Source of the DNA: a virus | Taxonomy: Duplodnaviria; Heunggongvirae; Uroviricota; Caudoviricetes | Virus record (IMG/VR): IMGVR_UViG_2713896785_000022 | Coordinates: 1 to 23,668 of that record | Reading direction: 5' to 3' (one strand) | Length of the DNA: 23,668 bases | Shown here: piece by piece, positions 1 to 23,668 of the stretch | How the letters are laid out: every line of letters begins with the position of its first letter | Position numbering within the stretch: position 1 is the first letter of the stretch | Position numbers and translations under genes: made by a program | The notes under the pieces: model-generated | Told to the model about the DNA's origin: nothing | Seen by the model: the letters and a program-made list of their open reading frames with translations, nothing else | Database searches by the model: none

Positions 1-411
1 ATGCCTGCCCCCGTCGTCCTGATCCTTGCGGCCGGGCGTGGAGAGCGCTTTCTCGCCTCCGGGGGAAATACCCATAAGTGTATCGGCTGGCGTCAGTCCC
101 CGGAGGTTGCGCCTTATCGCTGGCCATTTGAAGAAAACGGGAGAACTTTCGACCTTGCGATTGAACCGCAGATTACGACTAATGATCTGCGTCTGATGTT
201 GAGGCTGGCTCTTGCCGGCGGAGGAATAACAATTGCCACTCAGGAAACTTTCAGGCCATATATTGAAAGCGGTAAGCTTGTATCGCTGCTTGATGACTTT
301 CTTCCACAATTTCCGGGCTTCTATCTGTATTTCCCACAGCGTCGCAATATTGCACCAAAGCTCCGCGCCCTGATTGACTACGTCAAAGAATGGCGGCAGC
401 AATTGGTTTAA
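1..411 (+). CDS. LysR-family transcriptional regulator, C-terminal fragment (5' end outside window)
   Basis: ORF runs from the window edge; the C-terminal portion (…GGGITIATQETF…GKLVSLLDDF…YLYFPQRRNIAPKLRALIDYV) resembles LysR co-inducer-binding domain ends. GC-rich, host-like composition. Confidence 0.5.
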   Translation: MPAPVVLILAAGRGERFLASGGNTHKCIGWRQSPEVAPYRWPFEENGRTFDLAIEPQITTNDLRLMLRLALAGGGITIATQETFRPYIESGKLVSLLDDFLPQFPGFYLYFPQRRNIAPKLRALIDYVKEWRQQLV

Positions 412-650
412 ATAGCTGCACCTGCACTGCCTGATGTCAGAACAGTATTTTGATGAATTGCCAAGGTTACAATGGCACAAATGCGGCACAGGAGGAAACG
501 TGGTGTATTTAAATATGGGGTGATAATAGGAATGAACATTACAAGTTAACACATTGATTTATAATAGATTATAATATTCAAAAAATATAACTATACACAT
601 ATCTATACACACTGCGTGCGTCGCTTGTTTTTCGCACAATTAAAAATAAG

Positions 651-952
651 AAAAAAGTTTTTTTTCGAAAGAACTGTTCACACTGTTCACATTTCTGTTT
701 TCTCCTTTTATTTCAGCATGATAGGTGGTGAATAATGGGTGAAGGGTGAACATTCGATTCTTCACCTCCGGCATTCTGCCGGTGTGACTCATACCGGTGA
801 TTAATCCCCCGTACTGAAAATCGCACAGGGAGAAAAAAGTTTTTTTTGATTTGATTGTTCACACTGTTCACCTTTCATTTTTCTCTTTTAATTTCAGTGT
901 GATAACGGGTGAATATACGGTGAAGGGTGAACAGTGGATTGTTCACCTTCGG
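651..952. repeat. P4 crr-like cis replication region: two ~120-bp direct repeats about 60 bp apart, each with TGTTCAC(C/A) octamers
   Basis: Repeat 1 (about 651-770) and repeat 2 (about 834-952) both begin AAAAAAGTTTTTTTT…TGTTCACACTGTTCAC and end …GGTGAAGGGTGAAC…TTCACC. The layout matches the known P4 crr and lies just downstream of the alpha gene. Confidence 0.7.
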
Positions 953-998
953 GGGAGGTCGGGATAAAAAAAAGACCGGCAGATGCCGGTCAGGTGGG

Positions 999-3332
999 TC
1001 AGGTTGTTGCAGGGTCGTCACATTTTGGCAGCCAGTCGCCGTAGCTTTCCTCTTTCAGTGTCAGGTTGGTCTGTATCCCCTGTTTGGTATGGCGCTTCTC
1101 GTAATTCAGTCCGTATTCCTTCAGCATCACCGGCAGCCCCAGCCCGAACATTTTCAGACTGAGTACATTCCGGTAGCCGTTTGCCTCCATGTAGGCCAGA
1201 TAGGCGTGATAGAGGTATTTACGGTAATTACGCGGGATGATACTGGCGTTCCCCATATACATGCCGCTGGTCTGCGGCAGGGTTTCCAGATAGCCGATAA
1301 AATCAAACGTCGGGTCGGCATCCCGTTTGATGTTCAGCGCCTCGTCTGAGTTCTGCTGGGACTGAAGCAGTGACCGGGCGAGCATCGGGTCGCTGAACTT
1401 CTGCATCAGGTGACGCACGATGACCGCCAGCTCGCGGGTGATTTTGTCCTTAAGCTGCGGGTCGCGCTCCTGCGGGGCTATCTGTTCCGGGAAGTGAATA
1501 ATCACCCGCCGGCGTGACACGCCGCCGCTGCGGTCGGTGAAGCGCATCGGGTTATTGTTCACGGCCAGAATTACCGCCGGGATGTGCGTGGAGTACGCAT
1601 CCCGGTATTTCGGGTCAACGGACACCGCATCGCCGCCGGTGATGGCCTTGAGTCCGGCTCCGTCGCCGCTCCATTTTTCCTGGTCCGGCAGGCGTATCAG
1701 TGAGAAGCCAGTTAACGCGGCACGTTCACGCGGGGATTCCAGCGTCTCAATGGTGGCCGACGTGGCGTTATCCTCCCCGGCCAGCAGGGTGGCTATTTCG
1801 GCCATGATACTTTTGCCGCTGCCGCCGGGACCGGTCACCTCCAGAAAGAGCTGCCAGTCGTAGCGGTTTGCCAGCACCATAAACAGTGCGGCCAGAATCA
1901 CGTCGCGTTTTTCCGCACGACCACCGGCAGCACGGTCAAGCCAGCGCCAGAACGCGGGAGCGTGGGTTTCCAGCGTTTCACCGTCCACCGGCGGGGTGAA
2001 ATCCACATCACACAGGGTACGCATCCAGTGTGACGGACTGTGCGGGTGGAACGTACCGTTCTGCGTGTCGAGCACGCCGTTACGAAAGCCAATCAGGCGG
2101 CGGGAGGGGGCTTCCTGCTGCGGAATAATCAGCTTCAGGGTGTCCACCACGGAGGCCACCTTCCCGGAGGAGAACGGCGCGCGCAGACGCTGAAACAGTC
2201 CGGCCACATCCCGGGCAAAGTCCTGTGGCGGCAGCACCTTCCAGACACCATTTTCATAACGGGACAGAAGCTGGCCGTTGGCATCAACCGCGAGCGCCTC
2301 GCCGTAATGCTCATAGATACGCATGGCCTTTTCGCTGGTACTCATGGCGGAAAACTCCGCTTCGCTCATGGTGTCGAACGGGCTTTCAGCCGGTGGCCGG
2401 ATGGCATCGTAAATGGCCTTACGGGTGGCTTCCCCGCCGTACTGCGTGAAGGCATCATTCCAGTCACCGAAGACCGGCGGCAGGGCAACAACACCTTCAC
2501 ACGCATCTGCGGCTGCGGCGGCTTTTTTCTGGCCGTCACCGCTGAGGTCACGGTCTGAGGCAAGGACAATCTGACAGGCCGGATGCTTCTGCCGGGCAAG
2601 GCTGGCCAGAGAAAGGAGGTTCACGGAAGAAAGCGCCACCATCACCGTTTCACCGGTCAGGTGATGTACGGTAAGTGCGGTCGCGTATCCCTCCGCTATC
2701 CACAGACGTTTTCCGGCCTGATTCTGTCCTTCAAGGGTGTGACAGGTGCCCCTGACCTGTCCGCCTTTCAGGGTGCGCTTACGGCCGTCAGCACTGATTA
2801 ACTGAAGGTTAACCAGTTCGCCGCTGTCGTCATACAGTGGCACCACAAGGTCACCGGCGCGCCAGCTCACGCCACCGGCTCTGTGTGTGCCGGTCAGCAT
2901 CCGGCATTCCCGGCCGGGAAAGCCCTTGCGGGTCAGGTAGGCGTTACCGGTTCCGGGACGGGTTTTTGCCATCAGGGTTTGTGCCAGTGCGGCGGCGTTC
3001 TTCCGGGCGGCTTCTGTTTCAGCAACGGCGGCGGCCGTCACTGCCGGGTCAGCCGGGGGCAGACTGCCGGTCACGGCAGCCACCTTTGCGGCCGCGTCGG
3101 ACGGGGAAACACCAAACACCTTTTCAACCAGTTTCAGGCCGTCACCGGCACCACACTGATTGCAGTACCAGGTGCCGCGCCCCTCCCTGTCATCAAAACG
3201 GAAGCGGTCACTCCCGCCACAGACCGGACAGGGCTGATGACGGTTTTTCAGCACCTGAATCCCCAGCGCCGGGAGAATACGCGGCCAGTGGCCGAGCGCA
3301 TGACTGACGGTGGCGGTTACGTTCATTTTCAT
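999..3332 (-). CDS. alpha: P4 alpha-like DNA primase/helicase (777 aa)
   Basis: N-terminal zinc-binding CPVCGG…YCNQCG primase motif, internal P-loop GPGGSGKS; length is exactly that of P4 alpha; flanked by crr. Confidence 0.9.
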   Translation of the reverse strand: MKMNVTATVSHALGHWPRILPALGIQVLKNRHQPCPVCGGSDRFRFDDREGRGTWYCNQCGAGDGLKLVEKVFGVSPSDAAAKVAAVTGSLPPADPAVTAAAVAETEAARKNAAALAQTLMAKTRPGTGNAYLTRKGFPGRECRMLTGTHRAGGVSWRAGDLVVPLYDDSGELVNLQLISADGRKRTLKGGQVRGTCHTLEGQNQAGKRLWIAEGYATALTVHHLTGETVMVALSSVNLLSLASLARQKHPACQIVLASDRDLSGDGQKKAAAAADACEGVVALPPVFGDWNDAFTQYGGEATRKAIYDAIRPPAESPFDTMSEAEFSAMSTSEKAMRIYEHYGEALAVDANGQLLSRYENGVWKVLPPQDFARDVAGLFQRLRAPFSSGKVASVVDTLKLIIPQQEAPSRRLIGFRNGVLDTQNGTFHPHSPSHWMRTLCDVDFTPPVDGETLETHAPAFWRWLDRAAGGRAEKRDVILAALFMVLANRYDWQLFLEVTGPGGSGKSIMAEIATLLAGEDNATSATIETLESPRERAALTGFSLIRLPDQEKWSGDGAGLKAITGGDAVSVDPKYRDAYSTHIPAVILAVNNNPMRFTDRSGGVSRRRVIIHFPEQIAPQERDPQLKDKITRELAVIVRHLMQKFSDPMLARSLLQSQQNSDEALNIKRDADPTFDFIGYLETLPQTSGMYMGNASIIPRNYRKYLYHAYLAYMEANGYRNVLSLKMFGLGLPVMLKEYGLNYEKRHTKQGIQTNLTLKEESYGDWLPKCDDPATT

Positions 3333-3346
3333 GGTGTAGTTCTCCT

Positions 3347-3667
3347 TCAGTGCAGTACCGGCGCTTTTATGTGACGGGCACAGAGTTCATCCATCACAAC
3401 CAGCCCGAGAAAGGACAGCGACGGCGCGGCCTTCAGGGGGCCGGATTCCATTAAATCTTCCAGCAGGGCACAGGCTATCTGACGCCCTTTTTCCTCACCG
3501 TGCTGGCGCAGATAAAAGCCTTCCAGCTCAGCGGCGATGGCCGCCTCCAGTGACTCAAGGGTGAGATGCGGGTAGCGGTGCTGACGTTCGCACACGGTCA
3601 GCCAGGCACAGGCGACAGCGCGACGGTAAAGGGCAGCGCGTAAGACGGGCGGTAAGGGTGTTTTCAT
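3347..3667 (-). CDS. P4-family conserved hypothetical protein (106 aa)
   Basis: ORF immediately upstream of alpha in the same orientation, 15-bp spacing; position matches the small ORF upstream of alpha in P4-like elements. Confidence 0.55.
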
Positions 3668-3802
3668 TTGCTTTCCTCCCTGTGACAGATGACTGCATTC
3701 TGTGCCGGTTGCATTAACTGATAAGGCATATCTGCGTCTCCTGAAGACGTGCGTATCCCTGCGCGAATACGCACATTTAATTTTTCGGGTGTCGTTTTTT
3801 AA

Positions 3803-4258
3803 TTACAGATAATTGCGGTAACTGTTATCCGGGGTGATTTCCGGGTCAGGCTCCGTGCGGGGAATTTCCCGCCATTCCCGCGCCACCGGTGCCGCCCGGC
3901 TGACCGGAACAGGGTCCTGCGGGTAAATATCCAGATATTTCTCCCGCCATTTCTGTAATTCCGGGTCTCCGGCCATTTCTTTCAGTACCGCATGCCGGTT
4001 TACGGGGCTGCGTTTGAACAGGTCAGGACGGTCACAGGTAAATTCCCGCAGAAAACGCCCCAGCGGGATGTCTGTGGTGCGCCCGTCGGCGAGGATACGC
4101 ACAAGGATACTGAATTTACGGCGGTACGGGTTCCAGACAATTTCCGGGCAGCGGTACGGCATTTCCCACGGAATACCGTCTTCCAGAATGCCGACCACGG
4201 CCACATCGGGAAAACCGGCAGAACGGTAAATCTCACCGGGCTGGGGAAAATCAAACAT
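3803..4258 (-). CDS. P4 orf151-like protein (151 aa)
   Basis: 151-aa ORF in the alpha operon; its ATG overlaps the stop of the upstream ORF (ATGTTTGA), suggesting translational coupling. Confidence 0.6.
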   Translation of the reverse strand: MFDFPQPGEIYRSAGFPDVAVVGILEDGIPWEMPYRCPEIVWNPYRRKFSILVRILADGRTTDIPLGRFLREFTCDRPDLFKRSPVNRHAVLKEMAGDPELQKWREKYLDIYPQDPVPVSRAAPVAREWREIPRTEPDPEITPDNSYRNYL

Positions 4259-4583
4259 GCGTCCTGTCTCCCCGGTCTTTCTGCTGGGCGAGAAAATCGC
4301 GGCACAGGCCTTTGGCTTTCAGTTCATTCAGCACAAAATCAATATCTTCATTCAGGTAACTGAAAATATGCGGAATGTAGAGCTGATGCAGGCCGGAGAG
4401 TTCACGGTGAATCAAATCACCCCCAACAAACTGGGATACGGCGCTGGCGCGGTTGAGCTTATGGTAAGCCTCAATGCTGAGGTGTTCACGGGCGTCATGA
4501 CGCGCTGAGACGGTCTGAGGGGGTTTTTTATTACGCACGGGACACCTCCACCACCGGCAGACGAGCAGCAAGGGAGAGCACAT
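4251..4583 (-). CDS. Hypothetical protein, possibly P4 epsilon-like; start uncertain
   Basis: C-terminal ~110 codons of the 4251..4778 ORF; stop overlaps the start of the 151-aa gene. Possible starts at 4583 or 4619, neither with a clear RBS. Confidence 0.3.
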
Positions 4584-5126
4584 AGTCACGGACAAGGGAA
4601 CGGCGGGCGCTGCGTTCATCACCGGCGACGGTGCGAAGCATACAGATACGGGGATGACGGTCTGCGCGACGGACAGCCGCAAACACAAAGACAAATTCAG
4701 GGTGTGAGGGGGTAAGGGTCGTAGCCATAAGGCAACCTCCGATAACAGCGTAAATGACGCTATCGCCGGAGTTTCCACGCTCGATGGCGATAGCCCAGAC
4801 GGGGGTGGAAATACCGGCGTTATCGGAAACCGGCCAGCCCGGAGGCTGCCCCGCCTGAGCTACCATTGACTCTGCGGTATAATGAGCGGACGCGGGCAGA
4901 ATGCACGGAGTGCCATTTGCTCGACTGACCACACACCACACCATAATCTGGCGCTCTGTGGCGTTGATTGCGACACAAAAAAAGACGCATGGCGCGTCAT
5001 ATGTCGCCGATAACATACTCGGGTTTCCACGCCCGGCTGCCGATTTTGCGGCAGCGGAAAAACTATATCCGCAAATGCCGGAAAAAGGCAAGCCAGAAAA
5101 AGGAAGTTTTTGCAGAACAGGCATCA

Positions 5127-5393
5127 TCATGCGTCGTACCCCCGTTTGCGTCCGGCAATGCGCCCGGCCATCCATGCGGTGACTTCAGAGTGCAGCCAGG
5201 CCACATTTTTACCGCCAAGACTCACCTGCGGCGGAAATTCCCCCTTACGGATGAGTTCATAGATGGTCGAGCGTGACAGGCCGCACAGGTGCATCACTTC
5301 CGGCAGACGTAAAAAACGCTCCTGCGTGATGTCCGGCAGCGGCATCAGTGGCGTCACAGGGGCGGGAGACGGGGAGGAAAAAACAGCTTGCAT
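5127..5393 (-). CDS. vis: Vis/AlpA-family excisionase-type regulator (88 aa)
   Basis: AlpA-like helix-turn-helix ([29 protein letters not shown]…[11 protein letters not shown]); 88 aa as in P4 vis; lies between the ori iterons and the alpha operon. Confidence 0.8.
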
Positions 5394-5671
5394 CGGGCTA
5401 CCTCGTTAATGTCCATACAGCACCGGATAAGTCCGTCCGGCTTCGGGTAGCGCTTTATTTTGTGAATATTTTCGGCAGACGCAACAGGGGGGATTTGTTC
5501 CGGCAGCCTTACAATGGCTGTGTATTTTTTGTACATCAGCGCCAGATAGCTTTAAAACGCTCTGGAAGGAGCTGGAAAAAATTATAGTGAAATACAAATT
5601 GTTTTTTCTTATTTATTTCAGTGAATTAATAAAAATAAAAAGTAATAAACAGCACAAAAAGCCCATCAACG

Positions 5672-5786
5672 GGTGAACAGTGGTGAACAGACGGTGAACA
5701 GTCATTACTGCGATTGTTCACCATTTAACTTACTGTATTACTTATCTTTTTTATTAAGGTGAATAGAGGTGAACAGAGGTGAACAG
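5672..5786. repeat. P4 ori-like iteron cluster (GGTGAACAG / TGTTCACC repeats)
   Basis: GGTGAACAG at 5672, 5682 and 5693; inverted TGTTCACC at 5715; GGTGAATAG at 5758; GGTGAACAG at 5768 and 5778, with an AT-rich spacer. Same octamer as in crr. Confidence 0.65.
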
Positions 5787-5864
5787 TAAAATATAAAAAA
5801 ACAAACAGTAAGCCGGTTTTTCCTGCGACCTTTTCCTGGCTTGCCGGTCTGAGGATGAGTCTCC

Positions 5865-5882
5865 TGTGTCAGGGCTGGCACA
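5865..5882 (+). promoter_or_regulatory. Candidate Delta/Ogr activator site (TGT-N12-ACA) of a Psid-like late promoter
   Basis: TGTgtcagggctggcACA lies about 70-90 bp upstream of the sid start codon, as expected for P2/P4 late promoters, which carry a TGT-N12-ACA dyad near -55. Confidence 0.4.
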
Positions 5883-5954
5883 TCTGCAATGCGTCGTGTT
5901 GTTGTCCGGTGTACGTCACAATTTTCTTAACCTGAAGTGACGAGGAGCCGGAAA

Positions 5955-6689
5955 ATGTCTGACAACACCATCCCTGAATATCTGCAACCCGCGCTGGCAC
6001 AACTGGAAAAGGCCAGAGCCGCCCATCTTGAGAACGCCCGCCTGATGGATGAGACCGTCACGGCCATTGAACGGGCAGAGCAGGAAAAAAATGCGCTGGC
6101 GCAGGCCGACGGAAACGACGCTGACGACTGGCGCACGGCCTTTCGTGCAGCCGGTGGTGTCCTGAGCGACGAGCTGAAACAGCGCCACATTGAGCGCGTG
6201 GCACGCCGGGAGCTGGTACAGGAATATGACAATCTGGCCGTGGTGCTGAATTTTGAACGTGAACGCCTGAAAGGGGCGTGTGACAGCACGGCCACCGCCT
6301 ACCGGAAGGCACATCATCACCTGCTGAGTCTGTATGCAGAGCATGAGCTGGAACACGCCCTGAATGAAACCTGTGAGGCGCTTGTCCGGGCAATGCATCT
6401 GAGCATCCAGGTACAGGAAAATCCGCTCGCCAACACCACCGGCCATCAGGGCTACGTCGCGCCGGAAAAGGCTGTCATGCAGCAGGTGAAATCATCGCTG
6501 GAACAGAAAATTAAACAGATGCAAATCAGCCTCACCGGCGAGCCGGTTCTCCGGCTGACCGGACTGTCAGCGGCAACACTCCCGCACATGGATTATGAGG
6601 TGGCAGGCACACCGGCACAGCGCAAGGTGTGGCAGGACAAAATAGACCAGCAGGGAGCAGAGCTTAAGGCCAGAGGACTGCTGTCATGA
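5955..6689 (+). CDS. sid: Sid-like capsid size-determination (external scaffold) protein (244 aa)
   Basis: ATG at 5955 with GAGGAG RBS 7 nt upstream; 244 aa as in P4 Sid; coiled-coil-rich; first gene of the sid-delta-psu block. Confidence 0.85.
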   Translation: MSDNTIPEYLQPALAQLEKARAAHLENARLMDETVTAIERAEQEKNALAQADGNDADDWRTAFRAAGGVLSDELKQRHIERVARRELVQEYDNLAVVLNFERERLKGACDSTATAYRKAHHHLLSLYAEHELEHALNETCEALVRAMHLSIQVQENPLANTTGHQGYVAPEKAVMQQVKSSLEQKIKQMQISLTGEPVLRLTGLSAATLPHMDYEVAGTPAQRKVWQDKIDQQGAELKARGLLS

Positions 6690-7186
6690 TTTACTGCCCG
6701 TCGTGTGGACATGTTGCTCACACCCGTCGCGCACATTTCATGGACGATGGCACCAAGATAATGATTGCACAGTGCCGGAATATTTATTGCTCTGCGACAT
6801 TTGAAGCGAGTGAAAGCTTTTTCTCTGACTGTAAAGATTCAGGAATGGAATACATTTCAGGCAAACAGAGATACCGCGATTCACTGACGTCAGCCTCCGG
6901 CAGTATGAAACGCCCGAAAAGAATGCTTGTTACCGGATATTGTTGTCGGAGATGTAAAGGCCTTGCACTGTCAAGAACATCGCGGCGTCTGTCTCAGGAA
7001 GTCACCGAGCGTTTTTATGTGTGCACGGATCCGGGCTGTGGTCTGGTGTTTAAAACGCTTCAGACCATCAACCGTTTCATTGTCCGCCCGGTCACACCGG
7101 ACGAACTGGCAGAAAGCCTGCATGAAAAACAGGAACTGCCGCCAGTACGGTTAAAAACACAATCATATTCGCTGCGTCTGGAATGA
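6686..7186 (+). CDS. delta: Delta-like late transcription activator (tandem Ogr-type zinc fingers, 166 aa)
   Basis: Two Ogr-like halves each with CxxC…CxxC (CPSCGH…CRNIYC and CCRRCK…CTDPGC); 166 aa as in P4 Delta; start overlaps the sid stop. Confidence 0.9.
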   Translation: MIYCPSCGHVAHTRRAHFMDDGTKIMIAQCRNIYCSATFEASESFFSDCKDSGMEYISGKQRYRDSLTSASGSMKRPKRMLVTGYCCRRCKGLALSRTSRRLSQEVTERFYVCTDPGCGLVFKTLQTINRFIVRPVTPDELAESLHEKQELPPVRLKTQSYSLRLE

Positions 7187-7259
7187 GGGCTGCCGGTTAA
7201 CACCGGCCGTCGCCGCACACCGTATTTTTATTCTTCAGCATGATGAGAAAGAGATAACG

Positions 7260-7832
7260 ATGGAAAGCACAGCCTTACAGCAGGCCTTTGACACCTGTCA
7301 GAATAACAAAGCAGCATGGCTGCAACGCAAAAATGAGCTGGCAGCGGCCGAACAGGAATACCTGCGGCTTCTGTCAGGAGAAGGCAGAAACGTCAGTCGC
7401 CTGGACGAATTACGCAATATTATCGAAGTCAGAAAATGGCAGGTGAATCAGGCCGCCGGTCGTTATATTCGTTCGCATGAAGCCGTTCAGCACATCAGCA
7501 TCCGCGACCGGCTGAATGATTTTATGCAGCAGCACGGCACAGCACTGGCGGCGGCACTGGCACCGGAGCTGATGGGCTACAGTGAGCTGACGGTCATTGC
7601 CCGAAACTGTGCCATACAGCGTGCCACAGATGCCCTGCGTGAAGCCCTTCTGTCCTGGCTTGCGAAGGGGGAAAAAATTAATTATTCCGCACAGGATAGC
7701 GACATTTTAACGACCATCGGATTCAGGCCTGACGCGGCTTCGGTGGATGACAGCCGTGAAAAATTCACCCCTGCGCAGAACATGATTTTTTCGCGTAAAA
7801 GTGCGCAACTGGCATCACGTCAGTCTGTGTAA
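7260..7832 (+). CDS. psu: Psu-like polarity suppression / capsid decoration protein (190 aa)
   Basis: 190 aa as in P4 Psu; last gene before cos in the sid-delta-psu block. Confidence 0.85.
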   Translation: MESTALQQAFDTCQNNKAAWLQRKNELAAAEQEYLRLLSGEGRNVSRLDELRNIIEVRKWQVNQAAGRYIRSHEAVQHISIRDRLNDFMQQHGTALAAALAPELMGYSELTVIARNCAIQRATDALREALLSWLAKGEKINYSAQDSDILTTIGFRPDAASVDDSREKFTPAQNMIFSRKSAQLASRQSV

Positions 7833-7996
7833 AATTCCCCGAAAATCCGCCTGTTTTTACTGAAAAAAGCCATGCATCGATAAGGTGCATAGCTTTGCAT
7901 GCGTTTCCCTGCCTCATTTTCTGCAGACCGCGCCATTCCCGGCGCAGTCTGAGCGTGTCAGTACAACTGCATTAAAACCGCCCCACAAAGCGGGCG

Positions 7997-8015
7997 GGCG
8001 AGGCGGGGAAAGCAC
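7997..8015. other. cos site: 19-nt P2/P4-type cohesive-end sequence GGCGAGGCGGGGAAAGCAC
   Basis: Exact match to the P2/P4 cohesive-end sequence as I remember it, located between psu and the cargo gene as in P4. Confidence 0.8.
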
Positions 8016-8425
8016 TGCGCGCTAAAAAGGAAATTGAAATCCAGTAACCCCAAATACCTTAGCTAAAAGAGCCTAAGGAATCTAACGCATTCAACTGTCA
8101 TAAAACATAATGTGTTACATAATGGAGATAGTGTGAAAACAACTGATATAGATCATAGAAGGCTTGGCTCCGTAAGACATCTAAGGTGTTATCTTAATCA
8201 ACTGCAGCAAAGGCATTCTGCCACTGTTAATGGAAACTTGTTTCGAATTGGATAACTTCAATGTTGCATCGTGTTTTACATATCTTGTTCAACTACAATA
8301 CATTGTTGCCTGCAAATTTAATTTTTTATTAGAATACTTGTAACTTAGTTCGCAGCATCAATTGTGTTTTTCAAACTTGATGTTAACTGATGATATGGAA
8401 CATTATTTGTTAGAAAGGTGATAAT

Positions 8426-10021
8426 GTGCAAGAACGGGATCTAGGAAGCATGGGCGAGGCATTATTTATGCAACTTTGCGCATCTGTTGGGTTAATATAC
8501 AACCCATCATTAAAAGACAGTGCTGGATGGGATTTCATTGTTGACTTCCCTACACAATTTTCAACTCACCCAATGATAGATAAAAGTGCATCCCCTATCG
8601 AGTGTAAAATTCAAGTCAAAGCAACTGATGGTACTTCAAAAAAAGTACAAATTACTTTATCAAATATGATGCGTTTATGCGGAAGTAAGCTCCCCGCTTT
8701 CTTTTTTTTCATTGAGTATAATAAAAGCAATACTCCACAAGCAGTTTATGTTAGACACTTTGATAAAAATCTAATGTTTAAAACATTACAAAGAGCCAGA
8801 GAAAACTCTATTTTAAAAGAACCCAAAAAACTGAACAAAATTAACATTACAGTATCATTTGACAGCCCCCATAAATTAGACGCAATAACAGGTGAACATT
8901 TAAAGTCTACAATTGAATCATACGTAAATGAAGGTATGGAAGTTTATACTGAAAAGAAAATAAATCACTTAAAAAATTTAGGTTATGAAAATGGAGGATA
9001 TAAATTAACTTTTCAGACAAAAGCGGAAGTTGAATACGATAATCTGATCAATGCGTCTCTTGGATGGGTTAATAAAGCGAAAGCTAGAAATATAAAGTGC
9101 TTTGACGAACGATTTAATATCTCTATGCCTCTTGAGAACAAGAGTTTTTCTGAAGCCGATTTATCGTTTGGGGTTGAAAATTTTGAAACAGATGCCATAT
9201 TGAAAATAACAAACATGACATCAAAAAAAACCATTCGCCTCGAATGTAAATTATATGTTAGTCCACTATCCATCAATGCTCCAGATAAGCATATCAAAGC
9301 AAGATTAAAATCCTCTTATTTCGACATTTTAATTTATCTTAAAACAGGACTCCTTACATATCGATTTGATTCATATGACAACATATTGAATCTATTTGAG
9401 ATCAAAGATAATTTAACCATCATGCGATGGATTTATGAACAGAAGGACATGCTGGAATTTGAAATAAATATTTCTAACAGTCATAACCCAATGACTTTAA
9501 TAACAAATGCCAATAAAGAACTAATACAAGACACCTCATTAATTGAAAGCTGTATTCAGGCATTAAATACAACAGAGAATGCTATTATTATATCTGACCG
9601 ATTAAGTATTCAGGGGCAAGTTAAGACAACTATTACAAAATTGGGTATACATAGTGATAATACTAACATAATTGGGCAATTACTAAGTAACCCAAATTAT
9701 TCCCCAGCAATGAAACTGACATCTAAGAATAAAATAAAATCACCCCCAAGTGAAATAAATGCATGTTGTTTAGCAGTTATCGCCACTAAACTAGGTGATT
9801 TTATAGTGCTTGTTATAATCACCATTAACGGAAAAGGAGTTTACTCTAAAAATGAATATCACCTGTCTAACCCCAGTATAAAATTAGAAGACATAATGTA
9901 TTGTTATCACAATGAAGATATCACAAAAAAATTAATAACAAAAACAAAATCAATAGCAGATAAACATATGAAAAGGGATGACATTGTCTTCATAAACTTA
10001 TTTCACGATGACAATAATTAG
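8426..10021 (+). CDS. Hotspot cargo gene: 531-aa protein with N-terminal DUF4365-like PD-(D/E)xK nuclease signature and unassigned C-terminal region; candidate anti-phage defence protein
   Basis: Long ORF in a strongly AT-rich segment between cos and int. GTG at 8426 (AAGGTG upstream) or ATG at 8450 (AGGAAG upstream). Motifs …KDSAGWDFIVDF… and …IECKIQVKATDG… fit the DUF4365 pattern. Followed by a strong terminator. Confidence 0.8.
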   Translation: MQERDLGSMGEALFMQLCASVGLIYNPSLKDSAGWDFIVDFPTQFSTHPMIDKSASPIECKIQVKATDGTSKKVQITLSNMMRLCGSKLPAFFFFIEYNKSNTPQAVYVRHFDKNLMFKTLQRARENSILKEPKKLNKINITVSFDSPHKLDAITGEHLKSTIESYVNEGMEVYTEKKINHLKNLGYENGGYKLTFQTKAEVEYDNLINASLGWVNKAKARNIKCFDERFNISMPLENKSFSEADLSFGVENFETDAILKITNMTSKKTIRLECKLYVSPLSINAPDKHIKARLKSSYFDILIYLKTGLLTYRFDSYDNILNLFEIKDNLTIMRWIYEQKDMLEFEINISNSHNPMTLITNANKELIQDTSLIESCIQALNTTENAIIISDRLSIQGQVKTTITKLGIHSDNTNIIGQLLSNPNYSPAMKLTSKNKIKSPPSEINACCLAVIATKLGDFIVLVIITINGKGVYSKNEYHLSNPSIKLEDIMYCYHNEDITKKLITKTKSIADKHMKRDDIVFINLFHDDNN

Positions 10022-10030
10022 TAATTTTCG

Positions 10031-10056
10031 AAGGGGCTAGCCCCTTTTCTTTTTTA
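10031..10056 (+). terminator. Rho-independent terminator after the hotspot gene
   Basis: Perfect palindrome AAGGGGCTAGCCCCTT followed by TTCTTTTTT, 10 nt after the stop codon. Confidence 0.7.
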
Positions 10057-10091
10057 TAAAAAATAAATACTAAAACTAAAAAACAATTATA

Positions 10092-11258
10092 TTAACTAAA
10101 AATATTATCTGAATACCATTGCATCATCACCTTTCGCTTTTCAAAATATTGGGCGTGATTATATGTTCCTCTTATAGAGTTTTTATCTACATGAGCAAGT
10201 TGCATTTCAATCCAAGCGGTATTAAAGCCATTTTCATGAAGAATTGTTGATAATGTATGCCTAAACCCATGTCCTGTAAGTTTTCCAGCATAGCCTATTC
10301 GTTTGATAAGTTGATTAACACTTGCCTCACTCATAGGTTTATTTGGATCATTCCGTCCAGGAAAAACATAACGATAATTTCCTGTCATAGATTTGAGTTC
10401 ATTAAGAAAGCCTAGCGCCTGCGTCGATAAGGGGACAAGGTGCGGCCTACGCATTTTCATTCTCTCAGCAGGAATTTCCCAAATAGCGTTATCTAGATCA
10501 AACTCTTGCCATAATGCTGCTCGTAACTCGATAGTTCTAACCCCCGTAACCATTAATAATTTTGTGGCAATCTGAACAAGTCGGCTTCCTGTATAACTAT
10601 CTAAAGCACGCAGAAAATCAGGTATCTCATCTGATTTTAAGAAAGGAAAATGATTTGATTTATGAACTTCAAGGGCACTGGACAGATCTGCCGCAGGATT
10701 AAACTCTGCTCTTCCAGTAGCAATGGCATATCGAAAAACCTCTGAGCAACGTTGCCGCACTTTGCGCATTTTCTCCAATGCACCACGCTTCTCAATTTTA
10801 CGCAGTACATTTAGCAATTCTAGCGGTTTAATTTCCCCTACAGGCCTCGCCCCCACATACGGAAAAATATCATTCTGGAACGCTTCAATAATATCTGAGG
10901 CATACCCAGCAGACCATTTTGCCGATTTCATCTGATGCCACTCTCTGGCAATCTTTTCGAATGCGTTCTCAGATTGAATTCTTAATGCTAGTTTTTGTTC
11001 TTTTCGAACCTCACTAGGATTTTTTCCCTCAGCCACTATTTTTCGTGCCTCATCACGGCGAGAACGAGCTTCAGCAAGTGTGATCGTTGGATAGACACCA
11101 AGCGAGATCATTTTAGGCTTACCTGCATAGCGGTAACGAAATCGCCAACTTTTACTTCCATTTGGCTCTACAAGTAAAGACAACCCTTGCCCATCCCCAA
11201 GTGTATAGGCTTTAGCTTCAGGTTTAGCACGGCGAATCTGCATATCATTTAGGGGCAT
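10092..11258 (-). CDS. int: P4-type tyrosine integrase (388 aa)
   Basis: N-terminal arm-binding domain typical of P4-family integrases (IRRAKPEAKAYTLGDGQGLSLLVEPNGSKSWRFRYRYAGKPKMISLGVYP), C-terminal catalytic region with …GHGFRHT… and …RGTYNH…; convergent with the cargo gene. Confidence 0.9.
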   Translation of the reverse strand: MPLNDMQIRRAKPEAKAYTLGDGQGLSLLVEPNGSKSWRFRYRYAGKPKMISLGVYPTITLAEARSRRDEARKIVAEGKNPSEVRKEQKLALRIQSENAFEKIAREWHQMKSAKWSAGYASDIIEAFQNDIFPYVGARPVGEIKPLELLNVLRKIEKRGALEKMRKVRQRCSEVFRYAIATGRAEFNPAADLSSALEVHKSNHFPFLKSDEIPDFLRALDSYTGSRLVQIATKLLMVTGVRTIELRAALWQEFDLDNAIWEIPAERMKMRRPHLVPLSTQALGFLNELKSMTGNYRYVFPGRNDPNKPMSEASVNQLIKRIGYAGKLTGHGFRHTLSTILHENGFNTAWIEMQLAHVDKNSIRGTYNHAQYFEKRKVMMQWYSDNIFS

Positions 11259-11583
11259 GTGTATAGAATTCCATAATCGAACAGGAACATATACATAATC
11301 CTATACACATTTAGTACTGGATTCCACTGGAAGGTTATGGACTAACATGGACAAAAAGAACAAAAAATCTTTTATAAAACAGTATGATTATGGATTAATA
11401 CGGATGTTTGAAGAAGTGGAGATGGTGCCGATAATAGGAGTAAAACACTCGATTAATCTCGTGTTAATGCCATCACCTACGACCATTACTAATTGATTGA
11501 ATCTTATAGAAAAATCATCATTTTCTATGCGTCACAATCAATTTTCACATTACAAACGCTCCGACACTTTAGCCGGAGATTTT

Positions 11584-12861
11584 ATGAGATACAAGCCTAA
11601 CCAATACTTAATCTGTGATTCTTACGGTAACTACTATTTAAGGATCACGCTGCCTGTGTATATGAAGCCCTTTTTTGAAGGAAAAAGGACGTTTGTCAGA
11701 AGTCTACATACAAGTAATCTTCGTGTGGCACGTAGAAAGCGTGATCAGATTGCAGATGAATACCATTGCTTACGGGAGAGTGTTGCCCCTGTAAACAGCA
11801 CAATAGAAAACACGCTGGAACTGTTACGCAGTAAGGCTAAATACGCCAAAACAGCTACCAGAGTGCAAGATACAGCGTCTTCGTGTCCGTCATTGCTTAA
11901 AATTCTTGAAATCTACCTGACAATTAACAGCACGAAGAAGAAGCCAGCCACTTTAGCTAAGGCAAGAAAAGCGGTAGAGATGTTTCTCTCCTACCGTAAA
12001 AAGCCTGATATTGCATTGCAAGATGTAAGCCGCACCACTGTTACAGGCTGGATTGAACACATGCAAAAAACTCTTTCACAACAATCAATTGCAAATTATA
12101 TCAGCCCAATGGCCCAGCTATGGGAATTAGCTTCATCACGTTACCACGATGCGCCAGAAAGGGCGCTCTCCCCCTGGCGAGGGCATAGGCTTGATGTGGC
12201 ACAAAGTAGAGAGAGCTACGAGGCATTTTCTAACAAAGAGCTATTGCAGGTGTTGCAAGTATTTTCCGGTAATTCAGCAGAAAACAAAGAAATGACGGCT
12301 TTGTGTCTTATCGGTTTATATACAGGTATGCGGATCAATGAGATAGCAAGTCTCACAATAGACGATGTGAAAGAGATCGAAGGTGTGCTGTGTTTTGAAA
12401 TCACACAGGGAAAAACGAAAGCTGCGGCACGTCTTGTGCCTGTGCATAGCCTTATCACTCCATTGGTGTTATCTCTTCGTGAAAAGCCTCACAATGGCTT
12501 TTTGTTCTATCACGCCAGCATTACAGAGCGTGCTGACGGTAAACGCTCTACGTGGCATACACAACGATTTACAAGAGCTAAACGAAAGGCTTTAGGGGAA
12601 AAGGGAACAGAAAGGAAAGTGTTTCATTCTCTGAGACACGGAGTAGCACAGCTTCTTGATCGAAATCAAATTCCAGAGGACCGCATAGCTTTAATGTTGG
12701 GCCATCAGCGCGGCAATACAGAAACATTCCGCACATATAGCAAGAATGCAGCTTCTCCAGTAGAGCTTAAAAAATATATTGAGCTTTTACGCTACCCTGA
12801 AATAGAGAAAGGCTTATCAATCAATAAAAAATCAAATTTAAGGCGTAAAACAACGCTATAG
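11584..12861 (+). CDS. Second tyrosine recombinase/integrase (about 425 aa; ORF could start at 11497)
   Basis: Catalytic signatures …GMRINEIASLT…, …HSLRHGVAQ…, …GHQRGNTETFRTYSK…; ATG at 11584 has a GGAGA RBS. Divergent from the P4-type int with ~325 bp between the two starts. Confidence 0.8.
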   Translation: MRYKPNQYLICDSYGNYYLRITLPVYMKPFFEGKRTFVRSLHTSNLRVARRKRDQIADEYHCLRESVAPVNSTIENTLELLRSKAKYAKTATRVQDTASSCPSLLKILEIYLTINSTKKKPATLAKARKAVEMFLSYRKKPDIALQDVSRTTVTGWIEHMQKTLSQQSIANYISPMAQLWELASSRYHDAPERALSPWRGHRLDVAQSRESYEAFSNKELLQVLQVFSGNSAENKEMTALCLIGLYTGMRINEIASLTIDDVKEIEGVLCFEITQGKTKAAARLVPVHSLITPLVLSLREKPHNGFLFYHASITERADGKRSTWHTQRFTRAKRKALGEKGTERKVFHSLRHGVAQLLDRNQIPEDRIALMLGHQRGNTETFRTYSKNAASPVELKKYIELLRYPEIEKGLSINKKSNLRRKTTL

Positions 12862-12941
12862 ACGTAATAAAGAGGCTTCAATATAGACTGATGCCTCTTT
12901 TATGATTATCTCGTTACAGAGCGTTTCATAGGCGTTTAAGG

Positions 12942-13619
12942 CTATTGTTTAAATACTGGCGTTACAACGTCTTGCCCTGGGCTTTTTTGATTTTTCTGTT
13001 CTGTTGTATTTACCTGCATTTTAACCTGTCCCCCTACAGATTTATTTGGTGCTGTTTTTACCGCAATTGCGCTTGTAGTTGCTTTAGAGACAAGACGGAT
13101 TTGCTCAAAATCAAGAGTAAACAATAGGCTTTCGCTTGCTTCTTCTTCATAAGACATGCCAACTAACACAACGTTGTCATAATTTTTTAACTCAGTGACA
13201 AGTAGGAAAGGTTGGCGACTGTCCATCAACTGATTTAGGTATTCAAGCATAAGCATACGTCGATTGCCGTTAATTCCCGCATTCTTAATCATATCGGGAT
13301 TGAGCTTCAATACGGTTTCAGAGATACGCCCTTGTAATGTGAACTTGTTATTCCGTATTTGAACATGATCACTAACTTCTGATCCTGATTCGACAGCATA
13401 GCTTGTAACGTCTGCATTTCTGCTAATTTTCGTCGATTCCACGCTATCAAATGATAATGCCTGGTAGTCATTGTAAGCAGCATTTGCACCACTGCCGAGG
13501 TTAGAGGCAATGATCGCAAAGCCGTTACCCCCTTTAGTTGTTCTACCGTTGCTATCGTTGCTTGTGCTGTTGATTTTCGCCTCAGTCGGGCGACCAATGG
13601 TTAACGGACCCATTGCCAT
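12942..13619 (-). CDS. Hypothetical protein (225 aa), possibly virion-associated
   Basis: Last gene of the leftward operon containing the capsid genes; AAGGA RBS; no recognisable motif. Confidence 0.55.
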   Translation of the reverse strand: MAMGPLTIGRPTEAKINSTSNDSNGRTTKGGNGFAIIASNLGSGANAAYNDYQALSFDSVESTKISRNADVTSYAVESGSEVSDHVQIRNNKFTLQGRISETVLKLNPDMIKNAGINGNRRMLMLEYLNQLMDSRQPFLLVTELKNYDNVVLVGMSYEEEASESLLFTLDFEQIRLVSKATTSAIAVKTAPNKSVGGQVKMQVNTTEQKNQKSPGQDVVTPVFKQ

Positions 13620-13666
13620 AATTTGTAATCCTTATTTAAGGGGGCTAAACAGCCCCACAGCGATGA

Positions 13667-15508
13667 TTAATAGGTTGACCCGCCTGACATAACACCCAGC
13701 GTTAATAGCTTGCTAAACTCAGCGGAGGATGCCTTTGATTTGAAGTCGATAAATTCGCTCAATCGTCCGGTGTCTGATTCGATAGTTAGCGGCACTTCTG
13801 CATTTACTTGTAATTCTGGATTGAAGTTAATAACAGGTGCAAAGGTGTAAGAAGGAGCCTTGAAAGCTTGTTGTGCTGCACTCTGTTTCAGATTTGCAAT
13901 GTTTTGTCCTTCGAGACTGTATTGATTTACAGCCTGCGCCCCACCTACCGTTTCTTCTGGCATAAACCAGCTTTTAATAGTGTTAACCAGGGAATTGCTG
14001 TTATCTGGCTTAATTGTTCCGGTGCCAGCGCCTTTATATTGATCAGGAGTGAGATTAGAAAGATTCTGCTTCATTCCTTCGTTAGATAGTGGCGGTGCAT
14101 CCCCTAAATTCTTTTGAATAGCTGCCGTCTTCTCGTCGTTTTTCATCAGCCAGTTGATTGCTTTCATTACAGCGTTAACCAATCCGCCGATAGCCTCGCC
14201 TAATTTGGTAAACATTGGCAGCATTGCAACCATGCTCTTTTTAAACTCTTCAATCACTTTCGGATCAAGAGATTTCATAAAGCCATCAACAAAGGCGATC
14301 CCTTGTGAGTCAGAAAGCCCACTAAGTGCATTATTCAGTTCACGGAATTTAATAACGCTTTCCTGTTGTGCCTGCGTTACCCAGCGCCCTGATTCTCGTT
14401 GTTCTCGTGCTGATTGTTCCACTTCTTTAGCGGAGCGTGTCCAGTATTTAGAGGTGAGCATCAAATCATCAGCCAGATCTTCCAGACGACTACCGATTTG
14501 TGCATCTGAATAGCCTTTAGCTACCATTCCCTGAACTGCTTTACTAACCAGACCAGCCGGATTATCAGCAAAGTCTTTTAGATCCTTTTTAGTTAGGAAT
14601 CCTTCATTCATTAAAGTATTGATGCCGCTATCGCCGCCCTTCCATTCTCCTTTACCAGTTTTCTTATCAACTACATATTCAGCCTCATCATAAGATTTAG
14701 TAGCCTTCTCCCGTACATCTTTCATCTGATCGAGATACTTACGTTTACCTTGATCCCCCATCATTGAATCAACGCCGTTTTTATACGCCCATTGCTCAAT
14801 ATTGTTCATCTGGTTAACGTCTACACCGCCCAGCTTCGCACGGCTATACAATTCTCCCAGCGTTTCAGCACTGGCAAAGCTGTTAGTAACAAATTCAGAG
14901 GCTTTGCTCATAGCCATATATGCAGCGCCAGCGCCTAAGCCACCCAGCATAACAGCCGCAGCACCGCCGCCAATACTCCCGCTACCCTTAACAGGTGCAT
15001 AGGCTTTAGCGTAAGCGTTACGATTGCCATTAATCTTACGTTGTTGCTGTTGTAGGCGTTTCATTTGGCTATTCATACGTGCCAGACTAATAGCGCCTCT
15101 TTCATATTGGAGGGCAATTTCTCTAGCCTGTGCAATAGCTTTATATTGTTCCGCTACAGAAAGACGGTGCATTGCACTAATGCTTGATCCAACGTCTAAA
15201 AGCTTTAATTCTGCCTTCTCTTTGCGTGCTGCCAGGGCTTTTTGTTCTCTTGCAACTACACGTTGAGCGGCTAATTGTGCTTTAGCATTAGCTTTATCAG
15301 CCTGTGCTTGCTTTTTAGCAATATCGTCTACGTCTTTTTTTGCTTTAGCGGTTGATTGTTTATGTGTCTTAACACGCAATTCTATATCTTTCACAGCCGC
15401 CATTTGTTTACGAAGTTTTTCTACTTCTGCTTTTGCTTTCTCTAATGATGGTCGATCAACCTGGAAGGTGACAACGTTTGATAAGCGGCTGACGGTAAGG
15501 TCTAACAT
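13667..15508 (-). CDS. 613-aa coiled-coil protein with a Gly/Ala-rich hydrophobic segment (scaffold-, tape-measure- or ejection-protein-like)
   Basis: N-terminal ~170 aa of Lys/Ala/Gln-rich heptad-like sequence, then GSGSIGGGAAAVMLGGLGAGAAYMAMS, then a long mixed region; same operon as the major capsid gene. Confidence 0.65.
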   Translation of the reverse strand: MLDLTVSRLSNVVTFQVDRPSLEKAKAEVEKLRKQMAAVKDIELRVKTHKQSTAKAKKDVDDIAKKQAQADKANAKAQLAAQRVVAREQKALAARKEKAELKLLDVGSSISAMHRLSVAEQYKAIAQAREIALQYERGAISLARMNSQMKRLQQQQRKINGNRNAYAKAYAPVKGSGSIGGGAAAVMLGGLGAGAAYMAMSKASEFVTNSFASAETLGELYSRAKLGGVDVNQMNNIEQWAYKNGVDSMMGDQGKRKYLDQMKDVREKATKSYDEAEYVVDKKTGKGEWKGGDSGINTLMNEGFLTKKDLKDFADNPAGLVSKAVQGMVAKGYSDAQIGSRLEDLADDLMLTSKYWTRSAKEVEQSAREQRESGRWVTQAQQESVIKFRELNNALSGLSDSQGIAFVDGFMKSLDPKVIEEFKKSMVAMLPMFTKLGEAIGGLVNAVMKAINWLMKNDEKTAAIQKNLGDAPPLSNEGMKQNLSNLTPDQYKGAGTGTIKPDNSNSLVNTIKSWFMPEETVGGAQAVNQYSLEGQNIANLKQSAAQQAFKAPSYTFAPVINFNPELQVNAEVPLTIESDTGRLSEFIDFKSKASSAEFSKLLTLGVMSGGSTY

Positions 15509-15542
15509 GCTAATTGTTTCCCTGTATTATGATTGTTGTTTA

Positions 15543-15740
15543 TTATTGTTTTTTAGAACAGTAGTATGTAATTGCTTCAAAAGTGCTGCACCCAGTCTGA
15601 AACACACGCTGCCGCACATTATTTGCATCAATTGAAAGCATTCTGCATAAGGCACTGACATTGATTATTGAGTCATCGCTAATAGCTGCCAGTTCTTTTA
15701 CAGATTTAAGAATTAATGCCTGTGAATTTTCTGTATTCAT
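15543..15740 (-). CDS. Small hypothetical protein (65 aa; ORF could extend to 15818)
   Basis: ATG at 15740 preceded by a GAGAGA-type RBS; lies between the capsid gene and the 613-aa gene. Confidence 0.4.
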   Translation of the reverse strand: MNTENSQALILKSVKELAAISDDSIINVSALCRMLSIDANNVRQRVFQTGCSTFEAITYYCSKKQ

Positions 15741-15894
15741 TGGTTTTCTCTCACATATATATATTTTTATTTGGGTTTGTAGACAGTAGAAAAACAAAAA
15801 GGGCAAGAGACAGCGCATATTTTGCTTATATGATTATCCCTTACCCTTATTGCCCCGATTATTTCCAGACGTAGGGGAACGTCTTTAACACTTT

Positions 15895-16923
15895 TTACGC
15901 TACTGTGATCTGCACAGAGAAGCCAACACCGTGGTTAACCACAAGCGAGCTATTCTCGGTCACTACGTGCACTGCGTCGCCGCGATTCGATTCGAAAGCA
16001 TAGCTGTAATACTCTTTAGCGCCTTGAGACAGCAGATCGAAGGAACTGGAAGGCGCGCCATAGATAGCTTGGTAAACACCTCCACCCTTAGCGAATTTAG
16101 GCACGGCTACAGCGTCAGCGGTCATATGTGCCAGCAGCAGCGGATCAGTCACTTTGATCAGATCAATGTTAGTTCCTGGAATGGTGAAAGTAGTTACGCC
16201 AGGCAGCAGAGAACGCACATTAAACACCACGTTTGCATCGTCTACAGGGCTTGCATATTGGAACGCATTGACCATGCCAACGCTGTAACGAATAGCGTTG
16301 AATGCCGCAGGTTTACAGAACACAACAACACGCTCAATGGTTGCAGCCTGGCTTTGTGCCTTAGCAATCATATCCGTATGCATCTGATCAAATTGCTTGA
16401 ATACGGTCATTGTGTTGGTGCTGGATGCGTCAACGGTTGCAGTCATTGGAGACACACCGAACAGAGTGCTGTAATCGATCAGAACATCGTCAGTTTTCGG
16501 GGTATGTGTCTTGCCAGAGAACAGAGAAGCCGCGAGGATGCTTTCTTTAGTGCGCTGGAATGCAACATTGTGTTTAGCGATATATTCCGCATACAGATCC
16601 GGCAGTGTTTCTTCAATAGAGCTTCCGGCTTTGCGTTTGCCTTGCACGTCCTGCGGTTTGATCAGGTCTTCACGCAGGAAGTAAGGGATTTCAATCAGCC
16701 ATTCTTCCCCGTTCTCACGCTTAGTAACGTTATGCTCAGAGCTAAAACGGCTTGTAGGATGGTTGAACAGAGATTCATTGCTCTCGATAAGCTGGGAAAC
16801 AGCCACTTTGTGACTTTCTACAGGCACAGGATCAGTAAAATCCAGAGTAGACAGTAGGTAATTGCGTGAGTCGTTTAATTCGAACAGTGGAGCAAGATCA
16901 ACCACTTCATTTCCGATAATCAT
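15895..16923 (-). CDS. Major capsid protein, lambda gpE-like (342 aa)
   Basis: Length matches lambda gpE (341 aa); C-terminus …GFSVQITVA resembles the gpE C-terminus as I recall it (…FVSVQLA); directly preceded by a ~118-aa gene in D-then-E order. Confidence 0.65.
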   Translation of the reverse strand: MIIGNEVVDLAPLFELNDSRNYLLSTLDFTDPVPVESHKVAVSQLIESNESLFNHPTSRFSSEHNVTKRENGEEWLIEIPYFLREDLIKPQDVQGKRKAGSSIEETLPDLYAEYIAKHNVAFQRTKESILAASLFSGKTHTPKTDDVLIDYSTLFGVSPMTATVDASSTNTMTVFKQFDQMHTDMIAKAQSQAATIERVVVFCKPAAFNAIRYSVGMVNAFQYASPVDDANVVFNVRSLLPGVTTFTIPGTNIDLIKVTDPLLLAHMTADAVAVPKFAKGGGVYQAIYGAPSSSFDLLSQGAKEYYSYAFESNRGDAVHVVTENSSLVVNHGVGFSVQITVA

Positions 16924-16939
16924 TATTATTTATTCCTTC

Positions 16940-17296
16940 TTAAGATGTGAAAACAGAGTGGAAGCCTTCAAGCTGGAAGCCTTTAGCAGCTTCTTTTACA
17001 GCGCCTTCGGCATTCAGGGCATCAGCTTTGATGCAAACGAGTCCGGCATTAGCACGAAGCACGTTAACTGTTTTATTTGAATCAGCAGTTACGAAGTCAG
17101 ACACAACGACAAGAACATCAGCGCCGCTAACATATTTAGCGCCGGATGAATCAATGAGGTCGCCGCACGTTACATCTTGTGCAAGTGCTGCAAATTTTTT
17201 GCTTTCTACAGCCGCGTAAGGGTCGGTTGCATAGCTCACTACGTCAGTGATGCTTTTACGATGTGGGAAAACATCGCTTAATTTTAAAATAGCCAT
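16940..17296 (-). CDS. Head decoration protein-like (118 aa)
   Basis: Size and position immediately upstream of the major capsid gene, as for lambda gpD; strong AAGGA RBS; the call rests on context, not sequence similarity. Confidence 0.45.
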   Translation of the reverse strand: MAILKLSDVFPHRKSITDVVSYATDPYAAVESKKFAALAQDVTCGDLIDSSGAKYVSGADVLVVVSDFVTADSNKTVNVLRANAGLVCIKADALNAEGAVKEAAKGFQLEGFHSVFTS

Positions 17297-17505
17297 TATT
17301 TTTCCTTAGATTGTTTGATTTGTTGAGCTTTAGCATTAATCAAATCTTGGTGAGATGGTTTATTGCTTTCAGCCTTATAAAGACGTTCACACTGTTTCTT
17401 TAATTCTGTGGGAGTGATGCCAAGCGCGTAGGCTGTAGCATTCAACACATCTTCAGTTAGTGTTAACTTTTCATTGCCATATTTCAGGATAATTTCTTGT
17501 TTCAT
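17296..17505 (-). CDS. Small hypothetical protein (69 aa), first gene of the capsid operon
   Basis: Stop overlaps the start of the decoration-like gene (TAATG), suggesting translational coupling. Confidence 0.5.
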   Translation of the reverse strand: MKQEIILKYGNEKLTLTEDVLNATAYALGITPTELKKQCERLYKAESNKPSHQDLINAKAQQIKQSKEK

Positions 17506-18497
17506 TTATATAACGATTCCATTATGTTGGAATTTAATAAATCCCCCAGGCTATAAGAGGTTCAATCTGACAATAGCGAGGGGGATTTATTAACGTGTCG
17601 GGCAATACACAGCGATAAGTAAAACCTTGAGGAGGTTTTAAACGTATCTCTAAGAATGCTTATTAAACATGCTTAAAGATAGGTTTAAAGGGTGAACAGA
17701 TATTCCTGAAAACATGCTCTTAGGAAAACATGCGGAATCAATCAGGAATATCTATTCGGGGCGCGGTGGCTAACCGCTATCTTTCATGGTGTGGATGCAC
17801 CAGTCAGATTTTAAGGAATCACTGTTCCAATCTACTCACAGATTAAATTTTAATAGGGATTAACTACACCAACAGTAATCTACCGTTTCAGAAAAAGCTT
17901 TTTTACAACCAAAGATTATAGATTTGCAGTCTATAAAACCCGTTTTGCTATCAATATTTCCAAAGGTTATTGCACAATTCTTAGCTAAACTCTCTCTGCT
18001 TGCGGCTAACGCTATGCAGATGATTGTTTTTGACAACAACTTAATAGATTATTCTGTTACTAACTTCTGTCATTAAATAAGAGTTTAATGATGTTAGTAA
18101 ATAGTTATAAAATATAACTATCAGTGTAAGGCTCTTTAATGTTTTCGGACAAAATAAGGAGCTTTAGGATAAGCATAGATGAAAATAAGAGCGGGAAGGG
18201 CAAGGAGATAACACCTACCCGCTTTTATCAAAAATTAAGCACAATGCCTAACAACATTCATCAACACAACGTAGAAACAATCAACAATCAAAGAGGGAGT
18301 TATGATTATTCTAAAACTTCTTGAGGGGATGGAAGGTAATATTTGTTAGAGGTTAATGCCACTCAACCTTTGAGGCTATCACCTTCCATATGCAGGGATT
18401 TATGACAGTAGAAGGATTAACACCAGTCAAAACCTTTTTATCTACCCCTAATATTATTATATAATGAAATCGTTATAAATGCAAATGATTTTCATTA

Positions 18498-18806
18498 TCA
18501 TTTAGAGAAAATAGCACTTTTTGCTAAATCATCTACTAATTGCTGAATCTCTTCACTTGCAGCCTTTAACGTGCTGGCGGTGTCTGTGATGGTTTGAGTG
18601 CACATCTTGGCATCGTCCTCAATTAGCTCTAAATCGCTCACCAGAGAGATAAAATCGTCAAGGCTTACATTCACCTTCATTAAGCTAATAACGCATTGAG
18701 AGAGCGTGTAATCGCATAAATCTGAATAGGCTTGATTTATTCTTGTTTGTAGTGAGATAGTCAGATCTAAAAGTTGTTCCATTGCATTGCTAATATCTTC
18801 TTCCAT
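18498..18806 (-). CDS. Small acidic hypothetical protein (102 aa)
   Basis: ORF in the leftward small-gene cluster; Asp/Glu-rich; start overlaps the stop of the upstream gene. Confidence 0.5.
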   Translation of the reverse strand: MEEDISNAMEQLLDLTISLQTRINQAYSDLCDYTLSQCVISLMKVNVSLDDFISLVSDLELIEDDAKMCTQTITDTASTLKAASEEIQQLVDDLAKSAIFSK

Positions 18807-19009
18807 TATGCGGCTTCTCCTTGTAATGCATCATTAATCATATTCAATACGATGTTAAAAGGTGTCTTGAGCGTCAGCACTTCATCACGGTAACGCTCTA
18901 ATGCTTCGTAGTCTTCTGTTTCTTTTGCCAGCCGAATTAACTCTGCATAGTTTTTTGCATCAGACAGGATCATCTGAAATAATTGTGTTTCTTGAATATA
19001 GCCAATCAT
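18806..19009 (-). CDS. Small hypothetical protein (67 aa; ORF could extend to 19051)
   Basis: ATG at 19009 has an AAGGA RBS; stop overlaps the start of the downstream gene (ATGA). Confidence 0.45.
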   Translation of the reverse strand: MIGYIQETQLFQMILSDAKNYAELIRLAKETEDYEALERYRDEVLTLKTPFNIVLNMINDALQGEAA

Positions 19010-19066
19010 TATTTTTCCTTTTTTGAATATTTTCATTGGGCGCTTATACATACACCCATCATTTTA

Positions 19067-19450
19067 TTAGTTAGAACGTTTGTTAGAAGCTAATGTATCT
19101 TCTAAATGAGCCATCAGATCGACTTCCGATGCACCACCTACACAATTATTGAAAGCGTTAAATCCCAAAAAATGATGATAGGAGCTAAACCCTAAAAGCT
19201 GCCAACGTTTCAGAGTGCCATCAGAAATGATAGTTTGTTTTCTTGTTCTTGGGCGAAAGTAAACGCCTGGCATTGATTGGATTATTTCTAATTCTTCATC
19301 ACTTAATTCAGGGGATTCTGTTTCAAGAATAAAGATTATCTCTTCCCCTGGAATTTCGTTATTGGTATGTGTCGGTGGACGTTGTCTTGTTGAATTGAAA
19401 TTACTGTTTTTTTCAATACGTTTTAAGTTGTTCTTTTTCTTTCTTCCCAT
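19067..19450 (-). CDS. Hypothetical protein with basic N-terminus (127 aa)
   Basis: ORF in the same cluster; N-terminal MGRKKKNNLKR… lysine/arginine-rich stretch. Confidence 0.5.
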   Translation of the reverse strand: MGRKKKNNLKRIEKNSNFNSTRQRPPTHTNNEIPGEEIIFILETESPELSDEELEIIQSMPGVYFRPRTRKQTIISDGTLKRWQLLGFSSYHHFLGFNAFNNCVGGASEVDLMAHLEDTLASNKRSN

Positions 19451-19546
19451 TTTCCCTCTTTTTATGTGGATTATAAAAACTGAATGCCATAGTTACGATG
19501 AATATCGCCATAAATGCATTTGCCATATGTATTGCCCGATCTGTTG

Positions 19547-19816
19547 TTATTGATTGTTTGTGATAAACAATTCAAAATCTTTGTTTAATTTCAAAAGACG
19601 AAATGTAGTGCTGTTAATCCCTTCATAATCCAGCACACCGAACGATGTAAAATGGTTTAACCAATGATTCACGTGTTGTGCGCTGTAGCCGCCTAAACTA
19701 CAAAAGCTAACCACTGTCGGGGGTGAGAACTCTATGTCCAAAATAGATTTTAAAATGTTGTATCCGCTCTCAGTTATTTCAATAGTTTTGTTTCCTATAG
19801 TGATGTTATAAGCCAT
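19547..19816 (-). CDS. Hypothetical protein (89 aa)
   Basis: ORF in the same cluster and orientation, 10 bp downstream of the 208-aa gene. Confidence 0.5.
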   Translation of the reverse strand: MAYNITIGNKTIEITESGYNILKSILDIEFSPPTVVSFCSLGGYSAQHVNHWLNHFTSFGVLDYEGINSTTFRLLKLNKDFELFITNNQ

Positions 19817-19825
19817 TTATTCTCC

Positions 19826-20452
19826 TTAAAAGGGTAGTGAATCATATATTGTGCTCTCACTTTTGAGATCAATTATCAAAGAGTCAAAATCATTTTCACA
19901 AAGATAGATATTCTTTGAATCTAATGCTCGTTTTACAAAATCTTCTGTTTCTTCGTGCGGTGGTTTCTTCTTATCAAGGGAAAGAAGCCAAGTAAAAATT
20001 TCGGGCCGCTCAGGGAACTCTGATTCCTGTTTTTCTTCTTCAACGATGATTTCTGAAACATTCAATATTTCATTAGATTCGTTTTCTTTCTCAGAAGGAT
20101 CAGGTAGTGATGACTCTCCTGGGGGAGTAATATGTGCATCTGTGAGAGGGAGAGCATTGTAAATCAAAGATGAAATATACGGATCAGGATGTGGGGATGT
20201 TTCTAATAATCCCATCTCTTTAAGATCGTTTATCTTACGTTTAATTGTTGATGGTGAAGACTTAAAAATCTTAGCTAATGTTTCGTGACTTTCATAACAA
20301 TTAAGACCATTTTCCTGATAACTAAGAAATCTATAATAAAGAACAATGTGCAATAAATCTAAAACCTTACCTTCTGGAAATTCATTAGAGTAAATCTTTG
20401 ATATATTATCAAACGTGTTATAGTGTTTTGTAAAAGTTGGCTGGTTTATCAT
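19826..20452 (-). CDS. Winged-helix DNA-binding protein with acidic C-terminal half (208 aa); putative replication initiator or regulator
   Basis: N-terminal …CYESHETLAKIFKSSPSTIKRKINDLKEMGLLE… resembles winged-helix motifs of replication-organizer and regulator proteins; C-terminal half is Glu/Asp/Ser-rich. Confidence 0.55.
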   Translation of the reverse strand: MINQPTFTKHYNTFDNISKIYSNEFPEGKVLDLLHIVLYYRFLSYQENGLNCYESHETLAKIFKSSPSTIKRKINDLKEMGLLETSPHPDPYISSLIYNALPLTDAHITPPGESSLPDPSEKENESNEILNVSEIIVEEEKQESEFPERPEIFTWLLSLDKKKPPHEETEDFVKRALDSKNIYLCENDFDSLIIDLKSESTIYDSLPF

Positions 20453-20503
20453 TAAAAATCTCCTTATAAATCACGCTTAATGCGCTACTAAAGTGAATGA
20501 GGA

Positions 20504-20671
20504 TCACTTACCCTTTTTTTGTTTGATGTTCTCTGCTGCTTCAGTAATGATTTCTAACATCAAATCACTGACCATAATTTGCCTTTTCTTGGCTTCAGCA
20601 AATAAAATCTTGAAAATTTCAGGGTCAACGTGTAGGTAAGTGCGTGGAATTGGTTTCTTGGTTTCGCTCAT
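20504..20671 (-). CDS. Ribbon-helix-helix (CopG/Arc-like) small DNA-binding protein (55 aa)
   Basis: Not in the ORF track (<60 aa). ATG at 20671 with AGGAGAAGGAGA RBS; MSETKKPIPRTYLHVDPEIFKILFAEAKKRQIMVSDLMLEIITEAAENIKQKKGK has the beta-strand plus two helices typical of RHH regulators and antitoxins. Confidence 0.5.
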   Translation of the reverse strand: MSETKKPIPRTYLHVDPEIFKILFAEAKKRQIMVSDLMLEIITEAAENIKQKKGK

Positions 20672-20692
20672 AGTTTTCTCCTTCTCCTGTTA

Positions 20693-20875
20693 TTATTCTT
20701 TCTCTGCTTCTGCCTTACGCAGTTCATCAATAATTTTTAGTGCATCGTCAAAGCATTTTTCACGCTCTGGATAACCACAACGGCGAGCGGTGTTTCTATA
20801 CATCCTTACTTTAAAGCGGTTGATCTCACCACGTTTCCAGGCTTCTACTACATCCTGTGGAGTGAAATATTTCAT
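20693..20875 (-). CDS. Small hypothetical protein (60 aa), first gene of the leftward small-gene operon
   Basis: ORF directly upstream of the RHH gene; downstream of a ~1.5-kb repeat-rich non-coding region. Confidence 0.45.
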   Translation of the reverse strand: MKYFTPQDVVEAWKRGEINRFKVRMYRNTARRCGYPEREKCFDDALKIIDELRKAEAEKE

Positions 20876-21336
20876 TAATTAACCTCCTATTCTATTTGGT
20901 TAAAAGAAAAAGACACCTTGCAAGCCTTGGGCTTCAAAGTGCGGTGCATTGGTTTAATTATTTAGAGGATAAGAATCTATTCCTGTCCCTCTAATACCTA
21001 TTATTGCACAGAAAGAGACGTTTGTCAATACCCTTTTCGCAAAAAAAATCGATCTTTTTCAGCATGTTATAATTTGTCTTAGCAATTCGTGCTCTTACGA
21101 GTACTCCTATTCTTCCTTATTCTCTAAAACGCTCTAAAATGCGTTCTAACGAGGTTTTGATAAAAACAATACATTCCCTTATGTAGAGGCTGTTTAGCTC
21201 GCCAGAGGCTTATTTAAGGGGTAGAATCTCATCTACTACCTAACATCTTTAAACCATATTTTTCTTTTTTGTCTGTTTGATGGTTGATCTATAGTTATGC
21301 GTTAGCATCCCCAAAGGGGTAACGCTACTCTAATTG

Positions 21337-21359
21337 CATTCGCCAGAACATTGCACAAG
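21337..21359. repeat. Left arm of a 23-bp inverted repeat (CATTCGCCAGAACATTGCACAAG); a related direct partial copy lies near 21450-21479
   Basis: Reverse complement matches 21687..21709 with one mismatch. Confidence 0.6.
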
Positions 21360-21686
21360 AAATTTATTTTAGATGATTGATGATCGTTAGATTGGCGTAA
21401 GCCTCATCAATGGAACTATTGAAGCGCACAGCGCATAGACACTAACAACCATTCGCTTACGCTCAGGTTATTGCACAAGTAAATTTCAATCGTTAGATGG
21501 TAGTTAGTTAATTATCGTTCTGCGCACAGCGCAAGACTATTTAGCCTTACGCAAGCCGTAGGCTATTTGCACATAGTAGATTACATATTCGTTGTGAGCG
21601 GCATTAGCGAACATAGATCTACTAACTAACATCAACAAACAAAAAACTATGTGTTATGACAAGCAGTCTAACGACTAACACTCTAA

Positions 21687-21709
21687 CTTGTGCAAGGTTC
21701 TGGCGAATG
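21687..21709. repeat. Right arm of the 23-bp inverted repeat (CTTGTGCAAGGTTCTGGCGAATG)
   Basis: 22/23 match to the reverse complement of 21337..21359; the arms are ~330 bp apart and ~700 bp upstream of the serine recombinase gene. Confidence 0.6.
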
Positions 21710-21851
21710 CCAATAGATTAAAGGATAGTCGTTAGACTCCCTAACGGGTATCCCTATAATTATTCTTATAAAGATAAAAAAGAATTATATTATATAGTTT
21801 AATAGTTAGTTTTATTATTAGTATTATCGTTAGTCTTATTGTGGTTCAAAT

Positions 21852-21906
21852 TGACCTACCCCCCTAGCTCACAGTGACCTACCCCCCTAGCTCACAGTGA
21901 CCTACC
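21852..21906. repeat. Tandem 23-bp iteron-like direct repeats (TGACCTACCCCCCTAGCTCACAG, about 2.4 copies)
   Basis: Two perfect 23-bp units (21852-21874, 21875-21897) plus a 9-bp partial third, in an AT-rich non-coding stretch. Confidence 0.7.
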
Positions 21907-22407
21907 GTTACATCCATTTATCACATAACATCTGTGCAATGATCTTCTAAAAGTGTTTCTTGCTACCAAAATTAAACATCTAAAACAGGCTTAAATTCAA
22001 GATTAATTGATGATTAATCCTTATGTAATTCCTACGTAAAAATTCAATGAAAAGTAGCTTAAAAGTGCAATGTTAGCTTTCTTCACTTTTACATCACTTT
22101 CGCTGCGCCTTGTGTAATGCGGCATATAGCGCATCACTGCAAAATTGTTGCTCAATAAACGTTCTATCATTTGTCGAACAAGTTTCTTTAATGCAACAAA
22201 AAATTATTTTTTCAAAATAAACACACTATTTAATAGCTTGCTAATTTTACCAAAACGTAACTACATGATTCTCATGCAAGACGTGTAGTGATAAAGCAGG
22301 CTAAATCACCACACTAAAAACCTTCGAATTTCGTAGTGAAAAAAGTCCTTTACACACCTAATCAACACGATCAATAATCACTACACACAAATCAACACAG
22401 AAGGAAA

Positions 22408-22965
22408 ATGAAAATGGCTAATATTGGATACATTAGGGTATCGACTGTCCAACAAAACACAGACCGTCAATTAGCTGGAGTAACTCTTGATAAAGTCTTT
22501 GAAGATAAAGCGTCAGGCAAGAATACCCAGCGCCCACAGTTTGAGGCAATGATGAACTATGTGCGGGAAGGTGATGTTTTGCATGTTCACAGCATTGATC
22601 GACTTTGCCGTAATACAGCCGACCTACTGGCAACGGTTGAGCAATTAACAGAGCGCGGCGTGTCTGTGCATTTCCATAAAGAAGACTTTAAGACAGGGAA
22701 GAACTCTCCCGCAGGGAATATGATGCTCACAGTGCTTGCAGCAGTGGCACAAATGGAACGTGAAATGATGCTTGAGCGGCAGCGTGAGGGGATCGCCGCA
22801 GCTAAGGCCGCTGGACGTATAGCAAAACGTGGTAATGGAAAAGCAATTGATCGAGCGGGAATTGTTGCCGCTCTCGCGAATGGTGGATCAATTCGGAGCG
22901 TAGCAAAAGATTTCAGTGTCAGCACACAGACGGTGCAACGTATCAAGAAAGAGCAGGAAGCGTAA
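22408..22965 (+). CDS. Serine recombinase (resolvase/invertase family, about 185 aa; likely start at 22414)
   Basis: N-terminal catalytic motif MANIGYIRVSTVQQNTDRQ with the active-site Ser context, C-terminal HTH (…SIRSVAKDFSVSTQTVQRIKK…); AGGA RBS upstream. Confidence 0.85.
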   Translation: MKMANIGYIRVSTVQQNTDRQLAGVTLDKVFEDKASGKNTQRPQFEAMMNYVREGDVLHVHSIDRLCRNTADLLATVEQLTERGVSVHFHKEDFKTGKNSPAGNMMLTVLAAVAQMEREMMLERQREGIAAAKAAGRIAKRGNGKAIDRAGIVAALANGGSIRSVAKDFSVSTQTVQRIKKEQEA

Positions 22966-23290
22966 TGCCTCCTGATATTTCAGAATTGTCGCCGCGTGGA
23001 CCTGACGGCGCTGATCTTCGCGTTAAACATTGATCACGTTTGCGCCGATTTCAGATAAAAAGGCAGCTATTAAGCAATACGTAACTTTTACAATTAGTGA
23101 AATTATCTAAAACACAAGTTATATAGATGAGAAAATGAAATATTATCTTGAACAAATCAAACAAAACAACACATCATCTTGTTGACACCATGCAAAGTGA
23201 ATAGTAAGCTATTATATGTGAAAATTTGCACATTGCATGCAATAAAAAATAAATGATACCTTGTTGTTGTTAAATCAATAGGGGGTATCT

Positions 23291-23449
23291 ATGCGCTTTA
23301 TCTTATCCATTTTAAAAACCTGCAGAACCACAATTACTTTAGCTGTAATTGTTACCATCATATACCTCATCTATTTTACCCCTCGAGATAAAATCGATTC
23401 ACTAGCGATCATCGTTCATGCAATGGCTACATTAACTAAAAAACTTTAA
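23291..23449 (+). CDS. Small hydrophobic protein (52 aa), putative single-pass membrane peptide
   Basis: Not in the ORF track. ATG at 23291 preceded by AGGGGG RBS; MRFILSILKTCRTTITLAVIVTIIYLIYFTPRDK… has one predicted transmembrane helix. Confidence 0.3.
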   Translation: MRFILSILKTCRTTITLAVIVTIIYLIYFTPRDKIDSLAIIVHAMATLTKKL

Positions 23450-23515
23450 TAATTTCACTATCAGGCGCACAAACACATCTTTGATTGCTGGATGTGTTAT
23501 GCGCCTACTGGTGAT

Positions 23516-23668
23516 TCAATCCTTAAGCCATTTCAACTCACTAAGGAGTTTTCTTTCTTCGTTCTCTCGCTGTTTACGCTCTAGCCAGGCTTTTCCCTCT
23601 GGCGTAGACAGGAACTTACGAGCGTGAATCTTGCGGTTATTACGTTTTATAGCTGCAATGTTTTTCAT
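23516..23668 (-). CDS. Small basic protein (50 aa); start codon is the last 3 nt of the window
   Basis: Not in the ORF track. MKNIAAIKRNNRKIHARKFLSTPEGKAWLERKQRENEERKLLSELKWLKD; upstream region is outside the window, so RBS and promoter are unseen. Confidence 0.35.
   Translation of the reverse strand: MKNIAAIKRNNRKIHARKFLSTPEGKAWLERKQRENEERKLLSELKWLKD

Follow-up and report, generated by a model that had tools for sequence, protein, structure and literature searches.

The window analysed here, a 23,668-nt stretch of DNA, carries at positions 514-11441 a 10.9-kb P4-like satellite prophage, a close relative of phage P4 that lies in an E. coli chromosome at the tRNA-Thr (thrW) site (Table 1). 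From crr through the exact 19-nt cos, positions 652-8025 align to P4 with 97.3% nucleotide identity over 7.35 kb, and the P4 genome ends are joined at cos, window position 7996 corresponding to P4 11624 and 7997 to P4 base 1. The first-pass annotation had announced all P4 landmarks in the expected order, and crr, alpha to psu, cos, cargo and int could indeed all be located, with genes collinear to those of P4. All nine core ORFs are intact in the window and have the same lengths as their P4 counterparts (89-100% amino acid identity); alpha, ORF106, ORF151, vis, sid, delta and psu present no internal stops and 97.6-100% identity. Alpha harbors the Pfam domains Zn_Ribbon_Prim, Toprim_3, D5_N, DUF5906 and Pox_D5. 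An independent repeat search also recovered the crr, ori and att repeats, the ori iteron pattern starting at 5672, 5682, 5693, 5715, 5768 and 5778. Three further landmarks add to the earlier list, namely epsilon (4251-4538), the CI/C4 immunity RNA (4783-4870) and the CI/C4 target (5016-5068). The 199-aa Ash/Icd-like ORF overlaps both the CI RNA and its target, and its portion matching the P4 "cI" ORF is 89.1% identical in amino acids.

Table 1. Features of the P4-like satellite prophage, in window coordinates.
Feature	Position	Strand	Evidence or remark
Distal att copy, degenerate thrW 3'-end core TATGGGGTGATAATAGGAAT, left element end	514-533	.	Pattern and repeat searches
crr, two 120-nt direct repeats, type-1 iterons	652-771, 833-952 (region 652-952)	+	Aligns to P4 4291-4590; P4 annotation; repeat search
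alpha, primase-helicase, 777 aa	999-3332	-	99.1% aa identity to P4 alpha
ORF106 (DUF5375)	3347-3667	-	100% aa identity to P4 ORF106; Pfam DUF5375
ORF151	3803-4258	-	98.0% aa identity to P4 ORF151
epsilon, helper derepression protein, 95 aa	4251-4538	-	97.9% aa identity to P4; Pfam Derepression
Immunity/left-operon leader region, 199-aa Ash/Icd-like ORF	4531-5130	-	Pfam Phage_ASH; RefSeq: Icd-like protein
CI immunity RNA (C4 antisense RNA family)	4783-4870	-	Rfam RF01695, 77.9 bits vs gathering score 45, full-length model
CI/C4 RNA targets (c4-a1b1) and isrK-type RNA, left-operon leader	4978-5068	-	Rfam RF03163 51.5 bits, RF01394 74.7 bits
vis/alpA, excisionase and regulator, 88 aa	5127-5393	-	98.9% aa identity to P4 ORF88; Pfam Phage_AlpA
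ori iterons, type-1 repeats GGTGAACA/TGTTCACC	5672-5787	.	Pattern match and repeat search; = P4 9310-9413
sid, capsid size determination, 244 aa	5955-6689	+	99.2% aa identity to P4 Sid
delta, helper late-gene transactivator, 166 aa	6686-7186	+	97.6% aa identity to P4 Delta; Pfam Ogr_Delta, two stretches
psu, polarity suppression and capsid decoration, 190 aa	7260-7832	+	98.9% aa identity to P4 Psu
cos, 19-nt cohesive-end sequence GGCGAGGCGGGGAAAGCAC	7997-8015	+	Exact match to P4 bases 1-19
Variable cargo slot = P4 defence hotspot, 32% GC	8026-10091	+	Similarity to other thrW P4-likes ends 8025, resumes 10092
Cargo gene, 531 aa, candidate single-gene anti-phage system	8426-10021	+	DREN/DUF4365-type PD-(D/E)xK N-domain, ~residues 1-135
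Terminator-like hairpin then T-run, between convergent cargo and int	10030-10047	+	
int, thrW-specific P4-type tyrosine integrase, 388 aa, intact in window	10092-11258	-	Pfam Arm-DNA-bind_3, Phage_int_M, Phage_integrase, all full-length
tRNA-proximal att copy, exact 20-nt thrW 3' end ATGGTGCCGATAATAGGAGT, right element end	11422-11441	.	Pattern search

Between crr and cos the element is in essence phage P4 and, judging from its sequence, should work as P4 does. Alpha would drive replication from ori and crr, and the CI RNA would give immunity. Epsilon would derepress a P2-type helper and delta transactivate it; Sid would direct the formation of small capsids, which Psu would decorate, and the helper terminase would package the satellite DNA at cos. 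Directly beyond cos, the element changes to an AT-rich variable end with one gene, followed by a P4-type tyrosine integrase.

The two ends of the element are marked by copies of the thrW 3' end, of which the right one is common to the prophage and the neighbouring element B, while the distal one differs from it by three substitutions and one indel. Homology to the G3/10 copy of the element sets in at 515, one base into the distal att copy; in 00-3076 and G3/10 this att copy reads ATGGTGC-GATAATAGGAAT. No tRNA gene lies within the window; the intact thrW is located about 630 nt past its right end, and int adjoins tRNA-Thr in 00-3076, G3/10 and ST2350. The chromosomal site of P4 is leuX, and the P4 attP core TGGTGCCGAAGGCCGGACTC and the att core found here, the thrW 3' end (TGGTGCCGATAATAGGAGT), have the same start and then diverge. 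The integrase, which shares only 39% amino acid identity with P4 Int, directs insertion into thrW, not leuX.

The cargo slot opens with an AT-rich leader of 400 nt (8026-8425) and contains the 531-aa gene. The N-terminal domain of its product adopts a PD-(D/E)xK fold whose best Foldseek matches are SPARDA DREN chains, and the D..QxK triad D36/Q63/K65 is invariant across 19 cargo homologues. No PADLOC, Pfam or NCBIfam model matched the cargo above threshold, DUF4365 being matched only below threshold in 8 of the 19 homologues, and no PDB chain matched by sequence even at E<=10. The C-terminal ~350 aa (residues 186-531), modelled alone, gave no structural match and no recognised fold, and this region offered no pointer to a sensor function. 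The gene is dispensable: in G3/10 an IS5 lies upstream of it and a premature stop at codon 229 inactivates it.

We lean, by a modest margin of confidence, toward a stand-alone anti-phage effector. Its DREN-type nuclease domain would be held inactive before infection; the C-terminal region would sense infection and drive oligomerisation, and this would release a non-specific DNase activity leading to abortive infection. The protein may also be another kind of nuclease, such as a satellite toxin or addiction module, a P2 helper-interference factor or a satellite DNA-processing enzyme, an alternative that keeps a real but smaller share of the probability. Several observations weigh against it. 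The hotspot between psu/cos and int carries defence systems, and of 19 loci tested there, comprising 18 systems and the gene set of canonical P4, 7 gave phage resistance (PMC9122126). In another study, 8 unknown loci of the P4 hotspot were picked at random, and 6 of them protected against phages (PMC13586616). Homologues of the cargo recur in P4 slots (loci L008 and L011); at L010 one neighbours a portal gene, the arrangement reported for the P2 hotspot, and at L005 one shares a defence island with AbiTii and an AAA_15 protein. Moreover, the slot holds no antitoxin or partner gene, and the nuclease domain is of the type found in the SPARDA immune effector.

The contrast in base composition along the element is marked. 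GC content is 55.3% at 652-8025 and 34.9% in the cos-to-att end (8026-11441; z = 19.7), as had been noted by eye, and the drop is located at most 100 nt past cos; GC3 falls from 70% in alpha to 27% and 30% in cargo and int, respectively. The junction regions are AT-rich as well, as had also been noted, element B and the junctions having 33-40% GC, and the host flanks 51-54%. The first-pass annotation had read this contrast as a sign that the int-plus-cargo end was acquired separately, an argument that does not hold: canonical P4 presents the same split (55.4% from crr to cos vs 39.5% in gop-beta-cII-int), so that composition reflects a layout common to the family rather than something that happened to this element alone.

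The suggestion of separate acquisition nevertheless stands in part, since a history of the int/cargo end different from that of the alpha-to-psu core is supported by the divergence of Int, the thrW site and the distribution of the modules. Identity of at least 99% in sid-delta-psu is shared by 428 complete E. coli genomes; of 5426 genomes, only 9 carry this int and this cargo, the same 9 for both. The thrW P4-like element of CUVET24-CCU22 has a core ~98% identical to this one, yet its slot (L007) holds an unrelated cargo, namely a gene for a reverse transcriptase (RNA-directed DNA polymerase) and a hypothetical gene, and identity in the int body is only 76-87%. Similarity to it is lost at 8025 and returns near the 5' end of int, both breakpoints (8025 and ~11141) being sharp. 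The part of the suggestion that fails is the single unit, because ST2350 pairs at thrW an int 93.8% identical to this one with an unrelated HEPN cargo (L013): the cargo swaps independently of the integrase. In 00-3076, the segment psu'-cos-cargo-int is shared at 99.2% identity, but the delta/psu segment is replaced. Cargo and int have thus been exchanged modularly relative to the core, as explained in published work by a cos-adjacent defence hotspot and frequent integrase exchange (PMC9122126; bioRxiv 10.1101/2021.03.30.437493), the int phylogeny being uncorrelated with those of Psu, Sid and Delta (bioRxiv 10.1101/2021.03.30.437493).

That the end is AT-rich through function or selection in place, by H-NS silencing of costly genes or simply because defence genes and P4-type integrases are AT-rich, appears unlikely as the explanation of these patterns. 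The split in canonical P4, the composition of element B and the junctions, and the filling of the same slot by unrelated cargos in other strains all speak for it, but the replacement of cargo and int body between nearly identical cores is direct evidence of exchange, and the genome counts of core and end are far apart. The two explanations are compatible, as the end can be AT-rich by nature and also exchanged.

The earlier description of the prophage as complete holds for its landmarks, which are all present, and for its ORFs, which are intact, but the distal att copy is imperfect, and the RefSeq record of the same strain annotates a frameshift in int, owing to a CCCCC run (10846-10850) shorter by one C, a 1-nt homopolymer difference at 10850. 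With this frameshift, excision competence in this strain is not assured. A decaying, immobile P4 remnant fixed as a cryptic prophage in the thrW island, with no working satellite, is nonetheless improbable: these two defects, the second element separating the prophage from the tRNA gene and the decay of related copies (alpha, ORF106 and icd frameshifted in ST2350; nothing left at L008 but a fragment of psu and an int that is split) are set against open, full-length core ORFs and int, an int that four other genomes carry at 100% identity, and a 99.7%-identical element that has a different neighbour in G3/10 while the 00-3076 element is the sole occupant beside an intact thrW, which implies recent mobility. 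The element is very probably an apparently functional, and by inference mobilisable, P4-like satellite that occupies a thrW attachment core and forms a tandem with a second integrative element.

Such thrW P4-like elements are of a known kind, and their GC-rich core and AT-rich swappable end have already been catalogued. P4 itself (NC_001609 / X51522) is collinear with the present element over crr-alpha-ORF106-ORF151-epsilon-CI RNA-vis-ori-sid-delta-psu-cos, whereas nothing in this element matches P4 bases 30-4290 (gop-beta-cII, int, attP) at the DNA level; the 531-aa gene and a divergent integrase stand in their place. The thrW P4-likes of 00-3076, G3/10, CUVET24-CCU22 and ST2350 share site and gene order, and their cores are 96-99.7% identical. 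The int body of CUVET24-CCU22 is about 80% identical to this one. Cargo and int of this element recur at >=99% identity in 00-3076 and G3/10; the delta of 00-3076 is short, at 81 aa, and its psu starts differently, and in G3/10 the cargo is knocked out and the element is bordered on its other side by a CP4-6-type neighbour.

The cargo is the same protein as system 15 of Rousset et al. 2022 (Table S1B; PMC9122126), "DUF4365/PDDEXK_5", and this very locus is included there; the system is listed with 82 loci, NZ_CP027544 / WP_001157928 among them, and the comment "N-terminal nuclease domain", and the sequence in the table begins at M9 of the present ORF. System 15 is catalogued there without a reported assay, the main text making no mention of DUF4365 (PMC9122126). 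By description, the cargo may be likened to Divona, a single-gene phage defence of Vibrio chromosomal integrons that combines an N-terminal DUF4365 nuclease with another domain (bioRxiv 10.1101/2024.07.02.601686), this partner being crr6 (PF08847), which was not found in the cargo. The best Foldseek match of the cargo N-domain is SPARDA DREN-APAZ (PDB 9jt2, 9jsz, 9qcc, 9vx6; E 4e-6, probability 1.0), with no match at the sequence level. TM-scores are only 0.16-0.25, hence the rest of the cargo does not superpose on DREN-APAZ; its C-terminal region modelled alone gave no APAZ-like match, and no Argonaute gene adjoins it. The nuclease domain of the cargo and DREN both resemble I-Ssp6803I, and D36/Q63/K65 corresponds to the catalytic D41/Q60/K62 of DREN, a nuclease activated by tetramerisation (PMC12205087).

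The element closely follows phage P4 over its core. Indeed, positions 652-7996 align to P4 4291-11624 at 97.3% identity and positions 7997-8025 to P4 1-29 (megablast and blastn), the two ends of the P4 genome being therefore joined at cos, as expected of a prophage. Collinearity with P4 extends over 7.35 kb, and none of the nine core ORFs (alpha, ORF106, ORF151, epsilon, the ORF of the cI region, vis, sid, delta and psu) differs in length from its P4 counterpart or contains an internal stop, amino acid identity being 89-100%. The 19-nt cohesive-end sequence is exact, and P2-like phages too give a match to the cos flank, at about 90%. Both crr repeats and the ori iterons were recovered by an unbiased repeat search, and Rfam detected the CI immunity RNA and its target, which were absent from the list of the first-pass annotation; the landmarks listed there, in P4 order, are borne out by the P4 alignment, the intact ORFs, the repeats and the exact cos.

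According to the P4-like class criteria of de Sousa & Rocha / SatelliteFinder ('Type A'), the element has each of the seven defining components (7/7) in P4 order, namely integrase, psu, delta, sid, alpA (vis), epsilon/ash and alpha, each recognized as a full-length ORF with matching Pfam domains and/or 97.6-99.2% amino acid identity to P4. Similarly, the gene order (int, hotspot, psu/delta/sid, alpA, epsilon, alpha), the size of about 10-11 kb, the P2-type packaging site (cos) separating psu from the hotspot and the tRNA-derived att flanks, an exact and a degenerate thrW core, are those of a P4-like satellite. Given the 97.3% match to P4 and the seven components, the initial identification of a P4-family satellite is correct. 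The element is not phage P4 itself (NC_001609 genome type), since collinearity does not cover the whole genome: P4 bases 30-4290, where gop-beta-cII, int and attP lie, have no DNA match in the window, the integrase shares only 39% amino acid identity with P4 Int, and the att core matches thrW and not the attP core annotated in P4.

Features of the satellite and of the neighbouring integrative element (element B), in window positions
Feature	Position	Strand	Remark
yagP remnant (truncated LysR gene)	73-411		RefSeq annotation
Degenerate thrW-core copy	514-533		TATGGGGTGATAATAGGAAT
crr repeats	652-771, 833-952
CI immunity RNA	4783-4870		C4 family
CI RNA target	5016-5068
ori iterons	5672-5787
Cohesive-end sequence (cos)	7997-8015		GGCGAGGCGGGGAAAGCAC
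Cargo ORF	8426-10021	+	531 aa; GTG start at 8426, Shine-Dalgarno-like AAAGGTGA upstream
Terminator-like hairpin	10030-10047		by the cargo ORF
int, thrW-type tyrosine integrase	10092-11258	-	388 aa
Exact thrW-core copy	11422-11441		ATGGTGCCGATAATAGGAGT
Divergent integrase	11584-12861		element B; DUF6538 N-terminus
Dit-like tail protein	12942-13619		element B
Tape-measure-like protein	13667-15508		element B; 613 aa
Lambda-gpE-type major capsid protein	15895-16923		element B
HTH/replication-initiator-like protein	19826-20452		element B; 208 aa
Serine recombinase	22408-22965		element B

The ends of the element were set by its att copies and by strain comparison. The last 19 nt of thrW and one downstream base are repeated exactly between the start of int and the divergent integrase gene, and a degenerate copy lies at the distal end. 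The same element abuts an intact thrW in three other strains (00-3076, G3/10 and ST2350). In 00-3076 it is the sole insert next to the tRNA-Thr gene, and in G3/10 it abuts thrW with a CP4-6-type element on its far side, homology to the window setting in one base into the att copy, at 515. The element therefore spans 514-11441 (10,928 nt from att to att), very close to the boundaries of 450-11450 first proposed. The distal copy carries two more substitutions in the window than in 00-3076 and G3/10, and the efficiency of excision is therefore uncertain.

The window is 99.99% identical to the reverse strand of positions 4143779-4167444 of the E. coli 2013C-3264 chromosome (NZ_CP027544.1). The two sequences differ solely by one additional base of the window in each of two homopolymers, a C at 10850 (CCCCC run) and a G at 13640 (GGGGG run), and one or the other version is likely to contain homopolymer sequencing errors there. 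The first of these is the cause of the RefSeq label of int as frameshifted; this label was rejected for the window, where alignment reveals nothing beyond the 1-nt homopolymer difference and int is an open, full-length ORF with all three integrase domains, 100% identical to the int of four other genomes. In the RefSeq record, the region is bordered by paoD and the truncated LysR gene on one side and by thrW-proA-proB on the other, at the thrW integration hotspot, which is occupied by CP4-6 in K-12. ARAGORN found no tRNA gene in the window, and the intact tRNA-Thr gene (thrW) lies about 630 nt past its right end. Positions 1-521, from the yagP remnant to the att copy, correspond at 99.2% to the last 521 nt of the Escherichia phage phi458 record (OP434518), where they are labelled 'tail assembly protein'; this record probably includes host DNA beside a thrW att site.

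In 2013C-3264, a second integrative element (element B, 11442-23668, extending to thrW about 630 nt past the window) is placed between the P4-like element and thrW, in tandem at the same thrW core. Besides the genes listed in the table it harbors small ORFs, and neither the ORFs searched nor the RefSeq annotation yielded a portal, terminase or protease; element B is a remnant or else an unusual phage-like island of minimal content. Its structural block is covered at 80% or more in only 34 of 5426 genomes. No ORF of at least 60 aa and no Rfam match was detected in two AT-rich stretches, 17506-18497 (about 1.0 kb) and 20876-22407 (about 1.5 kb). Positions 20115-20683, approximately, which take in the beginning (5' part) of the 208-aa HTH gene together with a small ORF upstream of it, share 95.7-98.3% DNA identity with the Escherichia phages inny (MN850601, genus Justusliebigvirus, genes inny_184/185) and muut, of about 147 kb, both presumably virulent. 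Such near-identity between an island and large phages suggests a recent exchange, and may hint that element B interacts with phages of the inny/muut type.

The compositional mosaicism initially described is real. The core, from crr to cos, has a GC content of 55.3% versus 34.9% for 8026-11441 (z = 19.7), the GC3 of alpha (70%) departs likewise from those of the cargo (27%) and int (30%), and the fall is located at most 100 nt after cos. The inference of a separate acquisition from this contrast fails, since reference P4 shares the split, with 55.4% from crr to cos and 39.5% over gop-beta-cII-int-attP. It is therefore the standing layout of the family rather than the mark of an event specific to this element; such a contrast is normal within P4-like elements and is not to be taken for a recent event.

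P4-like satellites are found in a large share of E. coli genomes, their hijacking core being conserved and their integrases and cos-adjacent defence cargo exchanged. The present locus is consistent with this picture. Among 5426 complete E. coli genomes, 428 carry the sid-delta-psu segment at 99% identity or more (1072 at 95% or more), whereas the window int (at least 99%) and the cargo occur in only nine, the same nine for both. The thrW P4-like element of strain CUVET24-CCU22 has a core about 98% identical to the window, with similarity stopping at 8025; its slot holds unrelated genes, one for a reverse transcriptase (RNA-directed DNA polymerase in the annotation) and one hypothetical, and its int body is 76-87% identical, identity rising again to 92-99% in att and in the 5' end of int. 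In ST2350, an int with 93.8% identity is found at thrW together with a HEPN cargo, and 00-3076 shares psu'-cos-cargo-int with the window at 99.2%, with a different delta/psu segment. As these last two cases show, int and cargo do not form one unit.

Thus, the suggestion that an int-plus-cargo end was acquired separately from the core holds in part. The 39% identity of int to P4 Int, the 428 versus nine genomes and CUVET24-CCU22 show that this end has a history distinct from that of the core, which composition does not establish; a single block is contradicted by ST2350. In 00-3076 (L003 10971-11803, corresponding to window 6809-7274), delta is short (single-domain, 81 aa) and the psu 5' end differs, indicating recombination within the late operon too. 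In a second P4-like element of the same genome, the sid-psu block shares 99.8% identity with that of the window. The modularity of int and cargo in P4-like elements is already published: the integrase phylogeny is uncorrelated with those of Psu, Sid and Delta (Spearman 0.01-0.16; bioRxiv 10.1101/2021.03.30.437493), the slot between psu/cos and int is the P4 defence hotspot (PMC9122126), and PMC13586616 extends this picture.

The cargo occupies precisely this hotspot. Its slot (8026-10091) is flanked by similarity breaks at 8025 and 10092, and three unrelated cargos are found at the same site among similar P4-like elements. The locus is included in Table S1A of PMC9122126 (NZ_CP027544 / WP_001157928), and in Table S1B the protein figures as system 15 ('DUF4365/PDDEXK_5'; 82 loci), with 'N-terminal nuclease domain' entered as a comment; system 15 is not mentioned as tested in the main text, and no report of an anti-phage activity test on this cargo was found in the literature. 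The protein has a PD-(D/E)xK fold with the conserved D...(E/Q)xK catalytic motif. It has no match above threshold in Pfam, PADLOC, NCBIfam or PHROGs, and none of the PADLOC-DB v2 protein models reached E<=0.01. Pfam DUF4365 (PF14280) gave no hit for the cargo protein; matches below its gathering score were obtained for 8 of 19 family members (best E 0.0011), and one homologue bears the name DUF4365 in UniRef. Profile searches with full-length and N-domain alignments retrieved no PDB sequence, even at E<=10.

A word-indexed search returned 24 homologue clusters, and a full HMMER scan of 1.84 billion representatives (clustered at 50% identity, E<=1e-3) returned 2269, of which 1371 at E<=1e-30; the best 150 of the 2269 are nearly all full length, about 510-540 aa. 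Homologues occupy the P4 slot in other genera (L008, L011), neighbour AbiTii and an AAA_15 protein in a Rahnella island (L005), or stand at the end of another integrative element (L006). A homologue with 38% identity (P0009, L010 10001-11945) directly adjoins a phage portal gene, a placement resembling the published cos-adjacent hotspot of P2-like phages, and the family appears to be present in both satellite and helper hotspots. In G3/10 (L004 12106-15191, corresponding to window 8056-10021) the gene is inactivated by a C-to-T change creating a stop at codon 229, and between cos and its start lies an inserted IS5.

From its location and domain content, the function best inferred for the cargo would be a single-gene, nuclease-based defence, probably by abortive infection. 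A DREN-APAZ-like protein was considered, as Foldseek matches spanned whole DREN-APAZ chains, and rejected, with TM-scores of only 0.16-0.25 and no APAZ match for the C-terminal region modelled alone; neither an APAZ fused to the nuclease nor an adjacent short Argonaute gene, which together define SPARDA, was found for the cargo. DREN-type collateral nucleases are so far not known to serve as immune effectors except in partnership with a short Argonaute. The C-terminal 346 aa, modelled alone, have no structural relatives among solved structures. It is possible, if not quite probable, that the cargo gene is the founding example of a large stand-alone anti-phage family, in which the C-terminal region, a new kind of infection sensor, would activate a DREN-type nuclease by oligomerisation.

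Altogether, the element is of a known kind throughout, at a locus already present in the published hotspot catalogue; it mostly confirms textbook and recent knowledge, of which it provides a clean example. Its cargo gene is frequent in the hotspot (2022 survey: 82 loci; public data: over 2000 protein clusters) and a good candidate single-gene defence system of a new, nuclease-based kind. The new systems named in PMC13586616, Crouga, Bandua, Aernus, Toga, Reve and Hailong, differ from it in domain content.

Follow-up and report, generated by a model that had tools for sequence, protein, structure and literature searches.

A thrW-derived core between divergent integrase genes in Escherichia coli: a probable hybrid attachment site of a P4-like satellite and a second element

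Gene content of the locus

The window, that is the whole stretch of 23,668 nucleotides analysed here, corresponds to the reverse strand of the chromosome of E. coli strain 2013C-3264 (NZ_CP027544.1), which it matches at 100%. Two single-base indels separate the two versions, the window having one extra base at position 10850 and another at 13640, and a homopolymer error in one of the two versions is probably the cause of these differences. The P4-type integrase gene is intact in the window, yet it is annotated as frameshifted in RefSeq NZ_CP027544.1 because of the one-base difference at 10850. The left end (positions 1 to 411, plus strand) is host DNA and contains, according to the RefSeq annotation of the locus, the 3′ fragment of the LysR-family pseudogene yagP, beside paoD. 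This yagP′ flank forms side B′, the chromosomal one, of the integration site at thrW and abuts thrW directly in genomes whose site is empty. The thrW gene (tRNA-Thr, anticodon CGU) is intact and lies on the minus strand around 630 bp past the right end of the window, toward proA; since it sits beyond this end, ARAGORN found no complete tRNA in the window. The order on the plus strand is yagP′ flank, a shortened core, a P4-like satellite of 10.9 kb with its integrase gene last, a 20-bp thrW core, a second element (hereafter element 2) of 12.9 kb with its integrase gene first, intact thrW and proA.

The left element (532 to 11421) contains the core set of a P4-like satellite, with int, alpA/vis, epsilon, the alpha primase, psu and delta, to which sid is added by position. 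The distal arm of its attachment site (532 to 651) bears two direct copies of CTATACAC. A repeat search then revealed two 120-bp direct repeats (652 to 952, 181 bp from start to start) adjoining the primase gene; TGTTCAC/GGTGAAC iterons are legible within this region, which we take to resemble the crr replication region of P4. The P4 alpha-like primase-helicase (999 to 3332, minus strand) matched the Pfam families Zn_Ribbon_Prim, Toprim_3, D5_N, DUF5906 and Pox_D5. It is followed by a block of P4-like core genes and RNAs (3347 to 7832), defined by Pfam and by Rfam at the gathering threshold, which includes a DUF5375 protein. Pfam identified in this block epsilon (Derepression, 4251-4538), an Ash-family protein (4531-5175), AlpA/Vis (5127-5393), delta (Ogr_Delta, 6686-7186) and psu (Psu, 7260-7832), while the open reading frame at 5937-6689 gave no Pfam match and owes the label sid to its position alone. 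Rfam matched the C4/CI immunity RNA (C4 antisense RNA, 4783-4870, 77.9 bits), the isrK RNA (4978-5055, 74.7 bits) and the c4-a1b1 targets of the P4-like immunity region (51.5 bits, window 4783-5068).

The variable slot between psu and int is occupied by a cargo open reading frame of 531 amino acids (8426 to 10021, plus strand), for which searches with Pfam and PADLOC returned no match. Relatives carry in this slot a reverse transcriptase, a pair composed of a nuclease and a UvrD-type helicase, or an ABC-three-component system (O157). Because the same slot carries those cargos in relatives, we consider the 531-residue frame a candidate anti-phage gene.

Element 2 spans 12,858 bp between its cores, of which 11442 to 23668 lie in the window, and it ends around 630 bp further on, at thrW; it was characterized with Pfam and PHROGs and by its solo copy in strain cM8a. 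Both collections supported, besides the integrase gene, a Dit-like baseplate protein (12942-13619, minus strand), a tape-measure-like protein of 613 amino acids (13667-15508, minus strand), a lambda-E-type capsid protein (15895-16923, minus strand), an HTH/replication-initiator-like protein (19826-20452, minus strand) and a serine recombinase (22408-22965, plus strand). No terminase, portal, AlpA or primase was matched in element 2 by Pfam or PHROGs, and no excisionase was recognised in it. We also compared its content with that of the PICI (int, alpA, primase-replicase and packaging-redirection genes), the cf-PICI (own terminase, portal, protease and capsid) and the PLE; element 2 corresponds to none of them, its structural homologues being limited to the capsid, tape-measure-like and Dit-like proteins. 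Two stretches of element 2 are poor in open reading frames, at 17505-18498 (around 1 kb) and at 20875-22408 (around 1.5 kb). The second contains at around 21846-21891 a tandem pair of 23-nt repeats, TCAAATTGACCTACCCCCCTAGC and TCACAGTGACCTACCCCCCTAGC, which may act as signals for an origin or for packaging.

Among 50,697 phage records, a DNA search yielded no full-length relative of element 2. A block of 240-570 bp at window positions around 20115-20683 shows, however, 95.7-98.3% nucleotide identity with the virulent phages inny and muut (around 147 kb), the former being classified as Justusliebigvirus, Stephanstirmvirinae. The best phage relatives of the Dit-like protein (53%) and of the capsid (25%, full length) also belong to the Stephanstirmvirinae, in the genera Phapecoctavirus and Justusliebigvirus. 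Homologues occur in phage nieznany as the major head protein gp244, the tape measure gp235 and the adjacent gp234, an order shared with element 2; the tape-measure-like protein is 28% identical to gp235 in its central part and 47% identical over the N-terminal 34 amino acids. Comparison of the window with the copy of strain CUVET23-CCU12 gave dN/dS values of 0.15-0.19 for the int2, Dit-like and tape-measure-like genes, which are 97-99% identical; by this measure the three genes are under purifying selection. Between the same two copies, the capsid gene and the upstream gene of 118 codons (window 15895-17296) are swapped for a 23-29%-identical module (18785-20214 in the CUVET23-CCU12 copy), the capsid itself being 23% identical.

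The integrase genes and the shared core

The P4-type tyrosine integrase gene (10092 to 11258, minus strand) has the orientation of thrW and encodes 388 amino acids with the Pfam domains Arm-DNA-bind_3, Phage_int_M and Phage_integrase. Strains 4750 and C5 encode the identical protein (WP_001130500.1), from a gene that lies 164 bp from thrW. The tyrosine integrase of element 2 (Int2, 425 amino acids; 11584 to 12861, plus strand) was recognised by PHROGs and by the Pfam domains DUF6538, Phage_int_SAM_5 and Phage_integrase (PF00589, E = 2.4e-17), and the tyrosine-recombinase residues R250, H348, R351, H374 and Y385 are legible in its alignment in the pattern R...H-x-x-R...H...Y. The two proteins are unrelated beyond their fold (BLASTP E = 0.08). 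Open reading frames and domains thus agree with the preliminary description of this DNA, which had reported two divergent tyrosine integrases with starts around 325 bp apart: the start codons at 11258 and 11584 leave an interval (11259-11583) of 325 bp.

This interval had been described as having no tRNA-like sequence, a statement that has to be corrected. Positions 11421-11441 repeat exactly the 21 nucleotides of the thrW 3′ end, GATGGTGCCGATAATAGGAGT. Within this repeat, the 20-bp core ATGGTGCCGATAATAGGAGT (11422 to 11441) comprises the last 19 nt of thrW plus one nucleotide downstream, and exactly two copies of the 19-nt tRNA part are present in the 45-kb locus, where shuffled sequences predict 0.00. 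A gapless search for a third copy of the core, with up to three mismatches, returned just these two; the shortened copy at the distal end of the satellite was found by eye and with a 10-mer search.

On the left of the core lies the proximal arm of the P4-like attachment site (11259 to 11421, 163 bp), which includes the int upstream region and corresponds to the int-thrW spacer of strain 4750, the two sequences differing by a single mismatch in 1350 bp up to position 11441. On its right lies the Int2-side arm of the element-2 attachment site (11442 to 11583, 142 bp), which includes the int2 upstream region and is identical to the spacer between yagP′ and int2 in the solo element 2 of strain cM8a. 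The limits of the core were also given by megablast with a query made of both int genes and the interval. Matches containing int2 alone begin at query position 1331 (window 11422) and cover 1331-2770, whereas matches containing the P4-type int alone span query positions 1-1350 (to window 11441) and often overlap an annotated tRNA-Thr; the two classes overlap by 20 bp, which is the thrW core. These breakpoints at 11422 and 11441 bear out the earlier proposal that the attachment sites of both elements share the interval.

These data are strengthened by an alignment of seven junctions from five genomes. Three types of left flank (the chromosomal B′ flank, the P4 int-side arm and the thrW-side arm of element 2) are combined with three types of right flank (the Int2-side arm of element 2, thrW itself and the P4 distal arm), and the joint is always ATGGTGCCGATAATAGGA(G/A)T. 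The identity between attP and attB deduced for element 2 is the 20 nt ATGGTGCCGATAATAGGAGT, while for the P4-like element it extends over around 17-18 nt, to GGA, after which the P4 side reads 'atgaa' versus 'gtcgaa' in thrW. On the strength of these alignments, the core at 11422-11441 is the crossover region for both elements; the positions of strand exchange inside it are not fixable from sequence.

Short repeats accompany the arms. The motif CTATACAC is present in five copies in the 23.7-kb window, against 0.44 expected, and all are at the ends of the P4-like element (starts 591, 603, 11201, 11259 and 11301), with direct copies at 591-598 and 603-610, one on the minus strand at 11259-11266 and one on the plus strand at 11301-11308. 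This pattern is as expected of arm-type Int binding sites, for which these repeats are candidates. As to element 2, TTACAAAC occurs once in the Int2-side arm (11550-11557) and twice in the thrW-side arm, with no others in 45 kb; its enrichment over the whole locus is not significant alone, which makes it a weak candidate motif. Rfam at a permissive threshold gave no match in the interval 11259-11583, and since scans of the interval for sigma-70 promoters and terminators gave counts no better than shuffles, we make no claim for a promoter.

The divergence of the two genes would follow from the position of int in each element. The P4-type int stands at the thrW-proximal end of the satellite, reading away from the tRNA gene, and int2 at the thrW-distal end of element 2, reading inward, as intF of K-12. 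Because the upstream arm of each int gene is retained as far as the core, the two genes come to be divergent and 325 bp apart.

Occupancy of thrW in complete genomes

The preliminary description had proposed that related genomes lacking one or both elements would define the empty sites and the core, and 5,426 complete E. coli genomes, which are not phylogenetically independent, supplied such a comparison: 948 have an empty site, each element exists as a solo copy, and the core delimited by them is that at 11422-11441. The empty site was sought with a synthetic query joining the yagP′ flank to thrW, for which the best matches are single, ungapped and 99.9-100% identical, for example in ATCC 8739. 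The Int2 region was found in 416 genomes, so that element 2, of around 13 kb, is present in around 8% of complete E. coli genomes, and the thrW-type P4 int region (80% identity or more) in 461. Both int genes are adjacent in the order of the window in 29 genomes and in the reverse order in two; this total of 31 compares with around 35 under independence (416 × 461 / 5426), a figure that is indicative only, given the kinship among the genomes. The exact pair of the window occurs in one genome of the collection.

The earlier reading had been held open to two findings, that the second recombinase always travels with the P4-like element or that it is a fragment devoid of other element-2 genes. Neither describes these genomes: 387 of the 416 genomes with int2 (around 93%) have no adjacent P4-type int, and int2 travels with a full conserved element, as in cM8a. 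This solo element 2 has the structure yagP′-core-int2...thrW, encodes an identical Int2 protein and is collinear with the window at 98-99.8% apart from IS1 insertions. Likewise, around 94% of the thrW-type P4 int genes have no adjacent partner, and the P4-like element is solo in strain 4750, where 10,890 bp align collinearly at 98.0% and 164 bp separate int from thrW. The reverse composite of isolate SC467 reads yagP′-int2...element 2-core-P4 alpha...P4 int-thrW. In the composites of CUVET23-CCU12 and EC18 the P4-like int is around 84% identical to that of the window, and the former carries a reverse transcriptase as cargo. Since P4-like int and cargo differ between composites, the arrangement has been assembled more than once.

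Arrays at thrW also exceed two elements and involve further integrase types. Strain 4750 has, after its P4-like element, the remnant of another arm-type integrase and a vat island (4750 locus 3954-4289), and the P4-like element of O157 comes after a lambdoid remnant whose thrW core measures around 45 bp.

Junction comparison and alignment showed that the distal junction of the satellite (515 to 531) is a degenerate, shortened core, ATGGGGT-GATAATAGGA. It is without 22 bp (aactctttgattttaatggtgc) that are present in CUVET23-CCU12 and in the empty site, the loss including both host flank and core; the host flank ...aaatATGGGGT continues directly into GATAATAGGAatgaac. About half of the core is left at this outer site of the satellite, while element 2 has two perfect cores of 20-21 bp. 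The shortened junction is found in four complete genomes only (2013C-3264, C5, VL40 and 2013C-4974). In strain C5 this P4-like element, with an identical Int and the shortened junction, adjoins thrW, and no element 2 is present. The 22-bp loss probably makes the satellite, and the composite too, harder to excise, so that the satellite would be partly locked in. It may have arisen by a microhomology deletion (ATGGGGT versus ATGGTGC) or by an event at a secondary site (ATGGGGT), two origins that the junction does not separate. The distal P4 junctions also show a C/CC polymorphism.

Probable tandem integration at thrW and its implications

Taken together, these data make it very probable that the interval is a hybrid attachment site, produced when two independent elements integrated site-specifically, in tandem, at the 3′ end of thrW. 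A repeat of the tRNA 3′ end stands at every junction (intact thrW, the exact copy at 11421-11441 and the degenerate copy at 515-531), the empty site and each element alone at thrW all exist, and the middle junction unites one arm of each element at the core. Each integrase would recombine the core beside its own arms, the middle site serving both elements. By acting on the thrW core and the middle one, Int2 would free element 2 and restore the thrW-P4-int junction of strains 4750 and C5; the predicted junction of the circle is ...ttttctgttgATGGTGCCGATAATAGGAGTaaaacactcg... and that of the repaired chromosome ...gaagtggagATGGTGCCGATAATAGGAGTCGAACC..., as in these two strains. P4-Int would have to recombine the middle core with a distal site that is without 22 bp in this strain, freeing the satellite with a predicted circle junction ...gaagtggagATGGTGCCGATAATAGGAatgaacatt.... 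For both integrases and both elements, activity and excision in this strain have the status of predictions, with which the occupancy states seen among the genomes accord as regards independent excision of each element. As to the history of this lineage, the P4-like element was most likely resident first and element 2 would have entered later into the rebuilt thrW, because C5 shares the element and the shortened junction without element 2; a single event at thrW, integration or excision of element 2, would therefore convert the C5 structure into that of the window.

The preliminary description had left the choice whether the two elements were inserted in tandem at one site or one of them had entered the other at its edge. 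The tandem reading holds, since both elements use the thrW 3′ end. Nested insertion, with one element lodged in the edge of its neighbour, at a site unrelated to thrW, and one of them interrupted, draws on nothing but the close apposition of the int genes and is scarcely credible: the junction falls exactly at a copy of the thrW core, both sides are collinear with solo copies up to this core with nothing missing or interrupted, and in the reverse-order composite it is the other two arms that meet at the same core. We also regard as very unlikely that the whole is a single composite with two integrases, moving as a unit between the outermost att sites. Although 29 genomes share the adjacent int-int arrangement and the accretion literature describes tandem arrays of other elements that excise together, the large majority of both integrase genes stand without an adjoining partner, the partners vary in P4-like variant and cargo (84% versus 100% int identity), the reverse order exists, and the outer distal site is 22 bp short in this strain.

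Integration hotspots of E. coli are often exchanged through homologous recombination of their flanks. The composite could accordingly have been assembled or transferred by recombination of flanking DNA rather than by fresh integration, and inherited ready-made with imported DNA (for example through homology at proA/thrW and in the P4-like element), with no new integration by Int2. The shortened distal junction, common to three other strains, would accord with such an import, as would the presence of the exact pair in one genome only, which leaves the event undatable and unpolarised. We nevertheless judge it unlikely: no donor with the exact composite was seen, the parts exist separately at 98-100% identity, and a single step of integration or excision links the window to C5. 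Moreover, imported DNA would concern the last step only, and the structure itself would still result from tandem site-specific integration.

Tandem integration at thrW has well-documented counterparts. The gene is a recognised integration hotspot (PMC7545054), and Sp1 and Sp2 of strain Sakai, the latter P4-like, lie at thrW (PMC8190617, PMC2669165). In E. coli O157:H7 these elements (CP-933H/I) likewise place a P4-like satellite (Sp2) distal to a second thrW element, with a copy of the core between them; the thrW-proximal partner is there, however, a degraded lambdoid prophage with a core of around 45 bp and not an Int2 element, the P4-like int is around 82% identical to that of the window, and the cargo is also different. 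Shigella flexneri SfI and SfX were placed in tandem at thrW by sequential infection (PMC3306764), but they are complete and related serotype-converting phages with similar integrases, whereas the elements and the integrases of the window are unrelated. CP4-6 of E. coli K-12 (IntF, ptwF) occupies the same thrW-yagP site with its int at the thrW-distal end and the 5′ end of the gene beside the distal core, as int2; it differs by its gene content and by a distal repeat of around 47 nt of thrW, versus 20 nt. We considered element 2 as a relative of CP4-6/IntF and rejected this on the core lengths and on the identity between Int2 and IntF, which is 24% over 153 amino acids of the catalytic domain.

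Similar events are described as site-specific accretion, a concept that has been reviewed, of integrative elements such as ICEs and IMEs and in phage-ICE tandems (PMC5704250, PMC13651849); an incoming element uses an att site flanking a resident, producing a hybrid att, and the arrays are sometimes co-mobilised. Sp10 is integrated beside Rac in the same manner, the attR of Rac serving as attB (PMC2669165). These cases mostly involve related integrases or conjugative elements, whereas two phage-related elements with unrelated integrases are joined here. Moura de Sousa and Rocha (2021) reported that tandem elements occur among P4-like loci (PMC8628076); the satellites of that study combine a core set with a variable cargo slot, as does the left element of the window, but their tandems are formed by P4-like elements or remnants and not by a P4-like element paired with an Int2 element. 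The int-int arrangement is in this sense ordinary, a further instance of documented tandem occupancy of thrW. The interval nevertheless shows where each of the two elements ends and which att core it uses, in a region that automated pipelines would report as a single 24-kb prophage, and exact predictions for the excision junctions follow from the mapped cores. Core lengths at thrW also differ among the integrase lineages that converge there, which number at least four (P4-type, Int2, IntF and the lambdoid Sp1 type).

Element 2 is potentially of greater value than the int-int interval. Its features would fit a live, mosaic, helper-dependent element rather than a decaying prophage. From its gene relationships we tentatively raise the possibility that it represents an undescribed family of satellites, or of phage-parasitic or defence islands, exploiting virulent phAPEC8/phi92-like myophages (Stephanstirmvirinae). 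Literature searches on DUF6538 and on satellites of Stephanstirmvirinae returned nothing relevant, and no paper linking satellites with these phages was found. If this possibility were true, the locus would stack at one tRNA gene two satellites with different helpers, P2-like and phAPEC8-like, and around 8% of E. coli strains would carry a parasite of phAPEC8/phi92-like phages, which are used in phage-therapy collections.

Follow-up and report, generated by a model that had tools for sequence, protein, structure and literature searches.

The window analysed here (the whole stretch of 23,668 nucleotides) is occupied from position 11422 onwards by an island of 12,877 bp, which lies between two 19-bp att repeats at the 3' end of the thrW tRNA gene. 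The distal repeat (TGGTGCCGATAATAGGAGT, 11422..11440, no strand assigned) has the same sequence as the thrW 3' end, which forms the second copy at the window-equivalent positions 24299-24317, just past the right window edge; the repeat is present in exactly 2 copies in the 49.7-kb locus, with 0 expected by chance. The tyrosine integrase of the island (11583..12860, + strand, a RefSeq CDS) carries DUF6538, SAM-like and Phage_integrase domains (Pfam: PF00589, 2.8e-17 and PF20172, 1.5e-8; PHROG: phrog_1) and is convergent with a structural operon. Islands of Klebsiella and Serratia have an integrase in the same position, and the DUF6538 domain was detected in the Klebsiella one. The 13-kb right flank contains thrW, proA and proB, and the 13-kb left flank a P4-like satellite (window 999-11258) followed by paoD-A. 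The integrase gene of this P4-type neighbour carries a frameshift, and thrW has been described as a hotspot of composite islands (PMC7545054).

Six leftward ORFs (12942-17505) face the integrase, as a previous sequence-only reading had described and as RefSeq and the ORF calls both confirm. The operon's first gene (17296..17505, - strand) encodes a 69-aa protein with no assigned function and no family match in Pfam or PHROG, at a position that is conserved across variants. A 118-aa protein (16940..17296, - strand) occupies the head-decoration gene position, by synteny with phAPEC8 gp115-gp114. Its similarity to phAPEC8 gp115 was not detectable, its family profile matched three solved head-decoration proteins weakly (E 0.045-0.55) and its best Foldseek matches were decoration chains at non-significant values (E at least 0.07; model pLDDT 50): this candidate is probably a decoration protein. 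The next gene (15895..16923, - strand) encodes an HK97-fold major capsid protein (MCP) of 342 aa, and its proposed membership of the lambda gpE family was borne out by Pfam (PF03864 Phage_cap_E, E 3.4e-18, 66 bits against a cut-off of 22.9 bits). The MCP is 25% identical to phAPEC8 gp114 over the full length and matched phi92 gp124 (PDB 21uy_N) at E 4e-9.

The remaining three genes begin with a 65-aa protein of no assigned function (15543..15740, - strand, from RefSeq; the longest ORF there is 91 aa), for which no family match in Pfam or PHROG and no similarity to phAPEC8 gp105 were found; a 62-64-aa gene is located at this position, directly upstream of the tape measure gene, in every island variant examined. 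The 613-aa protein (13667..15508, - strand) is a tape measure protein (TMP) homologue (phrog_16051 'tail length tape measure protein', E 1.2e-30). It aligns over the full length with phAPEC8 gp104, starting at residue 1, and also from residue 1 with phi92 gp134 (PDB 21vq_V, E 4.4e-20), and is shorter than the TMPs of phAPEC8/phi92-type phages (613 versus 659-662 aa). A role as a Sid-like scaffold or capsid-remodelling factor, which had been suggested for this coiled-coil protein, is ruled out by the full-length TMP homology. The last gene (12942..13619, - strand) encodes a tail-tube initiator, a Dit-like baseplate protein of 225 aa (Pfam PF21821 Dit_like, 1.6e-27), with 53% identity to the phAPEC8/phi92-type tube initiator; it matched phi92 gp135 (PDB 21vq_N) at E 2.5e-54, and the 'tube initiator' chains 9cuy_K and 7yfz_a were matched too. 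Tail genes are thus recognisable, contrary to the sequence-only reading, and what had been taken for a pure capsid module consists of two syntenic blocks: the decoration-like protein with the MCP, and the small protein with the TMP and the tube initiator. A hairpin with 21-bp arms followed by a T-rich run (17534..17593, - strand; inverted repeat I1, 90% complementary) precedes the first ATG of the operon by ~30 nt, with a terminator-like site at 17560-17543, and is possibly a transcription-control point.

No portal, protease or terminase gene was found in the window, in agreement with the earlier reading, or in the 13-kb flank on either side, where thrW/proAB (right) and the P4-like satellite and paoD (left) were encountered instead; this argues against an ordinary prophage. 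Genes for portal, protease/scaffold, terminase, neck, sheath, tube and baseplate wedge are all missing from the island, and neither an excisionase nor a recognisable regulator for helper sensing emerged from Pfam and PHROG searches of its genes. When 50,697 phage records were searched, the MCP, TMP and tube initiator matched only Stephanstirmvirinae and related rV5-like phages, and the island gene order parallels that of phAPEC8 (gp115-gp114 ... gp105-gp104-gp103). The phages to which the structural genes are related are myoviruses of 145-150 kb with a strictly virulent lifestyle (phi92-like Justusliebigvirus and phAPEC8-like Phapecoctavirus), so that the lambdoid comparison made earlier does not hold; since Stephanstirmvirinae myoviruses have no lysogenic form, the description 'heavily reduced prophage' does not fit either. 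The MCP allele of CT30, a widespread island type, is 18% identical to the 342-aa MCP and gave no phage match at E <= 1e-5.

The other half of the island contains putative replication and regulatory genes. The leftward early/regulatory cluster starts with a 60-aa protein (20693..20875, - strand) that is conserved in CT30 and TUM17543. The 55-aa protein p55 (20504..20671, - strand) has 98% amino-acid identity to inny_185, and at the DNA level the p55 gene with its flanks shows 96-98% identity to two Justusliebigvirus phages, inny and muut. The p55 homologue of phage inny lies immediately upstream of a chimeric nuclease gene. This nuclease is the sole phage homologue, among the same 50,697 records, of the island's putative replication initiator, a winged-helix protein of 208 aa (19826..20452, - strand; HTH_36) with matches to seven PHROGs annotated 'replication initiation', the best at E 1.2e-7. 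Four small leftward genes with no assigned function (18498..19816, - strand; 102, 81/67, 127 and 89 aa) gave no significant Pfam, PHROG or PADLOC match and are candidate regulators or interference factors. Repeat analysis located three tandem 23-bp iterons (TCAcAgTGACCTACC..., 21846..21914, no strand assigned), which constitute a putative replication origin. The CT30 island, whose initiator allele is another one, has at the iteron position five repeats of ~24 nt that differ from these, the first three being 23 bp apart: iteron sequence and initiator allele change together. A serine recombinase of the resolvase/DNA invertase type (22408..22965, + strand; PF00239, 1.1e-38; phrog_125) is variable cargo, missing from CT30-type and TUM17543-type islands, and window 22187-23403 has no counterpart in the copies L003 or L004. 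Near the tRNA-proximal end, a 50-aa ORF (23516..23668, - strand; WP_000788776.1) is found under the same accession in the CT30 island.

A putative packaging or terminase-cleavage site (TGATATTT-N37-TTCGCGTT|AAAC, 22971..23030, + strand; predicted cut between 23024 and 23025) was recognised by its homology to Phapecoctavirus genomes at the point where their left direct terminal repeat (DTR) ends on the inner side. A non-coding stretch shared by ~60 Phapecoctavirus genomes aligns with window 22971-23051 at 80% identity (E 3e-10), with a 27-nt core identical except for one variable base; this phage stretch runs across 328/329, where an exact terminal repeat of 328 bp stops (BI-EHEC, WPEC4). At the same place, CT30-type islands carry a variant that is 96% identical to phi92 318-363, spanning the end at 343 of the phi92 DTR-L (annotated 1-343). 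The conserved island motif, TGATATTT-N37/38-TCGCGTT|AAGCAC, matches the inner boundary of the phage short terminal repeats, and in three phages, representing two genera, the repeat boundary as deposited or annotated lies within the motif's most conserved box (box 2), these boundaries being no more than 1 nt apart. A related ...ATCGCGT...|AGCAC is found at the phage's other repeat boundary: the island has one DTR-boundary-like site, against two related boundaries in the phage. Nearly every E. coli copy has the bipartite motif, in a constant orientation with respect to the MCP; the motif exists as genus-specific variants, with diverged versions in Klebsiella and Buttiauxella islands. At the thresholds used, it was not detected in L015, L016 or the Serratia island. 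It lies in a variable island region and here abuts the resolvase gene that other copies lack. Short DTRs have been confirmed in Stephanstirmvirinae (PMC12695924), including one of 342 bp by PhageTerm (PMC12210895).

The island family was found in 577 of 5,426 complete E. coli genomes (~10%). The synteny is retained in copies with 73% nucleotide identity and in those whose MCPs are 59% and 39% identical, across Escherichia, Buttiauxella, Klebsiella and Serratia; the MCP family itself was found in seven genera. Complete copies (n=17) measure 12,032-13,213 bp (median 12,504). Reading frames are intact, and dN/dS values (MCP 0.15, TMP 0.20, 118-aa protein 0.14, 69-aa protein 0.20) indicate that island genes are under purifying selection. 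The tube initiator is absent from the Klebsiella and Serratia islands, and this gene is therefore not essential to the family. No free, circular or terminus-bounded island was found among metagenome and IMG/VR contigs, where all copies were integrated.

From these sequence comparisons, the operon is likely to be the morphogenetic module of a 12.9-kb integrative satellite that would parasitise virulent Stephanstirmvirinae myoviruses, and the island is best read as a new satellite family rather than a decayed lambdoid prophage; no earlier description of this satellite was found in the searchable literature. The capsid-encoding satellite that had been put forward before gains strength from an att-bounded element of 12.9 kb, occurring in several genera under purifying selection and devoid of portal, terminase and protease genes. 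On the other side of the balance stand the single DTR-boundary-like site, the location of the motif in a variable region, the copies in which it was not detected, the CT30 MCP allele with no phage match at E <= 1e-5, the tube initiator missing from Klebsiella and Serratia islands, the searches that revealed no excisionase or helper-sensing regulator, and the contigs with integrated copies only. Upon helper infection, the island would excise and replicate from the iteron origin. The island MCP and the 118-aa protein would use the portal and scaffold of the helper to build capsids of a size that suits a ~12.5-kb genome; because the island MCP is just 25% identical to the phage MCPs, its compatibility with these helper parts is an assumption. 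The island TMP and tube initiator would seed tails made of helper baseplate, tube and sheath, and the helper terminase would recognise and cut TGATATTT...TCGCGTT|AAGCAC, so that island DNA would be packaged and phage resources diverted.

Such diversion would account for some phages carrying an Odn-like nuclease with the DNA-binding domain of an island initiator. In Mt1B1_P17 QNJ49226.1, residues 1-105 are 99% identical to the N-terminus (DNA-binding domain) of the CT30 island initiator, while another wHTH and an endonuclease domain (phrog_681, E 2e-18; MUG113/T5orf172) make up the remainder. The phage inny chimera (inny_184) has the same architecture and adjoins the gene that is 98% identical to island p55. 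The full chimera was found in just 6 phage records, all Stephanstirmvirinae, and homing endonucleases in other phages are similar to its nuclease part. ICP1 Odn likewise joins the DNA-binding domain of the PLE initiator to a T5orf172/GIY-YIG nuclease and targets the PLE origin (PMC8263062); by analogy, the chimera looks like an arms-race signature that mirrors Odn against PLE.

Other readings were weighed against the satellite. An unpackaged defence island, in which the MCP, TMP and tube-initiator copies would be dominant-negative 'poison subunits' that join the phage proteins during assembly and ruin the virions, and the DTR-boundary copy would be a terminase decoy, appears unlikely. Interference and satellite transfer are not exclusive, and PLE, P4 and SaPIs do both. 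This reading can draw on structural homologues that are diverged (25-53% identity) yet under purifying selection, on the apparent phage counter-measure (the chimeric nuclease) taken as a sign of harm by the island, on the absence of a free or packaged copy from the public contigs searched, and on tail-assembly interference, a known strategy of PICIs and defence islands (PMC11364771). However, the integrase, att sites, own initiator with iterons and very narrow size range are hallmarks of a mobile, capsid-constrained element, genus-specific pac-like variants are easier to explain by packaging than by decoying, and no PADLOC model gave any match.

The boundary motif could also have a regulatory role common to phage and island (as a promoter, a terminator or the site of a host factor) or be a passenger of the resolvase cassette, unrelated to packaging, with the island mobilised otherwise or not at all. 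The phage motif is indeed non-coding and upstream of early genes, and the motif here directly follows the resolvase gene, inside a variable segment; but CT30-type and TUM17543-type islands keep it without the resolvase, and the clustering of three phages' repeat boundaries (two genera) in box 2, together with the related sequence at the other repeat boundary, fits a cleavage signal and not a promoter, which makes this explanation very improbable. It is hardly conceivable that the island is an inert, decaying prophage remnant, lambdoid or other, that has lost its portal, terminase and most tail genes: a partial virion gene set adjoining an integrase, the frameshifted P4-type integrase next to it and the composite-island hotspot (PMC7545054) would suit such a remnant, but the structural-gene relatives are strictly virulent and not temperate, islands with 39-74% MCP identity in different genera share this reduced gene set, its order and the size, frames are intact with dN/dS of 0.14-0.20, and a conserved cis site matches a phage genome end.

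Read as a satellite, the island shares traits with several known systems. The cf-PICIs of Enterobacterales also encode their own HK97-fold capsid protein and obtain other virion parts from a helper; they come with all the genes for head and packaging (portal, protease, head-tail adaptors, small terminase) and are not known to take more than tails from their temperate helpers, whereas the island lacks those head and packaging genes, has two tail genes and has virulent relatives. SaPIbov5-type Ccm is likewise a satellite-borne, diverged HK97-fold homologue of the helper capsid protein, which co-assembles with the helper MCP and redirects capsid size, but in a Gram-positive host with a temperate siphovirus helper. 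P4-like satellites resemble the island in tRNA-gene integration, a decoration protein (Psu in P4, a probable one in the island) and the capsid-size redirection of a myovirus helper that is proposed for the island, and one of them stands in tandem with the island at the same thrW hotspot. P4 uses the Sid external scaffold on the helper MCP, alpha primase-helicase replication and P2 cos sites, and the P4 marker genes are absent from the island.

PLE is, as proposed for the island, a small integrative element parasitising a large virulent myovirus (ICP1). It also has an iteron origin with an allele-specific initiator, and ICP1 Odn corresponds to Mt1B1_P17 QNJ49226.1 and inny_184; no sequence homology was detected between PLE and the island. 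PLE uses the external scaffold TcaP and a serine recombinase and is not known to encode any capsid or tail protein itself, in contrast to the island with its own MCP, TMP, tube initiator and tyrosine integrase at a tRNA gene. According to Boyd et al., PLE hijacks ICP1 coat proteins to make small capsids.

The thrW pathogenicity islands of ExPEC/APEC (VAT-PAI; PAI-APECO1-thrW, 20 kb, 41% GC) share the locus of the island; their descriptions concern toxin cargo, and the phage-like half was not read as a satellite in the literature searched. The CT30 and TUM17543 island copies sit between thrW and the vat gene, and the 20-kb thrW PAIs listed in PMC7545054 therefore most likely include the island.

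The window was located on the chromosome of E. coli 2013C-3264 (NZ_CP027544.1, 4143779-4167444, reverse strand) and 13 kb of flanking sequence was inspected past each of its edges. To the right, a 0.6-kb spacer is followed by the tRNA-Thr gene thrW, proA and proB only; the left flank consists of a P4-like satellite, a LysR fragment and paoD-A. Exactly one further copy of the thrW 3' end (TGGTGCCGATAATAGGAGT on the + strand) is present, at 11422-11440, between a P4-type integrase and a second integrase. These 19-bp repeats are 12,877 bp apart and delimit an element from 11422 to the tRNA gene, hereafter the island, which is a discrete integrative element with its own tyrosine integrase and att sites and with equal boundaries in 17 copies. 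No tRNA gene was found within the window, no Rfam match was obtained for 11000-23668 (E <= 0.1), and the att site of the island was not present in phage-encoded tRNA-Thr.

The genes are arranged as follows, in element order: a tyrosine integrase with a DUF6538 domain; the leftward structural operon (tube initiator, tape measure protein, 65-aa protein, major capsid protein, 118-aa protein and 69-aa protein); a hairpin and about 1 kb without long ORFs; seven small leftward genes, including one for a winged-helix protein that matched replication-initiator PHROGs; a 1.5-kb non-coding region holding three 23-bp iterons; and a resolvase gene at 22408-22965, followed by more non-coding DNA.

The six leftward ORFs of the structural operon (12942-17505), converging on the integrase, were confirmed. 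The 342-aa product had been read as a lambda gpE-family major capsid protein (MCP), and this identification held: residues 19-341 matched PF03864 (E 3.4e-18), scoring 66.2 bits, far over the gathering cut-off of 22.9 bits, and the protein aligned over its full length with gp114 of phage phAPEC8 and matched the solved MCP of phage phi92. The sequence-only reading had recognised no tail genes, which was wrong for two products. The 613-aa protein is a tape measure protein (TMP) homologous to phrog_16051 (E 1.2e-30), phAPEC8 gp104 and phi92 gp134, the last contained in the solved tail PDB 21vq; its alignment with phAPEC8 gp104 begins at residue 1 (MLDLTVSRLSNVVTFQVD / MLEINASKISNVVTFKVD) and its position beside the tube initiator is syntenic with phAPEC8. 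This homology rules out the Sid-like scaffold that had been suggested by analogy. The TMP is 613 aa long in the island, as against 659-662 aa in the proposed helper phages. The 225-aa protein was identified as a tail-tube initiator of the Dit-like kind: it matched PF21821 (E 1.6e-27; 96.5 bits, cut-off 24.2 bits), is 53% identical to the phAPEC8-type protein and matched the solved structures of phi92 gp135 (21vq_N, E 2.5e-54) and of further 'tube initiator' proteins, among them 9cuy_K (E 3e-10).

For the 118-aa protein, profile searches returned solely decoration proteins, with weak scores (E 0.045-0.55). An AF2 model built with 23 homologues reached pLDDT 50 and its top Foldseek matches were decoration chains (E >= 0.07), while the model from the single sequence (pLDDT 35) was unusable. 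Alignment of the 118-aa family with the phAPEC8 decoration protein gp115 by hhalign was negative, and BLASTP detected no similarity between the 118-aa protein and gp115 or between the 65-aa protein and gp105. The profile and model matches make a head decoration protein a possible assignment.

In a comparison set of 50,697 phage genomes, essentially the only matches of the three identifiable structural proteins were large virulent myoviruses of the Stephanstirmvirinae and rV5/PAK_P1-like relatives: the MCP is 25% identical to its matches over the whole length, the TMP 24-30% and the tube initiator 53%. No temperate relatives were present in the match lists. The order in phAPEC8 is terminase, portal, gp117, gp116, decoration protein gp115, MCP gp114, about 5 kb of neck, sheath, tube and chaperone genes, gp105, TMP gp104 and gp103; the island thus keeps two syntenic blocks of that module and nothing more. 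The MCP of the island copy in E. coli CT30 (13955-14986 of that locus) is only 18% identical to the window MCP (15895-16923) and had no phage match at E <= 1e-5. CT30-type islands are about 96-97% identical to the window in the integrase, tube initiator and TMP, and the difference looks like whole-gene allelic replacement of the capsid protein.

Two prophage explanations were weighed against these data. An ordinary prophage extending past the window would bring its portal and terminase genes just beyond the edge, and it was rejected: portal, protease and terminase genes, found to be missing from the window as the earlier reading had reported, are missing beside it too, because the flanks hold only thrW/proAB, the P4-like satellite and paoD-A. 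A defective or reduced lambdoid prophage, the framing used in that reading, was likewise rejected, since the nearest relatives of the structural genes are virulent Stephanstirmvirinae and since lambdoid regulatory, lysis and tail genes were not found with Pfam and PHROGs. With the same profile sets, the island and its flanks showed no genes for portal, protease, terminase, neck, sheath, tube or wedge proteins. The set of virion and packaging genes is therefore incomplete, as in satellites generally, and a helper would be needed.

Matches to the capsid-tail module were obtained in 577 of 5,426 complete E. coli genomes, with identities between about 72% and more than 99%. The copies in strains CT30 and TUM17543 are also at thrW, with the gene order unchanged, beside the vat toxin gene; the locus is known as the thrW pathogenicity island carrying vat/tsh (PMC7545054). 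MCP homologues (39-61% identity) occur in chromosomes of Cronobacter, Klebsiella, Citrobacter, Enterobacter, Dryocola and Serratia, and a core of about 66 aa, about 120 aa, MCP, about 63 aa and a TMP of 616-629 aa, with a convergent integrase, was found in Klebsiella, Serratia, Buttiauxella and metagenomic islands. The tube initiator is kept in the Escherichia/Buttiauxella type and is missing from the Klebsiella and Serratia islands. At the end opposite the main integrase, these Klebsiella (L033, L034) and Serratia (L035) islands have a short second ORF with a Phage_integrase domain (183-205 aa), and the Klebsiella islands additionally encode a Dam methylase.

Between the window and TUM17543, dN/dS was 0.15 for the MCP, 0.20 for the TMP, 0.14 for the 118-aa protein and 0.20 for the 69-aa protein, all low values, with synonymous sites near saturation in this comparison; integrase pairs and some tube-initiator (Dit) pairs were left out as spurious. 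The att-to-att size of 17 complete copies was 12,032-13,213 bp (median 12,504 bp), a narrow range that is what would be expected from a capsid-size constraint. Judged from the sequences, the islands are a maintained family and not debris. A copy 98% identical to the E. coli island is present in a 9.4-kb contig labelled 'Bacillota bacterium MAG' (JAEWTL010000083.1), a label most likely due to binning contamination.

A sensitive DNA search of the right half of the island identified an 83-bp non-coding stretch (22969-23051) that is 80% identical to a sequence, also non-coding, of about 60 Phapecoctavirus genomes; many of these records have the match 270-360 nt from one of their ends. The BI-EHEC and WPEC4 records have exact 328-bp terminal direct repeats, and the island-like stretch, at phage positions 273-357, spans the inner end of the left repeat. 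Direct terminal repeats (DTRs) are the genome ends of Stephanstirmvirinae (PMC12695924), and a 342-bp DTR was determined in a Justusliebigvirus by PhageTerm (PMC12210895). The Phapecoctavirus-like version is not present in CT30-type islands, which instead have, at the same place, a sequence 96% identical to phi92 318-363; the left terminal repeat of phi92 is annotated as 1-343. Alignment of the four sequences gave a bipartite, pac-like motif: a common TGATATTT, 37-38 nt of spacer and then TCGCGTTAAGCAC. The repeat boundary (marked ^) lies inside the second box, as ...TTCGCGTT^AAGCAC in BI-EHEC and WPEC4 and as ...TCGCGTTA^AGCAC in phi92. The other phage repeat boundary reads ...ATCGCGTAGCGATATGTTG^AGCACC and is thus a related signal.

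The motif was present in nearly every E. coli copy retrieved, on a constant strand relative to the MCP gene. Two spacer types occur among these copies and at least one copy is recombinant between them; a search for the core with the Phapecoctavirus spacer missed the CT30- and TUM17543-type islands, whose spacer is of the phi92 type. Diverged versions were found in Klebsiella and Buttiauxella islands; in three of the remoter loci the search found none. It lies in a variable segment, here directly after a resolvase gene that is missing from other copies. A second DTR-boundary-like site was not found in the island, which has one site and not two. The three loci without the motif, its variable surroundings and the single site are caveats to the simplest reading of these alignments, which is that the motif would be the helper terminase cut site, of which the islands carry helper-genus-matched copies for packaging.

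Further DNA shared with virulent phages was found in the region of the small genes. The gene for a 55-aa protein and its flanks are 96-98% identical in DNA to the Justusliebigvirus phages inny and muut. In the 189-aa winged-helix protein of CT30, residues 1-105 are 99% identical to a 328-aa protein of phage Mt1B1_P17 (QNJ49226.1), which also has a second winged-helix domain and, at its C-terminus, an endonuclease domain (phrog_681 'endonuclease', E 2.4e-18; Pfam MUG113/T5orf172 at or just below threshold). Phage inny encodes a chimera of equal architecture, the first winged-helix domain of which is 36% identical to the 208-aa protein of the window; the gene directly upstream encodes a protein 98% identical to the island 55-aa protein, so that the island gene order is kept in the phage. 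Among the 50,697 phage genomes, inny alone had a homologue of the 208-aa protein and the full-length chimera was found in just six records, all Stephanstirmvirinae. Such chimeric nucleases with island-derived DNA-binding domains are carried by Mt1B1_P17, BI-EHEC, inny and muut; taken by itself, the nuclease portion is similar to (homing) endonucleases found in T5-like, jumbo and rV5-like phages.

In ICP1, the nuclease Odn combines a copy of the DNA-binding domain of PLE RepA (42% identity) with a T5orf172 nuclease, and cuts the iterons of the PLE origin, destroying PLE (PMC8263062). The predicted architecture of the phage chimera is that of Odn. The iterons of the islands differ between initiator types: the window has three 23-bp TCAcAgTGACCTACC iterons at 21846-21914, and at the corresponding position CT30 (19499-19637 of locus L003) has five unlike TAACAGnnTTCTGT repeats, each of about 24 nt and the first three at 23-bp spacing. 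Iterons that covary with the initiator allele are consistent with a Rep/ori module. The near-identical DNA in islands and virulent phages shows that the two meet in the same cells, and the chimera, by its direction and design, points to a probable defence of the phages against the islands.

Taken with the structural genes and the motif, these findings support the satellite reading that had been put forward from sequence and make it far more specific: the island is probably a satellite or parasitic island dependent on Stephanstirmvirinae, with phi92-like Justusliebigvirus and phAPEC8-like Phapecoctavirus as the proposed helpers. Infection by the helper would set off excision and replication of the island. 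Small heads would be formed on the portal and scaffold of the helper by the island MCP, with the 118-aa protein as a probable stabiliser, and the island TMP and tube initiator would nucleate tails built of helper parts. The helper terminase would then cut at TTCGCGTT^AAAC (23024/23025) and package the island, and the helper yield would drop in consequence. A TMP and tube initiator of its own could give satellite-specific tails, could interfere with helper tail assembly or could match the ejection machinery. More tentatively, and with somewhat less than even confidence, the island may be the first satellite that re-tools both virion ends, with its own capsid protein for a small head holding its 12.5-kb genome, its own TMP and tube initiator and a stolen, genus-matched short-DTR signal; the particles would then bear tails of satellite-determined length or specificity. 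To our knowledge, substitution of tail length or of the tail core by a satellite has not been described.

The main rival is a defence island that poisons phage assembly and is not itself transferred. The search for free, circular or terminus-bounded copies in IMG/VR and metagenome contigs was negative: the contigs of about 12.5 kb were integrated copies with both att sites. PADLOC returned no credible defence-system match among the island proteins (the sole match was the resolvase to a CARF model, E 0.009), and the genus-matched genome-end motif is the feature for which packaging is the simplest reading. A defence island without transfer was considered unlikely, although the two functions are not mutually exclusive.

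The island was compared with known satellites. The closest in function is the PLE/ICP1 pair, in which the helper is a virulent myovirus, replication uses an iteron origin and the phage counter-defence is Odn; the island would match it in all three respects. The likeness is functional only: domains of the PLE gene set (RepA_N initiator, TcaP, serine recombinase) were not found in the island, which, unlike PLE, has a tyrosine recombinase as integrase and an HTH_36-type initiator, and no homology between island and PLE was detected. PLE is not known to encode capsid or tail proteins. Capsid-forming PICIs (cf-PICIs) encode an MCP together with portal, protease, adaptors and TerS, whereas the island has only the MCP and a possible decoration gene and is without portal, prohead protease, head-tail adaptors and small terminase. 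It is not P4-like either: the psu, delta, sid, alpha primase-helicase and epsilon markers are in the neighbouring element (999-11258) and not in the island. The four family definitions of SatelliteFinder would not be expected to capture its gene set. From these sequence comparisons, the island is a putative new satellite family. Full-text literature searches (subscription journals outside their scope) returned nothing relevant on satellites in connection with Phapecoctavirus, Justusliebigvirus, Stephanstirmvirinae, phi92, phAPEC8 or rV5.

If confirmed, this would be a new family of phage satellites in about one tenth of the complete genomes of E. coli, the best-studied bacterium, and in several other Enterobacterales. 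Virulent phages of the phi92/phAPEC8 type are widely isolated for phage therapy and biocontrol, and their hijacking or blocking would alter host range and therapeutic efficacy. The island could also mobilise adjacent cargo, and the vat toxin gene adjoins it in ExPEC/APEC. It would provide, in E. coli, a tractable parallel to the arms race of PLE and ICP1 in Vibrio, including an Odn-like chimeric nuclease that evolved independently, and would widen the satellite repertoire to an own MCP, tape measure and tube initiator. The motif is a testable prediction of the Stephanstirmvirinae terminase cleavage site.

Several minor features were recorded. The P4-like satellite (999-11258) looks complete (alpha primase-helicase, DUF5375, derepression protein, icd-like, HTH, ogr/delta, psu and a P4-type integrase, frameshifted in RefSeq) and forms a tandem with the island, joined at the distal att repeat; one tRNA hotspot thus holds two unrelated satellites. 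Between psu and int, the usual position of defence cargo in P4-like satellites, is a 531-aa ORF (8426-10021) with a GC content of about 0.31, against 0.55-0.62 in the rest of the element, and without Pfam, PHROG or PADLOC matches. At the far-left junction is a LysR-family fragment (1-411) annotated without its N-terminus; a third att repeat was looked for there without success, which marks the left boundary of the tandem array as degraded.

Within the island, a 17-nt inverted repeat, ATAATGgAATCGTTATA, at 17509-17525 and 18461-18477 bounds an ORF-poor stretch of 935 bp upstream of the structural operon; one arm adjoins the ATG of the 69-aa gene and the other is overlapped by a sigma-70-like promoter (TTTGCA-18-TATAAT). 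A phage late-promoter motif was rejected, as ATAATGgAATCGTTATA is absent upstream of phage structural genes; the segment may serve as a long leader or an ncRNA, or may be invertible. A 34-nt inverted repeat (21326-21359 and 21687-21720; 88% complementary, arms 327 nt apart) is in non-coding DNA just left of the iterons. The resolvase/invertase cassette (22187-23403) is a variable insert, the end of which coincides exactly with the start of the pac-like motif; at its position CT30 has unrelated sequence including a 183-aa hypothetical protein on the opposite strand. One island copy (locus L014, near 4196, - strand) combines a phi92-type spacer with a 3' half of the Phapecoctavirus-island type (GATCTTCGCGTTAAACATTG), which suggests recombination within the motif. 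Finally, phage WPEC4 (locus L010, 6425-9580) has four copies of an element of about 54 nt with the core GTAGGGCGGCAATGGTGCCGC between small early genes; it is probably a repeated promoter or terminator element, and its likeness to the island att core ATGGTGCCG is probably coincidental.

Follow-up and report, generated by a model that had tools for sequence, protein, structure and literature searches.

A tape measure protein gene on a small integrative island of Escherichia coli, a candidate phage satellite

The protein of 613 amino acids (aa) encoded at positions 13667-15508 of the window, by which we mean the whole 23,668-nt stretch of DNA analysed, is strongly supported by sequence homology as a tape measure protein (TMP) like those of Stephanstirmvirinae myoviruses such as phi92, phAPEC8 and phiWec188. 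Its gene is carried by an integrative element of about 12.9 kb at thrW in E. coli 2013C-3264. The main interest of the gene, which the initial annotation missed, is that it belongs to a small island with a subset of virion genes, not to a phage or a complete prophage. The best explanation, to which we give a probability of roughly 60%, is that the island is a phage satellite substituting its own TMP into helper-built tails, by analogy with the PLEs of Vibrio cholerae.

The open reading frame (ORF) lies on the minus strand, which had not been stated before, starts with ATG and has 613 codons; a weak Shine-Dalgarno-like GGGA stands about 10 nt 5' of the start. The first 170 or so residues had been described as rich in Lys, Ala, Gln and Glu and as followed by a Gly-Ala-rich hydrophobic stretch, and the composition agrees: residues 1-170 contain 18% Ala, 13% Lys, 9% Gln, 9% Leu, 8% Arg and 6% Glu, residues 20-165 include a single Pro and only three Gly, and residues 171-205 are 26% Ala and 26% Gly. 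The top 19-residue hydrophobic window (GAAAVMLGGLGAGAAYMAM; Kyte-Doolittle 1.41, residue 182) lies within 171-205. Because the hydrophobic-window maximum falls at one alignment position (reference 177-186) in 33 of the 36 TMP family members, despite identities of about 20-30%, this segment is not a product of chance. In an AlphaFold2 model built on a 36-sequence alignment, residues 19-169 form long helices, one of them 70 residues long, followed by an unconfident stretch (174-208), a mostly helical globular domain at about 210-395 with pLDDT >90, and a C-terminal third of low confidence. The helical part of the proposed N-terminal coiled coil is thereby confirmed, but a crude a/d-position test gave 0.31-0.48 hydrophobic residues per register against 0.42 overall, with no strict heptad periodicity evident, so the coiled coil itself is not demonstrated.

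RefSeq labels the protein 'hypothetical protein', and searches of Pfam-A (E <= 0.1), NCBIfam (E <= 0.01) and PADLOC gave no match for it; its identity emerged only from PHROGs and from comparing it directly with the sequences of phage genomes and PDB entries. The family phrog_16051, 'tail length tape measure protein', matches residues 154-611 (E 1.2e-30), and the closest phage proteins are the annotated TMPs of Phapecoctavirus and Justusliebigvirus. Identity to Stephanstirmvirinae TMPs is 26-30%; with the 651-aa TMP of phiWec188 it is 26% end to end (residues 1-611; BLASTP, E 5e-42). Phi92_gp134 (PDB 21vq_V) matches at E 4.4e-20 with the single sequence and at 1.2e-172 with a family profile. 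A Foldseek search of viral models with the AlphaFold2 model retrieved TMPs, and a Foldseek search of the PDB gave nothing significant (best E 0.2), as is to be expected when just about 25 residues of any homologue are resolved there. The family is a narrow one: in a library of 1.84 billion proteins it has 73 representatives when clustered at 50% identity. The earlier remark that the protein is short for a tape measure falls away, since the TMPs of the phi92/phAPEC8 phage group are themselves 634-662 aa long. Among the family representatives, island TMPs measure 599-622 aa against 634-662 aa in the phage clade, a label given solely by clustering with three known phage TMPs. The island TMP is 21-49 residues shorter than the phage TMPs, mostly through a gap of about 43 residues just before the hydrophobic segment.

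Three parts of the TMP are alignable and conserved between island and phage, namely the N-terminal 25 or so residues, a central part (about 226-350) and the C-terminal 45 or so residues, the last being alignable in all family members. In phi92, gp134 is a trimeric TMP whose C-terminus (residues 631-656) was located inside the baseplate by cryo-EM (PMC13450770), and by homology the C-terminal segment of the island TMP is assigned as its baseplate-docking end. The identity of this segment, 53-66% to that of phiWec188, is discordant with that of the rest: the island and phiWec188 TMPs are 53% identical over it and 21% over the remainder, whereas phiWec188 and its close relative phAPEC8 are 35% identical over it and 64% elsewhere. 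This discordance indicates that island and phage lineages have traded the baseplate-docking end. The blastn matches to phages (82-84% identity) cover only about 140 nt, in the tube-initiator gene, and were rejected as evidence of recent DNA exchange; the protein-level discordance is the better evidence.

The features of the element that lie within the window, in order of position, are the following:

11422-11447, no strand: distal att repeat, 26 nt that duplicate the 3' end of tRNA-Thr (thrW), in direct repeat (24/26 identical)
11497-12861, plus: tyrosine integrase with DUF6538, SAM-like and catalytic domains (PF00589 E 2.8e-17, PF20172, PF13102)
12942-13619, minus: tail tube initiator, a Dit-like baseplate protein homologous to phi92 gp135, 225 aa (PF21821 E 1.6e-27)
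13641-13656, minus: GC-rich hairpin (GGGGCT-gttt-AGCCCC), read from the sequence, within the 47 nt that separate the TMP gene from the tube-initiator gene
13667-15508, minus: TMP, 613 aa
15543-15740, minus: 65-aa conserved small protein between the capsid and TMP genes (RefSeq CDS WP_001531083.1)
15895-16923, minus: major capsid protein (MCP), lambda E-like, HK97 fold family, 342 aa (PF03864 E 3.4e-18)
16940-17296, minus: 118-aa protein of the capsid cassette, conserved across 8 islands and encoded where the phages have their cement/decoration gene
17296-17505, minus: 69-aa first gene of the structural string (ORF and RefSeq CDS)
19826-20452, minus: HTH_36/replication-initiator-like protein, 208 aa (PF13730 E 1.7e-5)
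21846-21914, no strand: three tandem 23-bp iterons, found by repeat search within a 1.5-kb ORF-free region (20876-22407)
22408-22965, plus: small serine recombinase of resolvase/invertase type, 185 aa, at the tRNA-proximal end of the island

It had been claimed that no tail genes accompany the 613-aa protein; the gene directly downstream contradicts this. Beyond its Pfam match, the tube initiator matches Phi92_gp135 (PDB 21vq_N) at E 2.5e-54, as well as the tube initiators 9cuy_K and Pam3 gp17, and it is 49-53% identical to proteins of phiWec188 and phAPEC8. The gene order is that of the phages PHB05, phiWec188 and phAPEC8, in which the TMP gene also stands immediately upstream of the tube initiator, and in phAPEC8 a putative terminator is annotated at the equivalent intergenic position; we infer a function for the hairpin in the island's spacer. 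A consensus scan for promoters and terminators returned fewer sites than in shuffled sequence. The synteny with phi92-like genomes extends over a decoration-position gene, the MCP, a small ORF, the TMP and the tube initiator, while the neck, sheath, tube and chaperone genes of the phage order are absent. Upstream of the TMP the phages have a 160-aa chaperone and a small ORF, whereas the island has only the 65-aa protein, similar to neither; its candidacy as a tail assembly chaperone was rejected on this ground, and Pfam and PHROGs recognised no such chaperone among the island ORFs. An alignable gene of 62-71 aa occupies this position in every island examined, and the 65-aa protein is possibly a helix-turn-helix protein.

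As for the head, the best phage matches of the MCP are those of Stephanstirmvirinae, 25% identical over the full length, and Phi92_gp124 in the PDB matches at E 4e-9. The 118-aa protein swaps together with the MCP between islands; its homology to phage cement/decoration proteins is unproven and was set aside, as BLASTP found nothing, hhalign gave a probability of 2% and a PDB profile search gave E 0.66. In related islands the place of the 69-aa gene is taken by one of 64-80 aa. The ORF-poor 1-kb segment that follows (17506-18497) is flanked by 17-nt inverted repeats; the idea of an invertible switch for the serine recombinase was dropped, the segment having one orientation in about a dozen related genomes.

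The boundaries of the element are set by its att repeats: the partner of the distal copy lies in thrW, about 630 nt past the end of the window, and the two are 12,877 nt apart in the source chromosome. Several PHROG families named 'replication initiation protein' match the 208-aa protein, the best of them at E 1.2e-7, and the iteron region 20876-22407, with no ORF of at least 50 aa, may be the replication origin. The 185-aa recombinase matches NCBIfam serine-recombinase models at E 1e-14 to 1e-18, all below cut-off, and has homologues at the matching island end in the islands L010 and L015. Pfam, PHROGs and annotation revealed no recognisable sheath, tube, portal, terminase, hub or fibre gene on the island, so that it is unable to form particles by itself. 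Nor did Pfam or PHROGs identify, in its small ORFs, a small terminase or any other gene for redirecting packaging. A P4-like satellite was considered as well and rejected: the P4-like features (primase-helicase alpha, delta/ogr, psu, sid, C4 RNA) are confined to a separate neighbouring element at about 600-11300 of the window.

The island is one of many. Its core, recurring at other sites and in other bacteria, consists of the capsid protein, the small protein, the TMP, usually the tube initiator, and an integrase; the tube-initiator gene is missing from the variants L013 and L015. The integrase type of the thrW island also flanks the TMP/Dit genes in L006, L013 and L015, and the same architecture occurs with a different integrase between yciQ and rluB, and in genomes other than E. 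coli. Even distantly related copies, with TMPs 25-39% identical, keep the minimal gene set and its order at other sites and in other bacteria, and one distant relative (L008) carries a PhiTE-type adaptor. Purifying selection acts on both tail genes, with dN/dS between island variants of 0.10-0.14 for the TMP and 0.09-0.12 for the tube initiator. Capsid cassettes are swapped rapidly between otherwise identical islands, and a second MCP type (L004-like) has neither a Pfam nor a phage match. Intact 613-aa copies were found in hundreds of contigs. Among 5426 complete E. coli genomes, the TMP and tube initiator are matched at least partly in 476 (about 9%) and over at least 80% of the query in 182 (3%). 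A scan of species-representative genomes gave one close relative only, matches in IMG/VR were provirus predictions from isolate genomes only, with none from viromes, and most of the TMP clades sampled from the 1.84-billion-protein library are island-borne, with one clade only containing known phages. Integrase-less contigs of 13.2-13.8 kb from four independent sequencing runs (SRR31140684, ERR11027388, SRR13791242 and SRR33527599) are circular or circular permutations of one another, the L004 and L011 contigs being circular by 30-nt terminal overlaps. This form is absent from PLSDB plasmids and GenBank phages, and the contigs may represent plasmids instead of packaged DNA. A literature search by accession, phage group and topic, incomplete in its coverage, found no published description of the island family.

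The closest relatives of the TMP itself, phi92 gp134 (PDB 21vq chain V) and its orthologues in phAPEC8, PHB05 and phiWec188, are homologous to it over the whole length, have a Gly/Ala-rich hydrophobic segment at the same alignment position, and are followed by a tube initiator with a hairpin in the same spacer. Unlike them, the island TMP is encoded on a 12.9-kb integrative island and not in a phage genome of about 150 kb. For this setting a precedent exists, as satellite-encoded TMPs were demonstrated in 2026 for the V. cholerae PLEs (Nature 2026, PMC12987554). The PLE TMP and baseplate hub protein, 20% and 41% identical to those of ICP1, replace them in chimeric tails that are about 10 nm shorter, and deletions in the PLE cause a 96-99.9% loss of transfer. 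Before the PLEs, no satellite family was known to build chimeric tails, a trait that is possibly broader (PMC12987554). Like PLE11 with its TMP, TAC and BhuB, the island is small and integrative, is without most virion genes, and encodes a low-identity homologue of the TMP of a large lytic myovirus. In both systems the TMP is accompanied by a second, more conserved homologue of the small baseplate protein encoded next to the phage TMP (20% and 41% for the PLE, 26-30% and 49-53% for the island) and is shorter than that of the phage, and in both the baseplate gene is not universal, being missing from L013 and L015 and present in 'not all PLEs' (PMC12987554). The two differ in that the island occurs in E. 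coli and relatives and is related to another phage group, has a tyrosine integrase instead of the PLE's recombinase, encodes its own MCP where the PLE uses the capsid protein of ICP1, and has no satellite tail assembly chaperone recognised by Pfam or PHROGs. Furthermore, the function of the PLE TMP has been shown by experiment, whereas that of the island TMP is deduced, and the likeness is one of gene content.

Satellites with capsid proteins of their own have been described too. According to the account of Alqurainy et al. (2023) given in PMC12987554, cf-PICIs are integrative satellites of Enterobacteria that have their own MCP and use helper tails. The island resembles them in having its own MCP, but this MCP belongs to the lambda-E/phi92 type and is encoded together with the TMP and tube initiator of a myovirus. 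Whereas cf-PICIs carry a full packaging and head module of small terminase, portal, protease and head-tail connectors, only the MCP (PF03864) was detected on the island, with no terminase, portal or protease match in Pfam or PHROGs. The EPIPs of Mycolicibacterium aichiense are satellites reported to encode both an MCP and a TMP and to have a tail length altered relative to the helper (bioRxiv 2025, PMC12822802). By description they are like the island in this pair of genes; unlike it, they are actinobacterial, have a siphovirus helper prophage, and also encode a small terminase, adaptor, stopper and scaffold.

In the satellite model, infection by a helper of the phi92/phAPEC8 group would lead the element to excise and replicate, and its TMP and tube initiator would replace the helper's equivalents of gp134 and gp135 in the centre of the baseplate that the helper builds. 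The TMP trimer would be anchored in the hub and initiator by its conserved C-terminal 45 or so residues, tube and sheath from the helper would polymerise around its long helical body, and its conserved N-terminus would contact the tail-terminating proteins. From the lengths of 599-622 versus 634-662 aa, at about 1.5 A per residue, such a tail is predicted to lose about 6-9 nm, which corresponds to roughly two of the 24 tube rings of phi92. The Gly/Ala-rich hydrophobic segment, a feature of the whole TMP family, is likely the membrane-inserting part after ejection, and the element's own capsid protein would build a head for the genome of about 13 kb. Since no packaging-redirection gene was recognised, the model gives no account of how DNA enters the capsids, and with an MCP only about 25% identical to that of the phages, its use of the helper's portal and scaffold is questionable. 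The analysis establishes the identity of the TMP, its gene neighbourhood, the limits of the element, its conservation and selection, the circular forms and the exchange of modules with phages, whereas dependence on a helper, incorporation into tails and any effect on tail length are inferred.

Other readings of the island must be weighed against this one. The 613-aa protein had been offered as a tape measure, an internal/ejection protein or a scaffold, and only the first of these has found support. A helical N-terminal region with a hydrophobic segment occurs in some ejection proteins too, and the TMP gene lies 386 nt downstream of the capsid gene; yet the full-length homology is to a protein placed in the phi92 tail and baseplate by cryo-EM (PMC13450770), the position immediately upstream of the tube initiator matches that in phages, and Pfam and PHROGs gave no similarity to any scaffold or ejection-protein family. 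An ejection or scaffold role in place of a tail ruler is thus refuted, as far as homology can do so, and has a negligible probability. Hardly more probable, and largely refuted given the conservation and selection data, is a decaying prophage remnant whose leftover structural genes have no present function. The incomplete virion gene set and the label 'hypothetical protein' would fit a remnant, but not the recurrence of a minimal set in constant order in copies as distant as 25-39% TMP identity, at different sites and in different bacteria, nor dN/dS values of about 0.1, precise att repeats and the existence of circular copies; moreover, the related phages have genomes of about 150 kb, and no integrase is annotated in the structural regions of 7-19 kb that were examined.

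Two further explanations accept a functional element and are unlikely rather than implausible. One is a role in defence, with the island TMP, tube initiator and capsid protein acting as dominant-negative decoys that poison phage tail and head assembly, without transducing particles. Low-identity homologues with conserved docking ends suit an assembly poison, satellites are known to interfere with helper assembly, tails included (PMC12987554; Tai systems, PMC11364771), the island has no recognised packaging gene, and capsid cassettes change hands rapidly among islands that are otherwise identical, which suggests an arms race. Against decoys speak the absence of any PADLOC defence-system model match for the TMP, tube initiator, MCP or 118-aa protein, and the full-length TMP under purifying selection throughout together with a complete MCP, which exceed what a decoy needs; circular forms of about 13.5 kb and several integration sites show that the element moves. 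Defence and transmission are in any case not exclusive, and the PLE has both. The other explanation, likewise improbable, is a satellite or a defective or mini-phage of another, unsequenced and possibly temperate helper with a TMP, tube initiator and capsid from the same families, Stephanstirmvirinae being only the nearest sequenced relatives. The low identity to known phages (TMP 26-30%, MCP 25%), the predominance of island-borne clades among the sampled TMPs and the MCP type without a Pfam or phage match agree with such a helper, but the tube initiator is 49-53% identical to that of the Stephanstirmvirinae, the C-terminal module of the TMP, at 53-66% identity to that of phiWec188, points to direct contact with this phage group, and PLE proteins are equally diverged (20-41%) from those of a proven helper (PMC12987554).

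In sequence databases, hundreds of copies that carry the label 'hypothetical protein' can now be annotated as tape measure protein. Phages of the phi92-like and phAPEC8-like groups, the presumed helpers, are lytic, have a broad host range and are often proposed for therapy. If the satellite reading is true, the island extends the principle of the satellite TMP to E. coli, on an element with a capsid protein of its own as well, and resident elements hijacking or sabotaging tails would alter the efficacy and the evolution of therapy phages; strains and phages for a direct test of the system exist. More tentatively, at somewhat less than even odds, the islands may form an undescribed and widespread satellite family in E. 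coli and its relatives, parasitising phi92/phAPEC8-type myoviruses with a capsid protein, TMP and tube initiator of its own. Were this so, the helper virion would be remodelled at both head and tail, unlike in any characterised satellite, and the shuffling of capsid cassettes and TMP docking ends would be the trace of a continuing arms race with candidate therapy phages.

The 613-aa protein encoded on the minus strand at 13667–15508 belongs to a known family of tape measure proteins (TMPs), of which it is a new and diverged representative. Its open reading frame (ORF) is genuine, with an ATG start, 613 codons and a weak GGGA ribosome-binding motif ~10 nt upstream. The protein had no match in Pfam, NCBIfam or PADLOC; in PHROGs, residues 154–611 matched phrog_16051, “tail length tape measure protein” (E = 1.2e-30). 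In a tblastn search of 50,697 phage records it matched 134, mostly Escherichia phages by organism name. The best among the matches listed were phages of ~145–154 kb, those examined being Phapecoctavirus or Justusliebigvirus (Stephanstirmvirinae), and the annotated hit regions were tape measure proteins. The TMP of phiWec188 (651 aa) aligned to residues 1 to 611 at 26% identity (E = 5e-42), with both ends clearly conserved, and Phi92_gp134 (PDB 21vq chain V, 659 aa) was matched at E = 4.4e-20 with the single sequence and at 1.2e-172 with a family profile. Phi92 gp134 is a trimeric TMP whose C-terminal residues 631–656 lie inside the baseplate (PMC13450770). Foldseek matches among predicted viral structures were mostly tape measure proteins; nothing useful was returned among solved structures, as expected because TMP bodies are unresolved. 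The family is narrow: among 1.84 billion proteins it has 73 representatives at 50% identity, the full-length ones measuring 578–668 aa. Thus, of the roles proposed in the initial annotation, tape measure is supported by the PHROGs, phiWec188 and Phi92_gp134 matches, and a scaffold or ejection protein is largely excluded. The protein had also been called short for a tape measure; the TMPs of these phages themselves have only 634–662 aa, so that within this lineage 613 aa cannot be counted as short.

The compositional features reported earlier were borne out. Residues 1–170 contain 18% Ala, 13% Lys, 9% Gln, 8% Arg and 6% Glu, with Pro and Gly nearly absent, and half of residues 171–205 are Gly or Ala. 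The top 19-residue hydrophobic window lies in the latter stretch (Kyte-Doolittle 1.41 at residue 182), and the most hydrophobic window falls at the same alignment position in 33 of 36 TMP family members; this segment is a conserved physical feature of the family. An AlphaFold2 model built from an alignment of 36 diverse homologues (mean pLDDT 66.7) contains long helices over residues 19–169, one of 70 residues, a low-confidence segment at 174–208, a confident, mainly helical globular domain at ~210–395, and a poorly predicted C-terminal third. The proposed N-terminal coiled coil is therefore upheld as to its long helices, but a crude heptad-periodicity test for the coiled coil itself was unconvincing.

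The window matches the E. coli 2013C-3264 chromosome at 100% identity and holds two adjacent mobile elements at the thrW tRNA-Thr locus, the second being the island that carries the TMP gene.

Features of the window (strand where noted)
~600–11300, P4-like satellite with primase-helicase, C4 RNA, delta, psu and integrase
11422–11447, distal att repeat of the island, a 26-nt copy of the thrW 3' end
11497–12861, island tyrosine integrase
17505 down to 12942, minus, island structural gene string, comprising:
12942–13619, minus, Dit-like tube initiator (PF21821, E = 1.6e-27; Phi92_gp135, E = 2.5e-54)
upstream of the TMP gene, a 65-aa gene
upstream of the TMP gene, 342-aa major capsid protein (MCP; PF03864)
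upstream of the TMP gene, a 118-aa gene where the phages have their cement-protein gene
17506–18497, ORF-poor region of ~1 kb upstream of the structural genes, bounded by 17-nt inverted repeats (17509–17525 / 18461–18477)
17534–17593, 21-nt hairpin inside this region
20876–22407, 1.5-kb region with no ORF of at least 50 aa
21326–21359 / 21687–21720, 34-nt inverted arms, 327 nt apart, inside the ORF-free region
21846–21914, three tandem 23-bp iterons, TCAnAnTGACCTACCCCCCTAGC
elsewhere on the island, an HTH_36 replication-initiator-like protein, several small ORFs and a small serine recombinase

The partner att repeat lies in thrW itself, just past the window end and 12,877 nt from the distal copy. 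The statement that no tail genes accompany the TMP gene proved incorrect, the gene directly downstream encoding a tube initiator that shares 49–53% identity with its phiWec188 and phAPEC8 counterparts; its homologue Phi92_gp135 is a hexameric tube initiator (PMC13450770). The MCP aligns along its full length with Stephanstirmvirinae MCPs, its best phage matches, at ~25% identity, and homology of the 118-aa protein with the phage cement protein was not demonstrable. In these phages the order runs cement protein, MCP, neck genes, sheath, tube, chaperone, small ORF, TMP, tube initiator, hub and so on; the island keeps this order but lacks neck genes, sheath, tube and chaperone, and has nothing beyond the tube initiator. 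The island has no recognisable gene for a sheath, tube, portal, terminase, hub or fibre and therefore cannot build a particle by itself.

The ORF-free region 20876–22407 is probably a replication origin or regulatory region, and a circular relative (L004) has a comparable stretch of ~2 kb (362–2509). The region 17506–18497 was considered as an invertible switch for the serine recombinase and rejected, since ~12 related genomes all carry it in one orientation. The P4-like nature of the neighbouring element is confirmed by its C4 antisense RNA (4783–4870) and isrK (4978–5055). Its P4-type integrase (10092–11258, minus) is annotated in RefSeq as a frameshifted pseudogene, yet appears in the ORF list as an uninterrupted 388-aa ATG ORF. 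Between this gene and psu (7260–7832), in a 31% GC patch, lies a 531-aa ORF (8426–10021, plus), at the site of the known P4 defence hotspot. It has no match in PADLOC or NCBIfam, which makes it a candidate for uncharacterised anti-phage cargo.

Among 5426 complete E. coli genomes, 790 carry at least partial copies of the island region; the TMP and initiator pair is matched at least partly in 476 and over at least 80% of its length in 182. The recurring core consists of a small gene, a 113–128 aa gene, an MCP of ~345 aa, a 62–71 aa gene, a TMP of 599–622 aa, usually a tube initiator, and an integrase. It also occurs between yciQ and rluB with another integrase, on contigs whose TMPs are only 25–39% identical to the query, and in two cases with flanks unlike E. 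coli; two distant family members lack the initiator gene. One distant relative (L008, TMP 33% identical) carries an additional Pam3_gp18-like gene between TMP and tube initiator as well as a PhiTE-type head-tail adaptor (11809–12243 and 6739–7242), so the set of hijack-replacement genes varies within the family. Literature searches, incomplete in coverage, returned no description of this family.

Relatives with TMPs 87–88% identical to the query occur on 13.2–13.8 kb Logan contigs without an integrase, from independent runs (SRR31140684, ERR11027388, SRR33527599, SRR13791242). Two of these contigs (L004 and L011) are circular, with 30-nt terminal overlaps, and L005 and L012 are circular permutations; because break points differ between runs, circularity is not an att-repeat artefact. 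All four encode a helicase-like protein of 492–495 aa with a C-terminal HTH (phrog_2467), and in three there is a T4 Imm-like gene for superinfection immunity (PF14373). Such circles, which were not found in PLSDB or GenBank phages, may be either plasmid forms or packaged genomes.

In a neighbour-joining tree, proven island-borne TMPs fall outside the clade holding three known phage TMPs. Island TMPs measure 599–622 aa (11 sequences), against 634–662 aa in the phage clade (12 sequences), the chief difference being a phage-specific stretch of ~43 residues just before the hydrophobic segment. Between islands and phages, conservation is strongest at the two ends, over the first 25 residues and at the extreme C-terminus, and in parts of the central domain. 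The C-terminal ~45 residues (window 13667–13810) have a history unlike that of the rest of the protein.

TMP identity in the C-terminal ~45 residues and in the rest of the protein
Window island vs phiWec188: 53%; rest 21%
Islands L013 and P0121 vs phiWec188: 66%; rest 25–30%
phiWec188 vs phAPEC8 (close relatives): 35%; rest 64%

Two C-terminal types, each common to islands and phages, cut across the phylogeny of the remaining protein: one unites, for example, the window, L013 and P0121 with phiWec188, the other L006 with phAPEC8. This discordance indicates that island and phage lineages have exchanged the baseplate-docking end, which is hard to explain unless island TMPs act within these phages' tails or against them. 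Capsid cassettes are swapped between islands: where integrase, initiator and TMP are almost the same, either of two cassettes is present, and the MCPs of the two hardly align (19% identity). In L016, L018–L020 and L023–L026 these three proteins are 97–100% identical to those of the window and the capsid cassette (window 15895–17505) is wholly different, with a recombination break at ~17489. The alternative MCP is 55–56% identical to that of L004 and shows no tblastn similarity to the window MCP (E ≤ 1e-3).

By analogy with known satellites, we propose that the island may hijack helper tails. When a phi92-like or phAPEC8-like helper infects the cell, the island would be induced, and its TMP and tube initiator would seed tails on the helper baseplate. 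Helper tube and sheath would polymerise as far as the incorporated island TMP dictates, giving a slightly shorter tail, and the island capsid protein would form a head in which the island's ~13-kb genome is packaged. None of the island genes was recognisable as a chaperone or packaging gene. The abridged phage gene order could also suggest a prophage remnant, but dN/dS between island variants is 0.10–0.14 for the TMP and 0.09–0.12 for the tube initiator, so a decaying remnant is largely excluded. Leading alternatives are a decoy whose role is purely defensive, and a helper other than those named, namely a related phage as yet unsequenced, against which the C-terminal type shared with phiWec188 may be set.

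The closest functional precedent for tail hijack by an island-encoded TMP is the PLE satellites of Vibrio cholerae. These carry genes for a TMP, a chaperone and a baseplate hub protein, which share 20%, 20% and 41% identity with their counterparts in the lytic myovirus ICP1 and take the place of those counterparts in chimeric tails ~10 nm shorter; efficient PLE transduction requires the PLE TMP (PMC12987554). Predicted tmp genes have been noted in other putative satellites (PMC12987554), and a mycobacterial satellite class with MCP and TMP has been reported (PMC12822802). The present island differs from PLE in its host and in the added capsid gene, and would represent a variant of the recently established theme of satellite-encoded tape measures.

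Follow-up and report, generated by a model that had tools for sequence, protein, structure and literature searches.

A repeat-rich non-coding gap as the probable replication origin and control region of a satellite-like island in Escherichia coli

In the PLE satellites of Vibrio cholerae, the replication origin, served by a RepA_N initiator, is located in non-coding DNA along with a few semi-palindromic iterons, and Odn of phage ICP1 cuts this origin at its iterons (PMC8263062). In lambda ori and in iteron plasmids of the RepA type (pSC101, P1, F, and R6K), tandem direct repeats spaced at about two helical turns lie by an AT-rich tract, and a winged-helix initiator uses its N-terminal domain for specificity and its C-terminal domain for partner recruitment. 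To our knowledge, a phage nuclease that copies the origin domains of a satellite has so far been shown only for the PLE/ICP1 pair. The DNA analysed here, a stretch of 23,668 nucleotides referred to as the window, was 100% identical to the chromosome of E. coli 2013C-3264 (genome record NZ_CP027544.1), and its non-coding gap at positions 20876-22407 sits within a 12.9-kb island integrated at tRNA-Thr. We suggest that the gap is the replication origin and control region of this island, which looks like a phage satellite, and give this reading a probability of roughly 0.65.

The proposed origin would share with that of PLE its location in a non-coding region with few semi-palindromic iterons, an initiator whose N-terminal DNA-binding domain can be exchanged and that comes with neither helicase nor primase, and replicon cassettes that differ between otherwise similar islands. 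As in the PLE/ICP1 pair, a virulent phage carries an island DNA-binding domain fused to a nuclease of the GIY-YIG superfamily; its protein differs from Odn in having two different island-type domains in tandem. The island also differs from PLE in its initiator (HTH_36, O-like, or DnaD_N-like here, RepA_N in PLE), in its iteron length (22-23 bp versus ~30 bp), and in its host, E. coli, and candidate helpers, ~150-kb phages of the Stephanstirmvirinae. The arrangement of repeats, AT tract, and winged-helix protein is likewise similar to that of lambda and the iteron plasmids. In contrast to lambda, whose origin lies inside the initiator gene, the island origin would lie outside it. Most iteron plasmids have DnaA boxes, whereas neither a DnaA box (TTATCCACA, up to one mismatch) nor the IHF consensus (WATCAANNNNTTR) was found in 20876-22407. 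The island protein is also much shorter (208 aa) than lambda O and the iteron-plasmid initiators, with one winged-helix domain.

The island is bounded by a pair of 21-bp att repeats (positions 10543-10563 and 23420-23440 of locus L001, 21/21 matches; window position = L001 position + 879). The tRNA-Thr gene lies ~630 bp past the end of the window and is annotated, together with proA, in NZ_CP027544.1. A tyrosine integrase, a capsid-E-family protein, a tape-measure-like protein, and a Dit-like protein were recognised with Pfam and PHROG, and the island also encodes a 208-aa winged-helix protein, hereafter Rep, and a small serine recombinase. No terminase or portal protein was found among the island proteins scanned (the nine largest ORFs and several small ones). 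As in satellites, an integrase and att repeats accompany an incomplete phage gene set in a small integrated element. Related islands were present in 713 of 5,426 complete E. coli genomes (~13%), at tRNA-Thr and tRNA-Gly, with one to five copies per genome and more than 860 in all. Thirty related loci, named by L-numbers, were fetched for detailed comparison; all come from Escherichia, are not independent, and represent seven pairings of Rep type with core allele. A Rep probe gave no match in other species among 185,579 species representatives, and therefore no divergent copies were available for covariation analysis. In the literature searched, neither the island nor its proteins are described, and no Stephanstirmvirinae satellite is reported.

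The region had been described from the letters as ~1.5 kb of AT-rich non-coding DNA, and this description held: the gap has no ORF of 50 aa or more, the RefSeq annotation of NZ_CP027544.1 places nothing there, and its AT content is 64.6%. An unannotated gap of 1.5-2.9 kb without a conserved ORF was found in 30/30 related loci, and the gap is a trait of the island family. ORFs of 65 aa with a GTG start occur in some relatives; they are unannotated and not conserved in the window, and were rejected as a hidden gene. To the left of the gap, the first gene of a leftward operon encodes a 60-aa protein, whose tblastn identity was 73-100% in loci with the wcore allele of the module described below and 58-68% in the seven altcore loci measured. 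The 55-aa protein encoded next to it had no match in Pfam, PHROG, or NCBIfam. The promoter of this operon matches the consensus at 11 of 12 positions, and its -35 sequence is kept in 7/7 aligned loci. TTGCACA was considered as an operator of this promoter and rejected, as it overlaps the promoter in just three of the seven. The positions of these and the other features are given in Table 1.

Table 1. Features in and around the gap, in window coordinates
Feature	Position	Strand	Remark
Left att repeat, 21-bp copy of the tRNA-Thr 3' end	11422..11442	.	21/21 match
208-aa winged-helix protein, putative initiator (Rep)	19826..20452	-	Pfam HTH_36, 1.7e-5
55-aa protein	20504..20671	-	ORF; ribbon-helix-helix look, judged by eye
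60-aa protein, first gene of leftward operon	20693..20875	-	two lineage forms tracking the two core alleles
Leftward-operon promoter, strong sigma-70-like	21000..21028	-	TTGACA, 17-nt spacer, AATAAT, extended -10
Left arm of 34-nt inverted repeat	21326..21359	+	in allelic, variable DNA
wcore, 356-bp module	21370..21725	.	sub-units ATTGCACAAG, TCGTTAGA, GCGC-ACA-GCGC hairpin
GCGCACAGCGCA, copy 1	21424..21435	+	small hairpin
GCGCACAGCGCA, copy 2	21522..21533	+	
AT-rich tract, candidate DNA-unwinding element	21750..21843	.	83% AT, directly left of the iterons
Three 23-bp class-A iterons (21846, 21869, 21892)	21846..21912	+	dyad TAGCTCACAGTGACCTA, then C run
Recombinase-type-specific 9-mers GTGTAGTGA (22283), TCACCACAC (22306), TCGTAGTGA (22331), TCACTACAC (22378)	22283..22386	.	
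Small serine recombinase, 185 aa	22408..22965	+	Pfam Resolvase, 1e-38
Stretch resembling phage terminal region	22969..23051	+	80% identical to non-coding DNA near phAPEC8-like genome ends

All the repeats listed in the preliminary description were present at or near the positions given there and exceeded chance expectation. The tandem repeat at 21852-21906 has a period of 23 and 2.4 copies with a 100% match (TRF score 110), and a further, imperfect unit, the third, starts at 21846. The inverted pair proved to be longer than described, with arms of 34 nt at 88% complementarity (21326-21359 and 21687-21720). Its significance was assessed with 200 first-order Markov randomisations matched in dinucleotide frequency: the best ungapped inverted-repeat score was 22 versus 12.7 +/- 1.9 (maximum 20), and the best direct-repeat score was 32 versus 11.0 +/- 1.1. 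The partial direct copy noted near 21450 was located at 21449-21479 (ATTCGC..CAG..ATTGCACAAG), and the repeated GCGCACAGCGCA, at 21424 and 21522, occurred in none of 500 randomisations. As to the motifs of the CGTTAGA type, CGTTAG was found eight times (randomisation mean 0.59) and TCGTTAGA five times (mean 0.04); TTGCACA, missed earlier, was found six times in the gap (mean 0.29). Both arms of the inverted pair belong to a larger bipartite module, ATTCGCCAGAACmTTGCACAAG ... TCGTTAGAyTG, which is present as two direct units starting at 21330 and 21449 and one inverted unit at 21655-21722.

Rep consists of an N-terminal DNA-binding domain (~aa 1-110, type A in the window), a disordered acidic linker, and a small helical C-terminal domain. 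Its AlphaFold model was of moderate quality (pLDDT 67), with ~86 for the winged helix-turn-helix and below 40 for the linker. In a fold search, generic winged-helix regulators came first, with plasmid RepA and DnaD among the weaker hits, and fold and profile searches pointed to nothing specific beyond a winged helix. All seven PHROG hits of the window Rep were replication initiators, O-like proteins, or DnaD-like loaders (E 1e-7 to 8e-4), and for all four N-terminal types of Rep every PHROG match belonged to these same categories, the matches being weak (1e-7 to 1e-12) and spanning up to ~160 residues in a 230-aa form of Rep. Two types of C-terminal domain were found among the Rep variants, all of which end in ...YDS(L/I)PF or ...(E/D)DFDIPF (...IYDSLPF in the window). 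The C-terminal tip of SSB is DFDDDIPF, and that of Rep resembles this peptide.

The 23-bp units lie directly beside a tract that holds an AT-rich 24-mer in 2.2 copies (TRF); this tract is conserved in wcore loci, and its altcore equivalent is also AT-rich. Relatives carry two to five dyad-containing units of 22-23 bp, which fall into four classes, and these classes match the four Rep N-terminal types (A-D) at the same position in 30/30 loci. Class A accompanied a type-A Rep in 15/15 loci (three to five copies in 12 loci and fewer in three) and was seen only with type A; class B accompanied type B in 6/6 loci, class C type C in 8/8, counting the diverged units of L034, and class D (GTAAC-N4-5-GTTAC) type D in 2/2. 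Classes A to C form tandem arrays, and class D consists of five units with irregular spacing of 20-45 nt. No iteron array of any class was found in the phage records searched. The co-variation of domain type and repeat class argues for binding specificity, and we propose the class-A iterons, which lie 1.4 kb from the rep gene in the window, as binding sites of the Rep N-terminal domain. Their small number in the window (about three) and this distance speak against an origin, as do the lack of a DnaA box or IHF consensus and the weak homology of Rep to initiators.

The window was also compared with L006. Two segments are unrelated in this pair: 20121-20444, which encodes Rep aa 1-110, and 21816-21887, which holds the iterons. 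Identity is 99% to their left (19001-20120), 81-96% between them (20445-21815), and 95% to their right (21888-23066). The alignment indicates that the N-terminal domain of Rep and the iterons have been exchanged separately, as two cassettes, within sequence that is otherwise nearly the same. Rep types A, B, and C were each found with both core alleles. From these two observations, the pairing of Rep and iterons appears to survive recombination. The idea that the tandem iterons mark an origin served by the 208-aa gene is thereby borne out at the comparative level, with repeat class and N-terminal type co-varying across 30 islands, cassettes exchanged separately, and repeats that abut an 83% AT tract. 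Three tandem 23-bp units, an adjoining AT-rich region, and an element-encoded initiator whose recognition of the iterons is suggested by co-variation are together what is expected of an iteron origin.

From left to right, the gap would contain the leftward promoter, the nearly invariant repeat module, the AT tract, the iterons, and the recombinase-specific repeats. Rep dimers may bind the iterons through the N-terminal domain, upon which the adjacent AT tract would melt, and the C-terminal domain with its SSB-like tip (...YDSLPF or ...DFDIPF) may recruit replication proteins of the host or of a helper phage. Recruitment from outside is suggested because neither a helicase nor a primase is encoded on the island.

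Protein-site co-variation proves specific recognition and not replication, and the 23-bp repeats might instead be an operator array, with Rep acting as a repressor or activator of transcription rather than as an initiator. Relatives of Rep are named 'transcriptional regulator' or 'HTH domain-containing protein' in RefSeq, its best fold matches are MarR-type regulators, and a promoter-like site at 21733-21760 (10 of 12 matches) reads into the repeats. We nevertheless consider this explanation unlikely. The repeats overlap neither of the main promoters (21000-21028 and 22349-22378), and direct tandem repeats at two-turn spacing beside an 83% AT tract are the classic layout of an origin. Furthermore, the PHROG hits of the four Rep types include no regulator, and a C-terminus like the SSB tip makes sense for recruitment of a replisome.

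The repeats at 21326-21725, which include most of those in the preliminary description, form a nearly invariant, lineage-specific module whose role is left unexplained by the reading of the gap as an origin. wcore is 91-100% identical in all wcore loci with a full-length match, even where the flanks are 74% identical. It includes the right arm of the inverted repeat (21687-21720); of the left arm, 22 of 26 central positions are kept in the other core allele. This second allele, altcore (~835 bp), takes the place of wcore in 13 loci. The only significant collinear stretches between the two are CTGCGCACAGCGCAA and, 53-61 nt downstream, TTCGkTGTGAGCGG, and between them lies a hairpin of different sequence in each allele. 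A natural variant with a deletion of ~82 bp (21441-21521) between direct repeats was found in six loci. Several candidate explanations of the core were rejected. Its copies are confined to this island family, unlike those of a MITE or transposon; no phage match to 20880-22410 or to altcore was found that would make it a mimic of a helper cos or pac site; and TCGTTAGA, TTGCACAAG, and GCGCACAGCGC were not enriched, as phage promoters would be, in the first 50 kb (one third) of one phAPEC8-type genome. A strict pairing of core allele and recombinase type is broken by L034, which has altcore and a recombinase of the 185-aa type.

Transcription of the core (21370-21725) might also yield at least one non-coding RNA, such as an immunity or antisense RNA with pairing inverted copies like the CI RNA of P4 with seqA/seqC, which would be compatible with an origin in the gap. 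The core is near-invariant amid mosaic surroundings, and its small GC hairpins have GNRA-type loops, which in the other allele vary and yet remain GNRA (GAAA/GGAA), with hairpins of different sequence between the two shared anchors. Both strands fold better than shuffled sequences (z -2.95 and -4.14), but these scores are inflated by the inverted repeats in the DNA, and the substitutions are too few for covariation. At gathering as well as permissive thresholds, Rfam families matched neither the gap nor seven relatives, the sole hits being C4/isrK in a neighbouring P4-like element and tRNAs, and no clear promoter-terminator pair was seen. Since the 82-bp deletion is tolerated in six loci, redundant binding sites fit better than one folded RNA. 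An RNA encoded by the core seems rather improbable.

In lambda, the winged-helix protein gpNu1 binds three repeats in cosB. With this precedent, the iterons could be a packaging-recognition site of the cosB R-element or pac type, and Rep a factor like a small terminase whose C-terminal domain engages the large terminase of the helper; satellites often redirect packaging, and two types of C-terminal domain would fit helper specificity. This explanation is very unlikely, as Pfam and PHROGs gave no terminase-family hit, and a terminase subunit would not be expected to have an SSB-like tip or to come with an AT tract. A separate and better candidate for packaging lies at 22969-23051, present in one of two versions in 29/30 islands. 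The version not found in the window is similar to the left terminal repeat annotated in phage phi92, and we regard the stretch as a candidate mimic of a packaging site or terminal repeat.

The island has sequence in common with ~150-kb virulent phages of the Stephanstirmvirinae. Three such links were seen: a stretch of 85 nt similar to the terminal regions of these phages, as described above; the gene for the 55-aa protein, with 98% DNA identity in muut and inny; and the capsid protein, whose nearest phage counterparts are of the phAPEC8 type (25% identity). In gp184 of phage inny, one domain that is 87% identical to type D and another that is 89-91% identical to type C are joined to a nuclease domain of the GIY-YIG clan. 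This protein may be taken as an independent sign that the binding domains of the islands matter; it concerns types C and D and not type A of the window. Tentatively, and at somewhat less than even odds, we propose that the islands are an undescribed but common family of E. coli satellites that parasitise large virulent myophages of the Stephanstirmvirinae, both phAPEC8-like and phi92-like ones. The origin cassettes of the islands, of at least four classes, would diversify under origin-directed phage nucleases such as inny gp184, as an E. coli counterpart of the PLE/ICP1/Odn arms race, and the core would be a second lineage-specific cis module for the origin or for helper sensing.

If confirmed, the system would offer a tractable E. 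coli model of satellite origin specificity, with natural swaps of initiator domains and iteron cassettes, joined by a phage nuclease that appears to have copied island domains. It would also give a function to an unannotated gap of 1.5-2.9 kb in hundreds of E. coli genomes, pathogens included. Phages of the therapeutic type (relatives of phAPEC8 and phi92) would be likely partners of a resident island, and such a partnership would bear on phage host range and on failures of phage therapy.

The recombinase matched the Tn3 and gamma-delta resolvases over its full length (1e-27; ~40% identity judged by eye), Gin (7e-25), and phrog_125, 'DNA invertase' (2e-62). It is missing from 7/30 related islands and is an accessory gene, dispensable for the family. 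A switch in which this enzyme flips 21360-21686 by crossing over at the 34-bp inverted repeats, as had been suggested, is extremely improbable: the pair is significant, 327 bp apart, and ~700 bp from the gene, and the enzyme is as close to Gin as to resolvases, but the inverted junction was found in 0 of ~510 matching complete E. coli genomes versus full coverage of the native junction in 116, none of six loci compared directly by BLAST (L002-L007) was inverted, the core and both arms persist in L024 and L025, where the recombinase gene is missing, the left arm lies in variable DNA, and the 34-nt arms, as read from the sequence, are not internally dyad-symmetric. In our reading, the recombinase does not invert this segment. 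It resembles Hin, Gin, Cin, and Pin in being a small serine recombinase of similar size, at similar distance in sequence, near inverted repeats; it differs from these systems in that no hix/gix-like site was found in the window (hix-consensus pattern, up to three mismatches), no inverted orientation was seen in hundreds of genomes, and the segment contains no tail-fibre or other gene.

The suggestion that the repeats serve as a res site fails for the 34-bp pair and may hold for the short repeats at 22283-22386. These surround the recombinase promoter (-35 at 22349 and -10 at 22373); they include one 32-bp dyad (22283-22314), and the remaining 9-mers are too distant from one another to bind a dimer. 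The segment between 9-bp inverted repeats around the promoter (22292-22377) was inverted in 0/296 genomes. Short type-specific repeats including a 32-bp dyad, within ~130 bp upstream and around the promoter, are reminiscent of the res sites of Tn3 and gamma-delta, from which the island differs in the dispensability of its recombinase and in having no transposase; an arrangement in three subsites, as in res, could not be made out. The short repeats are likely binding sites of the recombinase, for autoregulation and/or as res; by binding them, the enzyme would probably control its own expression and perhaps resolve replicated multimers. Other types of recombinase have their own triplets of short repeats in the same place (CAAATGAATAC three times in L017 and TACCGAT three times in L038 of Citrobacter). 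In Rahnella, Buttiauxella, and Citrobacter, the surroundings of related recombinases are unrelated to the island.

Region 20880-22410 matched the chromosome of E. coli 2013C-3264 at 100% identity. Among 5,426 complete genomes of E. coli, 713 had matches to it, nearly all of them chromosomal. A search of 50,697 phage records with the same region gave no match of note. In 2013C-3264, the tRNA-Thr gene (thrW), which adjoins proA, begins approximately 630 bp past the window end, and 21 bp of the tRNA 3' end are repeated at 11422-11442. The island is therefore 12.9 kb long, extending from 11422 to about 24319. The gap between its 60-aa gene and its serine recombinase gene contained no ORF of at least 50 aa and no RefSeq annotation, in agreement with the preliminary description, which had called this DNA non-coding. 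An unannotated gap of 1.5-2.9 kb was present in all of 30 related islands, which were drawn from IMG/VR prophage contigs and from tRNA-Thr and tRNA-Gly sites of E. coli genomes; it separates the 60-aa gene from the recombinase gene or from the place that this gene would occupy. No conserved ORF was found in the gap among these islands, and no Rfam family matched it in the window and seven relatives. A second intra-island gap of about 1 kb (17506-18497) also has no RefSeq annotation, with mechanical ORFs of only 50-61 aa.

Features of the island, its gap and its left neighbour, and identity of the window to the related island L006
Feature	Position	Remarks
P4-like satellite primase	999-3332	
P4-like satellite C4 antisense RNA	4783-4870	
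P4-like satellite isrK	4978-5055	
Tyrosine integrase		Island gene
Dit-like protein		Island gene
Tape-measure-like protein		Island gene
Capsid-E-family protein	15895-16923	Island gene
Several small proteins		Island genes
Winged-helix protein, 208 aa (Rep)	19826-20452	Minus strand
Two tiny proteins, 55 aa and 60 aa		Between Rep gene and gap
Gap, 1,532 bp	20876-22407	Between 60-aa gene and serine recombinase gene
Strong promoter, toward 60-aa gene	21028-21000	TTGACA, 17 nt, AATAAT; in left 345 bp of gap
Core	21370-21725	91-100% identical in wcore loci with full-length matches, flanks down to 74% (alignment)
AT tract, 83% AT	21750-21843	Right of core
23-mer array	21846-21912	Hypervariable among relatives (alignment)
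Right block	21913-22407	Conserved again (alignment)
Serine recombinase, 185 aa	22408-22965	Other side of gap
Window vs L006	19001-20120	99% identical
Window vs L006	20121-20444 (Rep residues 1-110)	Unrelated
Window vs L006	20445-21815	81-96% identical
Window vs L006	21816-21887 (iterons)	Unrelated
Window vs L006	21888-23066	95% identical

The repeats listed earlier for the gap proved real, and all of them exceeded chance. The 23-mer array had a TRF score of 110 with 100% identity, and the inverted pair extended to 34 nt at 88% (score 22, compared with 12.7 +/- 1.9 in randomised sequence). The gap contained two copies of GCGCACAGCGCA, compared with none in 500 randomisations, five of TCGTTAGA (0.04 expected) and six of TTGCACA (0.29 expected). 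In addition, direct repeats of 30 bp (TTTAGCTCGCCAGAGGCTTATTTAAGG-like) border an insertion/deletion polymorphism of about 145 bp at 21192-21221; the extra DNA is present in the related loci L005-L007 and others.

Rep relatives carry four mutually unrelated N-terminal domain types, and each island has, immediately to the right of the AT tract, dyad-containing 22-23-bp repeats of one of four sequence classes. Classes A to C form tandem arrays. Class A (unit TGACCTACCCCC(C)TAGCTCACAG) occurred with Rep type A in 15/15 loci, with 3-5 copies in 12, class B (TTCTGTnGGGGTGGCTAACAG) with type B in 6/6, and class C (GGAACTCATTTCCTAGGTAG) with type C in 8/8, including the diverged units of L034. Class D, GTAAC-N4-5-GTTAC in five units 20-45 nt apart, accompanied type D in 2/2 loci. 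Between the leftward promoter and the AT tract lies either of two mutually unrelated core alleles, wcore, 356 bp long and present in 17 loci, and altcore, about 835 bp long and present in 13, and Rep types A, B and C were each found with both. Linkage alone is thus insufficient for the pairing of Rep and iterons, because the DNA between them shuffles independently. The cleanest case is the comparison with L006, where the identity pattern indicates that two non-adjacent cassettes, the Rep N-terminus and the iterons, were exchanged together. Judged from these alignments, such joint exchange is what a protein and its predicted binding sites would require. Rep itself is a domain mosaic, in which the same linker and C-terminal domain (19826-20120) is joined to unrelated N-terminal domains (20121-20444), and in which the type A N-terminus occurs with either of two unrelated C-terminal domains, giving 208-aa and 230-aa forms. 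The gaps of two islands, L022 and L029, hold several arrays side by side (e.g. L029 gap positions 1221-1540), in the order class A, class C, an orphan class GGGTATCAGnnTTGATAGGGG and class A again; no Rep in the sample matches the orphan class. Such side-by-side arrays may serve as composite origins or as decoys.

On the basis of this co-variation, an iteron-type replication origin, as already proposed from the tandem repeats, is the best-supported reading of the gap, with a probability of about 0.65. The PHROG matches of all four Rep types were solely to replication initiators, O-like proteins and DnaD-like loaders, and in the structure model a disordered acidic linker joins the winged helix at the N-terminus of Rep to a small helical domain at its C-terminus. 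The last residues of all Rep variants read ...YDS(L/I)PF or ...(E/D)DFDIPF (window codons 19826-19850), resembling the C-terminal tip of E. coli SSB, DFDDDIPF, which recruits PriA, DnaG, chi and others. These three features further fit a replication origin. On the other hand, the homology of Rep to initiators is weak, the fold search result was generic, and DnaA and IHF sites were looked for in the gap and not found.

The unit of the core is a bipartite module, ATTCGCCAGAACmTTGCACAAG ... TCGTTAGAyTG, present in two direct copies and one inverted; the 34-nt inverted pair consists of two of these copies. GCGC-ACA-GCGC hairpins are scattered among the modules, and a deletion between the GCGCACAGCGCA copies has removed 21441-21521 from six loci. 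Only two significant collinear stretches are shared by wcore and altcore, CTGCGCACAGCGCAA and, 53-61 nt on, TTCGkTGTGAGCGG; the hairpins between them differ in sequence, and variation within altcore is located in hairpin loops. The core allele matched the type of the Rep C-terminal domain perfectly (17 loci and 13 loci, no exception), a match that may stem from function or only from lineage. The core may serve as an accessory origin module with loading hairpins, as a regulatory site array or as a non-coding RNA.

The recombinase was about equally similar to Tn3 and gamma-delta resolvases (1e-27) and to Gin (7e-25). Four copies of the 9-mer GTGTAGTGA / TCACyACAC, including a 32-bp dyad, surround its promoter at 22283-22386. 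Islands with the 179-aa recombinase type instead have three copies of CAAATGAATAC at the equivalent place, where a Citrobacter relative (66% identical) has three of TACCGAT. These type-specific repeats place the predicted recombinase binding sites at 22283-22386, where they would serve autoregulation and perhaps also multimer resolution. The suggested res role is not supported for the inverted pair and shifts, as a possible res-like role, to the sites beside the recombinase gene.

The proposal that the inverted pair bounds an invertible segment can be set aside for practical purposes. A 340-nt query for the inverted state of 21360-21686 was covered at its junction by none of about 510 matching genomes, its best coverage (63%) being the native right junction only, and the native-junction control was fully covered in 116; assemblies show the majority orientation, so that rare or infection-induced inversion could escape such counts. 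A standing phase switch is very unlikely. In addition, L024 and L025 have no recombinase yet retain the core and the two arms; the recombinase is absent from 7 of 30 islands, and the window contains no hix/gix-like site. A second candidate, an 86-bp segment that contains the recombinase promoter and is enclosed by perfect inverted repeats of 9 bp, was inverted in none of 296 genomes.

Several features link the island to phages. Close to their ends, phAPEC8-like genomes have non-coding DNA with 80% identity to 22969-23051, a stretch just past the recombinase gene, and an alternative version in other islands matches the annotated left terminal repeat of phi92 at 93.5% identity. Further sites of this similarity are L029 6329-6374 and L117 7387-7471. 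In 29/30 islands one of the two versions is present, and 22969-23051 is a candidate packaging or terminal-repeat mimic that may point to helper phages. The closest phage relatives of the capsid-E-family protein are phAPEC8-type major head proteins (25% identity, full length, E about 1e-8), and phages muut and inny contain DNA with 98% identity to the 55-aa gene. In the Justusliebigvirus phage inny (L115), a copy of this gene, gp185 (L115 3430-3612), adjoins gp184 (367 aa, L115 2289-3392), which has two winged-helix domains, one with 86.7% identity to the N-terminus of Rep type D and the other with 89-91% identity to that of type C, and a GIY-YIG-clan nuclease domain (PF13455 at its cutoff; phrog_681 endonuclease, 4e-18). 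Only inny has such a protein, and phage records contained no iteron array of any class. gp184 resembles ICP1 Odn in joining initiator DNA-binding domains to a nuclease domain; Odn copies the DNA-binding domain of PLE RepA and cleaves the PLE origin within the iteron sequences (PMC8263062). The literature searched contained no description of the island or of any satellite of these phages. Iteron-type origins are already known as a kind, to which the gap would add a new one; the more novel reading would be that the island belongs to a family of satellites common in E. coli, and that this family and large virulent phages compete over origin specificity.

The left neighbour of the island is a separate P4-like satellite (window 1-11300) that carries a primase and an integrase as well as C4/isrK RNAs, so that two satellites lie in tandem at thrW. 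A 531-aa protein of unassigned function, encoded in low-GC DNA at 8426-10021, adjoins the integrase of the P4-like satellite, which also has Psu- and Delta-like genes.
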